Shown piece after piece: positions 1-64,000 of a stretch of DNA of 64,000 nucleotides (its first letter is position 1; each line of letters opens with the position of its first letter). The notes beneath the pieces were generated by a model, which was given only the letters and a program-made list of their open reading frames with translations, made no database searches and had not been told where the DNA came from. The stretch comes from Macrostomum lignano (lineage: Eukaryota): contig NIVC01003781.1 of NCBI GenBank assembly GCA_002269645.1, positions 13,075-77,074 of the forward strand, read 5' to 3'. A program made the position numbers and the translations under genes.

Positions 1-251
1 TTGGCCTGCAGGATCTCAACGGTCTCGTCCTTGGCGAGGCACTCCTGCACCTTCTCCTCGTAGGCGAGTCTGGTGACGTAGTCGGACTGGCCGATGTTCT
101 GCAGGCTCTCCGACTTGCGCGGCGGCTGCTGCGTTGGACGGCCATAGCCGGCGGCTTTCGGCGATCGGCTGGGCGACATCTTGCTGACGCCGGCGCCGCC
201 GTGCCGCAGGCTGGCCTGATCCGCCTCCGGTGCGTCTGAAGCGTGGGCCGC
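1..251 (-). CDS. SPEF1: SPEF1/CLAMP exon 2 (runs off the window start)
   Basis: Acceptor CAG at 254-252 (minus), then an open phase-0 frame AAHASDAPE...YEEKVQECLAKDETVEILQAK, resembling the SPEF1 C-terminal coiled coil (...QETVQILQ.K). Phase matches the exon 1 donor. Confidence 0.8.
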
Positions 252-287
252 CTGCCGTAGTGAATGTGATTTTGTTTGCTTCCGTGG

Positions 288-1610
288 AGAAACTGCTCAG
301 GGTTTGAGACTGCTCAGGGTTTGAGACTGCTCAGGGTGTGAGACTGCTCAGGGTGTGAGACTGCTCAGGGTTTGAGACTGCTCAGGGTTTGAGACTGCTC
401 AGGGTTTGAGACTGCTCAGGGTGTGAGACTGCTCAGGGTGTGAGACTGCTCAGGGTTTGAGACTGCTCAGGGTTTGAGACTGCTCAGGGTTTGAGACTGC
501 TCAGGGTTTGAGACTTCTCAGGGTGTGAGACTGCTCAGGGTTTGAGCCTTCTCAGGGTTTGAGACTGCTCAGGGTTTGAGACTTCTCAGGGTGTGAGACT
601 TCTCAGGGTTTGAGACTGCTCACTGCATGTGCCAGGGTTTGAGACTTCTCAGGGTTTGAGACTGCTCAGGGTTTGAGACTTCTCAGGGTTTGAGACTTCT
701 CAGGGTTTGAAACTGCTCAGGATTTGAGACTGCTTACTGCATGTGCCAGGGTTTGAGACTGCTTACTGCATGTGCCAGGGTTTGAGACTGCTCAGGGTTT
801 GAGACTGCTCAGGGTTTGAGACTGCTCAGGGTTTGAGACTGCTCAGGGTTTGAGACTGCTCAGGGTTTGAGACTGCTCAGGGTTTGAGACTGCTCAGGGT
901 TTGAGACTGCTCAGGGTTTGAGACTGCTCAGGGTTTGAGACTGCTCAGGGTTTGAGACTGCTCAGGGTTTGAGACTGCTCAGGGTTTGAGACTGCTCAGG
1001 GTTTGAGACTGCTCAGGGTTTGAGACTGCTCAGGGTTTGAGACTGCTCAGGGTTTGAGACTGCTCAGGGTTTGAGACTGCTCAGGGTTTGAGACTGCTCA
1101 GGGTTTGAGACTGCTCAGGGTTTGAGACTGCTCAGGGTTTGAGACTGCTCAGGGTTTGAGACTGCTCAGGGTTTGAGACTGCTCAGGGTTTGAGACTGCT
1201 CAGGGTTTGAGACTGCTCAAGGTTTGAGACTGCTCAGGGTTTGAGACTGCTCAGGGTTTGAGACTGCTCAGGGTTTGAGACTGCTCAGGGTTTGAGACTG
1301 CTCAGGGTTTGAGACTGCTCAGGGTTTGAGACTGCTCAGGGTTTGAGACTGCTCAGGGTTTGAGACTGCTCAGGGTTTGAGACTGCTCAGGGTTTGAGAC
1401 TGCTCACTGCATGTGCCAGGGTTTGAGACTGCTCAGGGTTTGAGGCTGCTCAGGGTTTGAGGCTGCTCAGGGTTTGAGGCTGCTCAGGGTTTGAGGCTGC
1501 TCAGGGTTTGAGGCTGCTCAGGGTTTGAGGCTGCTCAGGGTTTGAGGCTGCTCAGGGTTTGAGGCTGCTCAGGGTTTGAGGCTGCTCAGGGTTTGAGGCT
1601 GCTCAGGTTT
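288..1610. repeat. 17-bp minisatellite (GAGACTGCTCAGGGTTT)n filling the SPEF1 intron
   Basis: Direct reading; occasional longer variant units carrying CTGCATGTGCC. Confidence 0.97.
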
Positions 1611-1676
1611 GGGACGGCTCATGCTCGAGTCCTTCTAAGATGTCGCTACAAACTCTGTCAAGCTCAGCCGACTCAC

Positions 1677-2030
1677 TTTCTCCTCATAAAGTGACCGGTC
1701 CATCTTGGTCCGCAGCAGCAGCAGAACCCGCTCGATGGTGCCCGCTTTCGCATTGATGATGGAGTCGATCACATCGTTTGAAAGCTCGAAGTTGAGCTTC
1801 TTGAATGTCTTCCAATTAAGAAGCATCCAGTTCTTCTTCTTCTGCTCGGTGTTGTTGCACGGGTTGAAGTTGTGCAGGTCCACCAGCCGGGGGAAATAGT
1901 GCTTCACCACCTCTGCCATCAGAACGCCGTCGCTGAAGTCGCGGGCGATGTTCTTCTTGGGCCGGGACAGCGGGATCTGGTCGATCCAGGCGTACAGGTC
2001 CTGCAGGACCTCGTCGTCAATCTCCGCCAT
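1677..2030 (-). CDS. SPEF1: SPEF1/CLAMP exon 1 (CH-like DUF1042 domain)
   Basis: MAEIDDEVLQDLYAWIDQIPLSRPKKNIARDFSDGVLMAEVVKHYFPRLVDLHNF is the recognisable SPEF1 N-terminus. ATG at 2030; GTGAGT donor at 1676-1671 after ...YEEK. Confidence 0.9.
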
Positions 2031-4530
2031 GCGGGAGCTGTCGGCTGCGGGACGGCAGAAAAATTTCGTCATTTTTTGGGAAACTCATTTTTCTAGGAAT
2101 TTAATTCTCTAAAGTTCATTAAGCTCTTAATCGAATCGAATGTTCACAATTAAACCCAAGCGTTAGGCTAAAAAATCAAAGCATTAACTAGAAAGTCCGG
2201 AATGCAGTTCCATTCACTCACATTCATTATGTAGCTGCCTATTGCTTGGCTATGCAGGAGCTATATTTCGCACATTGAGGCCAAAAAAATTATTACCCCT
2301 GGACCGAGCAGGACACGTGAACTATTTATTTCCTATTGAAATCCTATATAATTATTACAGTTTTACAGGCTTTGAAAATAATATAATTTTTTATATAAAA
2401 ATACAACTCAGATCGCACTGTCCCAGTCTGCTGGTCTATAGGATTCAAATACGGCGGGAAACATATGTTGTGTAGACATTTTTTGTGAAATGGTTTAGAA
2501 GCGAATCAATATTGGTATAGGCAGAGACAAATATAAAAAGTATTTTAATTAACTGTTTCGAGAATAGTTTTAGACTTCAGTGAGCGTGCATACATGAAAA
2601 AACATGACAAATATTTGCCTAAAAATCTACCATATTAAAATAAGTTACTGTACTAAAGAAAGAGACAGTCATCAATTTTAATTTTTTAAAATGCAAACAA
2701 GCAATACGTTTTACTTGCATCAAATCATTCCATTTGAGTCCATTGCACTTTAATTTTGCAGTTACTAGAACACATTCAATTATGATAAGAAGTTTTAAGT
2801 TTTAGGTTTTAGGCACAAAAACAACATCAGACATAGACTTATGAGCATAAAAAGTAAAAGAATCAATGACAAAGAAATATTTCTAGAAAAATGGATCACG
2901 GTGACAGAGTTACCGAGACCAATTCCATATAGTAGCAGCAGTATTAACTAAAATTTCTCTCGGCCAGTAACAAAATTAATTTCAAGCATGTAACTCAAGC
3001 AGTGACTATAGACACAATAAGGTTACAATAGGAAATGGTTAATTTGTATAAAAACCTATGAAAAGCAAATAAATATATATAAGTTACCATAGTGAGCTCT
3101 AAAATATGCTAAAATGCGTCTTTAAAAGTTACTATTTTGTTTTTCTAAGTACACATATCTAAAATGGCGAAAATTTAGTTTGTGACTTTTAAGGAAATAA
3201 GTTCACAGACGACGCAGAACTTGCGAATTTATAAACCACGACTTCATGGAGGCTTTTCATATTACCAATTTCAGAATCAGAATCGGTTCGGATCTTTCAA
3301 GAAAAACAGCAGTATAACTATTTAATTCTGTTGAATGTTTGACTGCCTTAACAACCTCACTTACTGGTAGCACAATTTTTTTACTTTCTTCTTGGCGATT
3401 GTCATTCAATAATAAAAACTTTATAGCACGTATCTCCCTCTAGTTATGGAGACAAAAAGTTATACTTCACAAATTGGTTCTGGTTCTGGAACCAGAACAA
3501 GCAATATGAAAAGGCCCATGGACGTATTTACTATTTACTATTTAATATTTTAGACTAAGATTTTGTAAACGCGTGTTCATAAATTTAGGTACCGTTTTTA
3601 TTTTTATAGCTTACTCTGTTCACTAAACGCTTTCCTCTATATTCTTTTCTCTAGCAAATCATGGAGATGAAGTAAAACGAAAGGTTAATTAAACATAGAC
3701 TTTTATAACAATCTAAGCTTAATATAAATTTATTCTGCTATTAACGCCAAGACAAGTGTTTTGCTAAATAAAAATATATTTTTAATGTTAATCAACTTAT
3801 CATGTCATTTTCTGAATTAAATTTTTACTTGCATTATTAATTTGCATAAAAGCAAATAATGCAAAATTGTGCCAATGCCAATGTAATTCGCAAATACTAA
3901 ATGTTTCATTTTCTCAAATTTATATACTTAACACTCATGGTCAATCTCAAGCTTTTGGCTTCTATAGTGCTAACTTTTCTAGCATTTCCAACAATGGAAA
4001 CTACTTATTAGGCTTCGTTTAATTTGGTAGAATAGGAATTAGGTGTGCCAGATTTTTTAAATTATTTTAAAACTTGGTTTTCTATATAAAACTTGGTTAT
4101 ATATTTAATATATATATACCTATTAAAAGTCAATTGCAATTCCAGTCTAGTATAATTTGACTAACAAGTAATACACACAGTTTAAAAAGTGAATTTTAAA
4201 TACCAAATAGTGACAAAGTCATTTCTACTATCTCTTATATGCTATAATAGTTACAGTATGATCTAAAGTACTTTTGTTTGAGAAGTTATCATCTTATACT
4301 TGTTTAAAAACATTGTATAGATATCTTTGATAATATAGCTAGCATATAAATTCAATCTTTGACATAAACCCATTTTTACTGATAAACAAGATTTAATTCA
4401 TATTTTCAAGAAAAAGTAGCTTATATCTCTTATTTTAATTTTACTAGGACAATTGAGAATAAAACCTAGCCCAATCCTAACTCTCTACATATAACCCAAC
4501 TCTCTCTGCTATGCATGTTGCCCCTATCAG

Positions 4531-4766
4531 AATCCGTGGCCTCCCTGCAGGCCAACACCACCGCAGCTCTGGTCGCGGCCGCCCTGGTGGTTCTGTGCGC
4601 CATCTGCTCTGCCGGCTTCATGTGCTTCTGCCGGAAGCGCCTGCCGAGGAAGGGCAGCTACGAAACCAAGGAGGCCGAAGGCGCCGCAGTCACCGACAAC
4701 GCCGATGAGGCCATCAGGCGGGGCCAGACTGGGCAGCCTGCGCTCAAGGAGGAGTTCTACATGTGA
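4531..4766 (+). CDS. Terminal exon of a Neurexin-IV/CASPR-like single-pass membrane protein
   Basis: Pyrimidine tract plus CAG acceptor at 4528-4530; TM segment ALVAAALVVLCAICSAGFMCFC; juxtamembrane RKGSYETKEAEGAAVTDNADEAI (4.1-binding motif like CASPR2 [22 protein letters not shown]); PDZ-type end EEFYM*; GC-rich third codon positions. Confidence 0.72.
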
Positions 4767-4789
4767 TTCGCTGTGACTCATTTCGTCTA

Positions 4790-5075
4790 TCTAGATTGGA
4801 TCTAGTTCTCATTTAGATTGGATCTAGTTCTCATTTAGATTGGATCTAGTTCTCATTTAGATTGGATCTAGTTCTCATTTAGATTGGATCTAGTTCTCAT
4901 TTAGATTGGATCGAGTTCTCATTTAGATTGGATCTAGTTCTCATCTACGTGTAGATTGGATCTAGTTCTCATCTAGGTTAGATCTAGTTCTCATCTAGGT
5001 TAGATCTAGTTCTCATCTAGGTTAGATCTAGTTCTCATCTAGGTTAGATCTAGTTCTCTCATCTAGATTAGATCT
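4790..5075. repeat. 22-23-bp minisatellite (TAGATTGGATCTAGTTCTCATTT, drifting to TAGGTTAGATCTAGTTCTCATC)
   Basis: Direct reading. Confidence 0.92.
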
Positions 5076-5659
5076 GGTTTGATCCAGAAGGTCTTCTATT
5101 CTAAATCTGGATTAAATCTTGTTCAGAATGAGATTAGAACAATTCTAGATCTATATCCGATCTATATTGTGTCCGCATGTGATGTACTTCTAAATGGAAT
5201 CTACTTGTTATCTTATTGTAGTATTTGTAATTTTGTCCTGCTAAATTTCGCCCCCTGCCCTGTGCAAAGTATTCCTTCGCTTAATATTCCATCCTTATTT
5301 AGCCATTTATACATTATAGCATTATACAATAGGCGCAAGTGTACCGCACGTGACCCCAAAAGCTCCCTCACCGCCGCGTGTCTCTTGGCCAGCTTTAATC
5401 AGCGAGTTTTCCAAGACACGCACAATTACCTTTGTTTAACCTTTTTTCGATGGCTTTTCCATGGCTCGACTGCCGAGAGCTGTGAAATTTCTGTGGCAGA
5501 CTCTGTCTCCGAAGCCGTCAAATTAAAATTTCTACTTCAAGGCCAATGAAACGCTTTACATGATTATTTGAATTATCAGGCTGCTTATTCAAAATCTCAA
5601 AGCTACTTGATTTTTTGTTCGTTCATTTCTACTCTCAGTAGTATTTCAAGATAGATTCT

Positions 5660-6325
5660 GTGAGAGTCATCAGCATTCTGTGAGAGAAACATCAGCATTC
5701 TGTGTGAGAATCATCAGCATTCTGAGATAATCATCAGCATTATGTGAGAATCATCAGCATTCTGGGAGAATCATCAGCATTCTGTGTGAGAATCATCAGC
5801 ATTCTGTGAGAATCATCAGCATTCTGTGAGAATCATCAGCATTCTGAGATAATCATCAGCATTATGTGAGAATCATCAGCATTCTGTGAGAATCATCAGC
5901 ATTATGTGAGAATCATCAGCATTCTGGGAGAATCATCAGCATTCTGTGTGAGAATCATCAGCATTCAGTGTGAGAATCATCAGCATTCAGTGTGAGAATC
6001 ATCAGCATTCAGTGTGAGAATCATCAGCATTCAGTGTGAGAATCATCAGCATTCTGAGATAATCATCAGCATTCTGTGAGAATCATCAGCATTCAGTGTG
6101 AGAATCATCAGCATTGTGTGTGAGAATCATCAGCATTCTGTGAGAATTATCAGCATTCTGTGAGAATCATCAGCATTCAGTGTGAGAATCATCAGCATTC
6201 TGAGATAATCATCAGCATTCTGTGTGAGAATCATCAGCATTCTGAGATAATCATCAGCATTCTGTGTGAGAATCATCAGCATTCAGTGTGAGAATCATCA
6301 GCATTCTGTGAGAATCATCAGCATT
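5660..6325. repeat. 20-22-bp minisatellite (GAGAATCATCAGCATTCTGT)n
   Basis: Direct reading. Confidence 0.96.
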
Positions 6326-8274
6326 TTTGCAGCGCAAATTCACAAGAAAATTCTTGCCCCATTTCGGGTCGTGTGGCGTGGGTTTGGATCCTTCAAAGCT
6401 TGAGCTGTTCCCATCGCCCTATTGTGAGTTGAGAGCAGATGAAAGGATCGTAGTTGGGTGCCTTGACTCAAAAGCGAAAGAAAATTGACTCAAAATTTTT
6501 TTTCTTTCAAGTCAACTTTTGCTAACCAAACTTCTGCCGCCTCTTCTACAGAGCAGCGGCCTCAGCAGAGCCATTGTCTAACAAACTCTGGGTTGGAGCA
6601 GAGGCGCAGAGTTTTTCAGTGTAGGCAGGGTTGAAGCCCTGAGCGACACGCTTGGTAGATTCTCCAAGGTTCTGCCAGTAGCTTAGCCTGGCCTAAGGAA
6701 CTCAACAATGTCTGCACTGTATGGGTGGGGGCTGCCAGTCCCAGTGACTGCGGAGCAGCCATGCGCTGTCCTACTGGATTCTCAGAGAATTTTGCTCCAG
6801 TTCTCCACCAATAATTTCTGGAAGTTATTGCTTTAGTAGCTCTCTCGTTTGGCAGAGAGCTTAAGAAATGCTAGTAGAGCGCAGAGGTCACCCGGACAGG
6901 TAAAAAGTAATCACCGACTCGGTGATCAAGCGTGCGGCAAGCGCTATGTCAGCTGAAAACAGCACTGCGTCTGTGTCAGACAATCTCTGCCCGAGTCTCT
7001 GAAGAAGAAGAAATTTCGGCTAAAATGAGTTACACTGATTTTAATTTTTAACTAACCGAATGTCTTCGCTATTGTCTGTTGTCTCACACCTTGTCTGGTG
7101 TTATACCTGTTGTCTGCTTGTAGGGAGTGAAGTGAAATAAGGGATCCACCATAAAGTAGTTTTTTCTTTTGTTCTTTTTTAAGCTTATTCATCAAAAAAA
7201 TAAAAGGGTTGCTATAAATGCAAAGAATTTCATATACTAAAATTGATAGTGTGACTAAGATGTTTATTGAATTGATGGTAAGGCTAGTTCAAGGATTAGT
7301 TTACTTTTGCTTTTTAGGTGTTGGATGAGTTTTATAATTACAAATGGAATGTTAAGGATGCTCTTGTAGTTGTTTGCTGTTCTATCTGCAAAATAAACAT
7401 ATTTTGTAATCATTGAAGCAGGTTTTAACTCGATCGATTCCTCAAACAATTCATTTGAGGTATGAGGTGTTTTTGGAATTTTTTTTTGCTGACGCTTGGC
7501 TTTGGCTTCATTTTTTGTAAGTTTGTAACATCTTTATTTACGAGCATTTGTATAAAATTAGTTTTTATTTCACCATAATTTAGGCCTTAATGCACACTGA
7601 TTTATAACTGAGAAATGTGCCAGCATTGTCAGGCGCGAAAATTCAGTTCCAGGCGCGAAAAAAATCGGTGCAGCTGAGTGGGACCAGTGAAAAAGTCAAA
7701 AACCAAGGTTTTGGCATTACTCGTACCGCTCGCCGAATCTCGTTGCTGTAGGACCCGTTGAAGTTTTTCCAAGCAGTCTGTCTGGATTTCACTGTGACGC
7801 AGCGAGAAAACTGATGTTGATGACTAATTTCAATGTGAAAGACTGCTTTTCAGTGGGATGATATCCAGTTTTAACGCTTAGGATGTGTCAACTTACATTA
7901 CGAGCTTAGCTTAAAGCCAAGGAGTAGGCTGATCACCCTCACAAATTAAAGAAACCAATGACTCACTGATGAATTGCTTGCCAAGATTAAATATTAGTGC
8001 GATCGTTGAGACGTCAGATTCTTCTAAATATTTTAATATTAATTTCTTCTTTAAACATGAAAACAGGTGATTAGATTTTAGGCTGGGGAAAAACTTAAAA
8101 ATTTTCAATTTAAACCTTTGAGTTCTGAAAAGTATTTGATAACCAGAAGCAAACGGAGGTCTGCAGTTTGGGAACAGCTCAATGAATCTTCATCCTAAAT
8201 ATCAAATCATATTGCGGCTTCTCAAGCCAAAGCCGCAATGCTGGGGGCTCCCAGAGCCAGTCTGCGATGCGGAC

Positions 8275-8994
8275 TCAGTCGAAGGGCGACACGCACTCGC
8301 AGAGGCCGAAGCTGGCCGATGTCAGATCCGTCAGGCCGTCCCTGCCGTTCAGAGCGGCGAGCTTGTCCTGCCCGCCGTTGTCATCTGGCTCACCGGAATA
8401 CCACAGGCTCGGGTCAACGGTGATGTTGCAGCCGACCCAGTACCAGCCGCCTGCCGGCTCCTCGCTGCCGGGAGCCTGGAAACCTCCGAGCCACAAATTG
8501 TTACCATCACGAAGCGACTCCACGTGGCTCATCTCTGAGCTGCTCGTCACGTCCGCCATGATCACCAGACCGCTCTCCGACTCGCATGTCGATTTTATGA
8601 CGTCCCACGAGCCGCTGACCACCTTGTACTTGACTCCACACAAGTCGTCTCCGTATCCGGGCGGACACAGCAGTCCCGCCGGCAGTCCCGGCTGCTGCCT
8701 CACGAACACCCGGCCTCGTCTCGAGCAGCCGCAGTCCCTCACAGACTTGCTGCACTTGTTGAACTCGAACAGCTGACACGGACCGTCGGACAGGCTGAAG
8801 GCCTGGCACTGCGGCCTCAGGCCACACAGGATGGCGCACTGCTCCTCAGACATCACGCCGTTGAGTGTCCTCACAAACGGACTGCTGATGCACAGGGAGC
8901 CGTTAATGGGCGCAAACTCGGTGCCGCACAGAGCAGCCGCCACAACCGCAGCTGTCAGCCCTAACATAGCGAGATGCACAAACACGGGGCGCAT
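8275..8994 (-). CDS. Secreted PAN/apple + C-type lectin protein, copy 1 (239 aa, intact, EPD motif)
   Basis: Signal peptide; PAN-like CAILCGLRPQCQAFSLSDGPCQLF; long-form CTLD with CPPGY, WLGG, W.W, WYSGEPDD and terminal LCEC. Confidence 0.88.
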   Translation of the reverse strand: MRPVFVHLAMLGLTAAVVAAALCGTEFAPINGSLCISSPFVRTLNGVMSEEQCAILCGLRPQCQAFSLSDGPCQLFEFNKCSKSVRDCGCSRRGRVFVRQQPGLPAGLLCPPGYGDDLCGVKYKVVSGSWDVIKSTCESESGLVIMADVTSSSEMSHVESLRDGNNLWLGGFQAPGSEEPAGGWYWVGCNITVDPSLWYSGEPDDNGGQDKLAALNGRDGLTDLTSASFGLCECVSPFD

Positions 8995-9722
8995 GGTGGC
9001 AGCTCTCTACTAGCCTGCTCTGAACGGAGCGGAAATCCTGGCTTGGGTTTTCCTGCTTCACCTGTTTTTTTCTCTTGGTTTTGCGCGGCACAGTTTGTTG
9101 TGACAACCGCCTGCATTTTATCATTGGCTGCCGCCGCTGTAATTGCCGATGAGATTCCCGCTGCCGGACAGTCTTCTTTTCCGCTAGGCTCTACTTCTGA
9201 GTAGTGCATAGAGATGTCTATGGACTGCTTATGCAATACTCGTACATTATTGATACTAGGCTGAAATGCGAGTACGTTTCGTTGCTAGGAATACATTTGT
9301 TTCTACTCAGTGTGAGCTTCTCAAACGCTCAAGTTAGGAAGTTTCCCAGCTGCCGAAACTGATGCAGCATGCCTGCCATCTCACTGGCAGCTGTGTATAC
9401 TACGTGAGCTAAGCACATTCACTCAGCCCCGATGCCAGGATTTCACTTTCAAATGGTTGGGATGGAAACTGCGTGTTAGTGCTTCTGTCAATAATTCAGA
9501 ACGAGGCACCTGGGGTACCGAGTGCAGAAACACTTCTGTTACAAAGCAATAAAAAAGTGATGCGGGCATCAGAACAGCAGGATGACGCCGTTCAAAACCT
9601 TCAGCTTTGAGTTTTTTGCAGCGAATCCAACCAATTTACTCGTAGTTGCTCAAAAGATAGTGCAGTAACCCGGCTCGGTTCGTGTGCCCAGCCCAAGTTT
9701 CTGATACTATAAGGTGGTACAA

Positions 9723-9908
9723 ACAGGCGTGATGACGCTCTGCCAATGCTACATGAATACTGACAGGCGTGATGACGCTCTGCCAATGCTACATGAATAC
9801 TGACAGGCGTGATGACGCTCTGCCAATGCTACATGAATACTGACAGGCGTGATGACGCTCTGCCAATGCTATATGAATACTGACAGGCGTGATGACGCTC
9901 TGCCAATG
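9723..9908. repeat. 40-bp tandem repeat, about 4.5 copies
   Basis: ACAGGCGTGATGACGCTCTGCCAATGCTACATGAATACTG repeated. Confidence 0.95.
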
Positions 9909-10863
9909 CAGAGTGTGTTGCGACACTCTCTGGTGCTTATACAGTGGTTCAGTATAAGTAAAAGTATATGATGGTATCCGCTCTCACGGCGTAATCACGT
10001 TCTGGCAAGAAGTTACTGTAGCTTCTTATCTATCCCTGCCTAACAAGCTTTCTGGAAAAGAAGGAATACTCAAAGCAGGCGGCTTACCAGTGCCCGAGGG
10101 CTGCTGAATGCGCTTTTATTTGAGTTCTCAACGACGGCGATAATTTGCCGATACCCGGGCCGGACTCGCTCGCAGGTCTCAGAGCGGTGCATGACTGGCT
10201 GATCTTTTGGCTTTAAGTCGATGTCTACTATTTACGACAGTATCGTACTTCTCTGGCCCGTTCTGGGGCTTAGCTAAAGTTCTTTGCCTACTCTTAACCG
10301 AATCTGTTTCTGAGAATTTCTCAGACCGCTGTGAGTCGTTCGGCGTCACAAAAAAGGCCGGGCGCAAAATAGAAAACAAGGGGGAAGGGAGACGGAGACG
10401 GCGCAGTGCGAGAAAAGGGCACACGATAATACATAGCAGCTCAGGTCTTGGAGGGGGGCTGACGGCCCACCGGCTAAGCCGACAAAATAGAGACACGCAC
10501 CGGCCAGCCAATCAAAACCCCGTCTGGGGGAATGAGGGTGCTGCACCCGCGCCAAAGCCGGCAGCTGGCGGCAGCCAACCAGCCCAGAGCACGGGGCAGG
10601 GCGCACGGCTGGGGAGGGGCACGCACAAAGCCCAGCGGCCCGTCAGACCTCGCCACGCACGCCAACCCCCCCCCCCCAGTCAGCCCCAAAGTGCATCGCG
10701 CCCTGTAAAAAAACAAGGGCACATACACTACAATAGTAAACCCCTTATGAGATTTAAGAAAGTCAACCGCAAGCACATTCCCGTAAGTGCCTGTTTGCTC
10801 TTTGTCTTTTCCATTTTTAGACAGTCCGGTGGGAGTTTTACTTCACTTTTTAGATTTCCGATT

Positions 10864-11576
10864 TCAGTTGAATGGCGACTGGCACTCGCAGAGGCCGAAG
10901 CTGGCCGATGTCAGATCCGTAAGGCCGTCCCTGCCGTTCAGAGCGGCGAGTTTGTCCTGTCCACCTTTGTCATTTGGCTCATTGGGATGCCACAGGCTGC
11001 TGTCTATGGAGATGTTGCAGCTCAGCCAGTGCCAGCCACCGCTGGGTTCGATGCTACCTGGAGCTTGGAAGCCTCCGAGCCACATGGGACTTGAGCCTGT
11101 GTGCAGTGACCGGATCTGATTCACTTGGGTCAACTCCTCCGTGCTCGTCACGTCCGCCATGATCACCAGACCGCTCTCCGACTCGCATGTCGATTTTATG
11201 ACGTCCCACGAGCCTTGTACTTGACTCCACAGAAGTCGTCTCCGTATCCGGGCGGACACAGCAGTCCCGCCGGCAGTCCCGGCTGCTGCCTCACGAACAC
11301 CCGGCCTCGTCTCGAGCAGCCGCAGTCCCTCACAAACTTGCTGCACTTGTTGAACTCGAACAGCTGGCACGGACCGTCGGACAGGCTGAAGGCCTGGCAC
11401 TGCGGCCTCAGGCGGCACAGAATGGCGCACTGCAGCTCCGAAGCGACTCCAGCGAAGGTTCGGACAAAGTCGCTATTGATGCACAGGGAGCCGTCGATCG
11501 GAGAGAACTTGGTGCTGCACTGTGAGGCAGCGGCTGCTGCAGCCGCAATCACCCAAATCGCTAGGCGGACCAGCAT
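10864..11576 (-). pseudogene. PAN + C-type lectin copy 2, frameshifted by a 10-bp deletion
   Basis: ORFs 11196..11576 and 10864..11430 together give the full paralogue. Versus copies 1 and 6, GCTGACCACC is missing between 11214 and 11215 (CGAGCC|TTGTAC). Confidence 0.85.
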
Positions 11577-11657
11577 CTTGCAGCTGCCTGTCTGCCGCGG
11601 TCTGACGAAGACGCCTTCTCATGCGAATCTTCCTTTCTATGCTCGCCAGCTAAATTA

Positions 11658-11671
11658 GTTGCCATAGCAAC
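11658..11671. promoter_or_regulatory. RFX X-box GTTGCCATAGCAAC, about 82 bp upstream of the lectin copy 2 ATG
   Basis: Exact fit to the RFX/DAF-19 consensus GTNRCC(N0-3)RGYAAC; the identical 14-mer lies upstream of copy 5. Confidence 0.65.
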
Positions 11672-11749
11672 AGCGCCCAACTGCTGCCTTTGTCTGCCAC
11701 CAATCAGGTTCTGACTGAGTCCTCATTTCAGAAAATCTGTCTCTGGCAC

Positions 11750-11908
11750 AGGTGCACTACCGGTCTTCACTACCGGTCTGCACTACCGGTCTGCACTACC
11801 GGTCTGCACTACCGGTCTCCACTACCGGTCTGCACTACCGGTCTGCATTACCGGTCTCCACTACCGGTCTGCACTACCGGTCTGCACTACCGGTCTGCAC
11901 TACCGGTC
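11750..11908. repeat. 13-bp minisatellite (CTGCACTACCGGT)n
   Basis: Direct reading. Confidence 0.95.
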
Positions 11909-12585
11909 CACTCATAACATTTCGGCACAGAACATGTCATCAAAGTACTTATAACTAAGAAATCCAATTTCTGCTATTTTTCAATTTTGACGCAGTCGTC
12001 TACAGGCTCAATATGCTTGAATCCGTGTACGCCGAACTAGGAATACATTCTACTGAATCCGCAGCTCTGAAGGACCTGCTGCAGGTGTTTGAATGGCTCC
12101 CAGGCTTCTGCGGATGCATTGGTTCTTGTCTTCTGCTTTCGGCATCTGTTGCAGCATTTCTAACTGCATAAAAAGCCAGTCTGCAACAGAACTGCTTTTG
12201 CCCGATAGATTGGCTGCTGAAATGCATCATGAAACGAGAAAAAGCGAACTGCTGCAGGCTGCTTCAGTGGTAATGCAACACGGTGCTTGTGAGAACGGCA
12301 TTCTCCTGTTTTTTAAGGTAAAACAAACGCCACGATGGAGAGTGCCTCAGAATTCTCAAGGAAACCACACTGCCCCCATCCAAGGTGACGAGTTTTGCTT
12401 GTAGCAGCAATCGTCTCGCTAAACAATGCTGTTTGCAGATATCGAGTTTTAGCTTCAGCAAATAATTTGACTCTCTTCCCGCATGTAGGGCTACTCTCTT
12501 CTCCGTCCACGCACGCGTCGTTTGTACTTTTATCTTATCTCAAAATATTGTAGAAATAAATACAAAGATAAATACAAAAGCTGCT

Positions 12586-13690
12586 CTTAACTTAAGTTAA
12601 CTTAACTGTGGGGCTGTTCCGGAGGGGACACAGCGGGAAGGCTAATCCCCGAACGGCCGACGCGTCGCTATGGACGAAGGGTTGGCGCCGCCCAGGGAGG
12701 TCCCCCAGTGTCGCCAGCAGCTATAGTGCTCTCTGAAAAAGAGAGTTCAGCCCTGCTGGTGGCCCAGAGGTAGCGCATGAGCTGATTAAAAGTGTGGCCT
12801 GGAGGTAAGTGAGTCTGGCTTGCATGAAGGTAGGACAGATGCGGACGGAATGTTCAGCGGTTTCGTCACCTTAGTTACAAAAGCTGCACAGGCGTTGGTG
12901 GTGTTGCCCTGCAGGTACTGGTGCCTGCAGAAGCAGCCGTGACCCGAGAGGGCAGCCCGGATGTCTCTTCGCGAGAGGCGCAGGAGGAGCTTCCGGAGCT
13001 GGTGAGAGGGCTGAGGGACAGCGCCTCTGGATTGCCTGCAGGTAGTGCAGTTCGCCCAAGCTGAGCGGTGCTGGGTCCTGATCCACGCCTTGATGCGCGA
13101 GTTGATGACACAGCCAGGAATCGGGACAAGGGGTTCGGGGCCGAGAGAGGAGCCGGAGGCACCAACTTTTGCAAGGATGTCAGCCAACTCATTTGCTCGG
13201 ATCCCCACATGCCCCGGAACCCACTTAAGGGTTATTTTGTTGGTGGAGCGCAACATGTTGAGGAGTTTGATGCAGTCGAGGACTGTAGCAGAGTTGGTGC
13301 TGCAGCCACTGATGGCGTGCAAGGCAGCTTGGCTGTCCGAATGGAAAATGATGTTCTTGCCGGTTACGCCAGTGGCGAGAAGCTCTGCAGTGCAGGAGCT
13401 GATGGCGAGAACTTCATTTTGGAAGACACTGGAGTTGACCCCAGTATACTGAGCGTGGTTTGCGATGACCCTCCCGTTCAGGAAGATCCCAAAACCAAAG
13501 CTGGTGTTGACTGACTGCTTTAAACCATCGGTGGTAGCAGTGGAGCTCACCAGGGTTCCAGTGGTCATTGATGGTATCGCGCGGGTCGATAGCTACGGAG
13601 TAGCGTTGTCTCAGATTGAGCGTTGAGGCAATGCCATCGGTGAAGACGCGATTGGCCTGACACTCGTTGAGAATGTTGAGGCACAGGTCA
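12586..13690 (-). mobile_element. 5'-truncated non-LTR retrotransposon 3' end with RNase H and CCHC knuckle (I-group, LOA/Lian-like)
   Basis: VFTDG, SVFQNEVLAI, FHSDSQAAL and WVPGHVGIRANELADILAK are RNase H motifs; downstream frameshifted CSFCN*GDETAEHSVRIC; short TAAGT-like tail near 12586-12606. Confidence 0.85.
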
Positions 13691-14121
13691 CATGGGATGG
13701 GAACTGCAAAGATCCACTTGGAAACTGCAAAGATCCATTTGGAAACTACAAAAATCCGTTTAGAAACTACAAAAATGATTATGTGAGATGAGATTGCACG
13801 CAGTGGAATTTTGCTCATTCCGTCAGCAGAGCCAGTGCAAACGCAGACTAAAATCCAACACACTGGAACAGGCATTTGCTCCAGTGCAAGATTGCAATAC
13901 ACACAATATTCCTAGCACAATGCTTCGCTCATGGTCGAAAAGGCATGCACAAAAGCGTCTAAACTTTCACAAATTGTGAATATTCTAAAATTTTTTTTTA
14001 GGTTTAAATGACTCCAAAATTTTGTAGAAAACTTTTAAGTGAGAGTTGAAGCCACAATGGAGTCACAGCTCAGTGCCAGCCAGCCCAGCCGAGTGAATTC
14101 ACGGTCACTCCCTGCCGAGCT

Positions 14122-14883
14122 TCAGTCGAACGGGGATGCGCACTCGCACAGGAACCGGTCGCAGCCTGAGTAGCCTTCCGGCATGTCCGTGAGATATTTA
14201 AAGCCCGAGAATCGACCGAGCCAGTGCTCTTTGCCTCCAGAATCATTCGGTTCGCCAGAGGCCCACAGGCCGGCGTCCACGGTGATGTTGCAGCCGACCC
14301 AGTGCCAGCCGCCTGCCGGCTCCGCGCTGCCGGGTGGCTGGAAGCCTCCGAGCCACATCGAGCTGCCGCTGGCGTAGAGAGACCGCAGCGACTCCACGTG
14401 GCTCATCTCTGAGCTGCTCGTCACGTCCGCCATGATCACCAGACCGCTCTCCGACTCGCACTTCTGCCGGCTCGTCTCCCACAGTTTGTCAGCGCTGTTG
14501 TAGACCTTGTACCTGACTCCACACAGGTTGTCGCCGTATCCGGGCGGACACAGCAGTCCCGCCGGCAGTCCCGGCTGCTGCTTCACGAACACTCGGCCTC
14601 GTCTCGAGCAGCCGCAGTCCCTCACAGACTTGCTGCACTTGTTGAACTCGAACAACTGGCACGGACCGTCGGACAGGCTGAAGGCCTGGCACTGCGGCCT
14701 CAGGCGGCACAGAATGGCGCACTGCAGCTCCGAAGCGACTCCAGCGAAGGTGCGGACGAAGTCGCTGTTGATGCACAGGGAGCCGTCGATCGGAGAGAAC
14801 TTGGTGCTGCAGACCGGATCCCGAGTTGATTCATCCGCAGCAGCAACTGCCAGAACAGTCAGAGCCAGGAGCACGGACAGCAT
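14122..14883 (-). CDS. PAN + C-type lectin copy 3 (253 aa from the ATG at 14883, intact, EPN, unique C-terminus)
   Basis: Signal peptide MLSVLLALTVLAVAAA follows the ATG at 14883; the upstream ORF extension does not look like signal or domain sequence. Same architecture as copy 1. Confidence 0.88.
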   Translation of the reverse strand: MLSVLLALTVLAVAAADESTRDPVCSTKFSPIDGSLCINSDFVRTFAGVASELQCAILCRLRPQCQAFSLSDGPCQLFEFNKCSKSVRDCGCSRRGRVFVKQQPGLPAGLLCPPGYGDNLCGVRYKVYNSADKLWETSRQKCESESGLVIMADVTSSSEMSHVESLRSLYASGSSMWLGGFQPPGSAEPAGGWHWVGCNITVDAGLWASGEPNDSGGKEHWLGRFSGFKYLTDMPEGYSGCDRFLCECASPFD

Positions 14884-15379
14884 GGTGTTGCTGTCAAAGC
14901 CTGTTCTGCTCAGCTTGTGCCGCTCAGCCTGGGTGCCGTGGCACCATTTATCAGAATTCACTCCCTGCAATGAGATTCAATGAGATTCAATGAGATCCTC
15001 ACGGCCCCTCATTGGCTGCTATGAGCATTTTTGTTCTGGTTGGTTTCCTGAGACCGTGAAAGTCCGTTTGACTGAATGAGTCAGGCAGAGCAACAGCCCT
15101 CAGGCCGGAAACTTGCTTGCACCGAGTCAGACAACCATTATCGCTCATTGCAACTGGCCATGAATAGAAGCCCTTTGACTTAGAGATGCTTTGAAAGCTG
15201 GAGCTGCTCAGACTGGTTCTCACTCTGCCCCTTAGCGCAGCTGGAGCAGGAAGAGATCCAAGAGCTCTGCAAGTGGACTAAGTGGACTAAGTGTTCAAAG
15301 GGAATGTCATGTCAAGTCTGTCATTGTTCTACCCGGCAAGAAAGTCGGCGTGAAGGCGCTCACGACCGTGATGGTACGG

Positions 15380-16030
15380 GTGTACATTGCGTACGCCCTC
15401 TGTAAATCGAAATTGAAACGAAATTGAAACATTTAGCCAGCAAGTGACCGGTGCTCTTGCTCTCAAACCCCCGTTTTGACTGCCTAGGAGGTTGGACGCC
15501 TAAGCCTCTGTCGCGCTCTATTTATTATCTATCTTATCTTATCTACGAGCCCAGCCTTCGTCTAGTTCATTCAAACTCCAATCGTACTCGCCATCGAAGG
15601 TGAAGGTCCAACAGCCCCTGGTCCTCGCCGCTGCACATGGTGTCGAACAATGATGTTACGGTGCAGGATCGGCAGTTCCGCCTGCCCGAGCAAAAGTACA
15701 ACGCGTTTAACCGTAAGCTGCTCGCCTTGTATCTGGTTGTCCGGCACTTCCGCTACGCCCTCGATGTCCAGCACGTGGAAGACAAGGATAACCCGGTCGC
15801 GTACGCGTCACGGTCGCTTTGGTGCAGCTCCGGCTGCCGGAAATTCCATCAAGAGGTCACCCACCAAATTCAGCGGTGGCCACCCACCACCGGCCGCTCG
15901 ACATGACGGCAGCCAACTCGCCGGTGCAGACCAACAACGTTTGATGCATGGCTCAGTGCTTGGGGGGGGGGGAGCGTGTGGCGGCTAGGCATGCCTGTGA
16001 CCGGTGCTCGTGCACTCAAACCCCTGTTTG
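15380..16030 (+). mobile_element. Internally deleted Gypsy relic
   Basis: EQKYNAFNRKLLALYLVVRHFRY...VQHVEDKDNPVA resembles Gypsy RNase H; CA|TGGTGTC PBS-like junction near 15636; G-rich PPT then TGTGG near 15961-15982; direct repeat GTGACCGGTGCTC.TGC.CTCAAACCCC at about 15444 and 15997. Ends uncertain. Confidence 0.6.
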
Positions 16031-16189
16031 TTTTTTTGATCCGGACAGTCAGTTTTAAAACAGATACAGCATGTCCCAGACACCCAGGTAACAGCAACGT
16101 AATAAATTGCATTTTTCGGAGTTCAACTCAAAGAACTAAATGTACTTTTAGCAAACAGAAATAAAATACAAGAATACAAAGAAGACAAA

Positions 16190-18300
16190 ATTCAGTTTTC
16201 AGTTTCCCATCTCATTTTTTCTAAGGATCGATACGGAACAATACCCCATTGTAGTCGCTGGATGCGAGCCTTCGGAGCTGTAAAAACTGCTCCCCTCAGA
16301 ATTCCAGTGTGCATCGGTGAGATTAACTGAGCAACGCTTTTTACATTATCCGCGGCGGATCTCCAAACAAAAGACCTCGACGTTCGAAGTCTTGCATCCT
16401 CGCAGGGAAAAAGTTGAAGGATAAAGACAGCAGCAGGGGTCCAAGCAGCGCACGAAGGAAGCTCGCGCCTGAGAGCTACAGGCCGTCGGCTGTTACAGCT
16501 CGGTCTGCACAATGGTCGCGCCAGAAACCAGGACTGGGTGCCATAGGAACCTGTGCTAGCAGTCGGAGCGTCGTTGAGGCTATGAGGCGAAACTCGAGCC
16601 GGTCTTCTTTCGAGCTTTGCAGAATGATACCTCCCGCTTTTGTCAAGCACAACGCAATGTCGAGCACGGGTTCGTCATGAACCGGCACCCGGTGGTGCTG
16701 CTCGGGAATAGCGATGGCGATCTCCAAGAGCGCACGTAGCAGCGGCTTGGCAGGTTTGGCCACCTTGCAGAACCGGCTCAGCTTTCCTACCCGATCCTAA
16801 AGGCAATGATTTTGCAGGCTTCTTGCCCTCACGCAGTCCATTCTACCTGTCGACAGGTAACGACAGCTGGCTGGGCTGAGCGCCTTGGACCAATTGCTCT
16901 CAAAGCCGAGCCGCTGCAGGGTGGCCAAGAGAAACTCTTGCAGCACCCGGTAAACCTCATAGTCTCTCGCTGTGATGCAAAAGTCGTCCAGATAAGCTAT
17001 GATGGCAAAGTTAGATAGTTGCAAACGCAGCCGAAAGATTCTGACTGACTGACCAGTAGATTTGAAGCGGCAGGTCGACACCCGTGACCTCGTAGCAGTC
17101 CGGGTGTACTTCAACACCTCGGTAGTCATGGCGAAGGTCGATCTTGCTGAGGAAACAGCCTGGCGCCAGCAACCCAGTGAGTTCCTCGACGTTGGCGAAC
17201 TTCTGCTTCTGGCAAGGCTTGCACGGATCGTCGATGCTGCGGTCTTGAGGCATTGCCGATCAGGCCAATGGCTCCATCTGCTTTGGCGATGGCACCGAGT
17301 GGGCTGATGATGGTCAGCCTGGCAATGCCGAGGTCAGTCGCGCTGATGTAGCACCTGGCCAGCATCTCTTCTCGGATCTGCTTGTCAAGGGTGTGCCGAT
17401 TTTATTCGCAGCGGGGTGTTGATTCTCAAGCTGGGCGTCACCAACCAGGACAGAATCTATGATGCGAAAGCCATCACGGATACAAGTGCTTAAAAATTCA
17501 GTGCCGGAGTCACCACGCTAAACCGGTGTCCGGGCAGATGATGGCAGTGACCAGCAGTTGGCTCGGAAGCAGGGTGGGCGGTGATGTCAGCAGGGTGGGC
17601 GGTGATGTCAGCAGGGTGGGCGGTGATGTCAGCGGGGTGAGCGGCAAAACGAGCATGATAACCGCAGCAACTTAAGATATTTGGTCGCTTAGCAGACCTT
17701 ATTGGCTCATTGCTAAAACAGGGTCTGCTGCGGCCCCGCCTCGGTGCTCAGGTTTTTGGTCCAGAGGCTCCCGAACGTGCTGAAGCCTTGAGTGGCTCCA
17801 CTTGCAGATGCGTCAGATGTGAGCGAATTTGCAGTTGTTTCTGTGGCAACCTTTGGCGCTATTGAACAGGCCGCAAATTATCTGTCCAGATGCTCCACTG
17901 CTCTGCTCCGTTACCTTGGACTCCCTGACTGACGGCCACTTGGCCAGCAGCTCGCAGATTTTTAGGGACCGTCAGGCGCTTCAAAATCGTGTTCAAGTTG
18001 CGCTGTCGCGAGTGCTGCAGCCGCCTCATGTCTCGATCGTACTTAACCAACAGCTCACCAGTGTGGATATTGAAGCTGGGGTAGGTTAGCTTCTTGAAGT
18101 TGAGCTCTTCATGCGCGCCCGGCGTCACCAACTGCCCAGTCTCCAGGAGCTGAGGAGCTTCTGCATGATACGCGCTGCATGGCGTTCCTGCGTCAGCCAT
18201 CCTCCCGACTACAGCTTCTCATTCAGAAAGTCGGCCGGGGATGAGCTGAGCAGTGCTGCAGATGGTTGCAGCCAAATCATACTTGAGCTGCCGACCCTGG
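16190..18300 (-). mobile_element. Decayed DIRS/Ngaro-type retrotransposon (gag, RT and RNase H remnants)
   Basis: Fragments LLAPGCFLSKIDLRHDYRGVEVHPD, IIAYLDDFCI...LQRLGFESNWSKAL and AKPAKPLLRALL...HHRV match DIRS-like RT/RNase H; upstream LLVKYDRDMRRLQ resembles DIRS/Ngaro gag. Many frameshifts; no tyrosine recombinase seen. Confidence 0.65.
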
Positions 18301-18915
18301 CCCCCGAACAGGCTGGAGTGAATGCCCGGCTTTTCGCTGGCTGGCAAGCAGCGCTTTGGCTTCGCTCCGGGTCGATTGGATCTCTTTTCACAGCTGGTCT
18401 CAGCCCTTTTGAGGGCTTACACAGTCATGCTGTTAAGATTTTGCTTCATTGTGCAGCGCGAGGCTGGTGAGGCAGTCAAAAATAGCAGATCCTTTAACAA
18501 GCGTCTCATTGCATTGTTGCATCAGACGCACCACTGGTAAATGGAGTTCCAAGAGGCTGTCTTCAGAGTGAATCTGTTGTGTCTATTGTCTATTATTCTA
18601 TTCAATGTGTCAGAGTTTAGAAATCATTCAAATGCACTACAAGCACAAACACTAGCGTTTTTTGTGTCAATCATGCTCGGTTCTTAGGCCAAACAAGAGA
18701 TCCTTTCAGTCAAGTTGATCGGATTTCTAAGTGCGAATAAAATGTTAGGAATATTTTTAATACATCAAACAGATTCTTTAAAATATTCTACAAACTACTA
18801 ACACCATGAAAGACATTCAGTAAAGACACATATAACTTCACGCGAAAATTACTGAAATAACTTGAAGTATGTCTGAAAAAAGCGATTCTGTGCTGTGAAT
18901 TTCTGTTAGTTACCT

Positions 18916-19029
18916 GCCATTGGCTCACCACAGGCCGGCGTCCACAGCAATGTTGCAGCCAAACAAGAAGCGACTCCACGTGGCTCATCTCTGAGCTGCT
19001 CGTCACGTCCGCCATGATTACCAGACCGC
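18916..19029 (-). pseudogene. Orphan fragment of the lectin family (copy 4)
   Basis: Contains GAAGCGACTCCACGTGGCTCATCTCTGAGCTGCTCGTCACGTCCGCCATGAT.ACCAGACCGC (GLVIMADVTSSSEMSHVESL) joined by deletions to NI.VDAGLW-like sequence. Confidence 0.85.
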
Positions 19030-19842
19030 ACTGTAGAGATTTCCAAACATAGTAGACTACTAGAAATAGTAAGATAAAATTATAAATACAAATTTAAAAA
19101 TAGCAATGCGTCATACTCTATTTTTAGTAATTACCAGTAATATCACGAAAACAGCGAGAGACTATTCTAGCACAAATTGTTCTCAACATCTATTTTCAGA
19201 ACTTCCAAATATGGTAAATGTTAATCTGAATGCCACCCAAGTCTCACCCTTTTCTATTCAAAAACCCCACCTGTCAATACCTGACCTTACCTGATCAGTA
19301 GATTTTGAATTCGAGGCCTCCCTATTCCTAAGGGAGTGGATAGGATCTGCGGACCGATTCCGATACTCTTAGAGGATTATTGATTTGATTGATTTTGGCA
19401 CCCTAGAGTAACCGATAGGAGCACACGACTCCGATTCCGTTATTTCTAGAAGAAGACGCCCTTTTCTGGAGGACCTCGTCATTGTTAGAGTTGACTTTGC
19501 TAATACGGCGCATCTCTGATTTCTGCACTCGAGAATACTTTGACGCCGACGGGTTAAATTGTTACGCTCTCATATTCGGCCGATTCTCAGAACACAAGAA
19601 GACAACTCCGGAGGAAGACTACGAGCTCTACAAACCCGCCCGCCCGAGGTCTGGAAGTGGGAGTTCGTGCGTTTAGACACTAGACTTAATTCTCTCTCCT
19701 ATTCTCTTTCTCTCTCTCTCTCTCTAGTGTGCTAAAGCGAACTCTTCAGCATGTCGACTTTTTCGGCTGCCTGGCTTCCCTGGGTCTCGACACCAGGACA
19801 TCCGCGTGAAAGCTATGAGAGGGTTAGGGGGTTAGGTGTTCC

Positions 19843-20400
19843 TCATCAACATCAGCATCACCATCAACAACAACAGCATCATCAACATCAGCAACATCAG
19901 CATCAGCAACATCAGCATCAGCAACATCAGCATCAGCAATATCAGCATCAGCAACATCAGCATCATCAACAATAGCATCATCATCAACAACATCATAATC
20001 ATCATCCACAGCAACATCAACATCAGCATCAGCAACATCAGCATCATCCACAGCAACATCAACATCAGCATCAGCAACATCAGCATCAGCAAAATCAGCA
20101 TCAGCAACATCAGCATCATCCACAGCAACATCAACATCAGCATCAGCAACATCAGCATCAGCAAAATCAGCATCAGCAACATCAGCATCATCAACAACAG
20201 CATCATCATCAACAACACCATAATCATCATCCACAGCAACATCAACATCAGCATCAGCAACATCAGCATCAGCAACATCAGCATCAGCAAAATCAGCATC
20301 AGCAACATCAGCATCAGCAACATCAGCATCATCAACAACAGCATCACAATCAACAACAGCACCATCATCAACAACAGCATCATCATCAACAACATCATTA
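19843..20400. repeat. Compound CAT/CAA/CAG trinucleotide low-complexity tract
   Basis: Direct reading; explains the poly-ISN, DADV and MLL ORFs. Confidence 0.95.
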
Positions 20401-20627
20401 GCGAACATCTTTATGCTGCTCCTCTAGCTTGGACTATGCTCCGAGTATACGAGCTCACCTTAAAGCCAAGGAGTAGGCTGCGCACTCGGACAAAATTAAT
20501 CCAAAAACAATGACTCATTGGTTTATTGCTTGCCAAGATTAAATATTGTTCGACTGATAAGCATCAGATTTTTCTCAAGCCAAAGCCGCCATGCTGGGGG
20601 CTCCCAAAGCCAGTCTGCGATGCGTAC

Positions 20628-21362
20628 TCAGTCGAAGGGCGACACACACTCGCAGAGGCCGAAGCTGGCCGACGTCAGATCCGTCAGGCCGCCACTTCCG
20701 GACACGGCGGCGAGCTTGTCCTGCCCGCCTTTGTCATTTGGCTCACCGGAATGCCACAAATCGGCGTCCACGGTGATGTTGCAGCCGACCCAGTACCAGC
20801 CGCCATCAGGCTCCGCGCTGCCGGGTGGCTGTAGGCCTCCCAGCCACAGAGAGTTGCCATCACGAAGCGACTCCACGTGGCTCATCTCTGAGCTGCTCGT
20901 CACGTCCGCCATGATCACAAGACCGCTCTCCGACTCGCACTTCTGTCGGCTCGTCTCCCACAGTTTGTCAGCGCTGTCGTAGACCTTGTACTTGACTCCA
21001 CAGAAGTCATCTCCGTATCCGGGCGGACACAGCAGTCCCGCCGGCAGTCCCGGCTGCTGCCTCACGAACACCCGGCCTCGTCTCGAGCAGCCGCAGTCCC
21101 TCACAGACTTGCTGCACTTGTTGAACTCGAACAGCTGGCACGGACCGTCGGACAGGCTGAAGGCCTGGCACTGCGGCCTCAGGCGGCACAGGAGGGCGCA
21201 CTGCAGCTCCGAAGCGACTCCAGCGAAGGTTCGGACAAAGTCGCTGTTGATGCACAGGGAGCCGTCGATGGGAGAGAACTTGGTGCTGCACTGCGAGGCC
21301 TCATCCGCTGCTATTGAAGTTGCCAGACCTGCAGCCAGGCACAGCAACAGCAGGGAACTCAT
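20628..21362 (-). CDS. PAN + C-type lectin copy 5 (244 aa, intact, EPN)
   Basis: Signal peptide, PAN-like domain and CTLD as in the other copies. Confidence 0.88.
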   Translation of the reverse strand: MSSLLLLCLAAGLATSIAADEASQCSTKFSPIDGSLCINSDFVRTFAGVASELQCALLCRLRPQCQAFSLSDGPCQLFEFNKCSKSVRDCGCSRRGRVFVRQQPGLPAGLLCPPGYGDDFCGVKYKVYDSADKLWETSRQKCESESGLVIMADVTSSSEMSHVESLRDGNSLWLGGLQPPGSAEPDGGWYWVGCNITVDADLWHSGEPNDKGGQDKLAAVSGSGGLTDLTSASFGLCECVSPFD

Positions 21363-21473
21363 GGCAGAGCAGAGGCTGGCTGTCTGCTTCCCTGACTGTT
21401 TTGGCCGAAGAGCGCTTTGTTTCCTTCCTTTATCCCTAACAGGGTTCTCCTTTCCAGCTGCTGTTGTTTCCTA

Positions 21474-21487
21474 GTTGCCATAGCAAC
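21474..21487. promoter_or_regulatory. RFX X-box GTTGCCATAGCAAC, about 112 bp upstream of the lectin copy 5 ATG
   Basis: Identical to 11658-11671, while the surrounding upstream sequence is largely unrelated. Confidence 0.65.
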
Positions 21488-22402
21488 GGTTAGGGAGTCT
21501 CGCGCGGCTTGTGGCTTAATTTGATTGCGAGGCGCAGTCTGGATTGACAGCTTCGCGACCTCATAGGGGCTTAGCTGAACTCGCACTGGAGTGCCTCTGC
21601 ACATCAAGCTCTGCATTCAGTCGTCAAGCTGCTGCCAAACGTCATTTCATTGTTGCAATGAACTCACCCCATCGAACACGGCCCTGTCAACTACTGATAG
21701 TTTGGCCTCTGCTCAGCCACTCATTATGAATATCTGGCCTCGTTCAAAGCTTTTCGTCTAGGCCAGGGTCAACATCTGAGGTTGCAAACTGACATTTTAG
21801 AAGCGTACCCGGCACCCCAGAGGAGATGTCTCACTGTGTAATCTCAAGTCTCTCAACAAATGCCCTGATCTCAAAATGTCACCAGCTGTAAGAACAATAA
21901 AAAATACAACTACCACCACAACAACAAAAGCAAAAACATAAACTACTACATCAAAAACATCAACAACTGCATGCTGCCCATCCTCGGCAGCTTGTCTAGT
22001 AGACTCGGTCTGAGAACACACGCACTGCAACATCATCGACGACACGATAAGAAATTAAAAAACGACATCAATAAAAGCAATAAGAAACGCCAGCAGGAAG
22101 TACAACGAAACTCTGAGCTCTGCCTGCCCCCTGCTATTACGGTGCCTGCAGCTCCTTCTAGGGCGGAAGGCGGTGGGCAGTACGACTCGGCGTTGATGAT
22201 GAGGCCTGCCAGCTGGAGTCCCCAACCGTGCGATGACAACTCACTCGGTCACGGCGCACACGAACTTCTTCAACCACAATTAGGCCATTGCTGAGGCAAT
22301 GAAATTCTTGTGGCAAACTCGTTAGCAGAGAGTTATAGTTGATGTAGCTTGAGCCACTTGGATTCCCACTTTTATATTAGTTTTATAATGTAAGCCTCGT
22401 AC

Positions 22403-22703
22403 GGCTTGTAGCCAAGTGGTTTCGAGCGTCGGACTCACGACTTGAAGGTGGGGGGTTCGATTCCCGGTCCCACTGGAACAATTTGTGTCCTTGATCAAGA
22501 CACTTAACTCTGCATTGCTTCAGTTCACCCAGCTGTAAAGTGGGCACCAGCATTAGCTGAGGTAATTGAGGGTGTGTGTGGCGACCCCCCAGTCCTTGGA
22601 CTGAACAGCCGTACGCAGCCTTCAGATGCGCTGCGCAATGGCTGCGGCTGAGCTGTCGTTGCACATCTACTGCCCATTGGGGGCATGTGTAATCAATTAT
22701 ATT
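22403..22703 (+). mobile_element. tRNA-derived SINE (Deu/Nin-domain-like body)
   Basis: A box TAGCCAAGTGG (22409), B box GGTTCGATTCC (22454), body GTGTCCTTGATCAAGACACTTAAC...CAGTTCACCCAGCTGTAAA, ATT-type tail; second copy near 41.1-41.4 kb. Confidence 0.8.
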
Positions 22704-23273
22704 GTAAACTGTGCGTACGAATTATTTATGATGCATTCACGCATGGAGTGCTTCTCTGTAGTGTGTCTTCACCCACCAGCTGAGTCCGCTCAGTTTGATT
22801 GGGTAAACTGCTGTGTCAGCAGAGACTCCTGCCAAGGGCGGAGGTTTTAGAAAGTTTTCCTGCACTGCTGTCAGGCGTGCGGGCTGTCAAAAACTCTTGA
22901 ACTCAGACATCAAATCGTAGGCTGCCTTAACATCTGAAGTCAAATTAATCAGTAACCGCTTTGAGTAGTATGAAAAGCAAATTCTCAAGAAAGAATTTAA
23001 CATAAAAAACTAGTTTGCAGATTTGCAAAAATGTCTGCTTTTGATTTCGCTGCTCAAATAGTTTATGAATGCGTTTTTCGGGGCCAAGCAGTCACTGGGG
23101 CACCCAGTTGTCACATGGGGAATTTTATTCTGTCTACTTCAACTCGCATCGGCTTTTTTCAAGTTGTGCAGCTGCATCTGAAAATTTTACTGCGCGTTTC
23201 TCAGCAGCAGGATGAGAGCCAAACGTTCTTAAAACTTTTGCTTACTTGCGTTGATCTTCTTCAAAGAGGAATT

Positions 23274-24002
23274 TCAGTTGAATGGCGACGCGCACTCGCA
23301 GAGGCCGAAGCTGGCCGATGTCAGATCCGTAAGGCCGTCCCTGCCGTTCATAGCGGCGAGTTTGTCCTGTCCACCTTTGTCATTTGGCTCATTGGGATGC
23401 CACAGGCTGCTGTCCATGGAGATGTTGCAGCTCAGCCAGTGCCAGCCACCGCTGGGTTCGATGCTACCTGGAGCTTGGAAGCCTCCGAGCCACATGGGAC
23501 TTGAGCCTGTGTGCAGTGACCGGATCTGATTCACTTGGGCCAACTCCTCCGTGCTCGTCACGTCCGCCATGATCACCAGACCGCTCTCCGACTCGCATGT
23601 CGATTTTATGTCGTCCCACGAGCCGCTGACCACCTTGTACTTGACTCCACACAAGTCGTCTCCGTATCCGGGCGGACACAGCAGTCCCGCCGGCAGTCCC
23701 GGCTGCTGCCTCACGAACACCCGGCCTCGTCTCGAGCAGCCGCAGTCCCTCACAGACTTGCTGCACTTGTTGAACTCGAACAGCTGGCACGGACCGTCGG
23801 ACAGGCTGAAGGCCTGGCACTGCGGCCTCAGGCGGCACAGAATGGCGCACTGCAGCTCCGAAGCGGCTCCAGCAAAGGTTCGGACGAAGTCGCTATTGAT
23901 GCACAGGGAGCCGTCAATCGGAGAGAACTTGGTGCTGCACTGCGAAGCGGCAGCAAGTTTCAAAAACAACGCAGTCGCTTGCAGCAAAAGCAGCGAGTGC
24001 AT
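23274..24002 (-). CDS. PAN + C-type lectin copy 6 (242 aa, intact, EPN)
   Basis: Same architecture; closest to copy 2 over the CTLD and 3' flank. Confidence 0.88.
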   Translation of the reverse strand: MHSLLLLQATALFLKLAAASQCSTKFSPIDGSLCINSDFVRTFAGAASELQCAILCRLRPQCQAFSLSDGPCQLFEFNKCSKSVRDCGCSRRGRVFVRQQPGLPAGLLCPPGYGDDLCGVKYKVVSGSWDDIKSTCESESGLVIMADVTSTEELAQVNQIRSLHTGSSPMWLGGFQAPGSIEPSGGWHWLSCNISMDSSLWHPNEPNDKGGQDKLAAMNGRDGLTDLTSASFGLCECASPFN

Positions 24003-25059
24003 CGCGATGCTGTCTGTCGCTCTGGAATAAGCTCTGCCTAGCTTGGAGCTCTGAGCTCCGAGTCCGCTTTATCTGCTGCTTTCTAAATTTCTTAGTATTT
24101 GCTACTGGGTCAGCATCCAGCTGTTTTTACAGCCTCAGCTGCCAGGGGCAGAGTTTCTTCCTAATGTAAAATGCAGTCGCTTTTTCGCTCGTGCTGCTGC
24201 ATCAATTTCTGTTCATCGTCCGTTGATTTTTTTTTAAATGCGAGACAACAGATGCGAATTCGATGTTTGGCCAGCAGCAGTCTTGGCAAGTGTAACCTCT
24301 CAGATGCTAGTATTTGCCTTCACGAAAATTCTGAGCCTAACTTTTGCATTGAGGTGCAAAGCAAACAAGCAAAGCCAGGAAGCAGTGATGCTAAAAAGCA
24401 TTGGCTAACACCTGTCTGTCTCATCTGCTGAACAAAGATAGATGAGATGAGCTGACTGTGCTGTCACCATTCAGTCATTTTCAGTAGTTCTCACCGATTT
24501 ACAGGCCCGTTAGTGTGGACAGTGGGCAGATCAAGGTGGGTGATGAAGACTGGTGAAATCTGCCAATATTGACTGGCTGCAGTGACGGCAAAGGCAGAAG
24601 GACGCTTTGCTGGCAAATTGGGTTCATCGGAGGCTGGTTTTTGTTTCAAAATGCACTATTGACTTTATCAAGTTTGAAAAGTCTTTTGAAGTAGTAGATT
24701 GAAGACCTGAAAATCAAAAAATACAGGTTGTGTTCTCTAAACGGTTTTTGCACGGATTTCGGATCTCGTTGTGTGCACCCTGGCGCACTTTGAGCGACAT
24801 TGTCACACAACTGGCGAGAGGCATTACTGCCCATTCCGCCGACTCCCCTGAGCAGGCACACAAGCGTGCGGATACGTACGCAGTCATTCGCACAGGCACA
24901 CACTCACACAGGAGTGTACAGCAGCGGCCCAAAATTTTTTTCATCGGTAGGCATGTACGCTTCACTGTGCCTGGGGGGGGGGTTGGCCCTCAAGGGTGTT
25001 AATTGCATGAGCAGAGCCAAGCCAGGATTCCAAGTTGGCCCCAAATCAATGTGACTGCA

Positions 25060-25130
25060 CTTGGAATCTAGCCTGAGCCCGCTGACACATCCGCTCGCAA
25101 TAGTGCCGCGCTAGACCACTAAGCTACGGC
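25060..25130 (-). mobile_element. tRNA-like Pol III head (SINE-like), interrupted at its 5' end by a MITE
   Basis: Minus strand reads (GGACG)GCCGTAGCTTAGTGGTCTAGCGCGG...GCTAGATTCC, with an A box and a degenerate B box. Confidence 0.5.
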
Positions 25131-25312
25131 CAAGGAGTTCTATAATTAGCAACCTGGAGTGGAAACGAGTTTTTCAGTTTTACCTCACGAGGCCAGACTA
25201 GCATAGACACAGTCAGACAGAGCCATAGACATTCAGTGCTGTCTCCTTATTCTTTACTATTGGCGTGGCCTCATGAGGTAAAACTCGTTTCCGCTAATTG
25301 TAGAACTCCTTG
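25131..25312. mobile_element. 182-bp MITE with about 50-bp TIRs (CAAGGAGTTCTA...) and 7-bp TSD CTACGGC
   Basis: CAAGGAGTTCTATAATTAGC...GGAAACGAGTTTT...TTTTACCTCACGAGGCCA mirrors TGGCCTCATGAGGTAAAACTCGTTTCCGCTAATTGTAGAACTCCTTG; CTACGGC at 25124-25130 and 25313-25319. Confidence 0.8.
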
Positions 25313-25969
25313 CTACGGCCGTCCACGTTTTTACCAGAGACAAAACTCGGTCCACGGATAGCTGAAGCCGGACGCTTCAATCGTTTTTCTTAGAAACGAA
25401 CCGGAGTCCGGAAAGGACCGCATATTCATCGTATCACGAATGCATTTGGCGGACTTAAAACTGTCTTGATATCAGTCAATCAGTCAATCAACCTTGGAAA
25501 GAAGATTTCTTGCTTCAAAGCAAATTTGAATTTAAAAAGTTAAGATATAATAATATTTGCTTCACAGGCGCTATTAGTAGCATGACAAGTATTATATCGT
25601 GTAGTTACCAATAATTTTTTTGTTGCAGAAAGTGTTACGAACTCGCAGCATCTCGATCGCGAACTCTCATTTGTGAGCGAATTAGATGCGGAGCCTCATC
25701 CGGGCCGCCATGCCTGGCCCAGCTCCCGACTGAGCCGAGTTTTCTTCGAACTCCGAGCAAGTTGCAAATCCCCTCGCTTTGATGCAGCGCAGATTGCGCC
25801 TGTGCAGCGTTGAGGCTCCGGTCGTCTTAGGGGAAAAATTGGGGATCTTTCTGGGAAACTGAGCGTGCGGCTCTGCGGCCCGAGCGATGCGCCTCATTTG
25901 CCGCACCGCTGCACCCGCCGCAGCTCTCGCCCGGCTCAGTTCCCTCCCTAATCGGGTATTGCTGCTGCT

Positions 25970-26243
25970 ATAACAGTGCAATATTTCACCGAGCGTGGCC
26001 TACCAGCTTATTCGGCCAGACTTTGCTTGCACTGAAGTAGAAGGACGCTTGAGAACTCGAACATAGTGCAAATTTTGCTTCAGGCAGGCTTTCTACAAAG
26101 AATGCCGAGCATAGGATATTGTAGAATGCCAACTGAAGCCAACAGTACAGCTTCCAGGCATTTATTACTTCTTTACCATAGACAGTAGTCTGCTTGCTTA
26201 GTATAGAATATACGCTCGTAGAAAATAAATATTGCACTGTTAT
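25970..26243. repeat. 17-bp perfect inverted repeat ATAACAGTGCAATATTT bracketing about 240 bp (possible MITE)
   Basis: 25970-25986 and 26227-26243 are reverse complements; no convincing TSD. Confidence 0.5.
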
Positions 26244-26347
26244 GGAGAAATGGAAGAGCTGGGAGATCTCAGGAAGGAGAACATGGTGGTGAGGTTTCTC
26301 AGGGCGGCCCATCCGCAGTGGATCGCCTGAAGGGGACCTGTCCAAGG

Positions 26348-26348
<1 letters not shown>

Positions 26349-26408
<60 letters not shown>
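26349..26408. repeat. (CA)n microsatellite followed by a short (AAC)n
   Basis: Direct reading. Confidence 0.98.
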
Positions 26409-26410
<2 letters not shown>

Positions 26411-26725
26411 AACAACAACAACAACAAAATGCGCTGCCCCGCATGCAAGGTCACAGCTAGAGCAGGGTGCGTCAGATGGCACGCCGCAGGGCCTGAGAGC
26501 TCCGCCCCGTTGGCAGTTGTTGTGTTCTAGTTGATTGATTAAATTCAATTCAGTTGGAGACACTTGAGTCTCGCTCAATATATTTATACTCATGTGCACG
26601 TTGAAAACAGTGTTACGCAATCGAAACAACGATACCATGATTGAACGCACGATGCATATAAGGTAATTGAACAATTCTAGCCTCAAAGTTAGTTAGTTAC
26701 AACACCTAGGCCCGATGCACAGTCA

Positions 26726-29700
26726 CTACATTCTCCCCCCTTCCGGAAGAGGATAACGCGCCGGTTGCCGTCGAGCTCGAGTTGACCTTCGAAGCTCAGG
26801 TGGAGGTGGCGGCTCGCCCGTCCGTGGGGGCGGAGCCGGCGGCAGCGGCAAATCGAACCAGTCATCCTCTTGGTCGGCCGCGCCGTTGTCAGCCGGTGGG
26901 CTGTTGCACTTAACCAGCCGACTCGCTTGCCCCTTTGTACAGTCGGCCAGCACGACGGTGTTGAGCCCTGCTTTGGAGGAGATCTTTAGCGGTTCCTTCA
27001 GTCGGGTCGCCAGCTTGTGCGCTCGGTGCGGCGTCTGTCGCCAGACCCAGTCTCCGGCCTGGAGCATAGAGTCACGAGCTCGCCTTCGCTTGTTGGTGTA
27101 GTCGGCATTCTTGGCTTGCCTCTGTGCGATACTGTCTCGCAGGTCGCTGTCGTCCCGCTGTTGCACTGGAGTTGGCCTGAGCAGCTGCAGTCCGGACCGC
27201 AGCTTGCGCCCGATCATCAGCTCGGCTGGAGTCAGCCCGGTGAGAGCGTGCTGGCTGGTCCTGTAGGTCTTGAGCACCAGGTCGATGGCGTCCTCGAACT
27301 TCGCTCCCGCCCTCAGGTTCGCTGCCAGGCCCTCCTTCAGACTCCGGTTGAATCGCTCGACTCCGCCGTTGCCTTGCGGGTAGTACCGGCTCACTCGGCT
27401 GTGCTTGATGCCCTCGGCTCGCAGGAACTCTTCGAACTCGTCGCTGACGAACTGGGGTCCGTTGTCGCTGATCAGCATCTTCGGGACTCCCCACCGGCCG
27501 AATAGCTTCCGAAGCGTCTTGATGATGTTGGCAGAGGTGACGGTTTCCATGGCTGCAATCTCCGGCCACTTGCTGTACAGGTCGTGGATCACCAGTAGAA
27601 ACCGCTGGTGTCGAGGAGCCGCGGCGACCTCGCCGAAGATGTCGATCTCGACCTTGTCCCACGGTCCATCTGGCCACTCGATTGGTGTCACGATCGTCTG
27701 TTGAGGCTTGCCGGACTTCTCGGCCAGAGTGCAGGCCGTGCAGTTCTTGACGTAGTCCTCCACCTGCCGGTCAATTCCAGGAAACCAGACCGTGTCGCGG
27801 CACCGCTGCTTTGACCGAACGACGCCCGGATGCCCTTCGTGGGCCTCCTCGATGACTTGAAGTCGCAGGCTCGTCGGGATGATCGCGCGTTCACCACGAC
27901 CGAGGCACTGACCGTTGTTCCAGCAGAACAGCTCGTCCCGGACGTTGAAGTACGGCTTTAGAGAGCTGTCCACCTTCGATGGCCAGCCGCCCGAGATGTA
28001 CTGCAAAACCGCCTGCAGCACTTCGTCCTCCTTGGTCGCCGTTGCCAGTGCGTCTGCCGTCAGCGTTGTCTTCGAGTCGACGACTGCGTAGACGTAGCCC
28101 TCCTCGTCGGTCTCCTCGGCTGGAACGCGCTCCGTCGTGGCCCATCTGGACAGCATGTCCGCGCACTTGTTGTCAGCGCCAGGGATGTGCTCAAACCGGA
28201 CGTCGTAGCCGCGAAGTCTCTCGACCCATCGATGAATGCGAAGAGGCCTGTGCCCCATGCCTTTCGAGTCGAGCAGAGTTGTCAGGGCCTTGTGGTCGGT
28301 GCGCAGCGTTACTCGTCTGCCGTATAGATAGTAGTGCCAGCGTTCGATGCTCCATACACAGGCCAGGGCTTCTCGCTCTCCGGCTGAGTATCGCTTTTCC
28401 GCTGGGCTGAGTGCTCTCGATGCGAACGCGATTGGCACCTCTTTTTCGTTTTGTACTTGGCTGAGCACTGCCCCCAGTCCGTCTAGACTTGCATCGCAGG
28501 TGACGTACGTCTCAGCTTGGCAGTCAAAATGAGCTAACACTGGGCTGCTGGTTACGGCTGACTTGAGTGTACGGAAGGCTGTACGTTCCCGCTCACCCCA
28601 GTGCCAGTCCGCGTCCTTTTTGAGCAGTTGTCTCAGAGGCTCGGCAATTGCTGAGTAATGCGGTATGAACTTGTGCAAAAAGTTCACTGCTCCGAGAAAC
28701 GATTGAATTTGCGCGACCGTTGATGGCTCAGGAATTCTTAGAATTGCGTCGACGTTGCACTTGGTCGGTTTGATGCCGTCTGCAGAGATGACCAATCCGA
28801 AGAAATCCACGCTCGCCTGCCGGAATTTGCACTTCTCTCGATTGAGTGTGAAGCCTTCGCGATGAATCCGCCCTAGGACTTCTCGGAGGTTCTTGTCGTG
28901 CTCAGTCTCGTCCTTGCCGTGCACCAGGATGTCGTCCACGATGTTGATGGCGCCAGGAGCTCCTCGAAGCACCGTCTGCAGGGCTCGCTGGAAGGCAGCT
29001 CCGGAGCTAGATAGCCCGAATGGCACCACGGTGAACTGGTACAGGCCGGCATCGGTGATGAAGCACGTCAGTCCTCGAGAGTCTGGATGCAGCGGAATCT
29101 GCTGGTAGCCTTGACGCAGGTCCAGCTTGCTGAAGCACTTCGAGCCGTTGATGCTGGCCGATAGGTCCTCGATTGACGGTACCGGATAGCGGTCCGCGAT
29201 CACCGCCTTGTTGACCTGCCGCAGATCCACGCAGAGACGAACCTTGTTGGACTCCTTCTTGCGCGTCACGACAACGTTGCTAACCCACTCGGACGCGTCG
29301 ACCTTCTCAATGATGCCCTGTTGCTCCATCCGGCTGATCTCTGACGTCACTTCGTCCTTCAGGCCGATCGGCAGCTTCCGCATTGGCTGAGACACTGGCT
29401 TGACCGAGGCGTCGATCTTTGTCCGGTGAATGAAGCTCTTGGACCGGCCCAGACCGTCGAAGATTCCGGGGAAGTCGCGCTCGATCGTAGTCTCGCTGAT
29501 GCTCATCACTCTGTTGTCACCTTGGAAGATTTTGAATCCGAGGGCCTGAAACAGGTCGCGGCCCAGGATGTTCGCTCCTTTGTCGGCGACGTAGAATGTG
29601 GCTTCTGTCCTGATGCCGTTGAACGTCACTGGAAGCTCGACCTTGCCGATGGTCTTGATCGCAGATCCGCCGTATGCCTCCAGTTTTGTGCTCGTCGGAA

Positions 29701-29916
29701 GCAGCGGGTGCCTAGCGAAGGACTTCTTGAACGTCTCCATGTTGAGCAACGAAACGGCAGCACCGCAGTCGATTTGCAGTCGAATCAGCTGTCCGCCCAG
29801 ACGGCATTCGCAGAATAAGCTGTCTGTGCTCTTGTTGTTCACGGCCAGGACCGTCAGACTGGACTCTGCAGGCTCTTTGGTGTCGATCGCAGAGACCGCT
29901 TTCATGCGGCACATTT
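26726..29916 (-). CDS. Gypsy pol (protease IDCGA, RT IVDD, RNase H, integrase HHCC + DDE)
   Basis: LQIDCGAAVSLL; FSKLDLRQGYQQIPL; INIVDDILV; TCDASLDGLGAVL; HEGHPG...CTAC; IDIFG, ISDNGPQF, VERFNR. Stop TAG lies inside the 3' LTR. Confidence 0.93.
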
Positions 29917-30627
29917 CGCGAAATGGTTCGTCTTGCCGCATCGTCTGCATTTCTGGCCCATCGCCTTGCATTCGCCCTTGTGTCCGTGGTTGCCTCCGCA
30001 TCGAGTGCACTTTGGACCTGCTGCTGCGGTCTTCTCATGGCGAGCAGCTGGCTTCGGCTTCTTGCTCAGCGCCTTCACGTGGAGCTCTGGGCCGCTGACC
30101 TGCTTGGCATCTCTGATGGCTGCTTCGATTCGCTCAGCCTTCTTGATGGCGTCATCTAGCGTCAGATCGTCCTCCTCCATCAGGAGTCTTTCCCTAATGC
30201 GAGGTACGCAGGTTTTCTCCACAAGTTGGTCTCGAATTATTTCGTCGTGAAAGGTGCCAAATTTGCAGTTTGTTGCCAGTTCTCTCAGGGCCATCACGTA
30301 GTCTCCGATGCTCTCGCCGTCGTGCTGGGCTCGCTGCCGAAAGGCGAAGCGCTCTGCTATGACGCTTCTCGACGAGCTGAAAATCGCCTTCAGTGCCGTT
30401 TTGGTCTCCTGAAGCGACTTGCTTGCATCGACGTTTGCAGCTCGGCGGCGTCCTTCCTCACCAAGCAGATGCAGGAGGATCGCCTTTTTCCGACTCTCTG
30501 ATGCCTCTTCGAGAGCTCCAGCTACCAGGAAGTTCTCAAATGACTTGATCCACCTTGCCCATGGCACAGGAGGTTCGCCTGGTACTGGTTGAAACTCCGC
30601 TGGGTACGGGAGTCCGCTCGTCGCCAT
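29902..30627 (-). CDS. Gypsy gag with two zinc knuckles
   Basis: MATSGLPYPAEF...WARWIKSFENFL...ERFAFRQRAQHDGESIGDYVMALRELATNCKFG...IRDQLVEK...CTRCG...CRRCGKTNHFAK. Confidence 0.92.
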   Translation of the reverse strand: MATSGLPYPAEFQPVPGEPPVPWARWIKSFENFLVAGALEEASESRKKAILLHLLGEEGRRRAANVDASKSLQETKTALKAIFSSSRSVIAERFAFRQRAQHDGESIGDYVMALRELATNCKFGTFHDEIIRDQLVEKTCVPRIRERLLMEEDDLTLDDAIKKAERIEAAIRDAKQVSGPELHVKALSKKPKPAARHEKTAAAGPKCTRCGGNHGHKGECKAMGQKCRRCGKTNHFAKCAA

Positions 30628-31669
30628 TTGTTGTGTTCTAGTTGATTGATTAAATTCAATTCAGTTGGAGACACTTGAGTCTCGCTCAATATATTTATAC
30701 TCATGTGCACGTTGAAAACAGTGTTACGCAATCGAAACAACGATACCATGATTGAACGCACGATGCATATAAGGTAATTGAACAATTCTAGCCTCAAAGT
30801 TAGTTAGTTACAAAACCTAGGCCCGATGCACAGTCACTACAGCAGTGTCGGGCGCCCCTGTGTCGCATAGGAGACAGTCCACGTATCGACGGGTTTGAGC
30901 TGGACTCCGCCTGCAAGATGAGCAGCAGGACGTCCTGAACAGGTTGGGGGCAGTAGCCTTCGGCCCGGATCACGTGACCCGCCAGTTGAAGTGACCCGCC
31001 AGGCGCAGGATGATGGACAGGCGCTGCAGCTTGGCCCGATCGTACAGAGCCTCGGTCCCGACGCTTTCATCACCTCGAAAGGCCGCACGGAGCAGCCCTG
31101 AGTGCGCCGAATCCAGCTGCCGCTCCAGCGTAGCCGTCAGCGTCCGCGTCTAAGACGCCCTGCACAGACAAACCATGGGAAGCCATAGACAACAGAAATC
31201 ATTTGGGTTTTAACTTTCAGCAATTTCGGCCACAGCTGGAAGGCATGGCTAAAGTACAGAACGGCGCGCTAGAGAGGACCATGCACTAAAATCAGTCTGG
31301 TGGACAGAGAGGACAGTGAATGCATGCGTGGCGTCTCTTACCACAGACAAACGCCCGCAGCTACCATGGCAGATGAAGAAATAATTAATATTATAATAAT
31401 TTGATAGCACAAAACTACGGAGGTAGAAAAAGAAGGACAACTGCTATCTGCCAGCCATGGATGAAAAATTCTGCCAGCGCAGCTGTGGAAATTTGTCTAT
31501 GGTAGAAGTCCATCAGCGCGTGATGCCTTTTCGACTCAGTGAGCAATCCAGTTACATTCTTTCATTCATGATACGTGGCTGACTTGGAGCTGGATGTTCG
31601 TGAAAGAATCCAAATTTATTCCAAAAACCTAATTGCCTGGTGTTATCAGCACTTAGTTTACGGTGAATT

Positions 31670-32085
31670 TGGGGTGCTTTTATAAACCCGAAATTTCATA
31701 AACCCTAAATTTCACAGTTTCGAAACGGGGAACTTCATAAATCTGAAATTTTAAAATGCCGAAACTTCTCAACCTCGAAATTTCACAAACCCGAAATTTC
31801 ACAAACCCGAAATTTCACAAACTCGAAATTTTACAATTTCGAAATACACTGGAGAGAAAGGAGACTTCACAAACCCAAAATTTGACAAATTATGAAATTT
31901 CGGGCTTGTGAAATGGCTTGCTAAGGTTTTTGATGTTGTAAAATTTCGGCGCGTGAAATTTCGGGTTAATGAAATTTCGAGGTTGTGAAATTTCGAGGTT
32001 GTGAAATTTCGGTGTTGTGAAATTCGAGCCTATGAAAGACATTGTCTTTTGACATTGTGAAAATTCCGGTTTGTGAAGCGACCGC
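31670..32085. mobile_element. Foldback/MITE-like element with arrays of (AAACCCGAAATTTCAC) in inverted orientation
   Basis: Left arm repeats AAACCCGAAATTTCAC, right arm repeats GTGAAATTTCG(A/G)GTT; degenerate termini GGTGCTTTTATAAACCCG / CCGGTTTGTGAAGCGACC. Confidence 0.6.
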
Positions 32086-33065
32086 GTGACTCTGAACTCT
32101 GCGACGCACCAAACAGGAAGCCGAAAGGTTGGTACAGTTTCATGTAAATTACCGTTTGCAATAAAACTGTGAAGCTAAACCTGCTTCCTGCATTGCATTT
32201 TTGCCGGCAGACTGCTGTCTATGGAATACGAGCTAGTTTCAATTAGTCCTGAATAATCCAGCTTTTGCCGCTCATTTGGGCTCACACGCAATCCAAGATA
32301 TGTTTGCCAAACTAAAAAACTTGCTCTGTAGTTTCACCCCCAGATTTTTAATCAGACATGACTGTCGCACTTTTCAAGATGAACTTTCTCGTTTGTCTGC
32401 TACAGTTTGCTGATCAGCTGATCCGAAGTCTTGAGCTTGAAGTTTTGTCTGAACTTCAGAAATCTGCAAGGCTGGATATTGTCAATTTAGTGCTAAAGGC
32501 TGTAGAAGCTTACAGCCTTAGCAGTCCATGTATTCAAAATGTCTGACTCTCCCATCGATCGAAAAGAACAAAGACTCAACTGTATTGAGTTCTATAAAGA
32601 GTATGGTTGTATTTAGACAGGTAGTAATTAGCATTCCGTGCCTAGTCAGGAAGCGGACAGAGGGTCAGCAAAGATGGCTAGCAGTTCACTTTGAGAGGAA
32701 AATTGTCTTACATTGAATAGTGCATAGTCGAGTCAAGCAGAACACGGCTCCGGGACAAATTCGGCAGTTGTGAAGAGAAGCGACAAGGGGTTGCAAAAAC
32801 TGACAAATAAAACTGACGAAGCGGGTGCAGCGGCTCCGCCTCGGCTCAACTGATAAAAAGTCGACAGAGCTCTTTTAAAGCAGCAGAAAGCGGCGATTAG
32901 CAACAGGTTGAGGCAGCCGGGGTGGCCGCATGTTGCATGTTGAAGGCAACATTGTGCTAAGAAAACTGCAATGAAGTAATCGGAACCGCCTTTAATGGGA
33001 AAGTGCTGAGTAAACAGTTGAAGGAGTCAGTCATTTAGCGCAGTGAGATGCGTGAGCAGCTCAGA

Positions 33066-36000
33066 TTACATCAGGTTGCCGCCCTTCAGGAAGCTGCGTC
33101 CGTCTGACGCCGTGGTCTGGAACTCGTTGCTGGTGTTGTTGTAGTGCACGTGCACCGGAACTGTGAAGTCCCTCTGGCTGACGGGGTCGTCCTTGCTGGG
33201 CGCGAACCCGCAGTTCCTGCCGTAGCCCGCCTGCGGCTGGAACATTTGCGGCTGCTGCTGCGGCTGCAGAGACGACGGCGGCGGCGGAGGCGGCGGAATC
33301 GGCGTCGGCGACTGCATCAGCTGCCTGCTCTGGACGTCGCGCTTGTAGCACTGCGCCGATGGCGGCAGCTGCGGCTCGACCGGCACGGTGGACTCTCGAC
33401 TGGACTGGCCGAACATTTTCTCCCGGGCGCTGGTCATGGCCACCTTGGCGAAGCTGACCCTCGACTTCGACACTTCCCGATTGGCGATGTAGTAAAACTC
33501 CAGCAGGGCCATCAGCAGTGCGATGCCCAGGCCCGCCACCAGGATGTAGAACACGCCCGCCACGTTGATGACGGCCAGGGCGGACAAGCTGCCACCGCCG
33601 GAGTCGCTGATGCACTGGCCCTTCTCCACCCACCACTTCTTGTACAGCTGGTCCAGCACCTGCTTCTCCCGCAGGCGGAGCACCGCATCGTTCAGCTTCT
33701 CGCGCAGCGGCGAGCCGATGGGCGTCGCGATGCCGTAGCCTTTGTCACCGTGAGGCTGCCCGACCATCATGGTGTCACAGGGCTCCAGGTTGTTGTGGTA
33801 CTCGTTGGTTTTCGACTCCAGCAAGAAGGCGTATTTACCCTTCGACTCGCGCACCTTGCGCACTCCTTCGTCGGTCGAGTTGACGTACACCTGATGCTTG
33901 AACTCCTCCATCTTCTCCCCGATCTGCTTGTACGGCTTCATGTTGGTGGTGGTGAAGAAGGCCTTGGTGGACCCGGCATCCAGGGTGCCGGGAAGGATGC
34001 CGTTCTTGCCCATGGCCAGCTCCTCCCAATTGCTGATGGGCGTCTTGAGCAGCTCCACGGTGAGGAAGGCGGCCAGCGTGGCCGTGTAGTACGCGATCAT
34101 GATCAGCGTGAAGAACCACCACACGCTGGCCACCATCCTGGCGCCGGAGCTCTTCGGCGACAGATCGACGCCTTGATTGACGAAAGCGGCGAAGGAGAAC
34201 CACATGGAGTTGAGCAGGGAGAAGTTGCGACTCACCTTCTGCGTTGGCGGAGACTCTTCGTCGAGCTCCACCTGCCACTCCAGCGGGGAGATGCGGGCAC
34301 ACAGGTACAGGCCCAGGCTGACGCCCACGCAGCCAGCCACGATGTAGATCCAGACCTCCTGGGACAGCGGCCGCAGGAAGCTGAACGTGCCCGGCTTTTC
34401 CTTCTTCGGCTTCTTGATCATGATCGAGATGCCGAAGGTGAGGAACGGCTCCGTGAAGTGCACGAACTCGGCTCGCTCCGGGCTGATTGTGAGAGAAGCC
34501 ACGGCGATGTCGGCCTGGTTGCTGAGCAGCTCACCGATCATGCCGTTCCACTTGACCGGATCTTCCGACACCTTCGCTCCGAACTTCTTGTCGTGCACAA
34601 TGTGGATGCTGTACTTGATGCCCAGCTGCTCGGCAATCATGTCGAACATCTCGATGCAGAAGCCCTCAAAGCGGTCGTTGCCAGTCGGCTCGGGCTCGCC
34701 GGGCTTCGGCACCACCAGGTTCACGAACGGCGGGGTCTCGATGGTGACGACGCGGATCATTGTGGTGTCGTTTTTCATCGAGCTGGTGTGGTTCGTCGCA
34801 TTGGCGTATGTGTACAGCTTCTCGAGGCCGCTGTGCGTGTGCCAGTATCCGACTGGCCAGAATCTGGACCGCTTGAGCTCCATCACGTCGATGGTGAAGT
34901 TGGAGCGGAAGCCGTTCGAGTCGAAGGCGACGCTGCCGCTGTAGCCGTCGAACCGCGTGGCCGTCATCTCCTTCATCAGCAGCTCACCAACGTGGGACGT
35001 CTTGTAGGTCTGCGAGCTGCCCAGGTTGTGGTAGGCGTAGACATTCGGGTTGCGCAGCCGGTGGCTCGCGATGGCCGAGGGCGCGGAGTCGTCCTTCACG
35101 ACACAGTCGGTTCGGTTGGCCGGGTTCCTCATGGCGGCCAGGGAGTCCAGCAGCTGCCGCCGCGTGTCCGGCTTCGACAGCAGGCTGTCGAGGGCCCTGG
35201 TGAAGACCTCGACCCCGTCCATGAGGAGCGCGATCTCGTACAGGGGATACCCGATCGGCCCCGAGCAGATGAGCCTCTTCTGAATGCACAGGTCTTCCCA
35301 GCGCATCTTCAGGTCTTTCACCTTGAGATTTTTGTAGTCCAGAAGCTGGAAACCCGTGAGGTTCACTCCGCTGTGCTTTAGGCCTTCTGTGTCGATATCC
35401 GTGACCGACATGCCAGTTGCGAGGTAGTGGTACTCCCGCCGGTTCATGCCCATCTCGCGGATCTGCGGCAGAAAGTCTGAGATGACCTCCGGCGGGTCCA
35501 GGTCGATGACCACGTGCTTCCTGGACTGCGACTTGAGCAGGCTGTCCAGCCGGGCCAGCTCCGGGTAGGCCACGTGGGTGTTGGCAACGTAGATCAGCTG
35601 CACGTTCAGGTCCCTGTAGAAGTGGTCGCGCTGGTAGATTCTCACAGTTTCTTGGAAGCGGTGCAGCCCCTCGTGACTGTTGACCACGTAGGCGAAGGTG
35701 GTCCACTGGTACATCTCCAAGACTTCGATGATGGCCTTGCCGTGGCGCGGTCGAATATTCAGCACGTAGTCTTGCGACTTCGGGTTCTCCGCCTTCACAA
35801 TGCCAGGCGTGATGTACGGCACGTGGAACATGGAGACCAGGTTCTGGATGCTGTCCACCGTGAAGGCGTTCGTAGAGCCGAATATGGCAAAGGCGCCCCA
35901 CGGGAAGAGCTGGTGGCAGATGCTCTGCTGCACGCTGTGCGAGCTGTTCACGTTGGTCATGGTGTAGTTAACCTTGAGCTTGAACCTGCTCTTGTCCACC

Positions 36001-36145
36001 ATCTGCAGCGCCAGGAAGAAGGCGTTCTTCAGTTCGATTTGGTTCGAGTCGAAAATCGCTCCGATGGGGATCTCCGGGACCGCGGAGCCCCGGCCAGCAG
36101 GCAGCAGGCCGAGACCAGGGCGAACAGCAGGCAGCCGGCTGCCAT
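33066..36145 (-). CDS. Single-exon AMPA/kainate-type ionotropic glutamate receptor (about 1026 aa after restoring one base)
   Basis: ATD from IPIGAIFD; S1 ADIAVASLTISPER; M1-M4; S2 GSTKAFF and FLLESKTNEY; PCDTM. The likely ATG at 36145 (signal peptide MAAGCLLFALVSACCLLAG) is one base out of frame at the C4 run 36088-36091. Confidence 0.92.
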
Positions 36146-38099
36146 GTCTCCCTCGCGCTCTCGCACTGCTTGGCCGCCGCGCCCTGGGCCGCCGGCCTCT
36201 TGTAGCAGCGGCCGCAGCCAGTCAGAGCCACAGCCGACGCCTGGCCCTGGTTGGACGGGCCTGCCTGTGCGGTGCTCAGCTCAGATGAATCCACGTCCTC
36301 CCGATGCCTCTCCCTCCGCTTTCTCTCTCATGGCCCTCTTCGAGCCCGCAGTGTGAGCAGCGGCTCTCGCCTATACTTGAAAGATGGGAGAGAGGCGAGC
36401 GGCCGTCTCCAAGCTGCGTCAGAAGGGGAGAACGGGGCAGGCAGTTGGCCCATCTGAAATCCCATTTGCTGAAAATAACCGGCTGACCATTAGAAAAAAG
36501 TGAGCAAAAAGGCGGGTCCGCCGCCAGTTCTAAGAAGCCGCCCGCAGCTGCGGCTAGTGGGACTCCCAGCCGCGAGAAATTCAATTACATATGCACGGCG
36601 GCTCCGCAGTCATAAGCCGAGCCCGGCGACACTTCAAGACTCTGCGGCGGGGCCAGTCGAGGACTTTCTCCTTCCCCCGCTCCTCCGAGGCTTGCCAGGA
36701 CCGGCTGCAAACAGCCGCGCCGGAGTTAATATCGGCGGGGCTGGGAAAATGGTGGAAAATAAGGGGCGGGGCCTGGCTGGAGCCCAAGCTGGAAAAGTGA
36801 CCCCCTCCACAGCGGAAGTCGGCGAATTCGGCTCGCTTAGCAGCAACTTTGCTTGCACTTTTGCTTCCGCAGTGTGCCGTCATAAAACTGAGAATTAAAG
36901 TCACAGACGGTGGCCCGCGGCGCTCCCCGCATCTCGGGCGGGTCAGTTTTATCCCAGTGACTCACTGCGCAGTTGCAGAATCCCCGAGTCTCCAAGGATT
37001 TCCCAGCCTCAATAATGCTGACTCGGAATCACCACCCCCGCTGCGGAGCCGTTCCGGATGCGGCTTGGCGGCCGGCAGCCATTCGCGGTTCGAGTCCGCA
37101 CTCTGAAACATCCCTGCTGCGCAGAAATTCGGCCGCCTTTGTTCCGCCGGCATTCCCTCAGGACCGACTGCCAGCTCTGGCGGTCCGGCGGGCGCCGTGA
37201 ATTATTGAACAGTCGATCTGCCAGGATTGATGTCAGGCCGCAATAAATCAAACCGATGCCGCCGCCGCCGCAGCCGTGGCCTCCCTCACCCCGTCGGCGT
37301 CCTCTCGGGACGGCGCTCACCTCGGCCGTAATTCAATTAACAGCCTCGAGGCGACCCGGCATCGCACCGGGTCTCCGCATTAGCGCGCGCGCAGGGGCTT
37401 CTCTCGCTTTGCGTCTTCCCCTCTTGCACTCGTTTCCCTTCTCTTTCTGCCGTGCCACGCAGTGCTCTGCCGGAGTAATGGCATCTCCCGAGCCCGGCTG
37501 GGGAAAATGGCCCTGGCTGAGTTTCTTGAGAGCGAGAGAGTTCTCAACCAGGGCATTTAGCGCCTACTTTGCCGGACAAGGTCCCGCTCCCAAGCTGCGG
37601 CCGGCCAAATGAAGGCCGCCTCCGGGTCCGCTAATGAGTCCGCTGCAGCCGCGGCCCGCCCCCGACGTCGTCTCCGACAGCCAGCGACAAAATCAATGTC
37701 GTCACGGGGAGCGACTAATTGAGGTCGGCGACCCCCCCCCCCCCGTGGCTGCTCCACCAGCCGCCACCCCCAAGCTTGGTCTACAGCGCTCTCCCACTGT
37801 GCTTTCAGGGACCGCTGGCTGGGTGATGCACTGATTAGCAGAGCACTGCCCGCTTCCCATCCGAAATCTGAGCAGCGCAATCGGAATTGAGGGTGCAAAA
37901 CCAGTTGCTCAGATCGAAGCTTTGGAAAGCCGACCAACTTCAGGCTAGACTTCGACCTTCTGTGTCTCTGGACTTAAAACATGGCTCGCTAGGACCATGC
38001 CTGACTCTGCTACACTTTGGGACCGTATCTGACCGTCCGAGACCACATCTGACTCTGAAACCATATCTGAGTATCTGAGGTTATATCTGACAATTTTAT

Positions 38100-38400
38100 A
38101 ACATATCCGACACTCGAGGACCAAATCTGACACTCGAGGACCAAATCTGACACTCGAGGACCAAATCTGACACTCGAGGACCAAATCTGACACTCGAGGA
38201 CCAAATCTGACACTCGAGGACCAAATCTGACACTCGAGGACCAAATCTGGCACTCGAGGACCAAATCTGACACTCGAGGACCAAATCTGACACTCGAGGA
38301 CCAAATCTGACGCTCGAGGACCAAATCTGACACTCGAGGACCAAATCTGACACTCGAGGACCAAATCTGACATTCGAGGACCAAATCTGACACTCTAGAA
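38100..38400. repeat. 21-bp minisatellite (CGAGGACCAAATCTGACACT-type)
   Basis: Direct reading. Confidence 0.96.
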
Positions 38401-38414
38401 TCAAATTTGACTCT

Positions 38415-38965
38415 CTGAAACCATATCTAACCTTCTGAGACCATATCTAACATTCTGAGACCATATCTAACCTTCTGAGACCATATCTAACCTTCTGAGA
38501 CCATATCTAACATTCTGAGACCATATCTAACATTCTGAGACCATATCTAACCTTCTGAGACCATATCTAACCTTCTGAGACCATATCTAACCTTCTGAGA
38601 CCATATCTAACATTCTGAGACCATATCTAACCTTCTGAGACCATATCTAACATTCTGAGACCATATCTAACCTTCTGAGACCATATCTAACCTTCTGAGA
38701 CCATATCTAACATTCTGAGACCATATCTAACATTCTGAGACCATATCTAACCTTCTGAGACCATATCTAACCTTCTGAGACCATATCTAACCTTCTGAGA
38801 CCATATCTAACATTCTGAGACCATATCTAACCTTCTGAGACCATATCTAACATTCTGAGACCATATCTAACCTTCTGAGACCATATCTAACCTTCTGAGA
38901 CCATATCTAACATTCTGAGACCATATCTAACCTTCTGAGACCATATCTAACATTCTGAGACCATT
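38415..38965. repeat. 20-bp minisatellite (CCATATCTAA[C/A][C/A]TTCTGAGA-type)
   Basis: Direct reading; two alternating unit variants. Confidence 0.96.
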
Positions 38966-39639
38966 TCTAGCTCAAGCAAGCATCGAGTCTGCAGCCTCCC
39001 GAACGACAAAGTTCAGTTAGTCTTTCCAGTCAGCCCGCGAATTATTAGAGAAGTTTCTCAAGTTCCAACTGGGACTCTCCAGGCTCCAGGCTCTCCATCC
39101 CACATTCGCCCTCCCATAGGGGCTCCCGGAACGCTCGAGTTCTCCCCCTAATCAAGTGGGATTAATTCGATTTCGCAGCTGCCAGGCTGCATCATCGGGC
39201 TGCAGGCGGCAGCAATAAGTGATGCAATTAAATAAACAATCATGACACCGCACCGACTGCCCCGGGCCCTCGGTGCCGCTGCTTCTCTCAGCATCCGCTC
39301 TGCCCTCAGCTGCTCCCAGTGCCTGCAGCCCCCTGCACCCTCTGCAAACAAGGCCGACTCAAGCAGCAGTGGGGTCAATGACTGCCCAGATTCAGCCGTG
39401 CTCAGCCAGCAGTCTCCAATCAGGCTGGTCGATGCGGAGCTGCCAGAGCCGACTCAAGCATTTGGCTGCTCAGCAATTGACCGGCCTGGCTGGGTGAGAT
39501 TGGGCTGTCGAGACTTCGGTTGCTCGCGTTTAATACGGCAGGTAAATTCACTTCCATCATCTCTAAAGACTGCCCATCGCAGTGAGGGAGTAGCAATTGT
39601 CAAGCCTGCAGTTCATCATGTTGTGATTGGCATGACTAT

Positions 39640-39990
39640 TCTCATTCAGGCATGACCATTCTCAGGCAGGCCATGACCATTCTCAGGCAGGCATGACCAT
39701 TCTCAGGCAGGCCATGACCATTCTCAGGCAGACATGGCCATTCTCAGGCAGGCATGACCATTATCAGGCAGGCATGACCATTCTCAGGCAGGCATGACCA
39801 TTCTCAGGCAGGCATGATCATCCTCTGGCAGGCATGACCATTCTCAGGCAGGCATGATCATCCTCTGGCAGGCATGACCATTCTCAGGCAGGCATGACCA
39901 TTTGCATTCAGACATGACCATTCGATTTCAGGCATGACCATTCTCATTCAGGCATGACCATTCTCATTCAGGCATGACCATTCTCAGGCT
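39640..39990. repeat. 20-21-bp minisatellite (GGCATGACCATTCTCAGGCA)n
   Basis: Direct reading. Confidence 0.94.
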
Positions 39991-40867
39991 TCAACCGGGT
40001 TTGAACCAATTGTAAATTGACTTGAGCAATCTTGGCAGAGCTCCAGGAGCGGTCACGTGAACCAGCCCGAAATGCCAGAGACTTCAGTCGGGCATGAGCC
40101 GGGGACACACGGTTGGAGAGATGGAGAGTTTTGTTAAAATGATTTGATTGCCAAAAAAACATTCCCTCGCAGTGAACGGCCGGTGCCTCTGCTGTCTCTC
40201 TGAGGCCGTCAGACCTCAATTTGGATGATGGAGGGCGGGGCTGAGCAGCGGGCCGGGTGCTCACCACGCATTGGGGACTCAGCTCAGATTGAATGGACGG
40301 CAGCGATGCTTTCTCTCTGCATTTCCTGTCAATTTATCAATTGAAGCGCACGGCTCTCACTCAGGGCGCATCCACTCCAGCTCGGCAGCTGGTTCGGTGG
40401 GCGTGCAGACTTTTTTGGAAGGTCTACTCAACTCAGAGGGCCTGTGTTCCTACCTCTAGAGCTTTGGATACGACATGGCCAAGCAAGCTTATCAGAGTTC
40501 GAATAAACACTTGGGCAGACGCGGGTTCATTTTCTTTGGCAAATTTGAGCCCATTTAAAAGCTTATTTTTGCCGAGAGTACACAGACAGATCCCGCCGCC
40601 TCAGCCCATCCACCGCCTGCCCCTTGCCGGCGCGCTCTCCCATGAAGTAAAACAAATTAACTTGCAAAGTCCGGCCGCAATTGCGAGGAAAAGTGCAGGG
40701 GGTGCGGCAGAGGCCGGGCGAACCCGATCTGTGCTCAGATGAAATATAAGCCTACTTTAAGGCTTTCCCATTGCATTTGGTTGGGGAGGGGGGTGGCGGT
40801 CAGATCCCATCGGCTCGACCTCCCCGATCCCACACGCGGGCCGGAAAACGAGACAGAAAGACGAGAG

Positions 40868-40869
<2 letters not shown>

Positions 40870-40938
<69 letters not shown>
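40870..40938. repeat. (GA)n microsatellite
   Basis: Direct reading. Confidence 0.98.
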
Positions 40939-40940
<2 letters not shown>

Positions 40941-41129
40941 GTCCGAGGAGGTCAAGATGAGACCGGCTGAGCGGAGGGCGCAGTGCAGCAGTACAGAGTT
41001 ATCAATGATGCATGCGGTGCCGGCACAATACAGTCTGTACGCTTGCCCGCTAATGGGTCTGTTTGCCCAGCTCGGCTAGCCTGAGCCCGAGTCTTACCAA
41101 TATCTGAAGTGATGCAGCTGCTTGTTGAT

Positions 41130-41406
41130 GAGTGACATTGCTGCTATGCGTCGGACTCTCGAATGAAAGGTCGGGGGTTCGATTCTCGAGAGCAACACAC
41201 TTAACCCTTGCATTGCGTCAGTTCACCCAGCTGTAAAATGGGTGCCAGCTTTAGCTGGGATGATTGAGGGTGTGTGTGGCCACCCCCAGTCCTTGGACTG
41301 AACAGCCGTACGCAACCTTCAGATGCGCCGCGCAAAAGCTGCGACTGAGCTGTCGGTTGCACACCTGGCCGTTAGACTGGTGTAATCAATTATTAGTATT
41401 ATTATT
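41130..41406 (+). mobile_element. Second copy of the tRNA-derived SINE
   Basis: Shares GGTTCGATT, CAGTTCACCCAGCTGTAAA, GAGGGTGTGTGTGG...CCCCAGTCCTTGGACTGAACAGCCGTACGCA.CCTTCAGATGCG with 22403-22703; ends in (ATT)n. Confidence 0.8.
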
Positions 41407-41469
41407 ATGCGGTTAAAGAGTGTGAAATTAGTGTGGGGGTAGAGAGTGAAATTCGCCAATTATCAGAGG

Positions 41470-41740
41470 GTGCCATTGTCATGTGATCAGAGAGTGACAT
41501 ATTCATGCAGTCAGAGAGTGACATTGTCATGTGATCAGAGAGTGACATATTCATGCAGTCAGAGAGTGACATTGTCATGTGATCAGAGAGTGACATATTC
41601 ATGCAGTCAGAGAGTGACATTGTCATGTGATCAGAGAGTGACATATTCATGCAGTCAGAGAGTGACATATTCATGCAGTCAGAGAGTGACATATCCATGC
41701 AGTCAGAGAGTGACATTGTCATGTGATCAGAGAGTGACAT
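41470..41740. repeat. 24-bp minisatellite with two alternating variants (48-bp higher-order unit)
   Basis: CAGAGAGTGACATTGTCATGTGAT alternating with CAGAGAGTGACATATTCATGCAGT. Confidence 0.94.
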
Positions 41741-42411
41741 AGCTGCTTATTGCGTCTTGCAGAGAAGGCCCCCGAAACCGGGGCATTGCCGTGCACAGCT
41801 CGCTGCTTGCGTGCAGTTTTTCGTCCGGGTGCAGACAGGGGGAGACTGGGCGAATGAAAAGCCGAGACAGAAACTGTGGTCGGGATTCCAGCAAACCGGA
41901 GCCTCCCGTGGCGACTGGACAATGAATAATTAATAAATCATTTCAGCGAAGCACCGCGCAGAGAAGCAGAGGATGAAGAATCTGCTTTTGCTTTTGAGTG
42001 CCGGCCTGCTTGCTTGTCCGCGCTCCCGTTACAAAAACTTTGCGTGGGAGTCCGGCGGGGGCTGCAATGGGAGGCTGAGACTCTGGGATGCCGGACGGGA
42101 CGAAGGGAATGGCGATTTTTCCCATTTGAGGAATGAATTTCGGCGGGCAGCTCTGGCGCAGGCTGGGGTTACAAAAACTCGAACTGACAATGGCCTCACT
42201 AACCCTGTGTCCGGTGGGGAATCCAGGCCCGGCCCTCACCTGAGGGAATTTCGATCTGCTGCCAGAGTTCATTAGAGGTAAAAGCCGCCGTTTGATGGCG
42301 AGTTTGGAAAATTGGCTGGCGGTGACGAATCGCGCCAGGCCGCCAGCTCGGCCAGCGCGGCGCTGACGTGCGATGGAAGGCGCGGTTGATGAGCTGAGAA
42401 TCGCCTTTAAC

Positions 42412-42780
42412 CCGACTTCCGCTTGGCGCCTCTCTCCCGACTTCCGCTTGGCGCCTCTCTCCCGACTTCCGCTTGGCGCCTCTCTCCCGACTTCCGCTTG
42501 GCGCCTCTCTCCCGACTTCCGCTTGGCGCCTCTCTCCCGACTTCCGCTTGGCGCCTCTCTCCCGACTTCCGCTTGGCGCCTCTCTAGGATTTCCGCTTGG
42601 CGCGCCTCTCCCCCGATTTCACTTGGCGCCTCTCTCCCGATTCCACTTGGCGCCTCTCTCCCGATTTCATTTGGCGCCTCTCTCCCGATTTCACTTGGCG
42701 CCTCTCTCCGATTCCACTCTCTCCGATTCTGAAATCCTTCCAGATTTCCACTTGGCGCCTTTCCAGGCCAGAAGAATGAA
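42412..42780. repeat. 25-bp minisatellite (CTTGGCGCCTCTCTCCCGACTTCCG)n decaying rightwards
   Basis: Direct reading. Confidence 0.93.
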
Positions 42781-44149
42781 GACTAGAAAACTGAAACTGA
42801 ACGCGGCGCCCCAGTTAGGTGTTGAATTCCCACCCGAGTAAGAAATCGGACACCCGAAAGCCTCATTCTGAGCTGGTCTTTAAGCTTCATTTTACCTCTC
42901 AGCACCTCTCGAAATTCCCACAGATTTCATCTCAGCATCGCTGGCGGCAGTTATTGATGGAGAACGGCCTCCGCAAGCCGCAGAAATGCTGTCGAATTGC
43001 TTGGCTGGCACTTCACAGCTGGCTGACATCTCTATCCGACCATTCGCGCATCTGCAGACTCGGTGAGCGAGCGGCAGGGAAGCCGGACAACAGGCGGGGG
43101 AGCCGTGGGCCTCATTTGCACCTCAGGCTGACAGGCTTCAATGGGAAGGCCGCACAAGCGCGCACTGGCACTGCAGAGCCGGTTCGTTTGCCACTGCATG
43201 TGGCGGCGTTTCAGCACTTGAGTGCCATACTCAAACCCATCTTGCTTTCATTTAGACCGTGCCAGAAGTGCGCGCTTATGATAGATGGCATCCCGTTTCA
43301 ATAAAAACAATGCGCCGCAGAAGCAGGCAATAACGGACCAGCAGCGGCAGCAGCAGCTGGGGCTGAGGCAGGCAGGAGTCGGTGGCCGCTCGGAGAGCAC
43401 AAATTTGCATGCAAATTCCTGCTGGGGGGGGCGGCGCCAATTTGTGCGGAGGCCCGGTTGCCGGGCTGGATGAGGCGGAGGCTGGGCTTTAATTACACAG
43501 AAAGGATAAGCAATCAGACTGCTGGCCTGGGGAGGAGGCGCCAGCTGCCCGTACGCGCCGCAATTTGCTGGCGCCCGGCAGGAGGAAAACACGGGGGCAG
43601 CGCCTGTCCCCGCGCCGCTTATGGCTGTGGATAAGAAAACTAAAGAGCATTTGCAAATGAGATCAGCGGGGGGTCCGCTCGAATCTCCCGCTCCCCAGGC
43701 TGCCCCCCTCCGCCCTCCCCGCCGATATTCGGCCGGCCATGACGGATGGCCTGGCGGCCCACAGCGCTGCTCATCTATCACACTGGGGCTCTGGCTGCAT
43801 GCTCCAATTATGCCTGACAATTTCAACTTGTGGGACCAGCCCCCCGGCTCTGTATTCCCATCCTGCTCCCCGCCTCCCTCACGGAAGATCCTCCTCGCCC
43901 CGACAACCCCCGCCTCAGCTTCGGCTGCCCGAGCCCGGGAAAGCTGCTGCGATGCCGGGCCGCCGATAAACGGCCGGCTTCCTCCCCAGCCCGCTCTGGG
44001 ATAATAATGCATTGCATATTGGCCCGGATTATCCCGGCCAGCCCAAGCGGGTGACACACTTTCACCAGCAGAGCTCAGTAGCTGCTGCTCGCCTTTATTG
44101 CATCCCCCTCTCTATCAGTGCCCGATTTCTCCCATCGAATTTGCTGACT

Positions 44150-44945
44150 TCCCCTGTCTCTATCCACCCTGTCTCTATCCACCCCTGTCTCTATCCACCC
44201 CTGTCTCTATCCACCCTGTCTCTATCCACCCCTGTCTCTATCCACCCCTGTCTCTATCCACCCCTGTCTCTATCCACCCCTGTCTCTATCCACCCCTGTC
44301 TCTATCCACCCCTGTCTCTATCCACCCCTGTCTCTATCCACCCCTGTCTCTATCCACCCCTGTCTCTATCCACCCCTGTCTCTATCCACCCCTGTCTCTC
44401 TATCCACCCCTGTCTCTATCCACCCCTGTCTCTATCCACCCCTGTCTCTATCCACCCCTGTCTCTATCCACCCCTGTCTCTCTATCCACCCCTGTCTCTA
44501 TCCACCCCTGTCTCTATCCACCCCTGTCTCTATCCACCCCTGTCTCTATCCACCCCTGTCTCTATCCACCCCTGTCTCTATCCACCCCTGTCTCTATCCA
44601 CCCCTGTCTCTATCCACCCCTGTCTCTATCCACCCCTGTCTCTATCCACCCCTGTCTCTATCCACCCCTGTCTCTATCCACCCCTGTCTCTCTATCCACC
44701 CCTGTCTCTATCCACCCCTGTCTCTATCCACCCCTGTCTCTATCCACCCCTGTCTCTATCCACCCCTGTCTCTATCCACCCCTGTCTCTCTATCCACCCC
44801 TGTCTCTATCCACCCCTGTCTCTATCCACCCCTGTCTCTATCCACCCCTGTCTCTATCCACCCCTGTCTCTATCCACCCCTGTCTCTATCCACCCCTGTC
44901 TCTATCCACCCCTGTCTCTATCCACCCCTGTCTCTATCCCCCCGT
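44150..44945. repeat. 16-bp minisatellite (CCCCTGTCTCTATCCA)n
   Basis: Direct reading. Confidence 0.97.
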
Positions 44946-45679
44946 CTCTAATCCACAGGTCCCTGCACTCTCACCCTTTTCCATCTCTTTATTTCATCAT
45001 CTGATCTCTCATATCGGACCTGTCACCCATCCCATTCCTCACATCCCTTCCCCCTTCTGTCCGTCAGCCATCGCCACTTCTATCCCCAAGGAAACTGGAC
45101 CGCTTGCATCTCGCGGAAGTCCTTCAAAATCGGCACTAGAAGCCATCCGAGCCCCCGGCCGCCGCAACAACAAATACAGATCGAACTCGGCCGGGCTTCC
45201 GGTCCGCCCGACTCGAACTCAGGGACCTGAGAATGAAAGAAGAAATTAGGCCCTGACTGACAGGGGGGCGCAGCGGTGCTGAAATGCGATTTGAGCTGGG
45301 AGAAAAAGATGGAGACTGTGGGGAGCTGTAACTGGGGCCCCGGCGACTCCCACGGGGGCCGATAACGAGCGGCATTGTGGATGAGGCGGAGCCGCCTTCC
45401 TTGGCAACCGCGGCTCTGCACAGCCAGCCTTCTTCATCCTATCTGCTTCATTCCTCCAATTCGCCTTGGGGAAAACTGCGCTAGGAAAGTCTTTAAAAAT
45501 CTCCCATCCTCTTATCTCACTCTTTGAGTCCCAGCAGGAATGATCAAATTTATCCCGGCCGTGAAATTGCGTTACTGGGGGCGGGGGAGCGGACAGGCGG
45601 CCGAGGCTTCCGGCCAACCCAGCTTCACTGATCGACAGCTCGGGCAGAGGGCGTGCGCGGGAGATTGGGAGACTGTCCG

Positions 45680-46825
45680 AGTCTATTGTGACTGTCTGTG
45701 TCTATTGTGACTGTCCGTGTCTATTGTGACTGTCCGTGTCTATTGTGACTGTCCGTGTCTATTGTGACTGTCCGTATCTATTGTGACTGTCCATGTCTAA
45801 TGTGACTGTCCGTGTCTATTGTGGCTGTCCGTATCTATTGTGACTGTCCATGTCTAATGAGACTGTCCGTGTCTATTGTGACTGTTCGTGTCTATTGTGA
45901 CTGTTCGTGTCTAATGTGACTGTCCGTGTCTATTGTGACTGTCCGTGTCTAATGTGACTGTCCGTGTCTATTGTGACTGTCCGTGTCTATTGTGACTGTC
46001 CGTGTCTATTGTGACTGTCCATGTCTATTGTGACTGTCCGTGTCTATTGTGACTGTCCGTGTCTATTGTGACTGTCCGTATCTATTGTGACTGTCTGTGT
46101 CTATTGTGACTGTCTGTGTCTATTGTGAATGTCCGTGTCTATTGTGACTGTCTGTGTCTATTGTGAATGTCCGTGTCTATTGTGACTGTCCGTGTCTATT
46201 GTGAATGTCCGTGTCTATTGTGACTGTCCGTGTCTATTGTGACTGTCCGTGTCTATTGTGAATGTCCGTGTCTATTGTGACTGTCCGTGTCTATTGTGAA
46301 TGTCCGTGTCTATTGTGACTGTCCGTGTCTATTGTGAATGTCCGTGTCTATTGTGACTGTCCGTGTCTATTGTGACTGTCCGTGTCTATTGTGACTGTCC
46401 GTGTCTATTGTGACTGTCCGTGTCTATTGTGAATGTCCGTGTCTATTGTGACTGTCCGTGTCTATTGTGACTGTCCGTGTCTATTGTGACTGTCCGTGTC
46501 TATTGTGAATGTCCATGTCTATTGTGACTGTCCGTATCTATTGTGACTGTCCGTGTCTATTGTGACTTTCCGTGTCTAAAGGGACTGTCCGTGTCTAAAG
46601 GGACTGTCCGTGTCTATTGTGACTTTCCGTGTCTAAAGGGACTGTCCGTGTCTAAAGGGACTGTCCGTGTCTATTGTGACTGCCTGTGTCTATTGTGACT
46701 GTCCGTGTCTATTGTGACTGTCCGTGTCTATTGTGACTTTCCGTGTCTAAAGGGACTGTCCGTGTCTAAAGGGACTGTCCGTGTCTATTGTGACTGTCCG
46801 TGTCTATTGTGACTGTCCGTGTCTA
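45680..46825. repeat. 19-bp minisatellite (GTGTCTATTGTGACTGTCC)n
   Basis: Direct reading. Confidence 0.97.
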
Positions 46826-47324
46826 TCTTCGGGTTTCTATTCAGGCAGATGCCAAAAAAGATACTGAAGATGACTATAAGCAGCAGCAGGCAGAACTGCA
46901 GCCCGAACGGAGACACGTGAGGGACAAAGAGAGACCCTGAATGCAAAATGGAGAAACTGGCGCTGCTGTGGGTGAGCGGGGGCCCAGCAGTGGAAAACTG
47001 CAAGAGGGAATGAAGAGGCTTGGATGAGTCTGGGGAGATGCCGCTAATGTCCCACAGCCAGCCATCGTTCTGCCCTGTCTCTTCCCGTCCATTTTTTAGC
47101 TCTTCGACTCGAATCCTCAAAGCCTCGGAGACCGCAGGGCTGGTGCTGGGGGCCCGGGGTGGCAGGAATCCCAACCTGCTTTACGGCCCCGCAGTGCCAA
47201 TAAAACTGCCTGCCGGCTCTGAGCCCGCGTTCCCGCTGGCAGCCGCTCGGTTTGTCCCGCTTTTCCGGCTTAGTTTTGTTATAATGGAAGCCGGCTGAGT
47301 CGGGATCTCAATTAGAAACACAGT

Positions 47325-47565
47325 GTTCCTGCCTGCTAATATCTGCTCAGATTGTGTTCCTGTCTGCTAATGTCTGCTCAGATTGTGTTCCTGTCTGCTA
47401 ATGTCTGCTCAGATTGTGTTCCTGTCTGCTAATGTCTGCTCAGATTGTGTTCCTGTCTGCTAATGTCTGCTCAGATTGTGTTTCTGTCTGCTAATGTCTG
47501 CTCAGATTGTGTTCCTGTCTGCTAATGTCTGCTCAGATTGTGTTCCTGCCTGCTAATGTCTGTTC
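47325..47565. repeat. 31-bp minisatellite (GATTGTGTTCCTGTCTGCTAATGTCTGCTCA)n
   Basis: Direct reading. Confidence 0.94.
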
Positions 47566-47719
47566 ATATTATGTTCCCTGTATGCTATGAAGCTACTGCT
47601 AGTAGCTAAGCAGTTATATTTAAAACAAAATTCAATTTTCTGCAGCGTACCGGTTGTGATGCTCAAAGACTCAAAGCTTAGATTTCCAATCCAGACACAA
47701 GTTTGCGCGACACATTTTA

Positions 47720-48792
<1,073 letters not shown>

Positions 48793-49794
48793 TAAACAAA
48801 AAACAACAATTTCTTCCCTATTCGCAATTTTTGCTAATGCAATTCTTTAGCTACTTTAAGTAGGAAGAACGACTTTTGTTGGCGACTTGGCTGAATTGGC
48901 GGGACAAAATCCGCCCAGTTTGCCCGATGCTAAGCCGAACAAAGCCGCAGCAGGCCCAGTTCCAAAGTCTCCGAGCCTAGCGCAGAACAGAGTCTCGGCT
49001 CCATCATCTCCTACTCTCCGCCTCGAACTGGGGGGGGGGAACAGGTGCCGGCCCAGCAAAATCGACCCGGAAAAATTGAAGGGTGGGATTTTGATCCCGC
49101 AGTGCGAACAGCGCCATGCAGGGAGAGGCGGTGCTGGCGGGGCAGATGCGAGTCCGCTGTTCTCCAGTCCGGCCGGAGCTCCGGATCGATGGGCTGAGAG
49201 GCGCCGGCCGCATGTGGAAGCTGCAGCCCGCCCGAGCCTCCGATCCGGCAGAGCGGCGGGCACCCTGGCCGTTTCGATTGCTGCACCTGGGCGGCACAGC
49301 AGCCTGTTTGTAGCAGAAATTCAAGCCGGACAGGCCCGCGGGTCAAACCCGCCGAGGCCTCGAGAAATTTGAGTTGGACTTTTATTGACAGCTCCCCGCC
49401 GCCGAGTGGCAACCCACCGGCCTGCTCAGTCAAGTCTCCCTGACTGCTCCGGAATGAAGCAACCCTAATGGCCCGCTTGATGGCTTTCGGCTCAACTTGC
49501 CAGCCGGCAATTCGGCACTCGAAATCCCGCACCACTTCAAGCTGGAGGGACTCAGTGAGCTCAAATTGCTGTCACGGTCGGCGCCCTAATGGACTCTTTC
49601 ACTGCCCCGAATTCACCAAGCACCGCATTGGAGTTGAGGTCGAACTTTGTAAAAGAATTTTGATCGAATGAAAGAAACCATTTTTATATTTTCTAATAAA
49701 ACGACAAATAATGACTGACAGCAACAATGAAAAATCACGAAACTGTTTACGAGTACAAATCTTAGCGGCTGTGCTTGCTATCTCGCATGTGATA

Positions 49795-49975
49795 ACAGTC
49801 CAGCCCACAGTCCAGCCCATAATCCAGCCCACAGTCCAGCCCACAGTCCAGCCCACAGTCCAGCCCACAGTCCAGCCCACAGTCCAGCCCACAGTCCAGC
49901 CCACAGTCCAGCCCATTCCAGCCCACAGTCCAGCCCACAGTCCAGCCCACAGTCCAGCCCACAGTCCAGTTCAGT
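49795..49975. repeat. 12-bp minisatellite (CCCACAGTCCAG)n just 3' of the LRR gene stop
   Basis: Direct reading. Confidence 0.95.
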
Positions 49976-49991
49976 CCATACAACATCAGCC

Positions 49992-52634
49992 TCACAGAGC
50001 CACCACGCAGCGCCGCTGCAAAGAGCCGCCTGCCCGGCACTTCACCGCAAGGTCGCGTGCCTCGGACAGCGGGTTGGCATAGAAGGAGCCGCCCTCAGCG
50101 AAGTCATCGTTCAGTCCGCAGCTCCGCGGCCGAGCATAACGACGGCCGGCCGCCAGCCGCCTCCGCCTACGACGCCGCTGACTCCGAGGCCGCCCTGGGA
50201 GCGGCCGCTCCAGCTGGTGCCGATGCTGGTGGCAGCGCCGGCAGGCGGCGACGGCTACGGCTCCGGACAGCGTCAGCAGAAGGAGAGCCGCCGCCAAGGC
50301 AGCCGACGCCGCCGGGAGGTGGCGGGTCAGCGCCGCTGAGCAGACCGGCTGCGGCACCTCCGAAGCGGGGCGGCCCCGGAGCTCCGGCGGCCAGGCGCAC
50401 AGCAATCTGCGCGCGGTGCCATTGATTTCAGAGGCGCCGGCGGCAGCAGGCGATGGCACAGCGGCCGCCTCCGCCTCCGCGTACATGCCGACCACTTCAA
50501 CGCGGGTGCTGGAAGCCCAGCGGCGAAGGCCGCCGCCGCCGCAGTCGCAGCGCAGCGGACAGCCAAGAAGGTCCAGACGCCGCAGTAGCGGGAGGGCGGC
50601 CATCGCGCCGGCGTCCACAGTGGCGATGGTACAGCCGCGGCAGGTCAGGAGTTCGAGTCCGGGCGCACCAGAGAAGGCGCCGAGATTGAGCCGTACAATT
50701 GGGTTTCGGTCGAGCACCAGGTGACGCAAGCGGGGCGGCAGCGCTGCCTGCGGGCCCGGCGCCGAGCGGATGTTGCAGGCGGCAAGTTCGAGCTCCTCGA
50801 GGACGACGAAGGCGCTGAAGAAGCTCCAGGCGTTGTTTCGCAGGTAGGGATAGATTTCGTGCCGGTTGAGCCGCAGCACCCGGAGCGTCGGGGCCAGGCG
50901 GTCCAGAATCCCTTTAAACAGGGCGAGGGTTCGCGCCTCCATGGGGTTGTCGCTGAGGTCCAGCAGCGTGAGCCGGGCGGCCCGCTGGAAGGCGGCATTG
51001 TCCACCGTGCTGATGCCATTGGCGGCCGCGTGCAGGCGGACCAGACGGGGCGCCGCGTAGTCGGAGAGAATCTGCAGGCGGTTGCCGGACACGTCGAGCT
51101 CCTCGAGCGCAGCGGCGGCGAGGTCGATGGGGTCGATCTGGGGGAAGCCGTTGTGGCTGAGGTTGAGGTGGCGGAGGCGCGGGCAGGGCGCGGCCAGGCG
51201 CGGCGGCAGGCGGCGGACGCGGTTGCGGCTGAGGTCCAAACGGGTGAGGCGGCCGCACAGGCCTAGCACGGCCGGCAGGTTGTCCACGCGCAGGCGGTTG
51301 CCGGCCAGGCGCAGATCCGACACGGCGGAGGCGTTGGCGTCGGCGGCAGAGAGCCGAAAGTCGGTCAGGAAGTTGTCGGACAGGTCGAGCCGTCGCAGGC
51401 CTGGCGAGAAGTGGCGGCCGGCAGCCAGCAGGTCGGGCAGGTCGACAGCCACGGCCGCAAGAGAGTTGCCGGTCAGTCGCAGGCTGCGAAGGCCGCCGGG
51501 GAGACGAAGGAGATCGGCGCGGGTGAGACGTGTCAGCCGGTTGGCCGAGAGGTCAAGTCGGGTCAGGCGGGGCAGCTCGGCGGCCAAGTCCGGCAGGTGG
51601 TTCAACCGGTTGTCGGACAGGTCGAGCGACTCGAGAGAGCCGGCCAGAGTGGCGAGCGCGCCCGGCTCGATCACGGCCAGGCGGTTGCCGGACAGGTCAA
51701 GGCGCCGCAGGTGGAGGCGGCGATTTTGCCCGGGGCCGGAGAAGTGGAACACAAAAGCGGGCAGACGGGCGAGGCCGAGGCGGCGCAGGCGGAGGCCGTC
51801 CAGGCGGCCCTGGCAGAGGCCGTCGCCGGGACCGCCGGCCAGCGCGGCCAGCAGCGGCTTGAGGCCACCAGCGCCGGTCGGGGCGGTGAAACCCAAGCCT
51901 GGCGTGCCAGAGAGGTCGAGCAGGCGGCCGGGACAGATCGGGAAGCGAAAACCGGGCGGCACGGCGGCCAGCGGGTTATCGGACAGGTCAAGAAGCAGAC
52001 GCTGAGAAGTCGCCAAGGATCCGGCTGGCGAATCCAAGCCGATGTCGTCCATTTCATTGTCTGACCATCGCTGTCGACGAAGGAGCCTCGGCGGCATCGG
52101 CGGGGACTGCAGCGCCTGGATGCGGTTGTTGGCCAGGCGGACCTCCACCAGGCGCGGCAGGCGGTGCAGCCGGGCGGCCGCCAACTGAGTCAGCCGGTTG
52201 CCGGTCAGATCGAGGACCCGAAGATCGGGCGGCAATCGGGCCGTCGGTGGCAGCTGGCCGAGCTGGTTGAAGGCCAAGCGAAGCTCCCGCAGCCGCGGCA
52301 GTCGGGCCAGCAAGCGGCCGTCCAGCCAGTCGATGCGGTTGCCAGCAGCGGAGAGCCGGCGCAGTCCGGGCGCCGCCTCGGCCAGCTCCGGCGGCAGGTC
52401 CGCGAGCCCGTTGAAGTCGAGGTCGAGGCCAACGGTGTCAAGCGGCAGGTCGGTGCGGCGGGTTGGCGCCGCTGTGAGGCCGCGCCGGCTGCAGTCGACG
52501 CTGGCGCCATCGGGCCCCGCCGAAACCGGCTCGCAGCGGCAGCGGTGCGGGCAGCGCATCGCCTCGGGTTTGGCGGGTTTGGCCACCAGCTGCTGCGGCA
52601 GCACCGTCAGCAGCAGGAGCAACAGCAGAGACAT
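49992..52634 (-). CDS. Single-exon LRR transmembrane receptor (SP-LRRNT-many LRRs-LRRCT-TM-short tail, no TIR), about 880 aa
   Basis: ATG at 52634 precedes the signal peptide MSLLLLLLLTVLP; CPHRCRC...VDCSRRGL LRRNT; many LxxLxLxxNxL repeats; CDC...W...CAWPPELRG LRRCT; TM ALAAALLLLTLSGAVAVAAC. Confidence 0.88.
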   Translation of the reverse strand: MSLLLLLLLTVLPQQLVAKPAKPEAMRCPHRCRCEPVSAGPDGASVDCSRRGLTAAPTRRTDLPLDTVGLDLDFNGLADLPPELAEAAPGLRRLSAAGNRIDWLDGRLLARLPRLRELRLAFNQLGQLPPTARLPPDLRVLDLTGNRLTQLAAARLHRLPRLVEVRLANNRIQALQSPPMPPRLLRRQRWSDNEMDDIGLDSPAGSLATSQRLLLDLSDNPLAAVPPGFRFPICPGRLLDLSGTPGLGFTAPTGAGGLKPLLAALAGGPGDGLCQGRLDGLRLRRLGLARLPAFVFHFSGPGQNRRLHLRRLDLSGNRLAVIEPGALATLAGSLESLDLSDNRLNHLPDLAAELPRLTRLDLSANRLTRLTRADLLRLPGGLRSLRLTGNSLAAVAVDLPDLLAAGRHFSPGLRRLDLSDNFLTDFRLSAADANASAVSDLRLAGNRLRVDNLPAVLGLCGRLTRLDLSRNRVRRLPPRLAAPCPRLRHLNLSHNGFPQIDPIDLAAAALEELDVSGNRLQILSDYAAPRLVRLHAAANGISTVDNAAFQRAARLTLLDLSDNPMEARTLALFKGILDRLAPTLRVLRLNRHEIYPYLRNNAWSFFSAFVVLEELELAACNIRSAPGPQAALPPRLRHLVLDRNPIVRLNLGAFSGAPGLELLTCRGCTIATVDAGAMAALPLLRRLDLLGCPLRCDCGGGGLRRWASSTRVEVVGMYAEAEAAAVPSPAAAGASEINGTARRLLCAWPPELRGRPASEVPQPVCSAALTRHLPAASAALAAALLLLTLSGAVAVAACRRCHQHRHQLERPLPGRPRSQRRRRRRRLAAGRRYARPRSCGLNDDFAEGGSFYANPLSEARDLAVKCRAGGSLQRRCVVAL

Positions 52635-53439
52635 GCTGAGGAGCGTCGGTCCGGGAGTTCGCGCAGCCCGCCGTGGCAGGTGAGGGGCGGCAGAAGCGGC
52701 GGCATGGCGGTGGCCTGCTGCTTTATCGACAAGTCCGGCTAAAGCCGCCGCCCCGCCCGCCCCTCCGCCGTGCTCAGCCCGCGTGTTGGCTGAGTGTGAA
52801 ATGCTGTTAATCCCGGCAGCAAAAGGAGATTGCGAGAGGCTGCGAGGAAATTGGCGGGAAGGGCGGTCGGAGACCAGGCAGTCCCAGTGGGCGCGGCCGA
52901 ACTGATTGGGAAGAGAGGCCTGCGGGAGCCGGGCTGAGAGCGGGGACTCAACGAGGGGAATCGAGAAAAGCAGATGCGAAGAGCTGCGCTCCCCATCCGC
53001 AACGCGCCTTCCCCTTCCCGCAATTGGTCCCACAGTTCCCACCGCCGAAGTTGGGCATGACTCAGTGTGGGATTGCATTTTCCCTGCGAGATTCCCCACT
53101 CCACTTGCCTCAGGCGGCAGCTGCTTCCGCCGCTGCTGCTGGGGGGAATTCCCAGCATTGAAGAAGCGAAGAGCAATTGTGTAGAGGAGCAGGTGCGGAA
53201 CGAAGGCAGTTGAGAAACAATGCAAATAAAAAGCTGGGGGTGTGAAGTTTCTCTGCTGTAACAGAAAACCGAACTAACTGCAAAGGAGTGAATGCTCATT
53301 CGCTGGGAGCTCAACACTAAATTGGGGTCTTGGCTGAGAAATGCAAAATTCACTGCAGCAGACATGAAACACCTGACATCGGCTTCCACTTAGACTCTCG
53401 CTAGGAACTCCTGGAAGCTGCAGAGAAGCCAGGTAAGCC

Positions 53440-54185
53440 AGGAGCTCCAGGTGAAGCCCCAGGTGTGCTAGCAAGGAACAGGAGTCCCAGGTGAAGCCCA
53501 GGTGTGCTGACAGGGAACGGAGTTCCAGGTGAAGCCCCAGGTGTGCTAGCAAGGAACAGGAGTCCCAGGTGAAGCCCCAGGTGTGCTAGCAGGGAACGGA
53601 GTTCCAGGTGAAGCCCCAGGTGTGCTAGCAAGGAACAGGAGTCCCAGGTGAAGCCCCAGGTGTGCTAGCAGGGAACGGAGTTCCAGGTGAAGCCCCAGGT
53701 GTGCTAGCAAGGAACAGGAGTCCCAGGTGAAGCCCCAGGTGTGCTAGCAGGGAACGGAGTTCCAGGTGAAGCCCCAGGTGTGCTAGCAAGGAACAGGAGT
53801 TCCAGGTGAAGCCCCAGGTGTGCTGGCAGAGAACAGGAGTTCCAGGTGAAGCCCCAGGTGTGCTGGCAGGGAACAGGAGTTCCAGGTGAAGCCCCAGGTG
53901 TGCTAGCAGGGAACGGAGTTCCAGGTGAAGCCCCAGGTGTGCTAGCAAGGAACAGGAGTCCCAGGTGAAGCCCCAGGTGTGCTAGCAGGGAACGGAGTTC
54001 CAGGTGAAGCCCCAGGTGTGCTAGCAAGGAACAGGAGTTCCAGGTGAAGCCCCAGGTGTGCTGGCAGAGAACAGGAGTTCCAGGTGAAGCCCCAGGTGTG
54101 CTGGCAGGGAACAGGAGTTCCAGGTGAAGCCCCAGGTGTGCTGGCAGAGAACAGGAGTTCCAGGTGAAGCCCCAGGTGTGCTGGC
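53440..54185. repeat. 39/40-bp minisatellite (GGAGTTCCAGGTGAAGCCCCAGGTGTGCTAGCAAGGAACA-type)
   Basis: Direct reading. Confidence 0.96.
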
Positions 54186-54568
54186 ATTATCTACTTTGCA
54201 AATGACAACAGACGCGCAAATCAAGATAATTAGGATTCGAAGAGCAGCACAAGTTGAAGCAAAGCACTTATTTTCTATTTTTTGTTTAAGTAATAAATTG
54301 CATGACAACATACATGTAAAAAAATTGGAGCTAGTCGACACTAAGTGCACTGCAGCAGGCATTTTATTATATTACAAAACCTTCCTATGCTAAATAATAG
54401 GAAATAAAATTAAGCCTTAATTGCTAAGTTCTGTACACGGCTGAATCGCCAGCCCTAACCTACCTACCTAATTCTTCTCAGCAATCCTGAGCTACTGGCA
54501 GCAACTGCCAGCAATATGAGAGCATAAAGGCAGCTCAAGTTGTCCCGGAAGCACGCGGGAGAACAGCC

Positions 54569-55933
54569 CTACTCGTCCTTGTCTTTGCCGAACTCCTCGA
54601 CCTCCTCCTCCTCGCCCTCCACGCTGTCCACGCCGACCTCCTCGTAGTCCTTCTGCATGGAGCTCAGCTCCTCGCGGGCCTCGGCGAACTCGCCCTCCTC
54701 CATGCCCTCGCCGACGTACCAGTGCACGAAGGCGCGCTTCGAGTACAGGAGGTCGAACTTGTAGGCCAGCCGGTCCCAGGCCTCAGCGATGGCGGTGGTG
54801 TTGCTCAGCATGCAGACCGCTCGAGGCACCTTCGCGAGGTCGCCTCCGGGCACCGCGACGGGCGGCTGGTAGTTGAGGCCGACCTTGAAGCCGGTGGGGC
54901 ACCAGTCCACGAACTGGATCTCGCGCTTGTTCTTGATCTTCTGGATGGAGTCGTTGACCTCCTGGGAGGAGACGTCGCCCCGGTACAGCAGGCAGCAGGA
55001 CATGTACTTGCCGTGCCGGGGGTCGCACTTCACCATCTGGTTGCCAGGCTCGAAGCACGCGTACGTGATGTCCCTGACCTTCAGCTGCTCGTGGTTGGCC
55101 TTCTCTGTCGAGACGATGGGAGCGTAGGTTGCCAGGGGGAAGTGGATCTTGGGGTAGGGCACGAGGTTGGTCTGGAACTCGGTGATGTCCACGTTGAGCG
55201 AGCCATCGAACCGCAGGGACACCGTGATGGAGGACACGATCTGCGCGATCAGGCGGTTCAGGTTGGTGTAGGTGGGCCTCTCGACGTCCAGGTTCCTCCT
55301 GCAGATGTCGTAGATGGCCTCGTTGTCCACCATGAAGGCGCAGTCGGTGTGAGGCAGGGTGCCGTGGGTGCACAGGATGGCGTTGAACGGCTCCACCACA
55401 GCCGTGGACACCTGCGGCGCCGGGTAGACGGCGAACTGCAGCTTCGCCCGCTTGCCGTACTCGGACGACAGCCGGTCGCACAGCAGCGAGGTGAAGCCGG
55501 CGCCCGTGCCGCCACCGAAGGAGTGAAAAACCAGGAAGCCCTGCAGGCCTGCGCAGTTCTCCGCCAGCCGGTTGACGACCTCCCGAACGGTGCCAATCAG
55601 CTCCTTGCCGATGGTGTAGTGGCCTCTGGCGTAGTTGTTGGCGGCGTCCTCCTTGCCGGAGATCAGCTGCTCCGGGTGGAACAGCTGGCGATAGGTGCCG
55701 CAGCGAACCTCGTCGACCACGGTGGGCTCCAGGTCCACGAAGATGGTGCGCGGCACGTAGCGGCCGCTGGGGGTCTCGGAGAAGAACGGCCCCTGCGAGT
55801 CGTCGCACTTCTCCCTGCCGGGCGTCATGAGGCCGTCGGGCTGGATGCCGTGCTCCAGGCAGTAGAGCTCCCAGCAGGCGTTGCCGATCTGGATGCCGGC
55901 CTGGCCGACGTGGATTGAGATGCACTCGCGCAT
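54569..55933 (-). CDS. TUBA: Divergent intronless alpha-tubulin (454 aa)
   Basis: [48 protein letters not shown] and [18 protein letters not shown] are alpha-tubulin signatures. Confidence 0.97.
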
Positions 55934-56249
55934 GGCTGGATGAAGCGGCTTCCTGCGGCGGGTCAGAGGCTGCTGAGATGCTGCTAGCTTTGGGCTGCGA
56001 GCCGGGCTTAGCGCTCTGAGTGTACGGGAGGGCCTCTCGCTGCTGTCTATGGACTTCTCAGGAGAGCTGCACTGAGAGGTCGCTGCCGCAGCCTGAGATA
56101 TGCACTTGAGACTTTGTACATTAATTTAGCCTCAATTAGGGCCACAGACATCGCAATGAAACTGCTGGGGAAGGGAGGTAGGCAAATGAAAAAGTACCCA
56201 CTTATTTCGAAGCCTCAAATTCTTGCCTGGTTGCTTCTAGGAAAAACTA

Positions 56250-56790
56250 TTGGTTTTTGCGAGCTATCTCAGCCAAGGAGCAAGCAAACTCATCCATCCC
56301 ATAGATTTCAATACGACGAAGGAGGTGGTTTGAACCATAGACTATCACGTTTTTTCAACCAAACTCATCCAACGGGCGAGCAATCTCAGCCATAGCTTGT
56401 TTATTAAGCGAAAAATTTAATTGGTTCGTATATAAGAGACTTTATGATAGAGCAGCACATCAGAACACAGGAAATTGACTAACGGAACGCTTTATCCCGA
56501 GAATGCGTGAAGCAGTGCTCAAATTTTGTTCGTCATTCCATGCGTTGATTAGCTTCTCTCTGTCGGAGTTGGATGTTTGTCGCAACTGAGCCATCGGAGG
56601 AGGAGGAAAGAAAGAAGGGAAGAGGAAATGAATGGGCAGACAAGCTATGGCTGAGATTGCTCGCCCGTTTGATGAGTTTGGTTGAAAAAACGTGATAGTC
56701 TATGGTTCAAACCACCTCCTTCGTCGTATTGAAATCTATGGGATGGATGAGTTTGCTTGCACCTTGGCTGAGATAGCTCGCAAAAACCAA
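56250..56790. mobile_element. 541-bp MITE with 151-bp near-perfect TIRs and TA target duplication
   Basis: 56250-56400 and 56640-56790 are reverse complements with about 2 mismatches; TA at 56248-56249 and 56791-56792. Confidence 0.85.
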
Positions 56791-57574
56791 TACTTCACTT
56801 GACTTGAATGGATATAATTTATTGAGTCCAGTCGCATTCAAGTGACACTCGAACTCACGAAAATATTAAGAATTTTTTCAAGGCTCCGGCCTTCCTGGCG
56901 CAATGCCTTCAGCTACATCATTCCACAGCCACATTCCACAGTCAATACAGTACGCAGACACGAACTCGTACACACTAAGAGGGTGTACAGCGGCAAGGAC
57001 TATCTAATCACAAGGCACGTACACCCTGTGCCTTCGTTGGTTGGCCCTCATGGCATGAATTGCATGACAATCCCTCCTGGCCAGTTTGAAGTTCTGTTTA
57101 ACTCAGAAACGCTGAGTTTCAATGGCAAAACCCCAATTTGTAGCCCAAACTTGACAGAAACCACAGAGGCAAGCAGAGAGCTGGTCGCAGTTGAGGTCTC
57201 AGATGCTGTCCATTCCAAATGCCACGAGTGCCACTGCGTGAAAAATACGAAGCCATGGAGAGGACAGCTGCAGCAAGTGAAAATTTCAATCTTACTTTCA
57301 GGAGTGACATTGGATATAGTTTTGCGCTGGAATTTATTTTCTTGCAATTAGGACAATATAAAAAATCATAATTAAAAAATCATAAAGCCCAAAACTGTTA
57401 ATATTTAATGATTGCAAAATCACTTCAATGGAACAGTTAAACATATTCGGTTAAGATATGATAATATGTCCGATTACCATAGACAAATAGTGCAGACCTC
57501 AAAGTGCAAGCCACAACAAGTACAATTACTCATATTAATTCTGTATATGCGTGAAGCAATTAGAATGATAACAA

Positions 57575-57685
57575 GTGCACCCGCACTACTGCAGCAGGGA
57601 GTACAAGTACACCCGCACTACAGCAGCCGGGAGTACAAGTACACCCGCACTACTGCAGCCGGGAGTACAAGTACACCCGCACTAA
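57575..57685. repeat. About 33-bp tandem repeat x3 (GGGAGTACAAGTACACCCGCACTAC...) in the WASHC3 3' flank
   Basis: Direct reading. Confidence 0.85.
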
Positions 57686-57707
57686 AGACACGAACAAAAG
57701 CGCCCAG

Positions 57708-58343
57708 TCAGTCAGAGTCGGTGAAGTCCGAGTTCGAGTCCGATTCGGCAGGCGCAGGCGCAGGCGCCGGTGGCTTTGCTGCGCCATCGCCGGCGCCCGT
57801 GTCCGGCGCGGGAGCGCTGGGGTCCAGGTCGAGCGCGGCGGGGTCCACGCCGCTGGCCTGCATCTTGGCCTTGATGGCGGGGATCGGCACGCCGACTTTC
57901 AGCATTTTGAAGAAGCCGGCGTACAGCGGGTGGTCGGCGACGCGCGTCTTCGGTGGCTGGGGAGCCTCCGGAGCGGCCTCCGCTGCCGCCTCCGCTGCCG
58001 TAGACCCCGAAGCCGCCACAGCTGGCTCAGCAGCTGCGTCTGCTGCTGTTGCAGACGCTGTCGGGGTGGCAGAAGCAGCCGGTTGCTGAGCAGCTTCCTG
58101 CGGCTGCTGCTGCTGCAGATCCGGCGGCAGGGAGGCCAGCTTGCTCTCCAGGATGCTCAGCGTGGCGTCAAGACGCCGCAGTTCAACGCTGGAATCTTCG
58201 AGCTGCTGCTCGCAGGCGGTGCTGAGCCGGTTGAGGTAGGAGACGGTCTCGCTGACGTACTGGGTGATGAAGGCGTGGACCCGCTTCTGCTGCAGCGGGG
58301 CCACCTTCGTGTAGTCGATGCCCACGGCTGTGAGCTCCGTCAT
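57708..58343 (-). CDS. WASHC3: WASH complex subunit 3 (CCDC53), intronless, 211 aa
   Basis: GIDYTKVAPLQQKRVHAFITQYVSETVSYLNRLSTACEQQL and HPLYAGFFKMLKVGVPIPAIKAKM match the two conserved CCDC53 blocks. Confidence 0.92.
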   Translation of the reverse strand: MTELTAVGIDYTKVAPLQQKRVHAFITQYVSETVSYLNRLSTACEQQLEDSSVELRRLDATLSILESKLASLPPDLQQQQPQEAAQQPAASATPTASATAADAAAEPAVAASGSTAAEAAAEAAPEAPQPPKTRVADHPLYAGFFKMLKVGVPIPAIKAKMQASGVDPAALDLDPSAPAPDTGAGDGAAKPPAPAPAPAESDSNSDFTDSD

Positions 58344-60158
58344 TGCGCTGAAGCCGGGCTGCAGTCAGGCTGCAAACTGGAAGGCGGAGCAGTGAAATAC
58401 AGTAAAACAAATTTGAGAAGCAATGAGAGAACTGTGACTGCTTGCATTTGAGTTCAGTAGCTTCTGGAACTATTTTCTACCAATATATTTGTTAACAGCA
58501 CAACTGCTCAGGGTAAACAGATGGAGTAACTATGGCTGTATTAAATAACCAAAATGCCTCGTCATCTAATTAGTAGCTCGTAGTGAGTTCAAGCGAGCGC
58601 TTCGCTCATTCTGTGCTTTTCTGTCGTTTCATGGCGCCATCAGATGCTGAGTGACGCGCTTTTCCAAGAGTTCAACTACTACTCTTAGTAATAAGCTAGG
58701 CTCCAAGTCATCAGCGAATAAAGAAAACAACCGAGGCCGCACAAGCGAATTTCGAGTGCACAAAAATACAGAACTTTATCAACGAAATTCTCCAGTCTAA
58801 TTGGAACTTTGGTATCTTAAAAGATGTGACAATCAACAATAAAGTTTCTGCGAAAAAAACACTTTATAAATCTGTGTTTGGGTGGGGATTTTAGAGTGAC
58901 CGTAGCAACAGGAGACTTGATTTACTGAGGATTTTCATAATTGCTGACTTCCAGACAGGGGATTGTCAGACAACAGTTAAAGTCGGAGAAACATCAGCAG
59001 AGATAAAATAAATGAATACATTTTATTGCAAGTTGCTGCAATTACTGCAGACCCCAGCCGGCATGAGTAGTGGGGGGCTGACAACACAAGTAGGCTAGAA
59101 GCCAATAGCGGGAGAGCAGCGAATGCTGACTGGTTGAAACAATCAAGCAGGGGCACATGTGCTATTGAACTACTCACAATTCAGTAGTATCTCTCTTACC
59201 GCTCGAGCCGCGCCAGCCAATGTGCATTATCGCCCGCTAGCAACTACTTTCTCTACGCACTACTTACTGGCCAGCAAGTAGCAAATAAAGAAAATCAGCA
59301 CATAAACGGAAGTGCCCATCAAATTAGTTGCAAAAATCAATAGCAAAGTTGCGCCCTAAAATAGGAACAATAAAAAGCATAATTAAAATATTGAGTACGC
59401 GCTAGAGGACTAGAAGACCAACAACAGCAAATTGATTGCAAAATAAGACCATTTCAGGGAATCCTGAAGCGGAGCTGTCAATGACCCCAGATTAATTCAC
59501 CAAACTGACGCTTTTTGAATAGCAGATTGAAAACCAGCCGCTACTAGACTACTCAATAAGTAGCGTGCAACGCTTTTTTAAATCTAAAAATAACGGGAGT
59601 GGGTCGAATTGAAAATCCAAAATAGCAAATTCACCGCCGGGACAGTCGGGGTCGTCAAAAATTGTAGCGAATAAAAATACTGCCTAGCAACTAGTAGCAC
59701 TCGACTCGCAGCTGACACGAAAGCGCACAGAGAGGCGACTATTGACACAGTGACTGGCAAAGCGAAGGGCAGGCGCAAAAGTACAGCTGGACAAAGACTT
59801 CAAGAGCTCTATAAGAAACAACACGCGCGCACACTTCTGCACACCTGCCGCGAACATGCAGTCTGAGAGCGGTTCCAACAGCCAGCAGCTGGGCAGAAAT
59901 GCACTGAAAAAAGCGGCAAAAACGGCGACAAAGAAGAACAACAAAGAGCGGCGAGTGTCACGCCAGGCCGAGCGCTGGGCAGAGGCGGCCGCAGCCGCTC
60001 AGTAGTGCCGGGTCACGCGGGTCAGGGAGAGCCTCTGGAAAGGGGGGGCGGTCGGTTGAGTCAGCGGGTGAGCACAGGCCACTGAGAGCTGCTCAGCTCA
60101 CAGCAAACAAATCAATTCGGAATTGCGAGTCCAGCGCTGCGAAGCAGAAATAAATGAC

Positions 60159-61544
60159 ATGCACTGTTGGCGCTGTGCTCTCCTCATCAGTCTTGGGTTA
60201 GTGGATTCTGAACTGCAAGCACGTTCTGAACTGCAAGCACATTCGGAACTGCAGGCACATTCTGAACTGCAGGCACATTCTGTACTGCAAGCACATTCGG
60301 AACTGCAGGCACATTCTGTACTGCAAGCACATTCTGTACTGCAAGCACATTCTGTACTGCAAGAACATTCGGAACTGCAAGCACATTCGGAACTGCAAGC
60401 ACATTCGGAACTGCAAGCACATTCGGAACTGCAGGCACATTCGGAACTGCAGGCACATTCAGAACTGCAGGCACATTCGGAACTGCGAGCACATTCGGAA
60501 CTGCAGGCACATTCAGAACTGCAGGCACATTCAGAACTGCAGGCACATTCAGAACTGCAGGCACATTCAGAACTGCGAGCACATTCGGAACTGCAGGCAC
60601 ATTCGGAACTGCAGGCACATTCTGTACTGCAAGCACATTCGGAACTGCAAGCACATTCGGAACTGCAAGCACATTCGGAACTGCAAGCACATTCGGAACT
60701 GCAAGCCCATTCGGAACTGCAAGCCCATTCGGAACTACAAGTACATTCGGAACTGCAAGCACATTCTGTACTACAAGTACATTCGGAACTGCAAGCACAT
60801 TCGGAACTGCAAGCACATTCGGAACTGCAAGCACATTCGGAACTGCAAGCACATTCGGAACAGCAAGCACATTCGGAACTGCAAGTACATTCGGAACTGC
60901 AAGCACATTCTGTACTGCAAGCACATTCTGTACTGCAAGCACATTCGGAACTGCAGGCACATTCTGTACTGCAAGCACATTCGGAACTGCAGGCACATTC
61001 GGAACTGCAAGCACATTCTGAACTGCAGGCACATTCGGAACTGCAGGCACATTCGGAACTGCAAGCACATTCGGAACTGCAAGCACATTCGGAACTGCAG
61101 GCACATTCTGTACTGCAAGCACATTCGGAACTGCAAGCACATTCGGAACTGCAAGCACATTCGGAACTGCAAGCACATTCGGAACAGCAAGCACATTCGG
61201 AACTGCAAGTACATTCGGAACTGCAAGCACATTCTGTACTGCAAGCACATTCTGTACTGCAAGCACATTCGGAACTGCAGGCACATTCTGTACTGCAAGC
61301 ACATTCGGAACTGCAGGCACATTCGGAACTGCAAGCACATTCTGAACTGCAGGCACATTCGGAACTGCAGGCACATTCGGAACTGCAAGCACATTCGGAA
61401 CTGCAAGCACATTCGGAACTGCAGGCACATTCTGTACTGCAAGCACATTCGGAACTGCAGGCACATTCGGAACTTAAGTTGTATTCTGTGCCGAAATTTG
61501 CAATGCATTCAATAAATCAGATTATGTTTCTGTCAACAGAATAA
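60159..61544 (+). repeat. 18-bp minisatellite (GCACATTCGGAACTGCAA)n, about 70 units, possibly a CDS for a secreted (AHSELQ)n protein
   Basis: Repeat spans about 60207-61472; in-frame ATG at 60159 with a hydrophobic leader; 324-bp higher-order duplication (marker CAGCAA at 60861 and 61185). The repeat is certain; coding status is not. Confidence 0.9.
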
Positions 61545-62084
61545 TTTAAAATATCCGGAAGAAACATAAACATAAACGGCCCATTAGACAAATTAATGCA
61601 TGCAAAACCACAGCGTGCTACTGTCAGTAGTTCGAGCAATCAGTCCGAAATAGCACAGCACTGTTAGGCCTCCCAGTGAATGGGAGCAGCTGACTAACCT
61701 CAACCATTCCGGCTGAAAACGAGGGAGGGCGAAGAGTCGGAGTGGAAAATGCAATGAAATTCGCATTCGGGAGTCATATCGATTGCTGCGGCTTCCAAGG
61801 TGCAAGTTACTAAGCAGCGGTGCGTGGCTAACTATGGACTGGCGCGCATAAACACGATAAGCATTGGAACTGGCTGAGGTGGGGAGAGGCGTGCCCGAGA
61901 CAAAAGAGAGAATCACAATAACTCTACACCGAAGCAATGGCCACTTTTATTAGAAACTTTGCTGCAACAAAGCAATATCCAACTGCTGTAGGGTTGCCTT
62001 GCTTAAACAGAAAATTTTACTGTTGATCTGCGACAACAGCGCGACTTTGTGCTACCAACTCTATCTGCAATATGCCACCCGCAG

Positions 62085-62690
62085 TGGCTCTCCGCTGCCC
62101 CCACTGACTGCCCCTTCAGGCTCTCCGCTGTCCCCACTGACTGCTCCTTCAGGCTCTCCGCTGCCCCCACTGACTGCTCCTTCAGGCTCTCCGCTGCCCC
62201 ACTGACTGCCCCTTCAGGCTCTCCGCTGCCCCCACTGACTGCCCCTTCAGGCTCTCCGCTGTCCCCACTGACTGCCCCTTCAGGCTCTCCGCTGCCCCCA
62301 CTGACTGCCCCTTCAGGCTCTCCGCTGCCCCCACTGACTGCCCCTTCAGGCTCTCCGCTGTCCCCACTGACTGCTCCTTCAGGCTCTCCGCTGCCCCACT
62401 GACTGCTCCTTCAGGCTCTCCGCTGTCCCCACTGACTGCCCCTTCAGGCTCTCCGCTGCCCCCACTGACTGCCCCTTCAGGCTCTCCGCTGCCCCCACTG
62501 ACTGCCCCTTCAGGCTCTCCGCTGTCCCACTGACTGCCCCTTCAGGCTCTCCGCTGTCCCACTGACTTGCCCCTTCAGGCTCTCCGCTGTCCCACTGACT
62601 GCTCCTTCAGGCTCTCCGCTGTCCCACTGACTGCTCCTTCAGGCTCTCCGCTGTCCCCACTGACTGCTCCTTCAGGCTCTCCGCTGCCCT
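62085..62690. repeat. 32/33-bp minisatellite (CCCCCACTGACTGCCCCTTCAGGCTCTCCGCTG)n
   Basis: Direct reading; indels break the frames. Confidence 0.96.
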
Positions 62691-63159
62691 TTAAGACACC
62701 TAGCAGCAAATACATTTGAACCGAACAAAAACCCAGACGACATGCACACAACAGGAATATAATTAGACAGCCACGTCAAGGCCATCATATCCTGGAGCTG
62801 GCAGCCTTAATCTTAGCTGAGGGCCTACCTTCAATTCTCACAACTGTCACTGCCATCATCCTCTGGAATGGTGTCTGGATCTGCTGGTTAGAGGAGCAAG
62901 CGATCAGGGCATGGCAGCAGAATTATTGAGAACTAAATCGCCTGCCATACTGAAGCTGTTAGTAATGTAAATTTTTATATGCAAAAGCGCTGAAGATGTT
63001 GAATAACTTGTTCTTTGAGGGCTTGGCAGGTCAAGTTTGATCTTAGCTTAAAGAAAATTGTTAGCACTGGCGCTAGTAAATATAGCACATATACTATTAA
63101 CCGTACATGGAATTTTAGTAAATTAGAAGTAAGCACCTGTTAAGTTATTATAGTATCTG

Positions 63160-63295
63160 AGTCCATAGCAACGGAAGACCATTGGGTCAGGCCAGTTGCT
63201 ATAGTATCTGAGTCCATAGCAACGGATGACCATTGGGTCAGGCCAGTTGCTATAGTATCTGAGTCCATGGCAACAGAAGACCACTGGGTCAGGTC
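63160..63295. repeat. 60-bp tandem repeat x2.3
   Basis: GTTGCTATAGTATCTGAGTCCATAGCAAC...CATTGGGTCAGGCCA repeated. Confidence 0.85.
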
Positions 63296-63321
63296 AGCTA
63301 TAAAACCCTGGAGATGCTCAC

Positions 63322-64000
63322 CCTTCCTAACAGCCTGCCCGCCGCCGCCCGTGGTTCGAACCCTTCGCAGGCCGGAGCCGCCACCAGCGTCCAGAGCCTC
63401 GCCGCCGTCGCAATCAGCTTCGTCAACGTCGATATCGTCGAAATCGACACCCTGCGGATCGAAGGCGCTCGGCGGCCGGCGCTGCTGCTGAAGCTGCTGG
63501 CGAGTCTGCCGATTGAACGAAGACGACGTCGAGGACGCCTCGACGCGACTGTTCAGGCTGACGTGCAGGGCGGCGGTCATCAGGAACTGCCGATCTCCGC
63601 CACCCCAACGCCGCCGCCACCACCGCTGTCGGGCGATTGCAGCTCGGCGCTAGCAAACTGCTCAGCGGGGCCGAACACCACCTCGGCGCTGTCGATCAGC
63701 GCCTTGGCCACCAGCTTCTGGTGCCCGTAGTCCAGCACCTCGCTGAGGCTGGCGGTGCCGCTGGCCGCCTGGGCCGCCTCCTGGCGCGGCCGCAGCACGG
63801 TGGGTGCGAACACCAGCGCCAGGTTCTGCGAGCTCATCTGGTTGTCGGCCTGTCGGTCGGCCACGCGGGCCAGGTGGTGGAACAGTGCGCCGGCCAGCTG
63901 GCGGTTGGCTCGCGGCAGCCTGGCGACCAGCGCGGACAGACGGGCGGGGTCGGCGCCGTCGCGGCCGGCCTCGATGAAGTCTGAGTACAGCTCGCCAGTG
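63322..64000 (-). CDS. RhoGAP-domain protein, 3' part (begins beyond the window end)
   Basis: TGELYSDFIEA...LPRANRQLAGALFHHLARVA...NQMSSQNLALVFAPTVLRP is the RhoGAP C-terminal half. GC3-rich coding continues past an apparent 1-base frameshift at 63603-63606; GTGAGC donor candidate at 63321. Confidence 0.82.

Follow-up and report, generated by a model that had tools for sequence, protein, structure and literature searches.

How did a set of neighbouring genes come to be almost identical in some segments and deeply diverged in the segments beside them? The locus that raises this question lies in a window of 64,000 nucleotides of Macrostomum lignano DNA (contig NIVC01003781.1), where six elements of one family occupy about 16 kb (8275-24002), all on the minus strand; the sequence is taken from one assembly of the locus. 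Most likely, we are dealing with an old tandem array of lineage-restricted genes, encoding a PAN domain and a C-type lectin-like domain (CTLD), in which patchy germline interlocus gene conversion is anchored in conserved core segments. The array is a clear but ordinary case of tandem gene family evolution, and nothing in it points to machinery devoted to generating diversity.

Anatomy of the array and its flanks

The copies encode a signal peptide followed by a PAN/apple domain and a CTLD, and the genes are intronless, with coding regions that are uninterrupted open reading frames (ORFs). Four copies are intact, each with its own start codon and signal peptide. Copy c1 (8275..8994; 239 aa; defined by ORF, alignment and segment distances) has a divergent N-terminal half of the PAN domain, and EPD replaces EPN. 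Copy c3 (14122..14883; 253 aa counted from the first ATG; same evidence) has a C-terminal module, KEHWL...GCDRF, found in no other copy, and one additional Cys. Copy c5 (20628..21362; 244 aa; ORF, alignment and structure model) was the reference sequence for structure modeling. Copy c6 (23274..24002; 242 aa; ORF, alignment and UniProt match) is identical in its mature part, at 221 of 221 residues, to the M. lignano protein A0A1I8HTM9, whose N-terminal model is unlike that of c6 in the window.

An earlier note on this DNA had counted five full-length copies and a fragment. The six elements, their strand and the uninterrupted frames hold, but c2 (10864..11576; two overlapping ORFs and alignment) is not intact: it has lost 10 nt near 11212-11216, which puts it out of frame past GVKYK, and the copy is likely a pseudogene or the source of a PAN-only product of 126 aa. 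It is about 98% identical to c6 across the whole mature coding sequence (12 differences in ~640 aligned nt). The sixth element, c4 (~18928..19032; ~105 nt; sequence comparison), is a relic in AT-rich surroundings, with a piece of 63 nt that holds part of the joint described below and SSEMSHVESL (98% identity to c1/c3), a c3-like piece of ~33 nt (GCNI.VDAGLW) and an internal deletion.

For every pair of copies, homology is limited to the mature coding sequence, with one exception. Immediately past its stop, the minus-strand 3' flank of c1 (8219..8274) is common with c5 (20572-20627; 94.6% over 56 nt), and beyond a ~190-nt indel in c1 a distal piece (7899..8028) has its counterpart at 20448-20578 (79% over 133 nt), so that the c5 3' flank (20448..20627) is homologous to both. 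Spacers compared down to word size 7 had nothing else in common. Of the two flank pairings that had been suggested, that of c1 with c5 is therefore real, but c2 and c6 have just 3 nt in common past the stop, and aligned locally they score no better than shuffled sequence. Signal peptides, first described as entirely different, are indeed unalignable as DNA, but the proteins retain a faint resemblance (MSSLLLL in c5 and MHSLLLL in c6; AADE in c3 and c5) that fits old whole-gene duplicates. Minisatellites are present in nearly all spacers.

Domains, fold and relatives

The proteins combine a PAN domain with a CTLD, as had been proposed from their sequence, and profile matches and Pfam hits of relatives agree on this, with a fold match for the CTLD. 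An AlphaFold model of c5 (pLDDT 80.1) matches the carbohydrate-recognition domains (CRDs) of langerin, CD23, DC-SIGN and CEL-I with target TM 0.71-0.80 and probability 1.00. All 50 fold-search matches listed are CTLD chains, with no PAN structure among them. The family profile matches CTLD chains in the PDB at E of about 1e-5 (9t9z, E 9.5e-6; also snaclecs, codakine, CEL-I, langerin and DC-SIGN) and the Eimeria MIC5 apple domain (1hky) at E 3.6e-4. The window copies fall under the Pfam cut-off for Lectin_C (15-17 versus 22.6 bits) and under the PAN thresholds (9.7-15.5 bits); full-length relatives found by exhaustive HMMER searches exceed the Lectin_C and PAN_1 cut-offs. Furthermore, M. lignano protein P0024 has a similar N-terminal half (profile positions 11-130) and is annotated "Apple domain-containing". 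The cysteine spacing C..x3..C..x5..C-x-A-F...C-x-L-F is that of PAN/apple domains such as Eimeria tenella MIC5, the HGF N domain and the plasminogen/nematode family, and the model predicts the same helix-on-sheet arrangement.

The CTLD shares with mannose-type (EPN) CRDs (langerin, DC-SIGN, CD23, CEL-I and mosquito mosGCTL-1) the fold, the W...EPN motif, WLGG in the place of WIGL, cysteines C1...C4 and a long-form N-terminal hairpin that carries one more disulfide, C112-C121, assigned by position. It differs from them in its low identity (18-26%), in the missing canonical C2-C3 disulfide, in having LTD for WND and QDK for EDC, and in the PAN domain at the N terminus of the array proteins. Four copies keep EPN, suggesting putative Ca2+-dependent, mannose-type sugar binding, and the signal peptides point to secretion. 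The family comprises small, probably secreted proteins (~220 aa when mature) in which a PAN/apple domain at the N terminus is joined to a divergent CTLD. A search of 5.8 billion proteins turned up only 7 close relatives, 5 of them named as M. lignano, and our literature search found no published description of the family or the array.

Near-invariant segments and the recombination signal

Two segments of the coding region are nearly identical among copies even at silent sites, as originally reported. Block B (LRPQCQAF...CGVKYK; ~190-213 nt) covers the C-terminal half of the PAN domain, the linker and the first CTLD strands. It lies on the minus strand at 8611..8823 in c1 (from alignment coordinates and silent divergence, pS, among copies) and, from segment distances, at 11212..11414 in c2, 14494..14706 in c3 (coordinates set to the true ATG), 20973..21185 in c5 and 23622..23834 in c6. 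The joint, 45 nt (CESESGLVIMADVTS) at the end of helix alpha1 and in a buried strand, differs at 0-1 positions among copies. It lies at 8542..8586 in c1, 20895..20939 in c5 (a single silent difference) and, again from segment distances, 11143..11187 in c2, 14416..14460 in c3 and 23553..23597 in c6. Differences in block B are few, copy-specific singletons, most of them in c3.

Among copies, pS is 0.02-0.11 in block B and 0-0.10 in the joint, versus 0.37-0.58 in the remainder. Against the distant relatives L001 and L002 the same segments are saturated (0.56-0.62 and 0.63-0.95), so their near-identity within the array reflects recent homogenization, and constraint at the nucleotide level is absent. 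Both segments are also the most constrained parts of the protein, invariant in relatives at 45-54% identity; the effects of selection and conversion thus overlap in them, and the silent-site contrast alone tells the two apart. Codon bias is not the explanation, since segment A of c1 reaches pS 0.57-0.74 at a GC3 of 0.80, and GC3 is high across all genes of the window. Long antisense ORFs are by-products of this GC3 and are shorter in L001.

Alignment reproduced the module groupings that had first drawn attention to the locus: c1 stands apart from c2, c3, c5 and c6 in the PAN N-terminal half, c1, c2 and c6 from c3 and c5 before the joint (126|35), c1, c3 and c5 from c2 and c6 after it (135|26), and c3 from all others at the C terminus. 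The assertion that no single tree accommodates them needs qualification, as 126|35 and 135|26 both fit ((2,6),1,(3,5)) and the other two are singleton splits. True incompatibility exists between the sites joining c1 and c5 (14 sites, a common 12-nt deletion and the common 3' flank) and those joining c3 and c5 (>20 sites and a 9-nt indel). What stands out most is how extremely pairwise and silent-site distances vary from one segment to the next: c1 and c2 differ at 0/24 positions in the pre-joint module and 0/45 in the joint, versus 53/150 immediately downstream. All three recombination tests are significant: PHI with 0 of 5000 permutations, the longest-run test for 8 of 10 pairs (p<=0.0044), and max-chi2, which places breakpoints at nt 478 of the alignment in c1 and at ~630 in c5 (p<0.0005). 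Mosaicism by segmental exchange, as the earlier note had it, is borne out; the pattern requires gene conversion or recombination between copies.

Explanations for the mosaic

Ancient duplications would have founded the array, given that spacers, UTRs and signal-peptide DNA are unalignable and silent sites are saturated in unconverted segments. Since then, germline interlocus gene conversion between same-orientation neighbours, possibly with unequal crossing-over, has probably replaced stretches of the mature coding region time and again. Tract ends would fall where purifying selection holds the copies most alike, block B and the joint, whose near-identity at silent sites suggests that they act as homology anchors. 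The PAN N-terminal half, helices alpha1 and alpha2, the long-loop region and the C terminus would persist as a few deeply diverged forms, variously combined. The whole mature coding sequence of c2 and c6 appears homogenized; c1 resembles c6 in block B and onward through the joint, across which it switches, and is c5-like from there to 56 nt beyond the stop; c5 is c3-like until about alignment nt 630 and c1/c6-like thereafter. The direction and timing of these tracts are inferred rather than observed. Patchy homogenization of old duplicates (concerted evolution) fits the data at least as well as "reshuffling".

Mosaic divergence through conversion in tandem paralogues has already been described for Arabidopsis halleri HMA4 (bioRxiv 10.1101/2025.10.29.685298), Tigriopus GOT1 (PMC3728101) and Caenorhabditis paralogues (PMC3966223). 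These systems share with the array tandem copies in the same orientation, homogenized and diverged stretches within genes, significant conversion tests, conversion limited to regions retaining homology and old variants newly combined. The array differs in belonging to a flatworm-restricted PAN-CTLD lectin family and in duplicates so old that non-coding homology is gone, so that the mature coding region sets the limits of conversion.

A different proposal, made in the earlier note, is a selected or programmed diversification locus, in which short-tract conversion around invariant joints, maintained by selection or somatic, supplies a combinatorial set of lectins that recognize microbes or glycans. 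We consider this unlikely. The deeply diverged alternative modules, of which 3 of the 4 possible alpha1 x alpha2 combinations are present, speak for it, as does the retention of EPN beside the EPD of c1. Divergence islands adjoin homogenized segments, which according to PMC3728101 can be a mark of selection acting against conversion. Paralogues in a cluster that exchange segments, "elements" combined into mosaics and spacers rich in repeats recall chicken Ig pseudogene conversion, trypanosome VSG and sea-urchin Sp185/333 (SpTransformer); the minisatellites loosely resemble the repeat-rich Sp185/333 clusters (PMC5103432). However, the array lacks the single expression site and silent donor bank of those systems, consisting instead of four complete genes, a frameshifted copy and a relic, and it lacks internal repeats and element-gap patterns. 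Just five germline copies with few module types are present, the two main groupings are tree-compatible, and no sign of programmed or somatic diversification was seen. In the variable modules pN/pS is below 1 (~0.30/0.60 post-joint; 0.54/0.75-0.97 pre-joint), to be read with the little power that five sequences and saturated dS give for positive selection, event order and tract ends. Finally, the two modules that alternate most cleanly correspond to helices alpha1 and alpha2, which lie apart from the canonical EPN/Ca2+ sugar site and outside the sugar-binding long loop.

Improbable, too, is an artefact of assembly or polishing, whether because haplotypes or homeologues were joined into chimeras in a genome that is hidden-polyploid and full of repeats, or because short reads pulled paralogues to consensus. 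Lines of M. lignano carry different numbers of the large chromosome (2n = 8 or 10; PMC12732829), making assembly errors plausible, mis-mapped polishing reads would be expected to homogenize precisely the most similar segments, and c1, c3 and c5 lacked an exact or near-identical match in all protein and contig collections searched. Against this, the UniProt match of c6 includes block B, the joint and its module combination in a protein whose N-terminal model differs, the copy-specific singletons of block B survive, and unique, non-repeated spacers with a separate signal peptide per copy should make long-read placement unambiguous. Module switches of 30-150 nt with in-frame indels would also be unlike haplotype switch errors.

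Least credible of all is a single duplication tree shaped by very uneven constraint along the gene and no recombination, which could call on the core conserved in relatives at 45-54% identity and on one tree for both dominant splits, but which is already contradicted by 5- to 30-fold silent-site differences, within the array, between adjacent segments that are saturated against the distant relatives, by the abrupt c1-c2 transition, by the incompatible c5 affinities and the three significant tests, and by the near-identity of c2 and c6 between random flanks.

The array and its domains

Six minus-strand elements (c1 to c6) make up the array, and four of them are complete, uninterrupted open reading frames (ORFs), each with its own ATG and predicted signal peptide: c1 (8275-8994, 239 amino acids [aa]), c3 (14122-14883, 253 aa counted from the first ATG), c5 (20628-21362, 244 aa), and c6 (23274-24002, 242 aa). 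An earlier note had also counted c2 (10864-11576) as full length, but this copy is frameshifted, a 10-nt deletion near 11212-11216 shifting the frame directly after GVKYK, so that two overlapping ORFs remain, the first of them PAN-only and 126 aa long. The remaining element, c4 (~18928-19032), is a relic of ~105 nt in AT-rich surroundings; it carries an internal deletion and consists of 63 nt matching the joint and SSEMSHVESL of c1 and c3 at 98% identity, followed by ~33 nt that are c3-like. Searches with tblastn and blastn found no further family copies within the 64-kb window.

The proposed combination of a PAN/apple domain with a C-type lectin-like domain (CTLD) is supported by profile matches to PDB chains, by relatives above the Pfam Lectin_C and PAN_1 cut-offs, and, for the CTLD, by the fold of a c5 model. 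The window copies themselves score 9.7 to 15.5 bits against Pfam PAN_1, PAN_3, and PAN_4 (cut-offs of 21 to 27) and 15 to 17 bits against Lectin_C (E = 0.01 to 0.04; cut-off of 22.6), or have no match to the latter. The N-terminal half of the family profile matches the PAN/apple domain of Eimeria MIC5 (1hky; E = 3.6e-4), then the hepatocyte growth factor (HGF) N domain (E = 0.5), as well as P0024, an M. lignano protein annotated as an Apple-domain protein, over profile positions 11 to 130. The PAN cysteine pattern is present on inspection, and the relatives P0058, P0076, and P0105 exceed the PAN_1 cut-off.

For the lectin half, matches of the family profile to PDB CTLD chains range from E = 9.5e-6 to 1e-3, led by mosGCTL-1 (E = 9.5e-6) and followed by snaclecs, codakine, CEL-I, langerin, and DC-SIGN, with alignments spanning CPPGY..CGVKY to W...EPN; the full-length relatives P0045, P0072, P0078, P0105, and P0114 exceed the Lectin_C cut-off. 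An AlphaFold2 model of c5, the one good model among five, has a mean pLDDT of 80.1 and a pTM of 0.77; it used a 12-sequence alignment including three distant relatives, the 7-sequence alignment having given a pLDDT of only 32.6. Foldseek returned 346 PDB matches to this model at E <= 0.001, the best for the C-terminal domain being the carbohydrate recognition domains of langerin, CEL-I, CD23, and DC-SIGN (target TM of 0.71 to 0.80, probability of 1.00), in agreement with the CTLD fold, which is defined by two helices, two sheets, and a long-loop region. The sequence match is only partial, and the domain is therefore a divergent CTLD. Present are the C0/C0' pair (C112, C121), C1 (C142), the C-terminal CEC, and WLGG; the C2 (EDC) and C3 (WND..C) cysteines are missing from c1, c2, c5, and c6, and the canonical C2-C3 disulfide pattern is absent. 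A noncanonical cysteine, C194 (VGCN), occurs in all nine aligned family members, and c3 has one extra cysteine (GCDRF). EPN, replaced by EPD in c1, is kept in c2, c3, c5, and c6; WND has become LTD, with the Asp alone retained, and EDC has become QDK or KEH. From these motifs, Ca2+-dependent binding of mannose-type glycans is possible, and the proteins are predicted to be secreted.

Mosaic structure and probable recent homogenization

To compare the copies, we aligned the mature coding regions of the five longer elements (641 ungapped columns, 187 variable sites, 81 of them informative). In the N-terminal half of the PAN domain, c1 differs from all other copies at ~30 of 105 nt. Block B (~210 nt) is nearly invariant and leads to the pre-joint module, where c1, c2, and c6 group against c3 and c5 with an additional 9-nt indel; the 45-nt joint, with zero or one difference among copies, is followed by a segment grouping c1, c3, and c5 against c2 and c6, and in the C-terminal segment c3 is unlike all others, with indels. 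On the model and PDB alignments, block B would correspond to the C-terminal half of the PAN domain, the linker, and the first CTLD hairpin, the pre-joint module to the loop ahead of helix alpha1 and most of alpha1, the joint to the end of alpha1 and the buried strand LVIMAD, and the post-joint module (SSEMSHVESLR or TEELAQVNQIR) to helix alpha2; the remainder would form strand beta2, the EPN-bearing long-loop region, and strands beta3 to beta5.

The claim that these groupings are mutually incompatible holds in part. A genuine conflict exists between c1 plus c5, supported by 14 sites, a common 12-nt deletion, and a common 3' flank, and c3 plus c5, for which the evidence is the 9-nt indel and more than 20 sites. 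However, the pre-joint and post-joint groupings are compatible on the single tree ((2,6),1,(3,5)), and two of the five groupings listed are singleton splits; only three of the four possible alpha1-alpha2 combinations are present. The quantitative contrast is a stronger argument than topology: c1 and c2 differ at 0 of 24 nt in the pre-joint module and 0 of 45 nt in the joint, then at 53 of 150 nt directly downstream. Over the full length of the mature coding sequence, c2 and c6 are separated by just 12 differences in ~640 aligned nt. Formal tests agree that recombination has occurred. The observed PHI value was reached in none of 5,000 permutations, and 8 of 10 pairs had P <= 0.0044 in a GENECONV-like longest-run permutation test. 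By the maximum chi-square test, c1 changes from resembling c6 to resembling c5 at alignment nt 478, immediately 3' of the joint, and c5 from resembling c3 to resembling c1/c6 near nt 630 (P < 0.0005 for each). A model without recombination, contradicted by all three tests and by the silent-site contrast described below, is scarcely tenable.

Whether the invariant segments reflect constraint or homogenization can be judged from their silent sites. Purifying selection certainly acts on block B and the joint, since no other part of the protein is as well conserved, even against relatives that are 45 to 54% identical. Among the copies, silent difference per site (pS) in these segments is 0.00 to 0.12, against 0.57 to 0.97 between module types in the adjoining segments. 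Relative to two distant relatives, L001 and L002, pS is saturated in both segments, at 0.56 to 0.62 in block B and 0.63 to 0.95 in the joint, against 0.00 to 0.11 among the copies in that comparison. Because the silent sites are thus not protected as such, their identity within the array points to recent homogenization. Thus, tandem paralogues in the same orientation share clustered identical tracts whose low synonymous divergence is unexplained by constraint, beside diverged flanks and with phylogenetic incongruence, as is expected of gene conversion.

Two other causes of silent-site identity were considered. Codon bias does not account for it, as every gene in the window has a high GC3 (0.72 to 0.95) and the divergent segment of c1 has a pS of ~0.6 to 0.7 at a GC3 of 0.80; the GC3 of block B and the joint is only slightly higher, which is not decisive for codon bias or GC-biased conversion. 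Overlapping or antisense coding was rejected, since the length of the antisense ORFs follows GC3 and is reduced in L001, and the silent sites vary in distant relatives. These plus-strand ORFs of 158 to 177 aa (8182-8776, 11125-11658, 14507-14983, 20986-21474, and 23551-24030), open across each lectin copy together with a second sense-strand frame, look like by-products of GC3-rich codons rather than genes.

Probable gene conversion and its alternatives

Whichever two copies are compared, homology begins in the last few codons of the signal peptide and ends at the stop codon. The signal peptides themselves resemble each other faintly, at the protein level only, and the spacers lack mutual similarity even at word size 7, except for the 3' flank of c1 and c5 (56 nt at 94.6% and, past a ~190-nt indel, 133 nt at 79%). 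The 3'-flank similarity formerly reported for c2 and c6 is absent beyond 3 nt. A two-gene segmental duplication relating c1-c2 to c5-c6, suggested by their spacing (2,591 and 2,649 nt), was rejected on the same absence of spacer similarity. Block B is 98 to 99% identical among c1, c2, c5, and c6, above the 94.5% identity of the long terminal repeats (LTRs) of a neighboring gypsy element. Nearly every spacer has its own minisatellite, unrelated to the others, with periods of 13 to 42 nt and up to 37 copies (5655-6325, 9723-9909, 11753-11908, 13698-13773, 17568-17644, 19843-20397, and 21920-21972).

The best explanation, and in our judgment a likely one, is that interlocus gene conversion has acted in the germline on an old tandem array, whose genes belong to a lineage-restricted PAN-CTLD family predicted to be secreted. 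Old whole-gene duplicates would have had their coding regions intermittently overwritten by neighbors, with tract limits set by where homology survives, which would account for homology bounded by the coding sequence, dissimilar spacers, the faint likeness of signal peptides, and the near identity of c2 and c6. Interlocus gene conversion is already known from other genes (bioRxiv 10.1101/2025.10.29.685298, PMC3728101, PMC3966223), and here a known evolutionary process is seen in a new family; the array alone reveals no new mechanism of diversification. Its value is as a compact, clean case on very old tandem duplicates, with near-zero beside saturated silent divergence inside 700-nt genes and homology limited to the mature coding region. 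In a flatworm model for regeneration, adhesion, and reproductive biology, ignoring such mosaic structure would mislead family trees, dN/dS estimates, and RNA interference or in situ probes, and probes to block B or the joint would detect all copies.

A selected or programmed diversification system is an unlikely and unsupported reading. Unlike chicken immunoglobulin or trypanosome variant surface glycoprotein (VSG) loci, with their templated diversification, the array lacks a single expressed acceptor with a bank of silent donors: four ORFs are complete, and besides them the window holds only the frameshifted c2 and the c4 relic. Because they are placed at alpha1 and alpha2, the two cleanest alternative modules would be lower-lobe surface helices, off the canonical sugar site. 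The ratio of nonsilent to silent difference (pN/pS), examined for the diversifying selection expected of templated or Sp185/333-like systems, stays below 1 in every variable segment, with the caveat of five sequences and a saturated dS. Both module position and pN/pS weaken a reading as diversified recognition. Also improbable is a more specific idea, in which block B and the joint would be preserved as recombination anchors and short-tract conversion would recombine a few ancient alpha1, alpha2, and long-loop modules into a selectable, possibly somatically variable lectin repertoire; if true, M. lignano would have the flatworm equivalent of the mosaic immune families of invertebrates.

An assembly or polishing artifact is a still more doubtful source of c1, c3, and c5. 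Exact-sequence look-ups of c1, c5, c6, and the proteins P0001 and P0007 in public assemblies gave no match, and c1, c3, and c5 consequently lack independent confirmation. Against an artifact, c6 is independently confirmed, its mature part being identical (221/221) to M. lignano UniProt A0A1I8HTM9, a protein for which the N terminus is modeled differently from that in the window.

Relatives and neighboring features

The PAN-CTLD family appears to be undescribed, putatively secreted, and so far mainly found in Macrostomum. Word-indexed searches of 5.8 billion proteins found only seven relatives, five from M. lignano and one each from a Logan and a JGI assembly; a third such search, aimed at a deeper alignment, yielded only 7 proteins. 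Searched exhaustively with HMMER, the family profile had 2,157 matches at E <= 0.001, most covering the lectin half only, those matching end to end being a set of ~240- to 270-aa proteins. In UniProt, M. lignano relatives are named "C-type lectin domain-containing"; we found no paper describing the family or array, and literature searches with the family's UniProt accessions and with Macrostomum plus gene conversion gave nothing relevant. Mlig-tuf2 (Mlig020807.g2-g5), reported as four copies under the single Mlig020807 identifier, species-specific and with a weak CLECT match (PMC12732829), was rejected as a family member, its sequences being a different, much larger CTLD plus Ig gene.

P0009 (3,072 aa) is an over-long gene model in which a PAN-CTLD unit of a related subfamily occurs four times; it may have arisen by the merging of a tandem array into one predicted protein. 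P0010 (811 aa, M. lignano), likewise over-long, includes one further paralogue with an identical joint, CESESGLVIMADVTS. The distant M. lignano paralogue P0012 (BOX15_Mlig021632g1) is single copy amid unrelated genes (locus L003, positions 10001-11386; GCA_002269645.1, NIVC01001858.1). It has one intron of ~600 nt, lying 1 to 2 codons before the first cysteine of the joint, at the boundary with the pre-joint module, while the window copies are intronless. This position may hint at intron loss in the founder of the array, the coincidence having a chance of ~10% by rough estimate.

Directly upstream of the array lies a Ty3/gypsy LTR retrotransposon (26481-30811) with terminal repeats at 26481-26700 and 30594-30811, a 1,094-aa pol ORF (26726-30010; reverse transcriptase, RNase H, and integrase), and a gag-like ORF (29902-30627) with a weak PNMA match. 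A 260-aa ORF between c2 and c3 (12786-13568) encodes an RNase H domain (E = 8e-8) and probably derives from a fragmentary retroelement, and a dispersed repeat of ~210 nt occurs in the c5-c6 spacer (22493-22700) and at 41190-41393 (85% identical). Rfam found no RNA families in the window. Three long uninterrupted minus-strand ORFs are ordinary animal genes with a GC3 of 0.80 to 0.95, encoding an ionotropic glutamate receptor (33066-36002, 978 aa), a leucine-rich repeat protein (49992-53225, 1,077 aa), and a tubulin (54569-55933, 454 aa). A 473-aa ORF at 60123-61544, open on both strands and with Pfam matches only of low-complexity or repeat type (hemagglutinin repeat, histidine-rich protein), is probably simple-repeat DNA.
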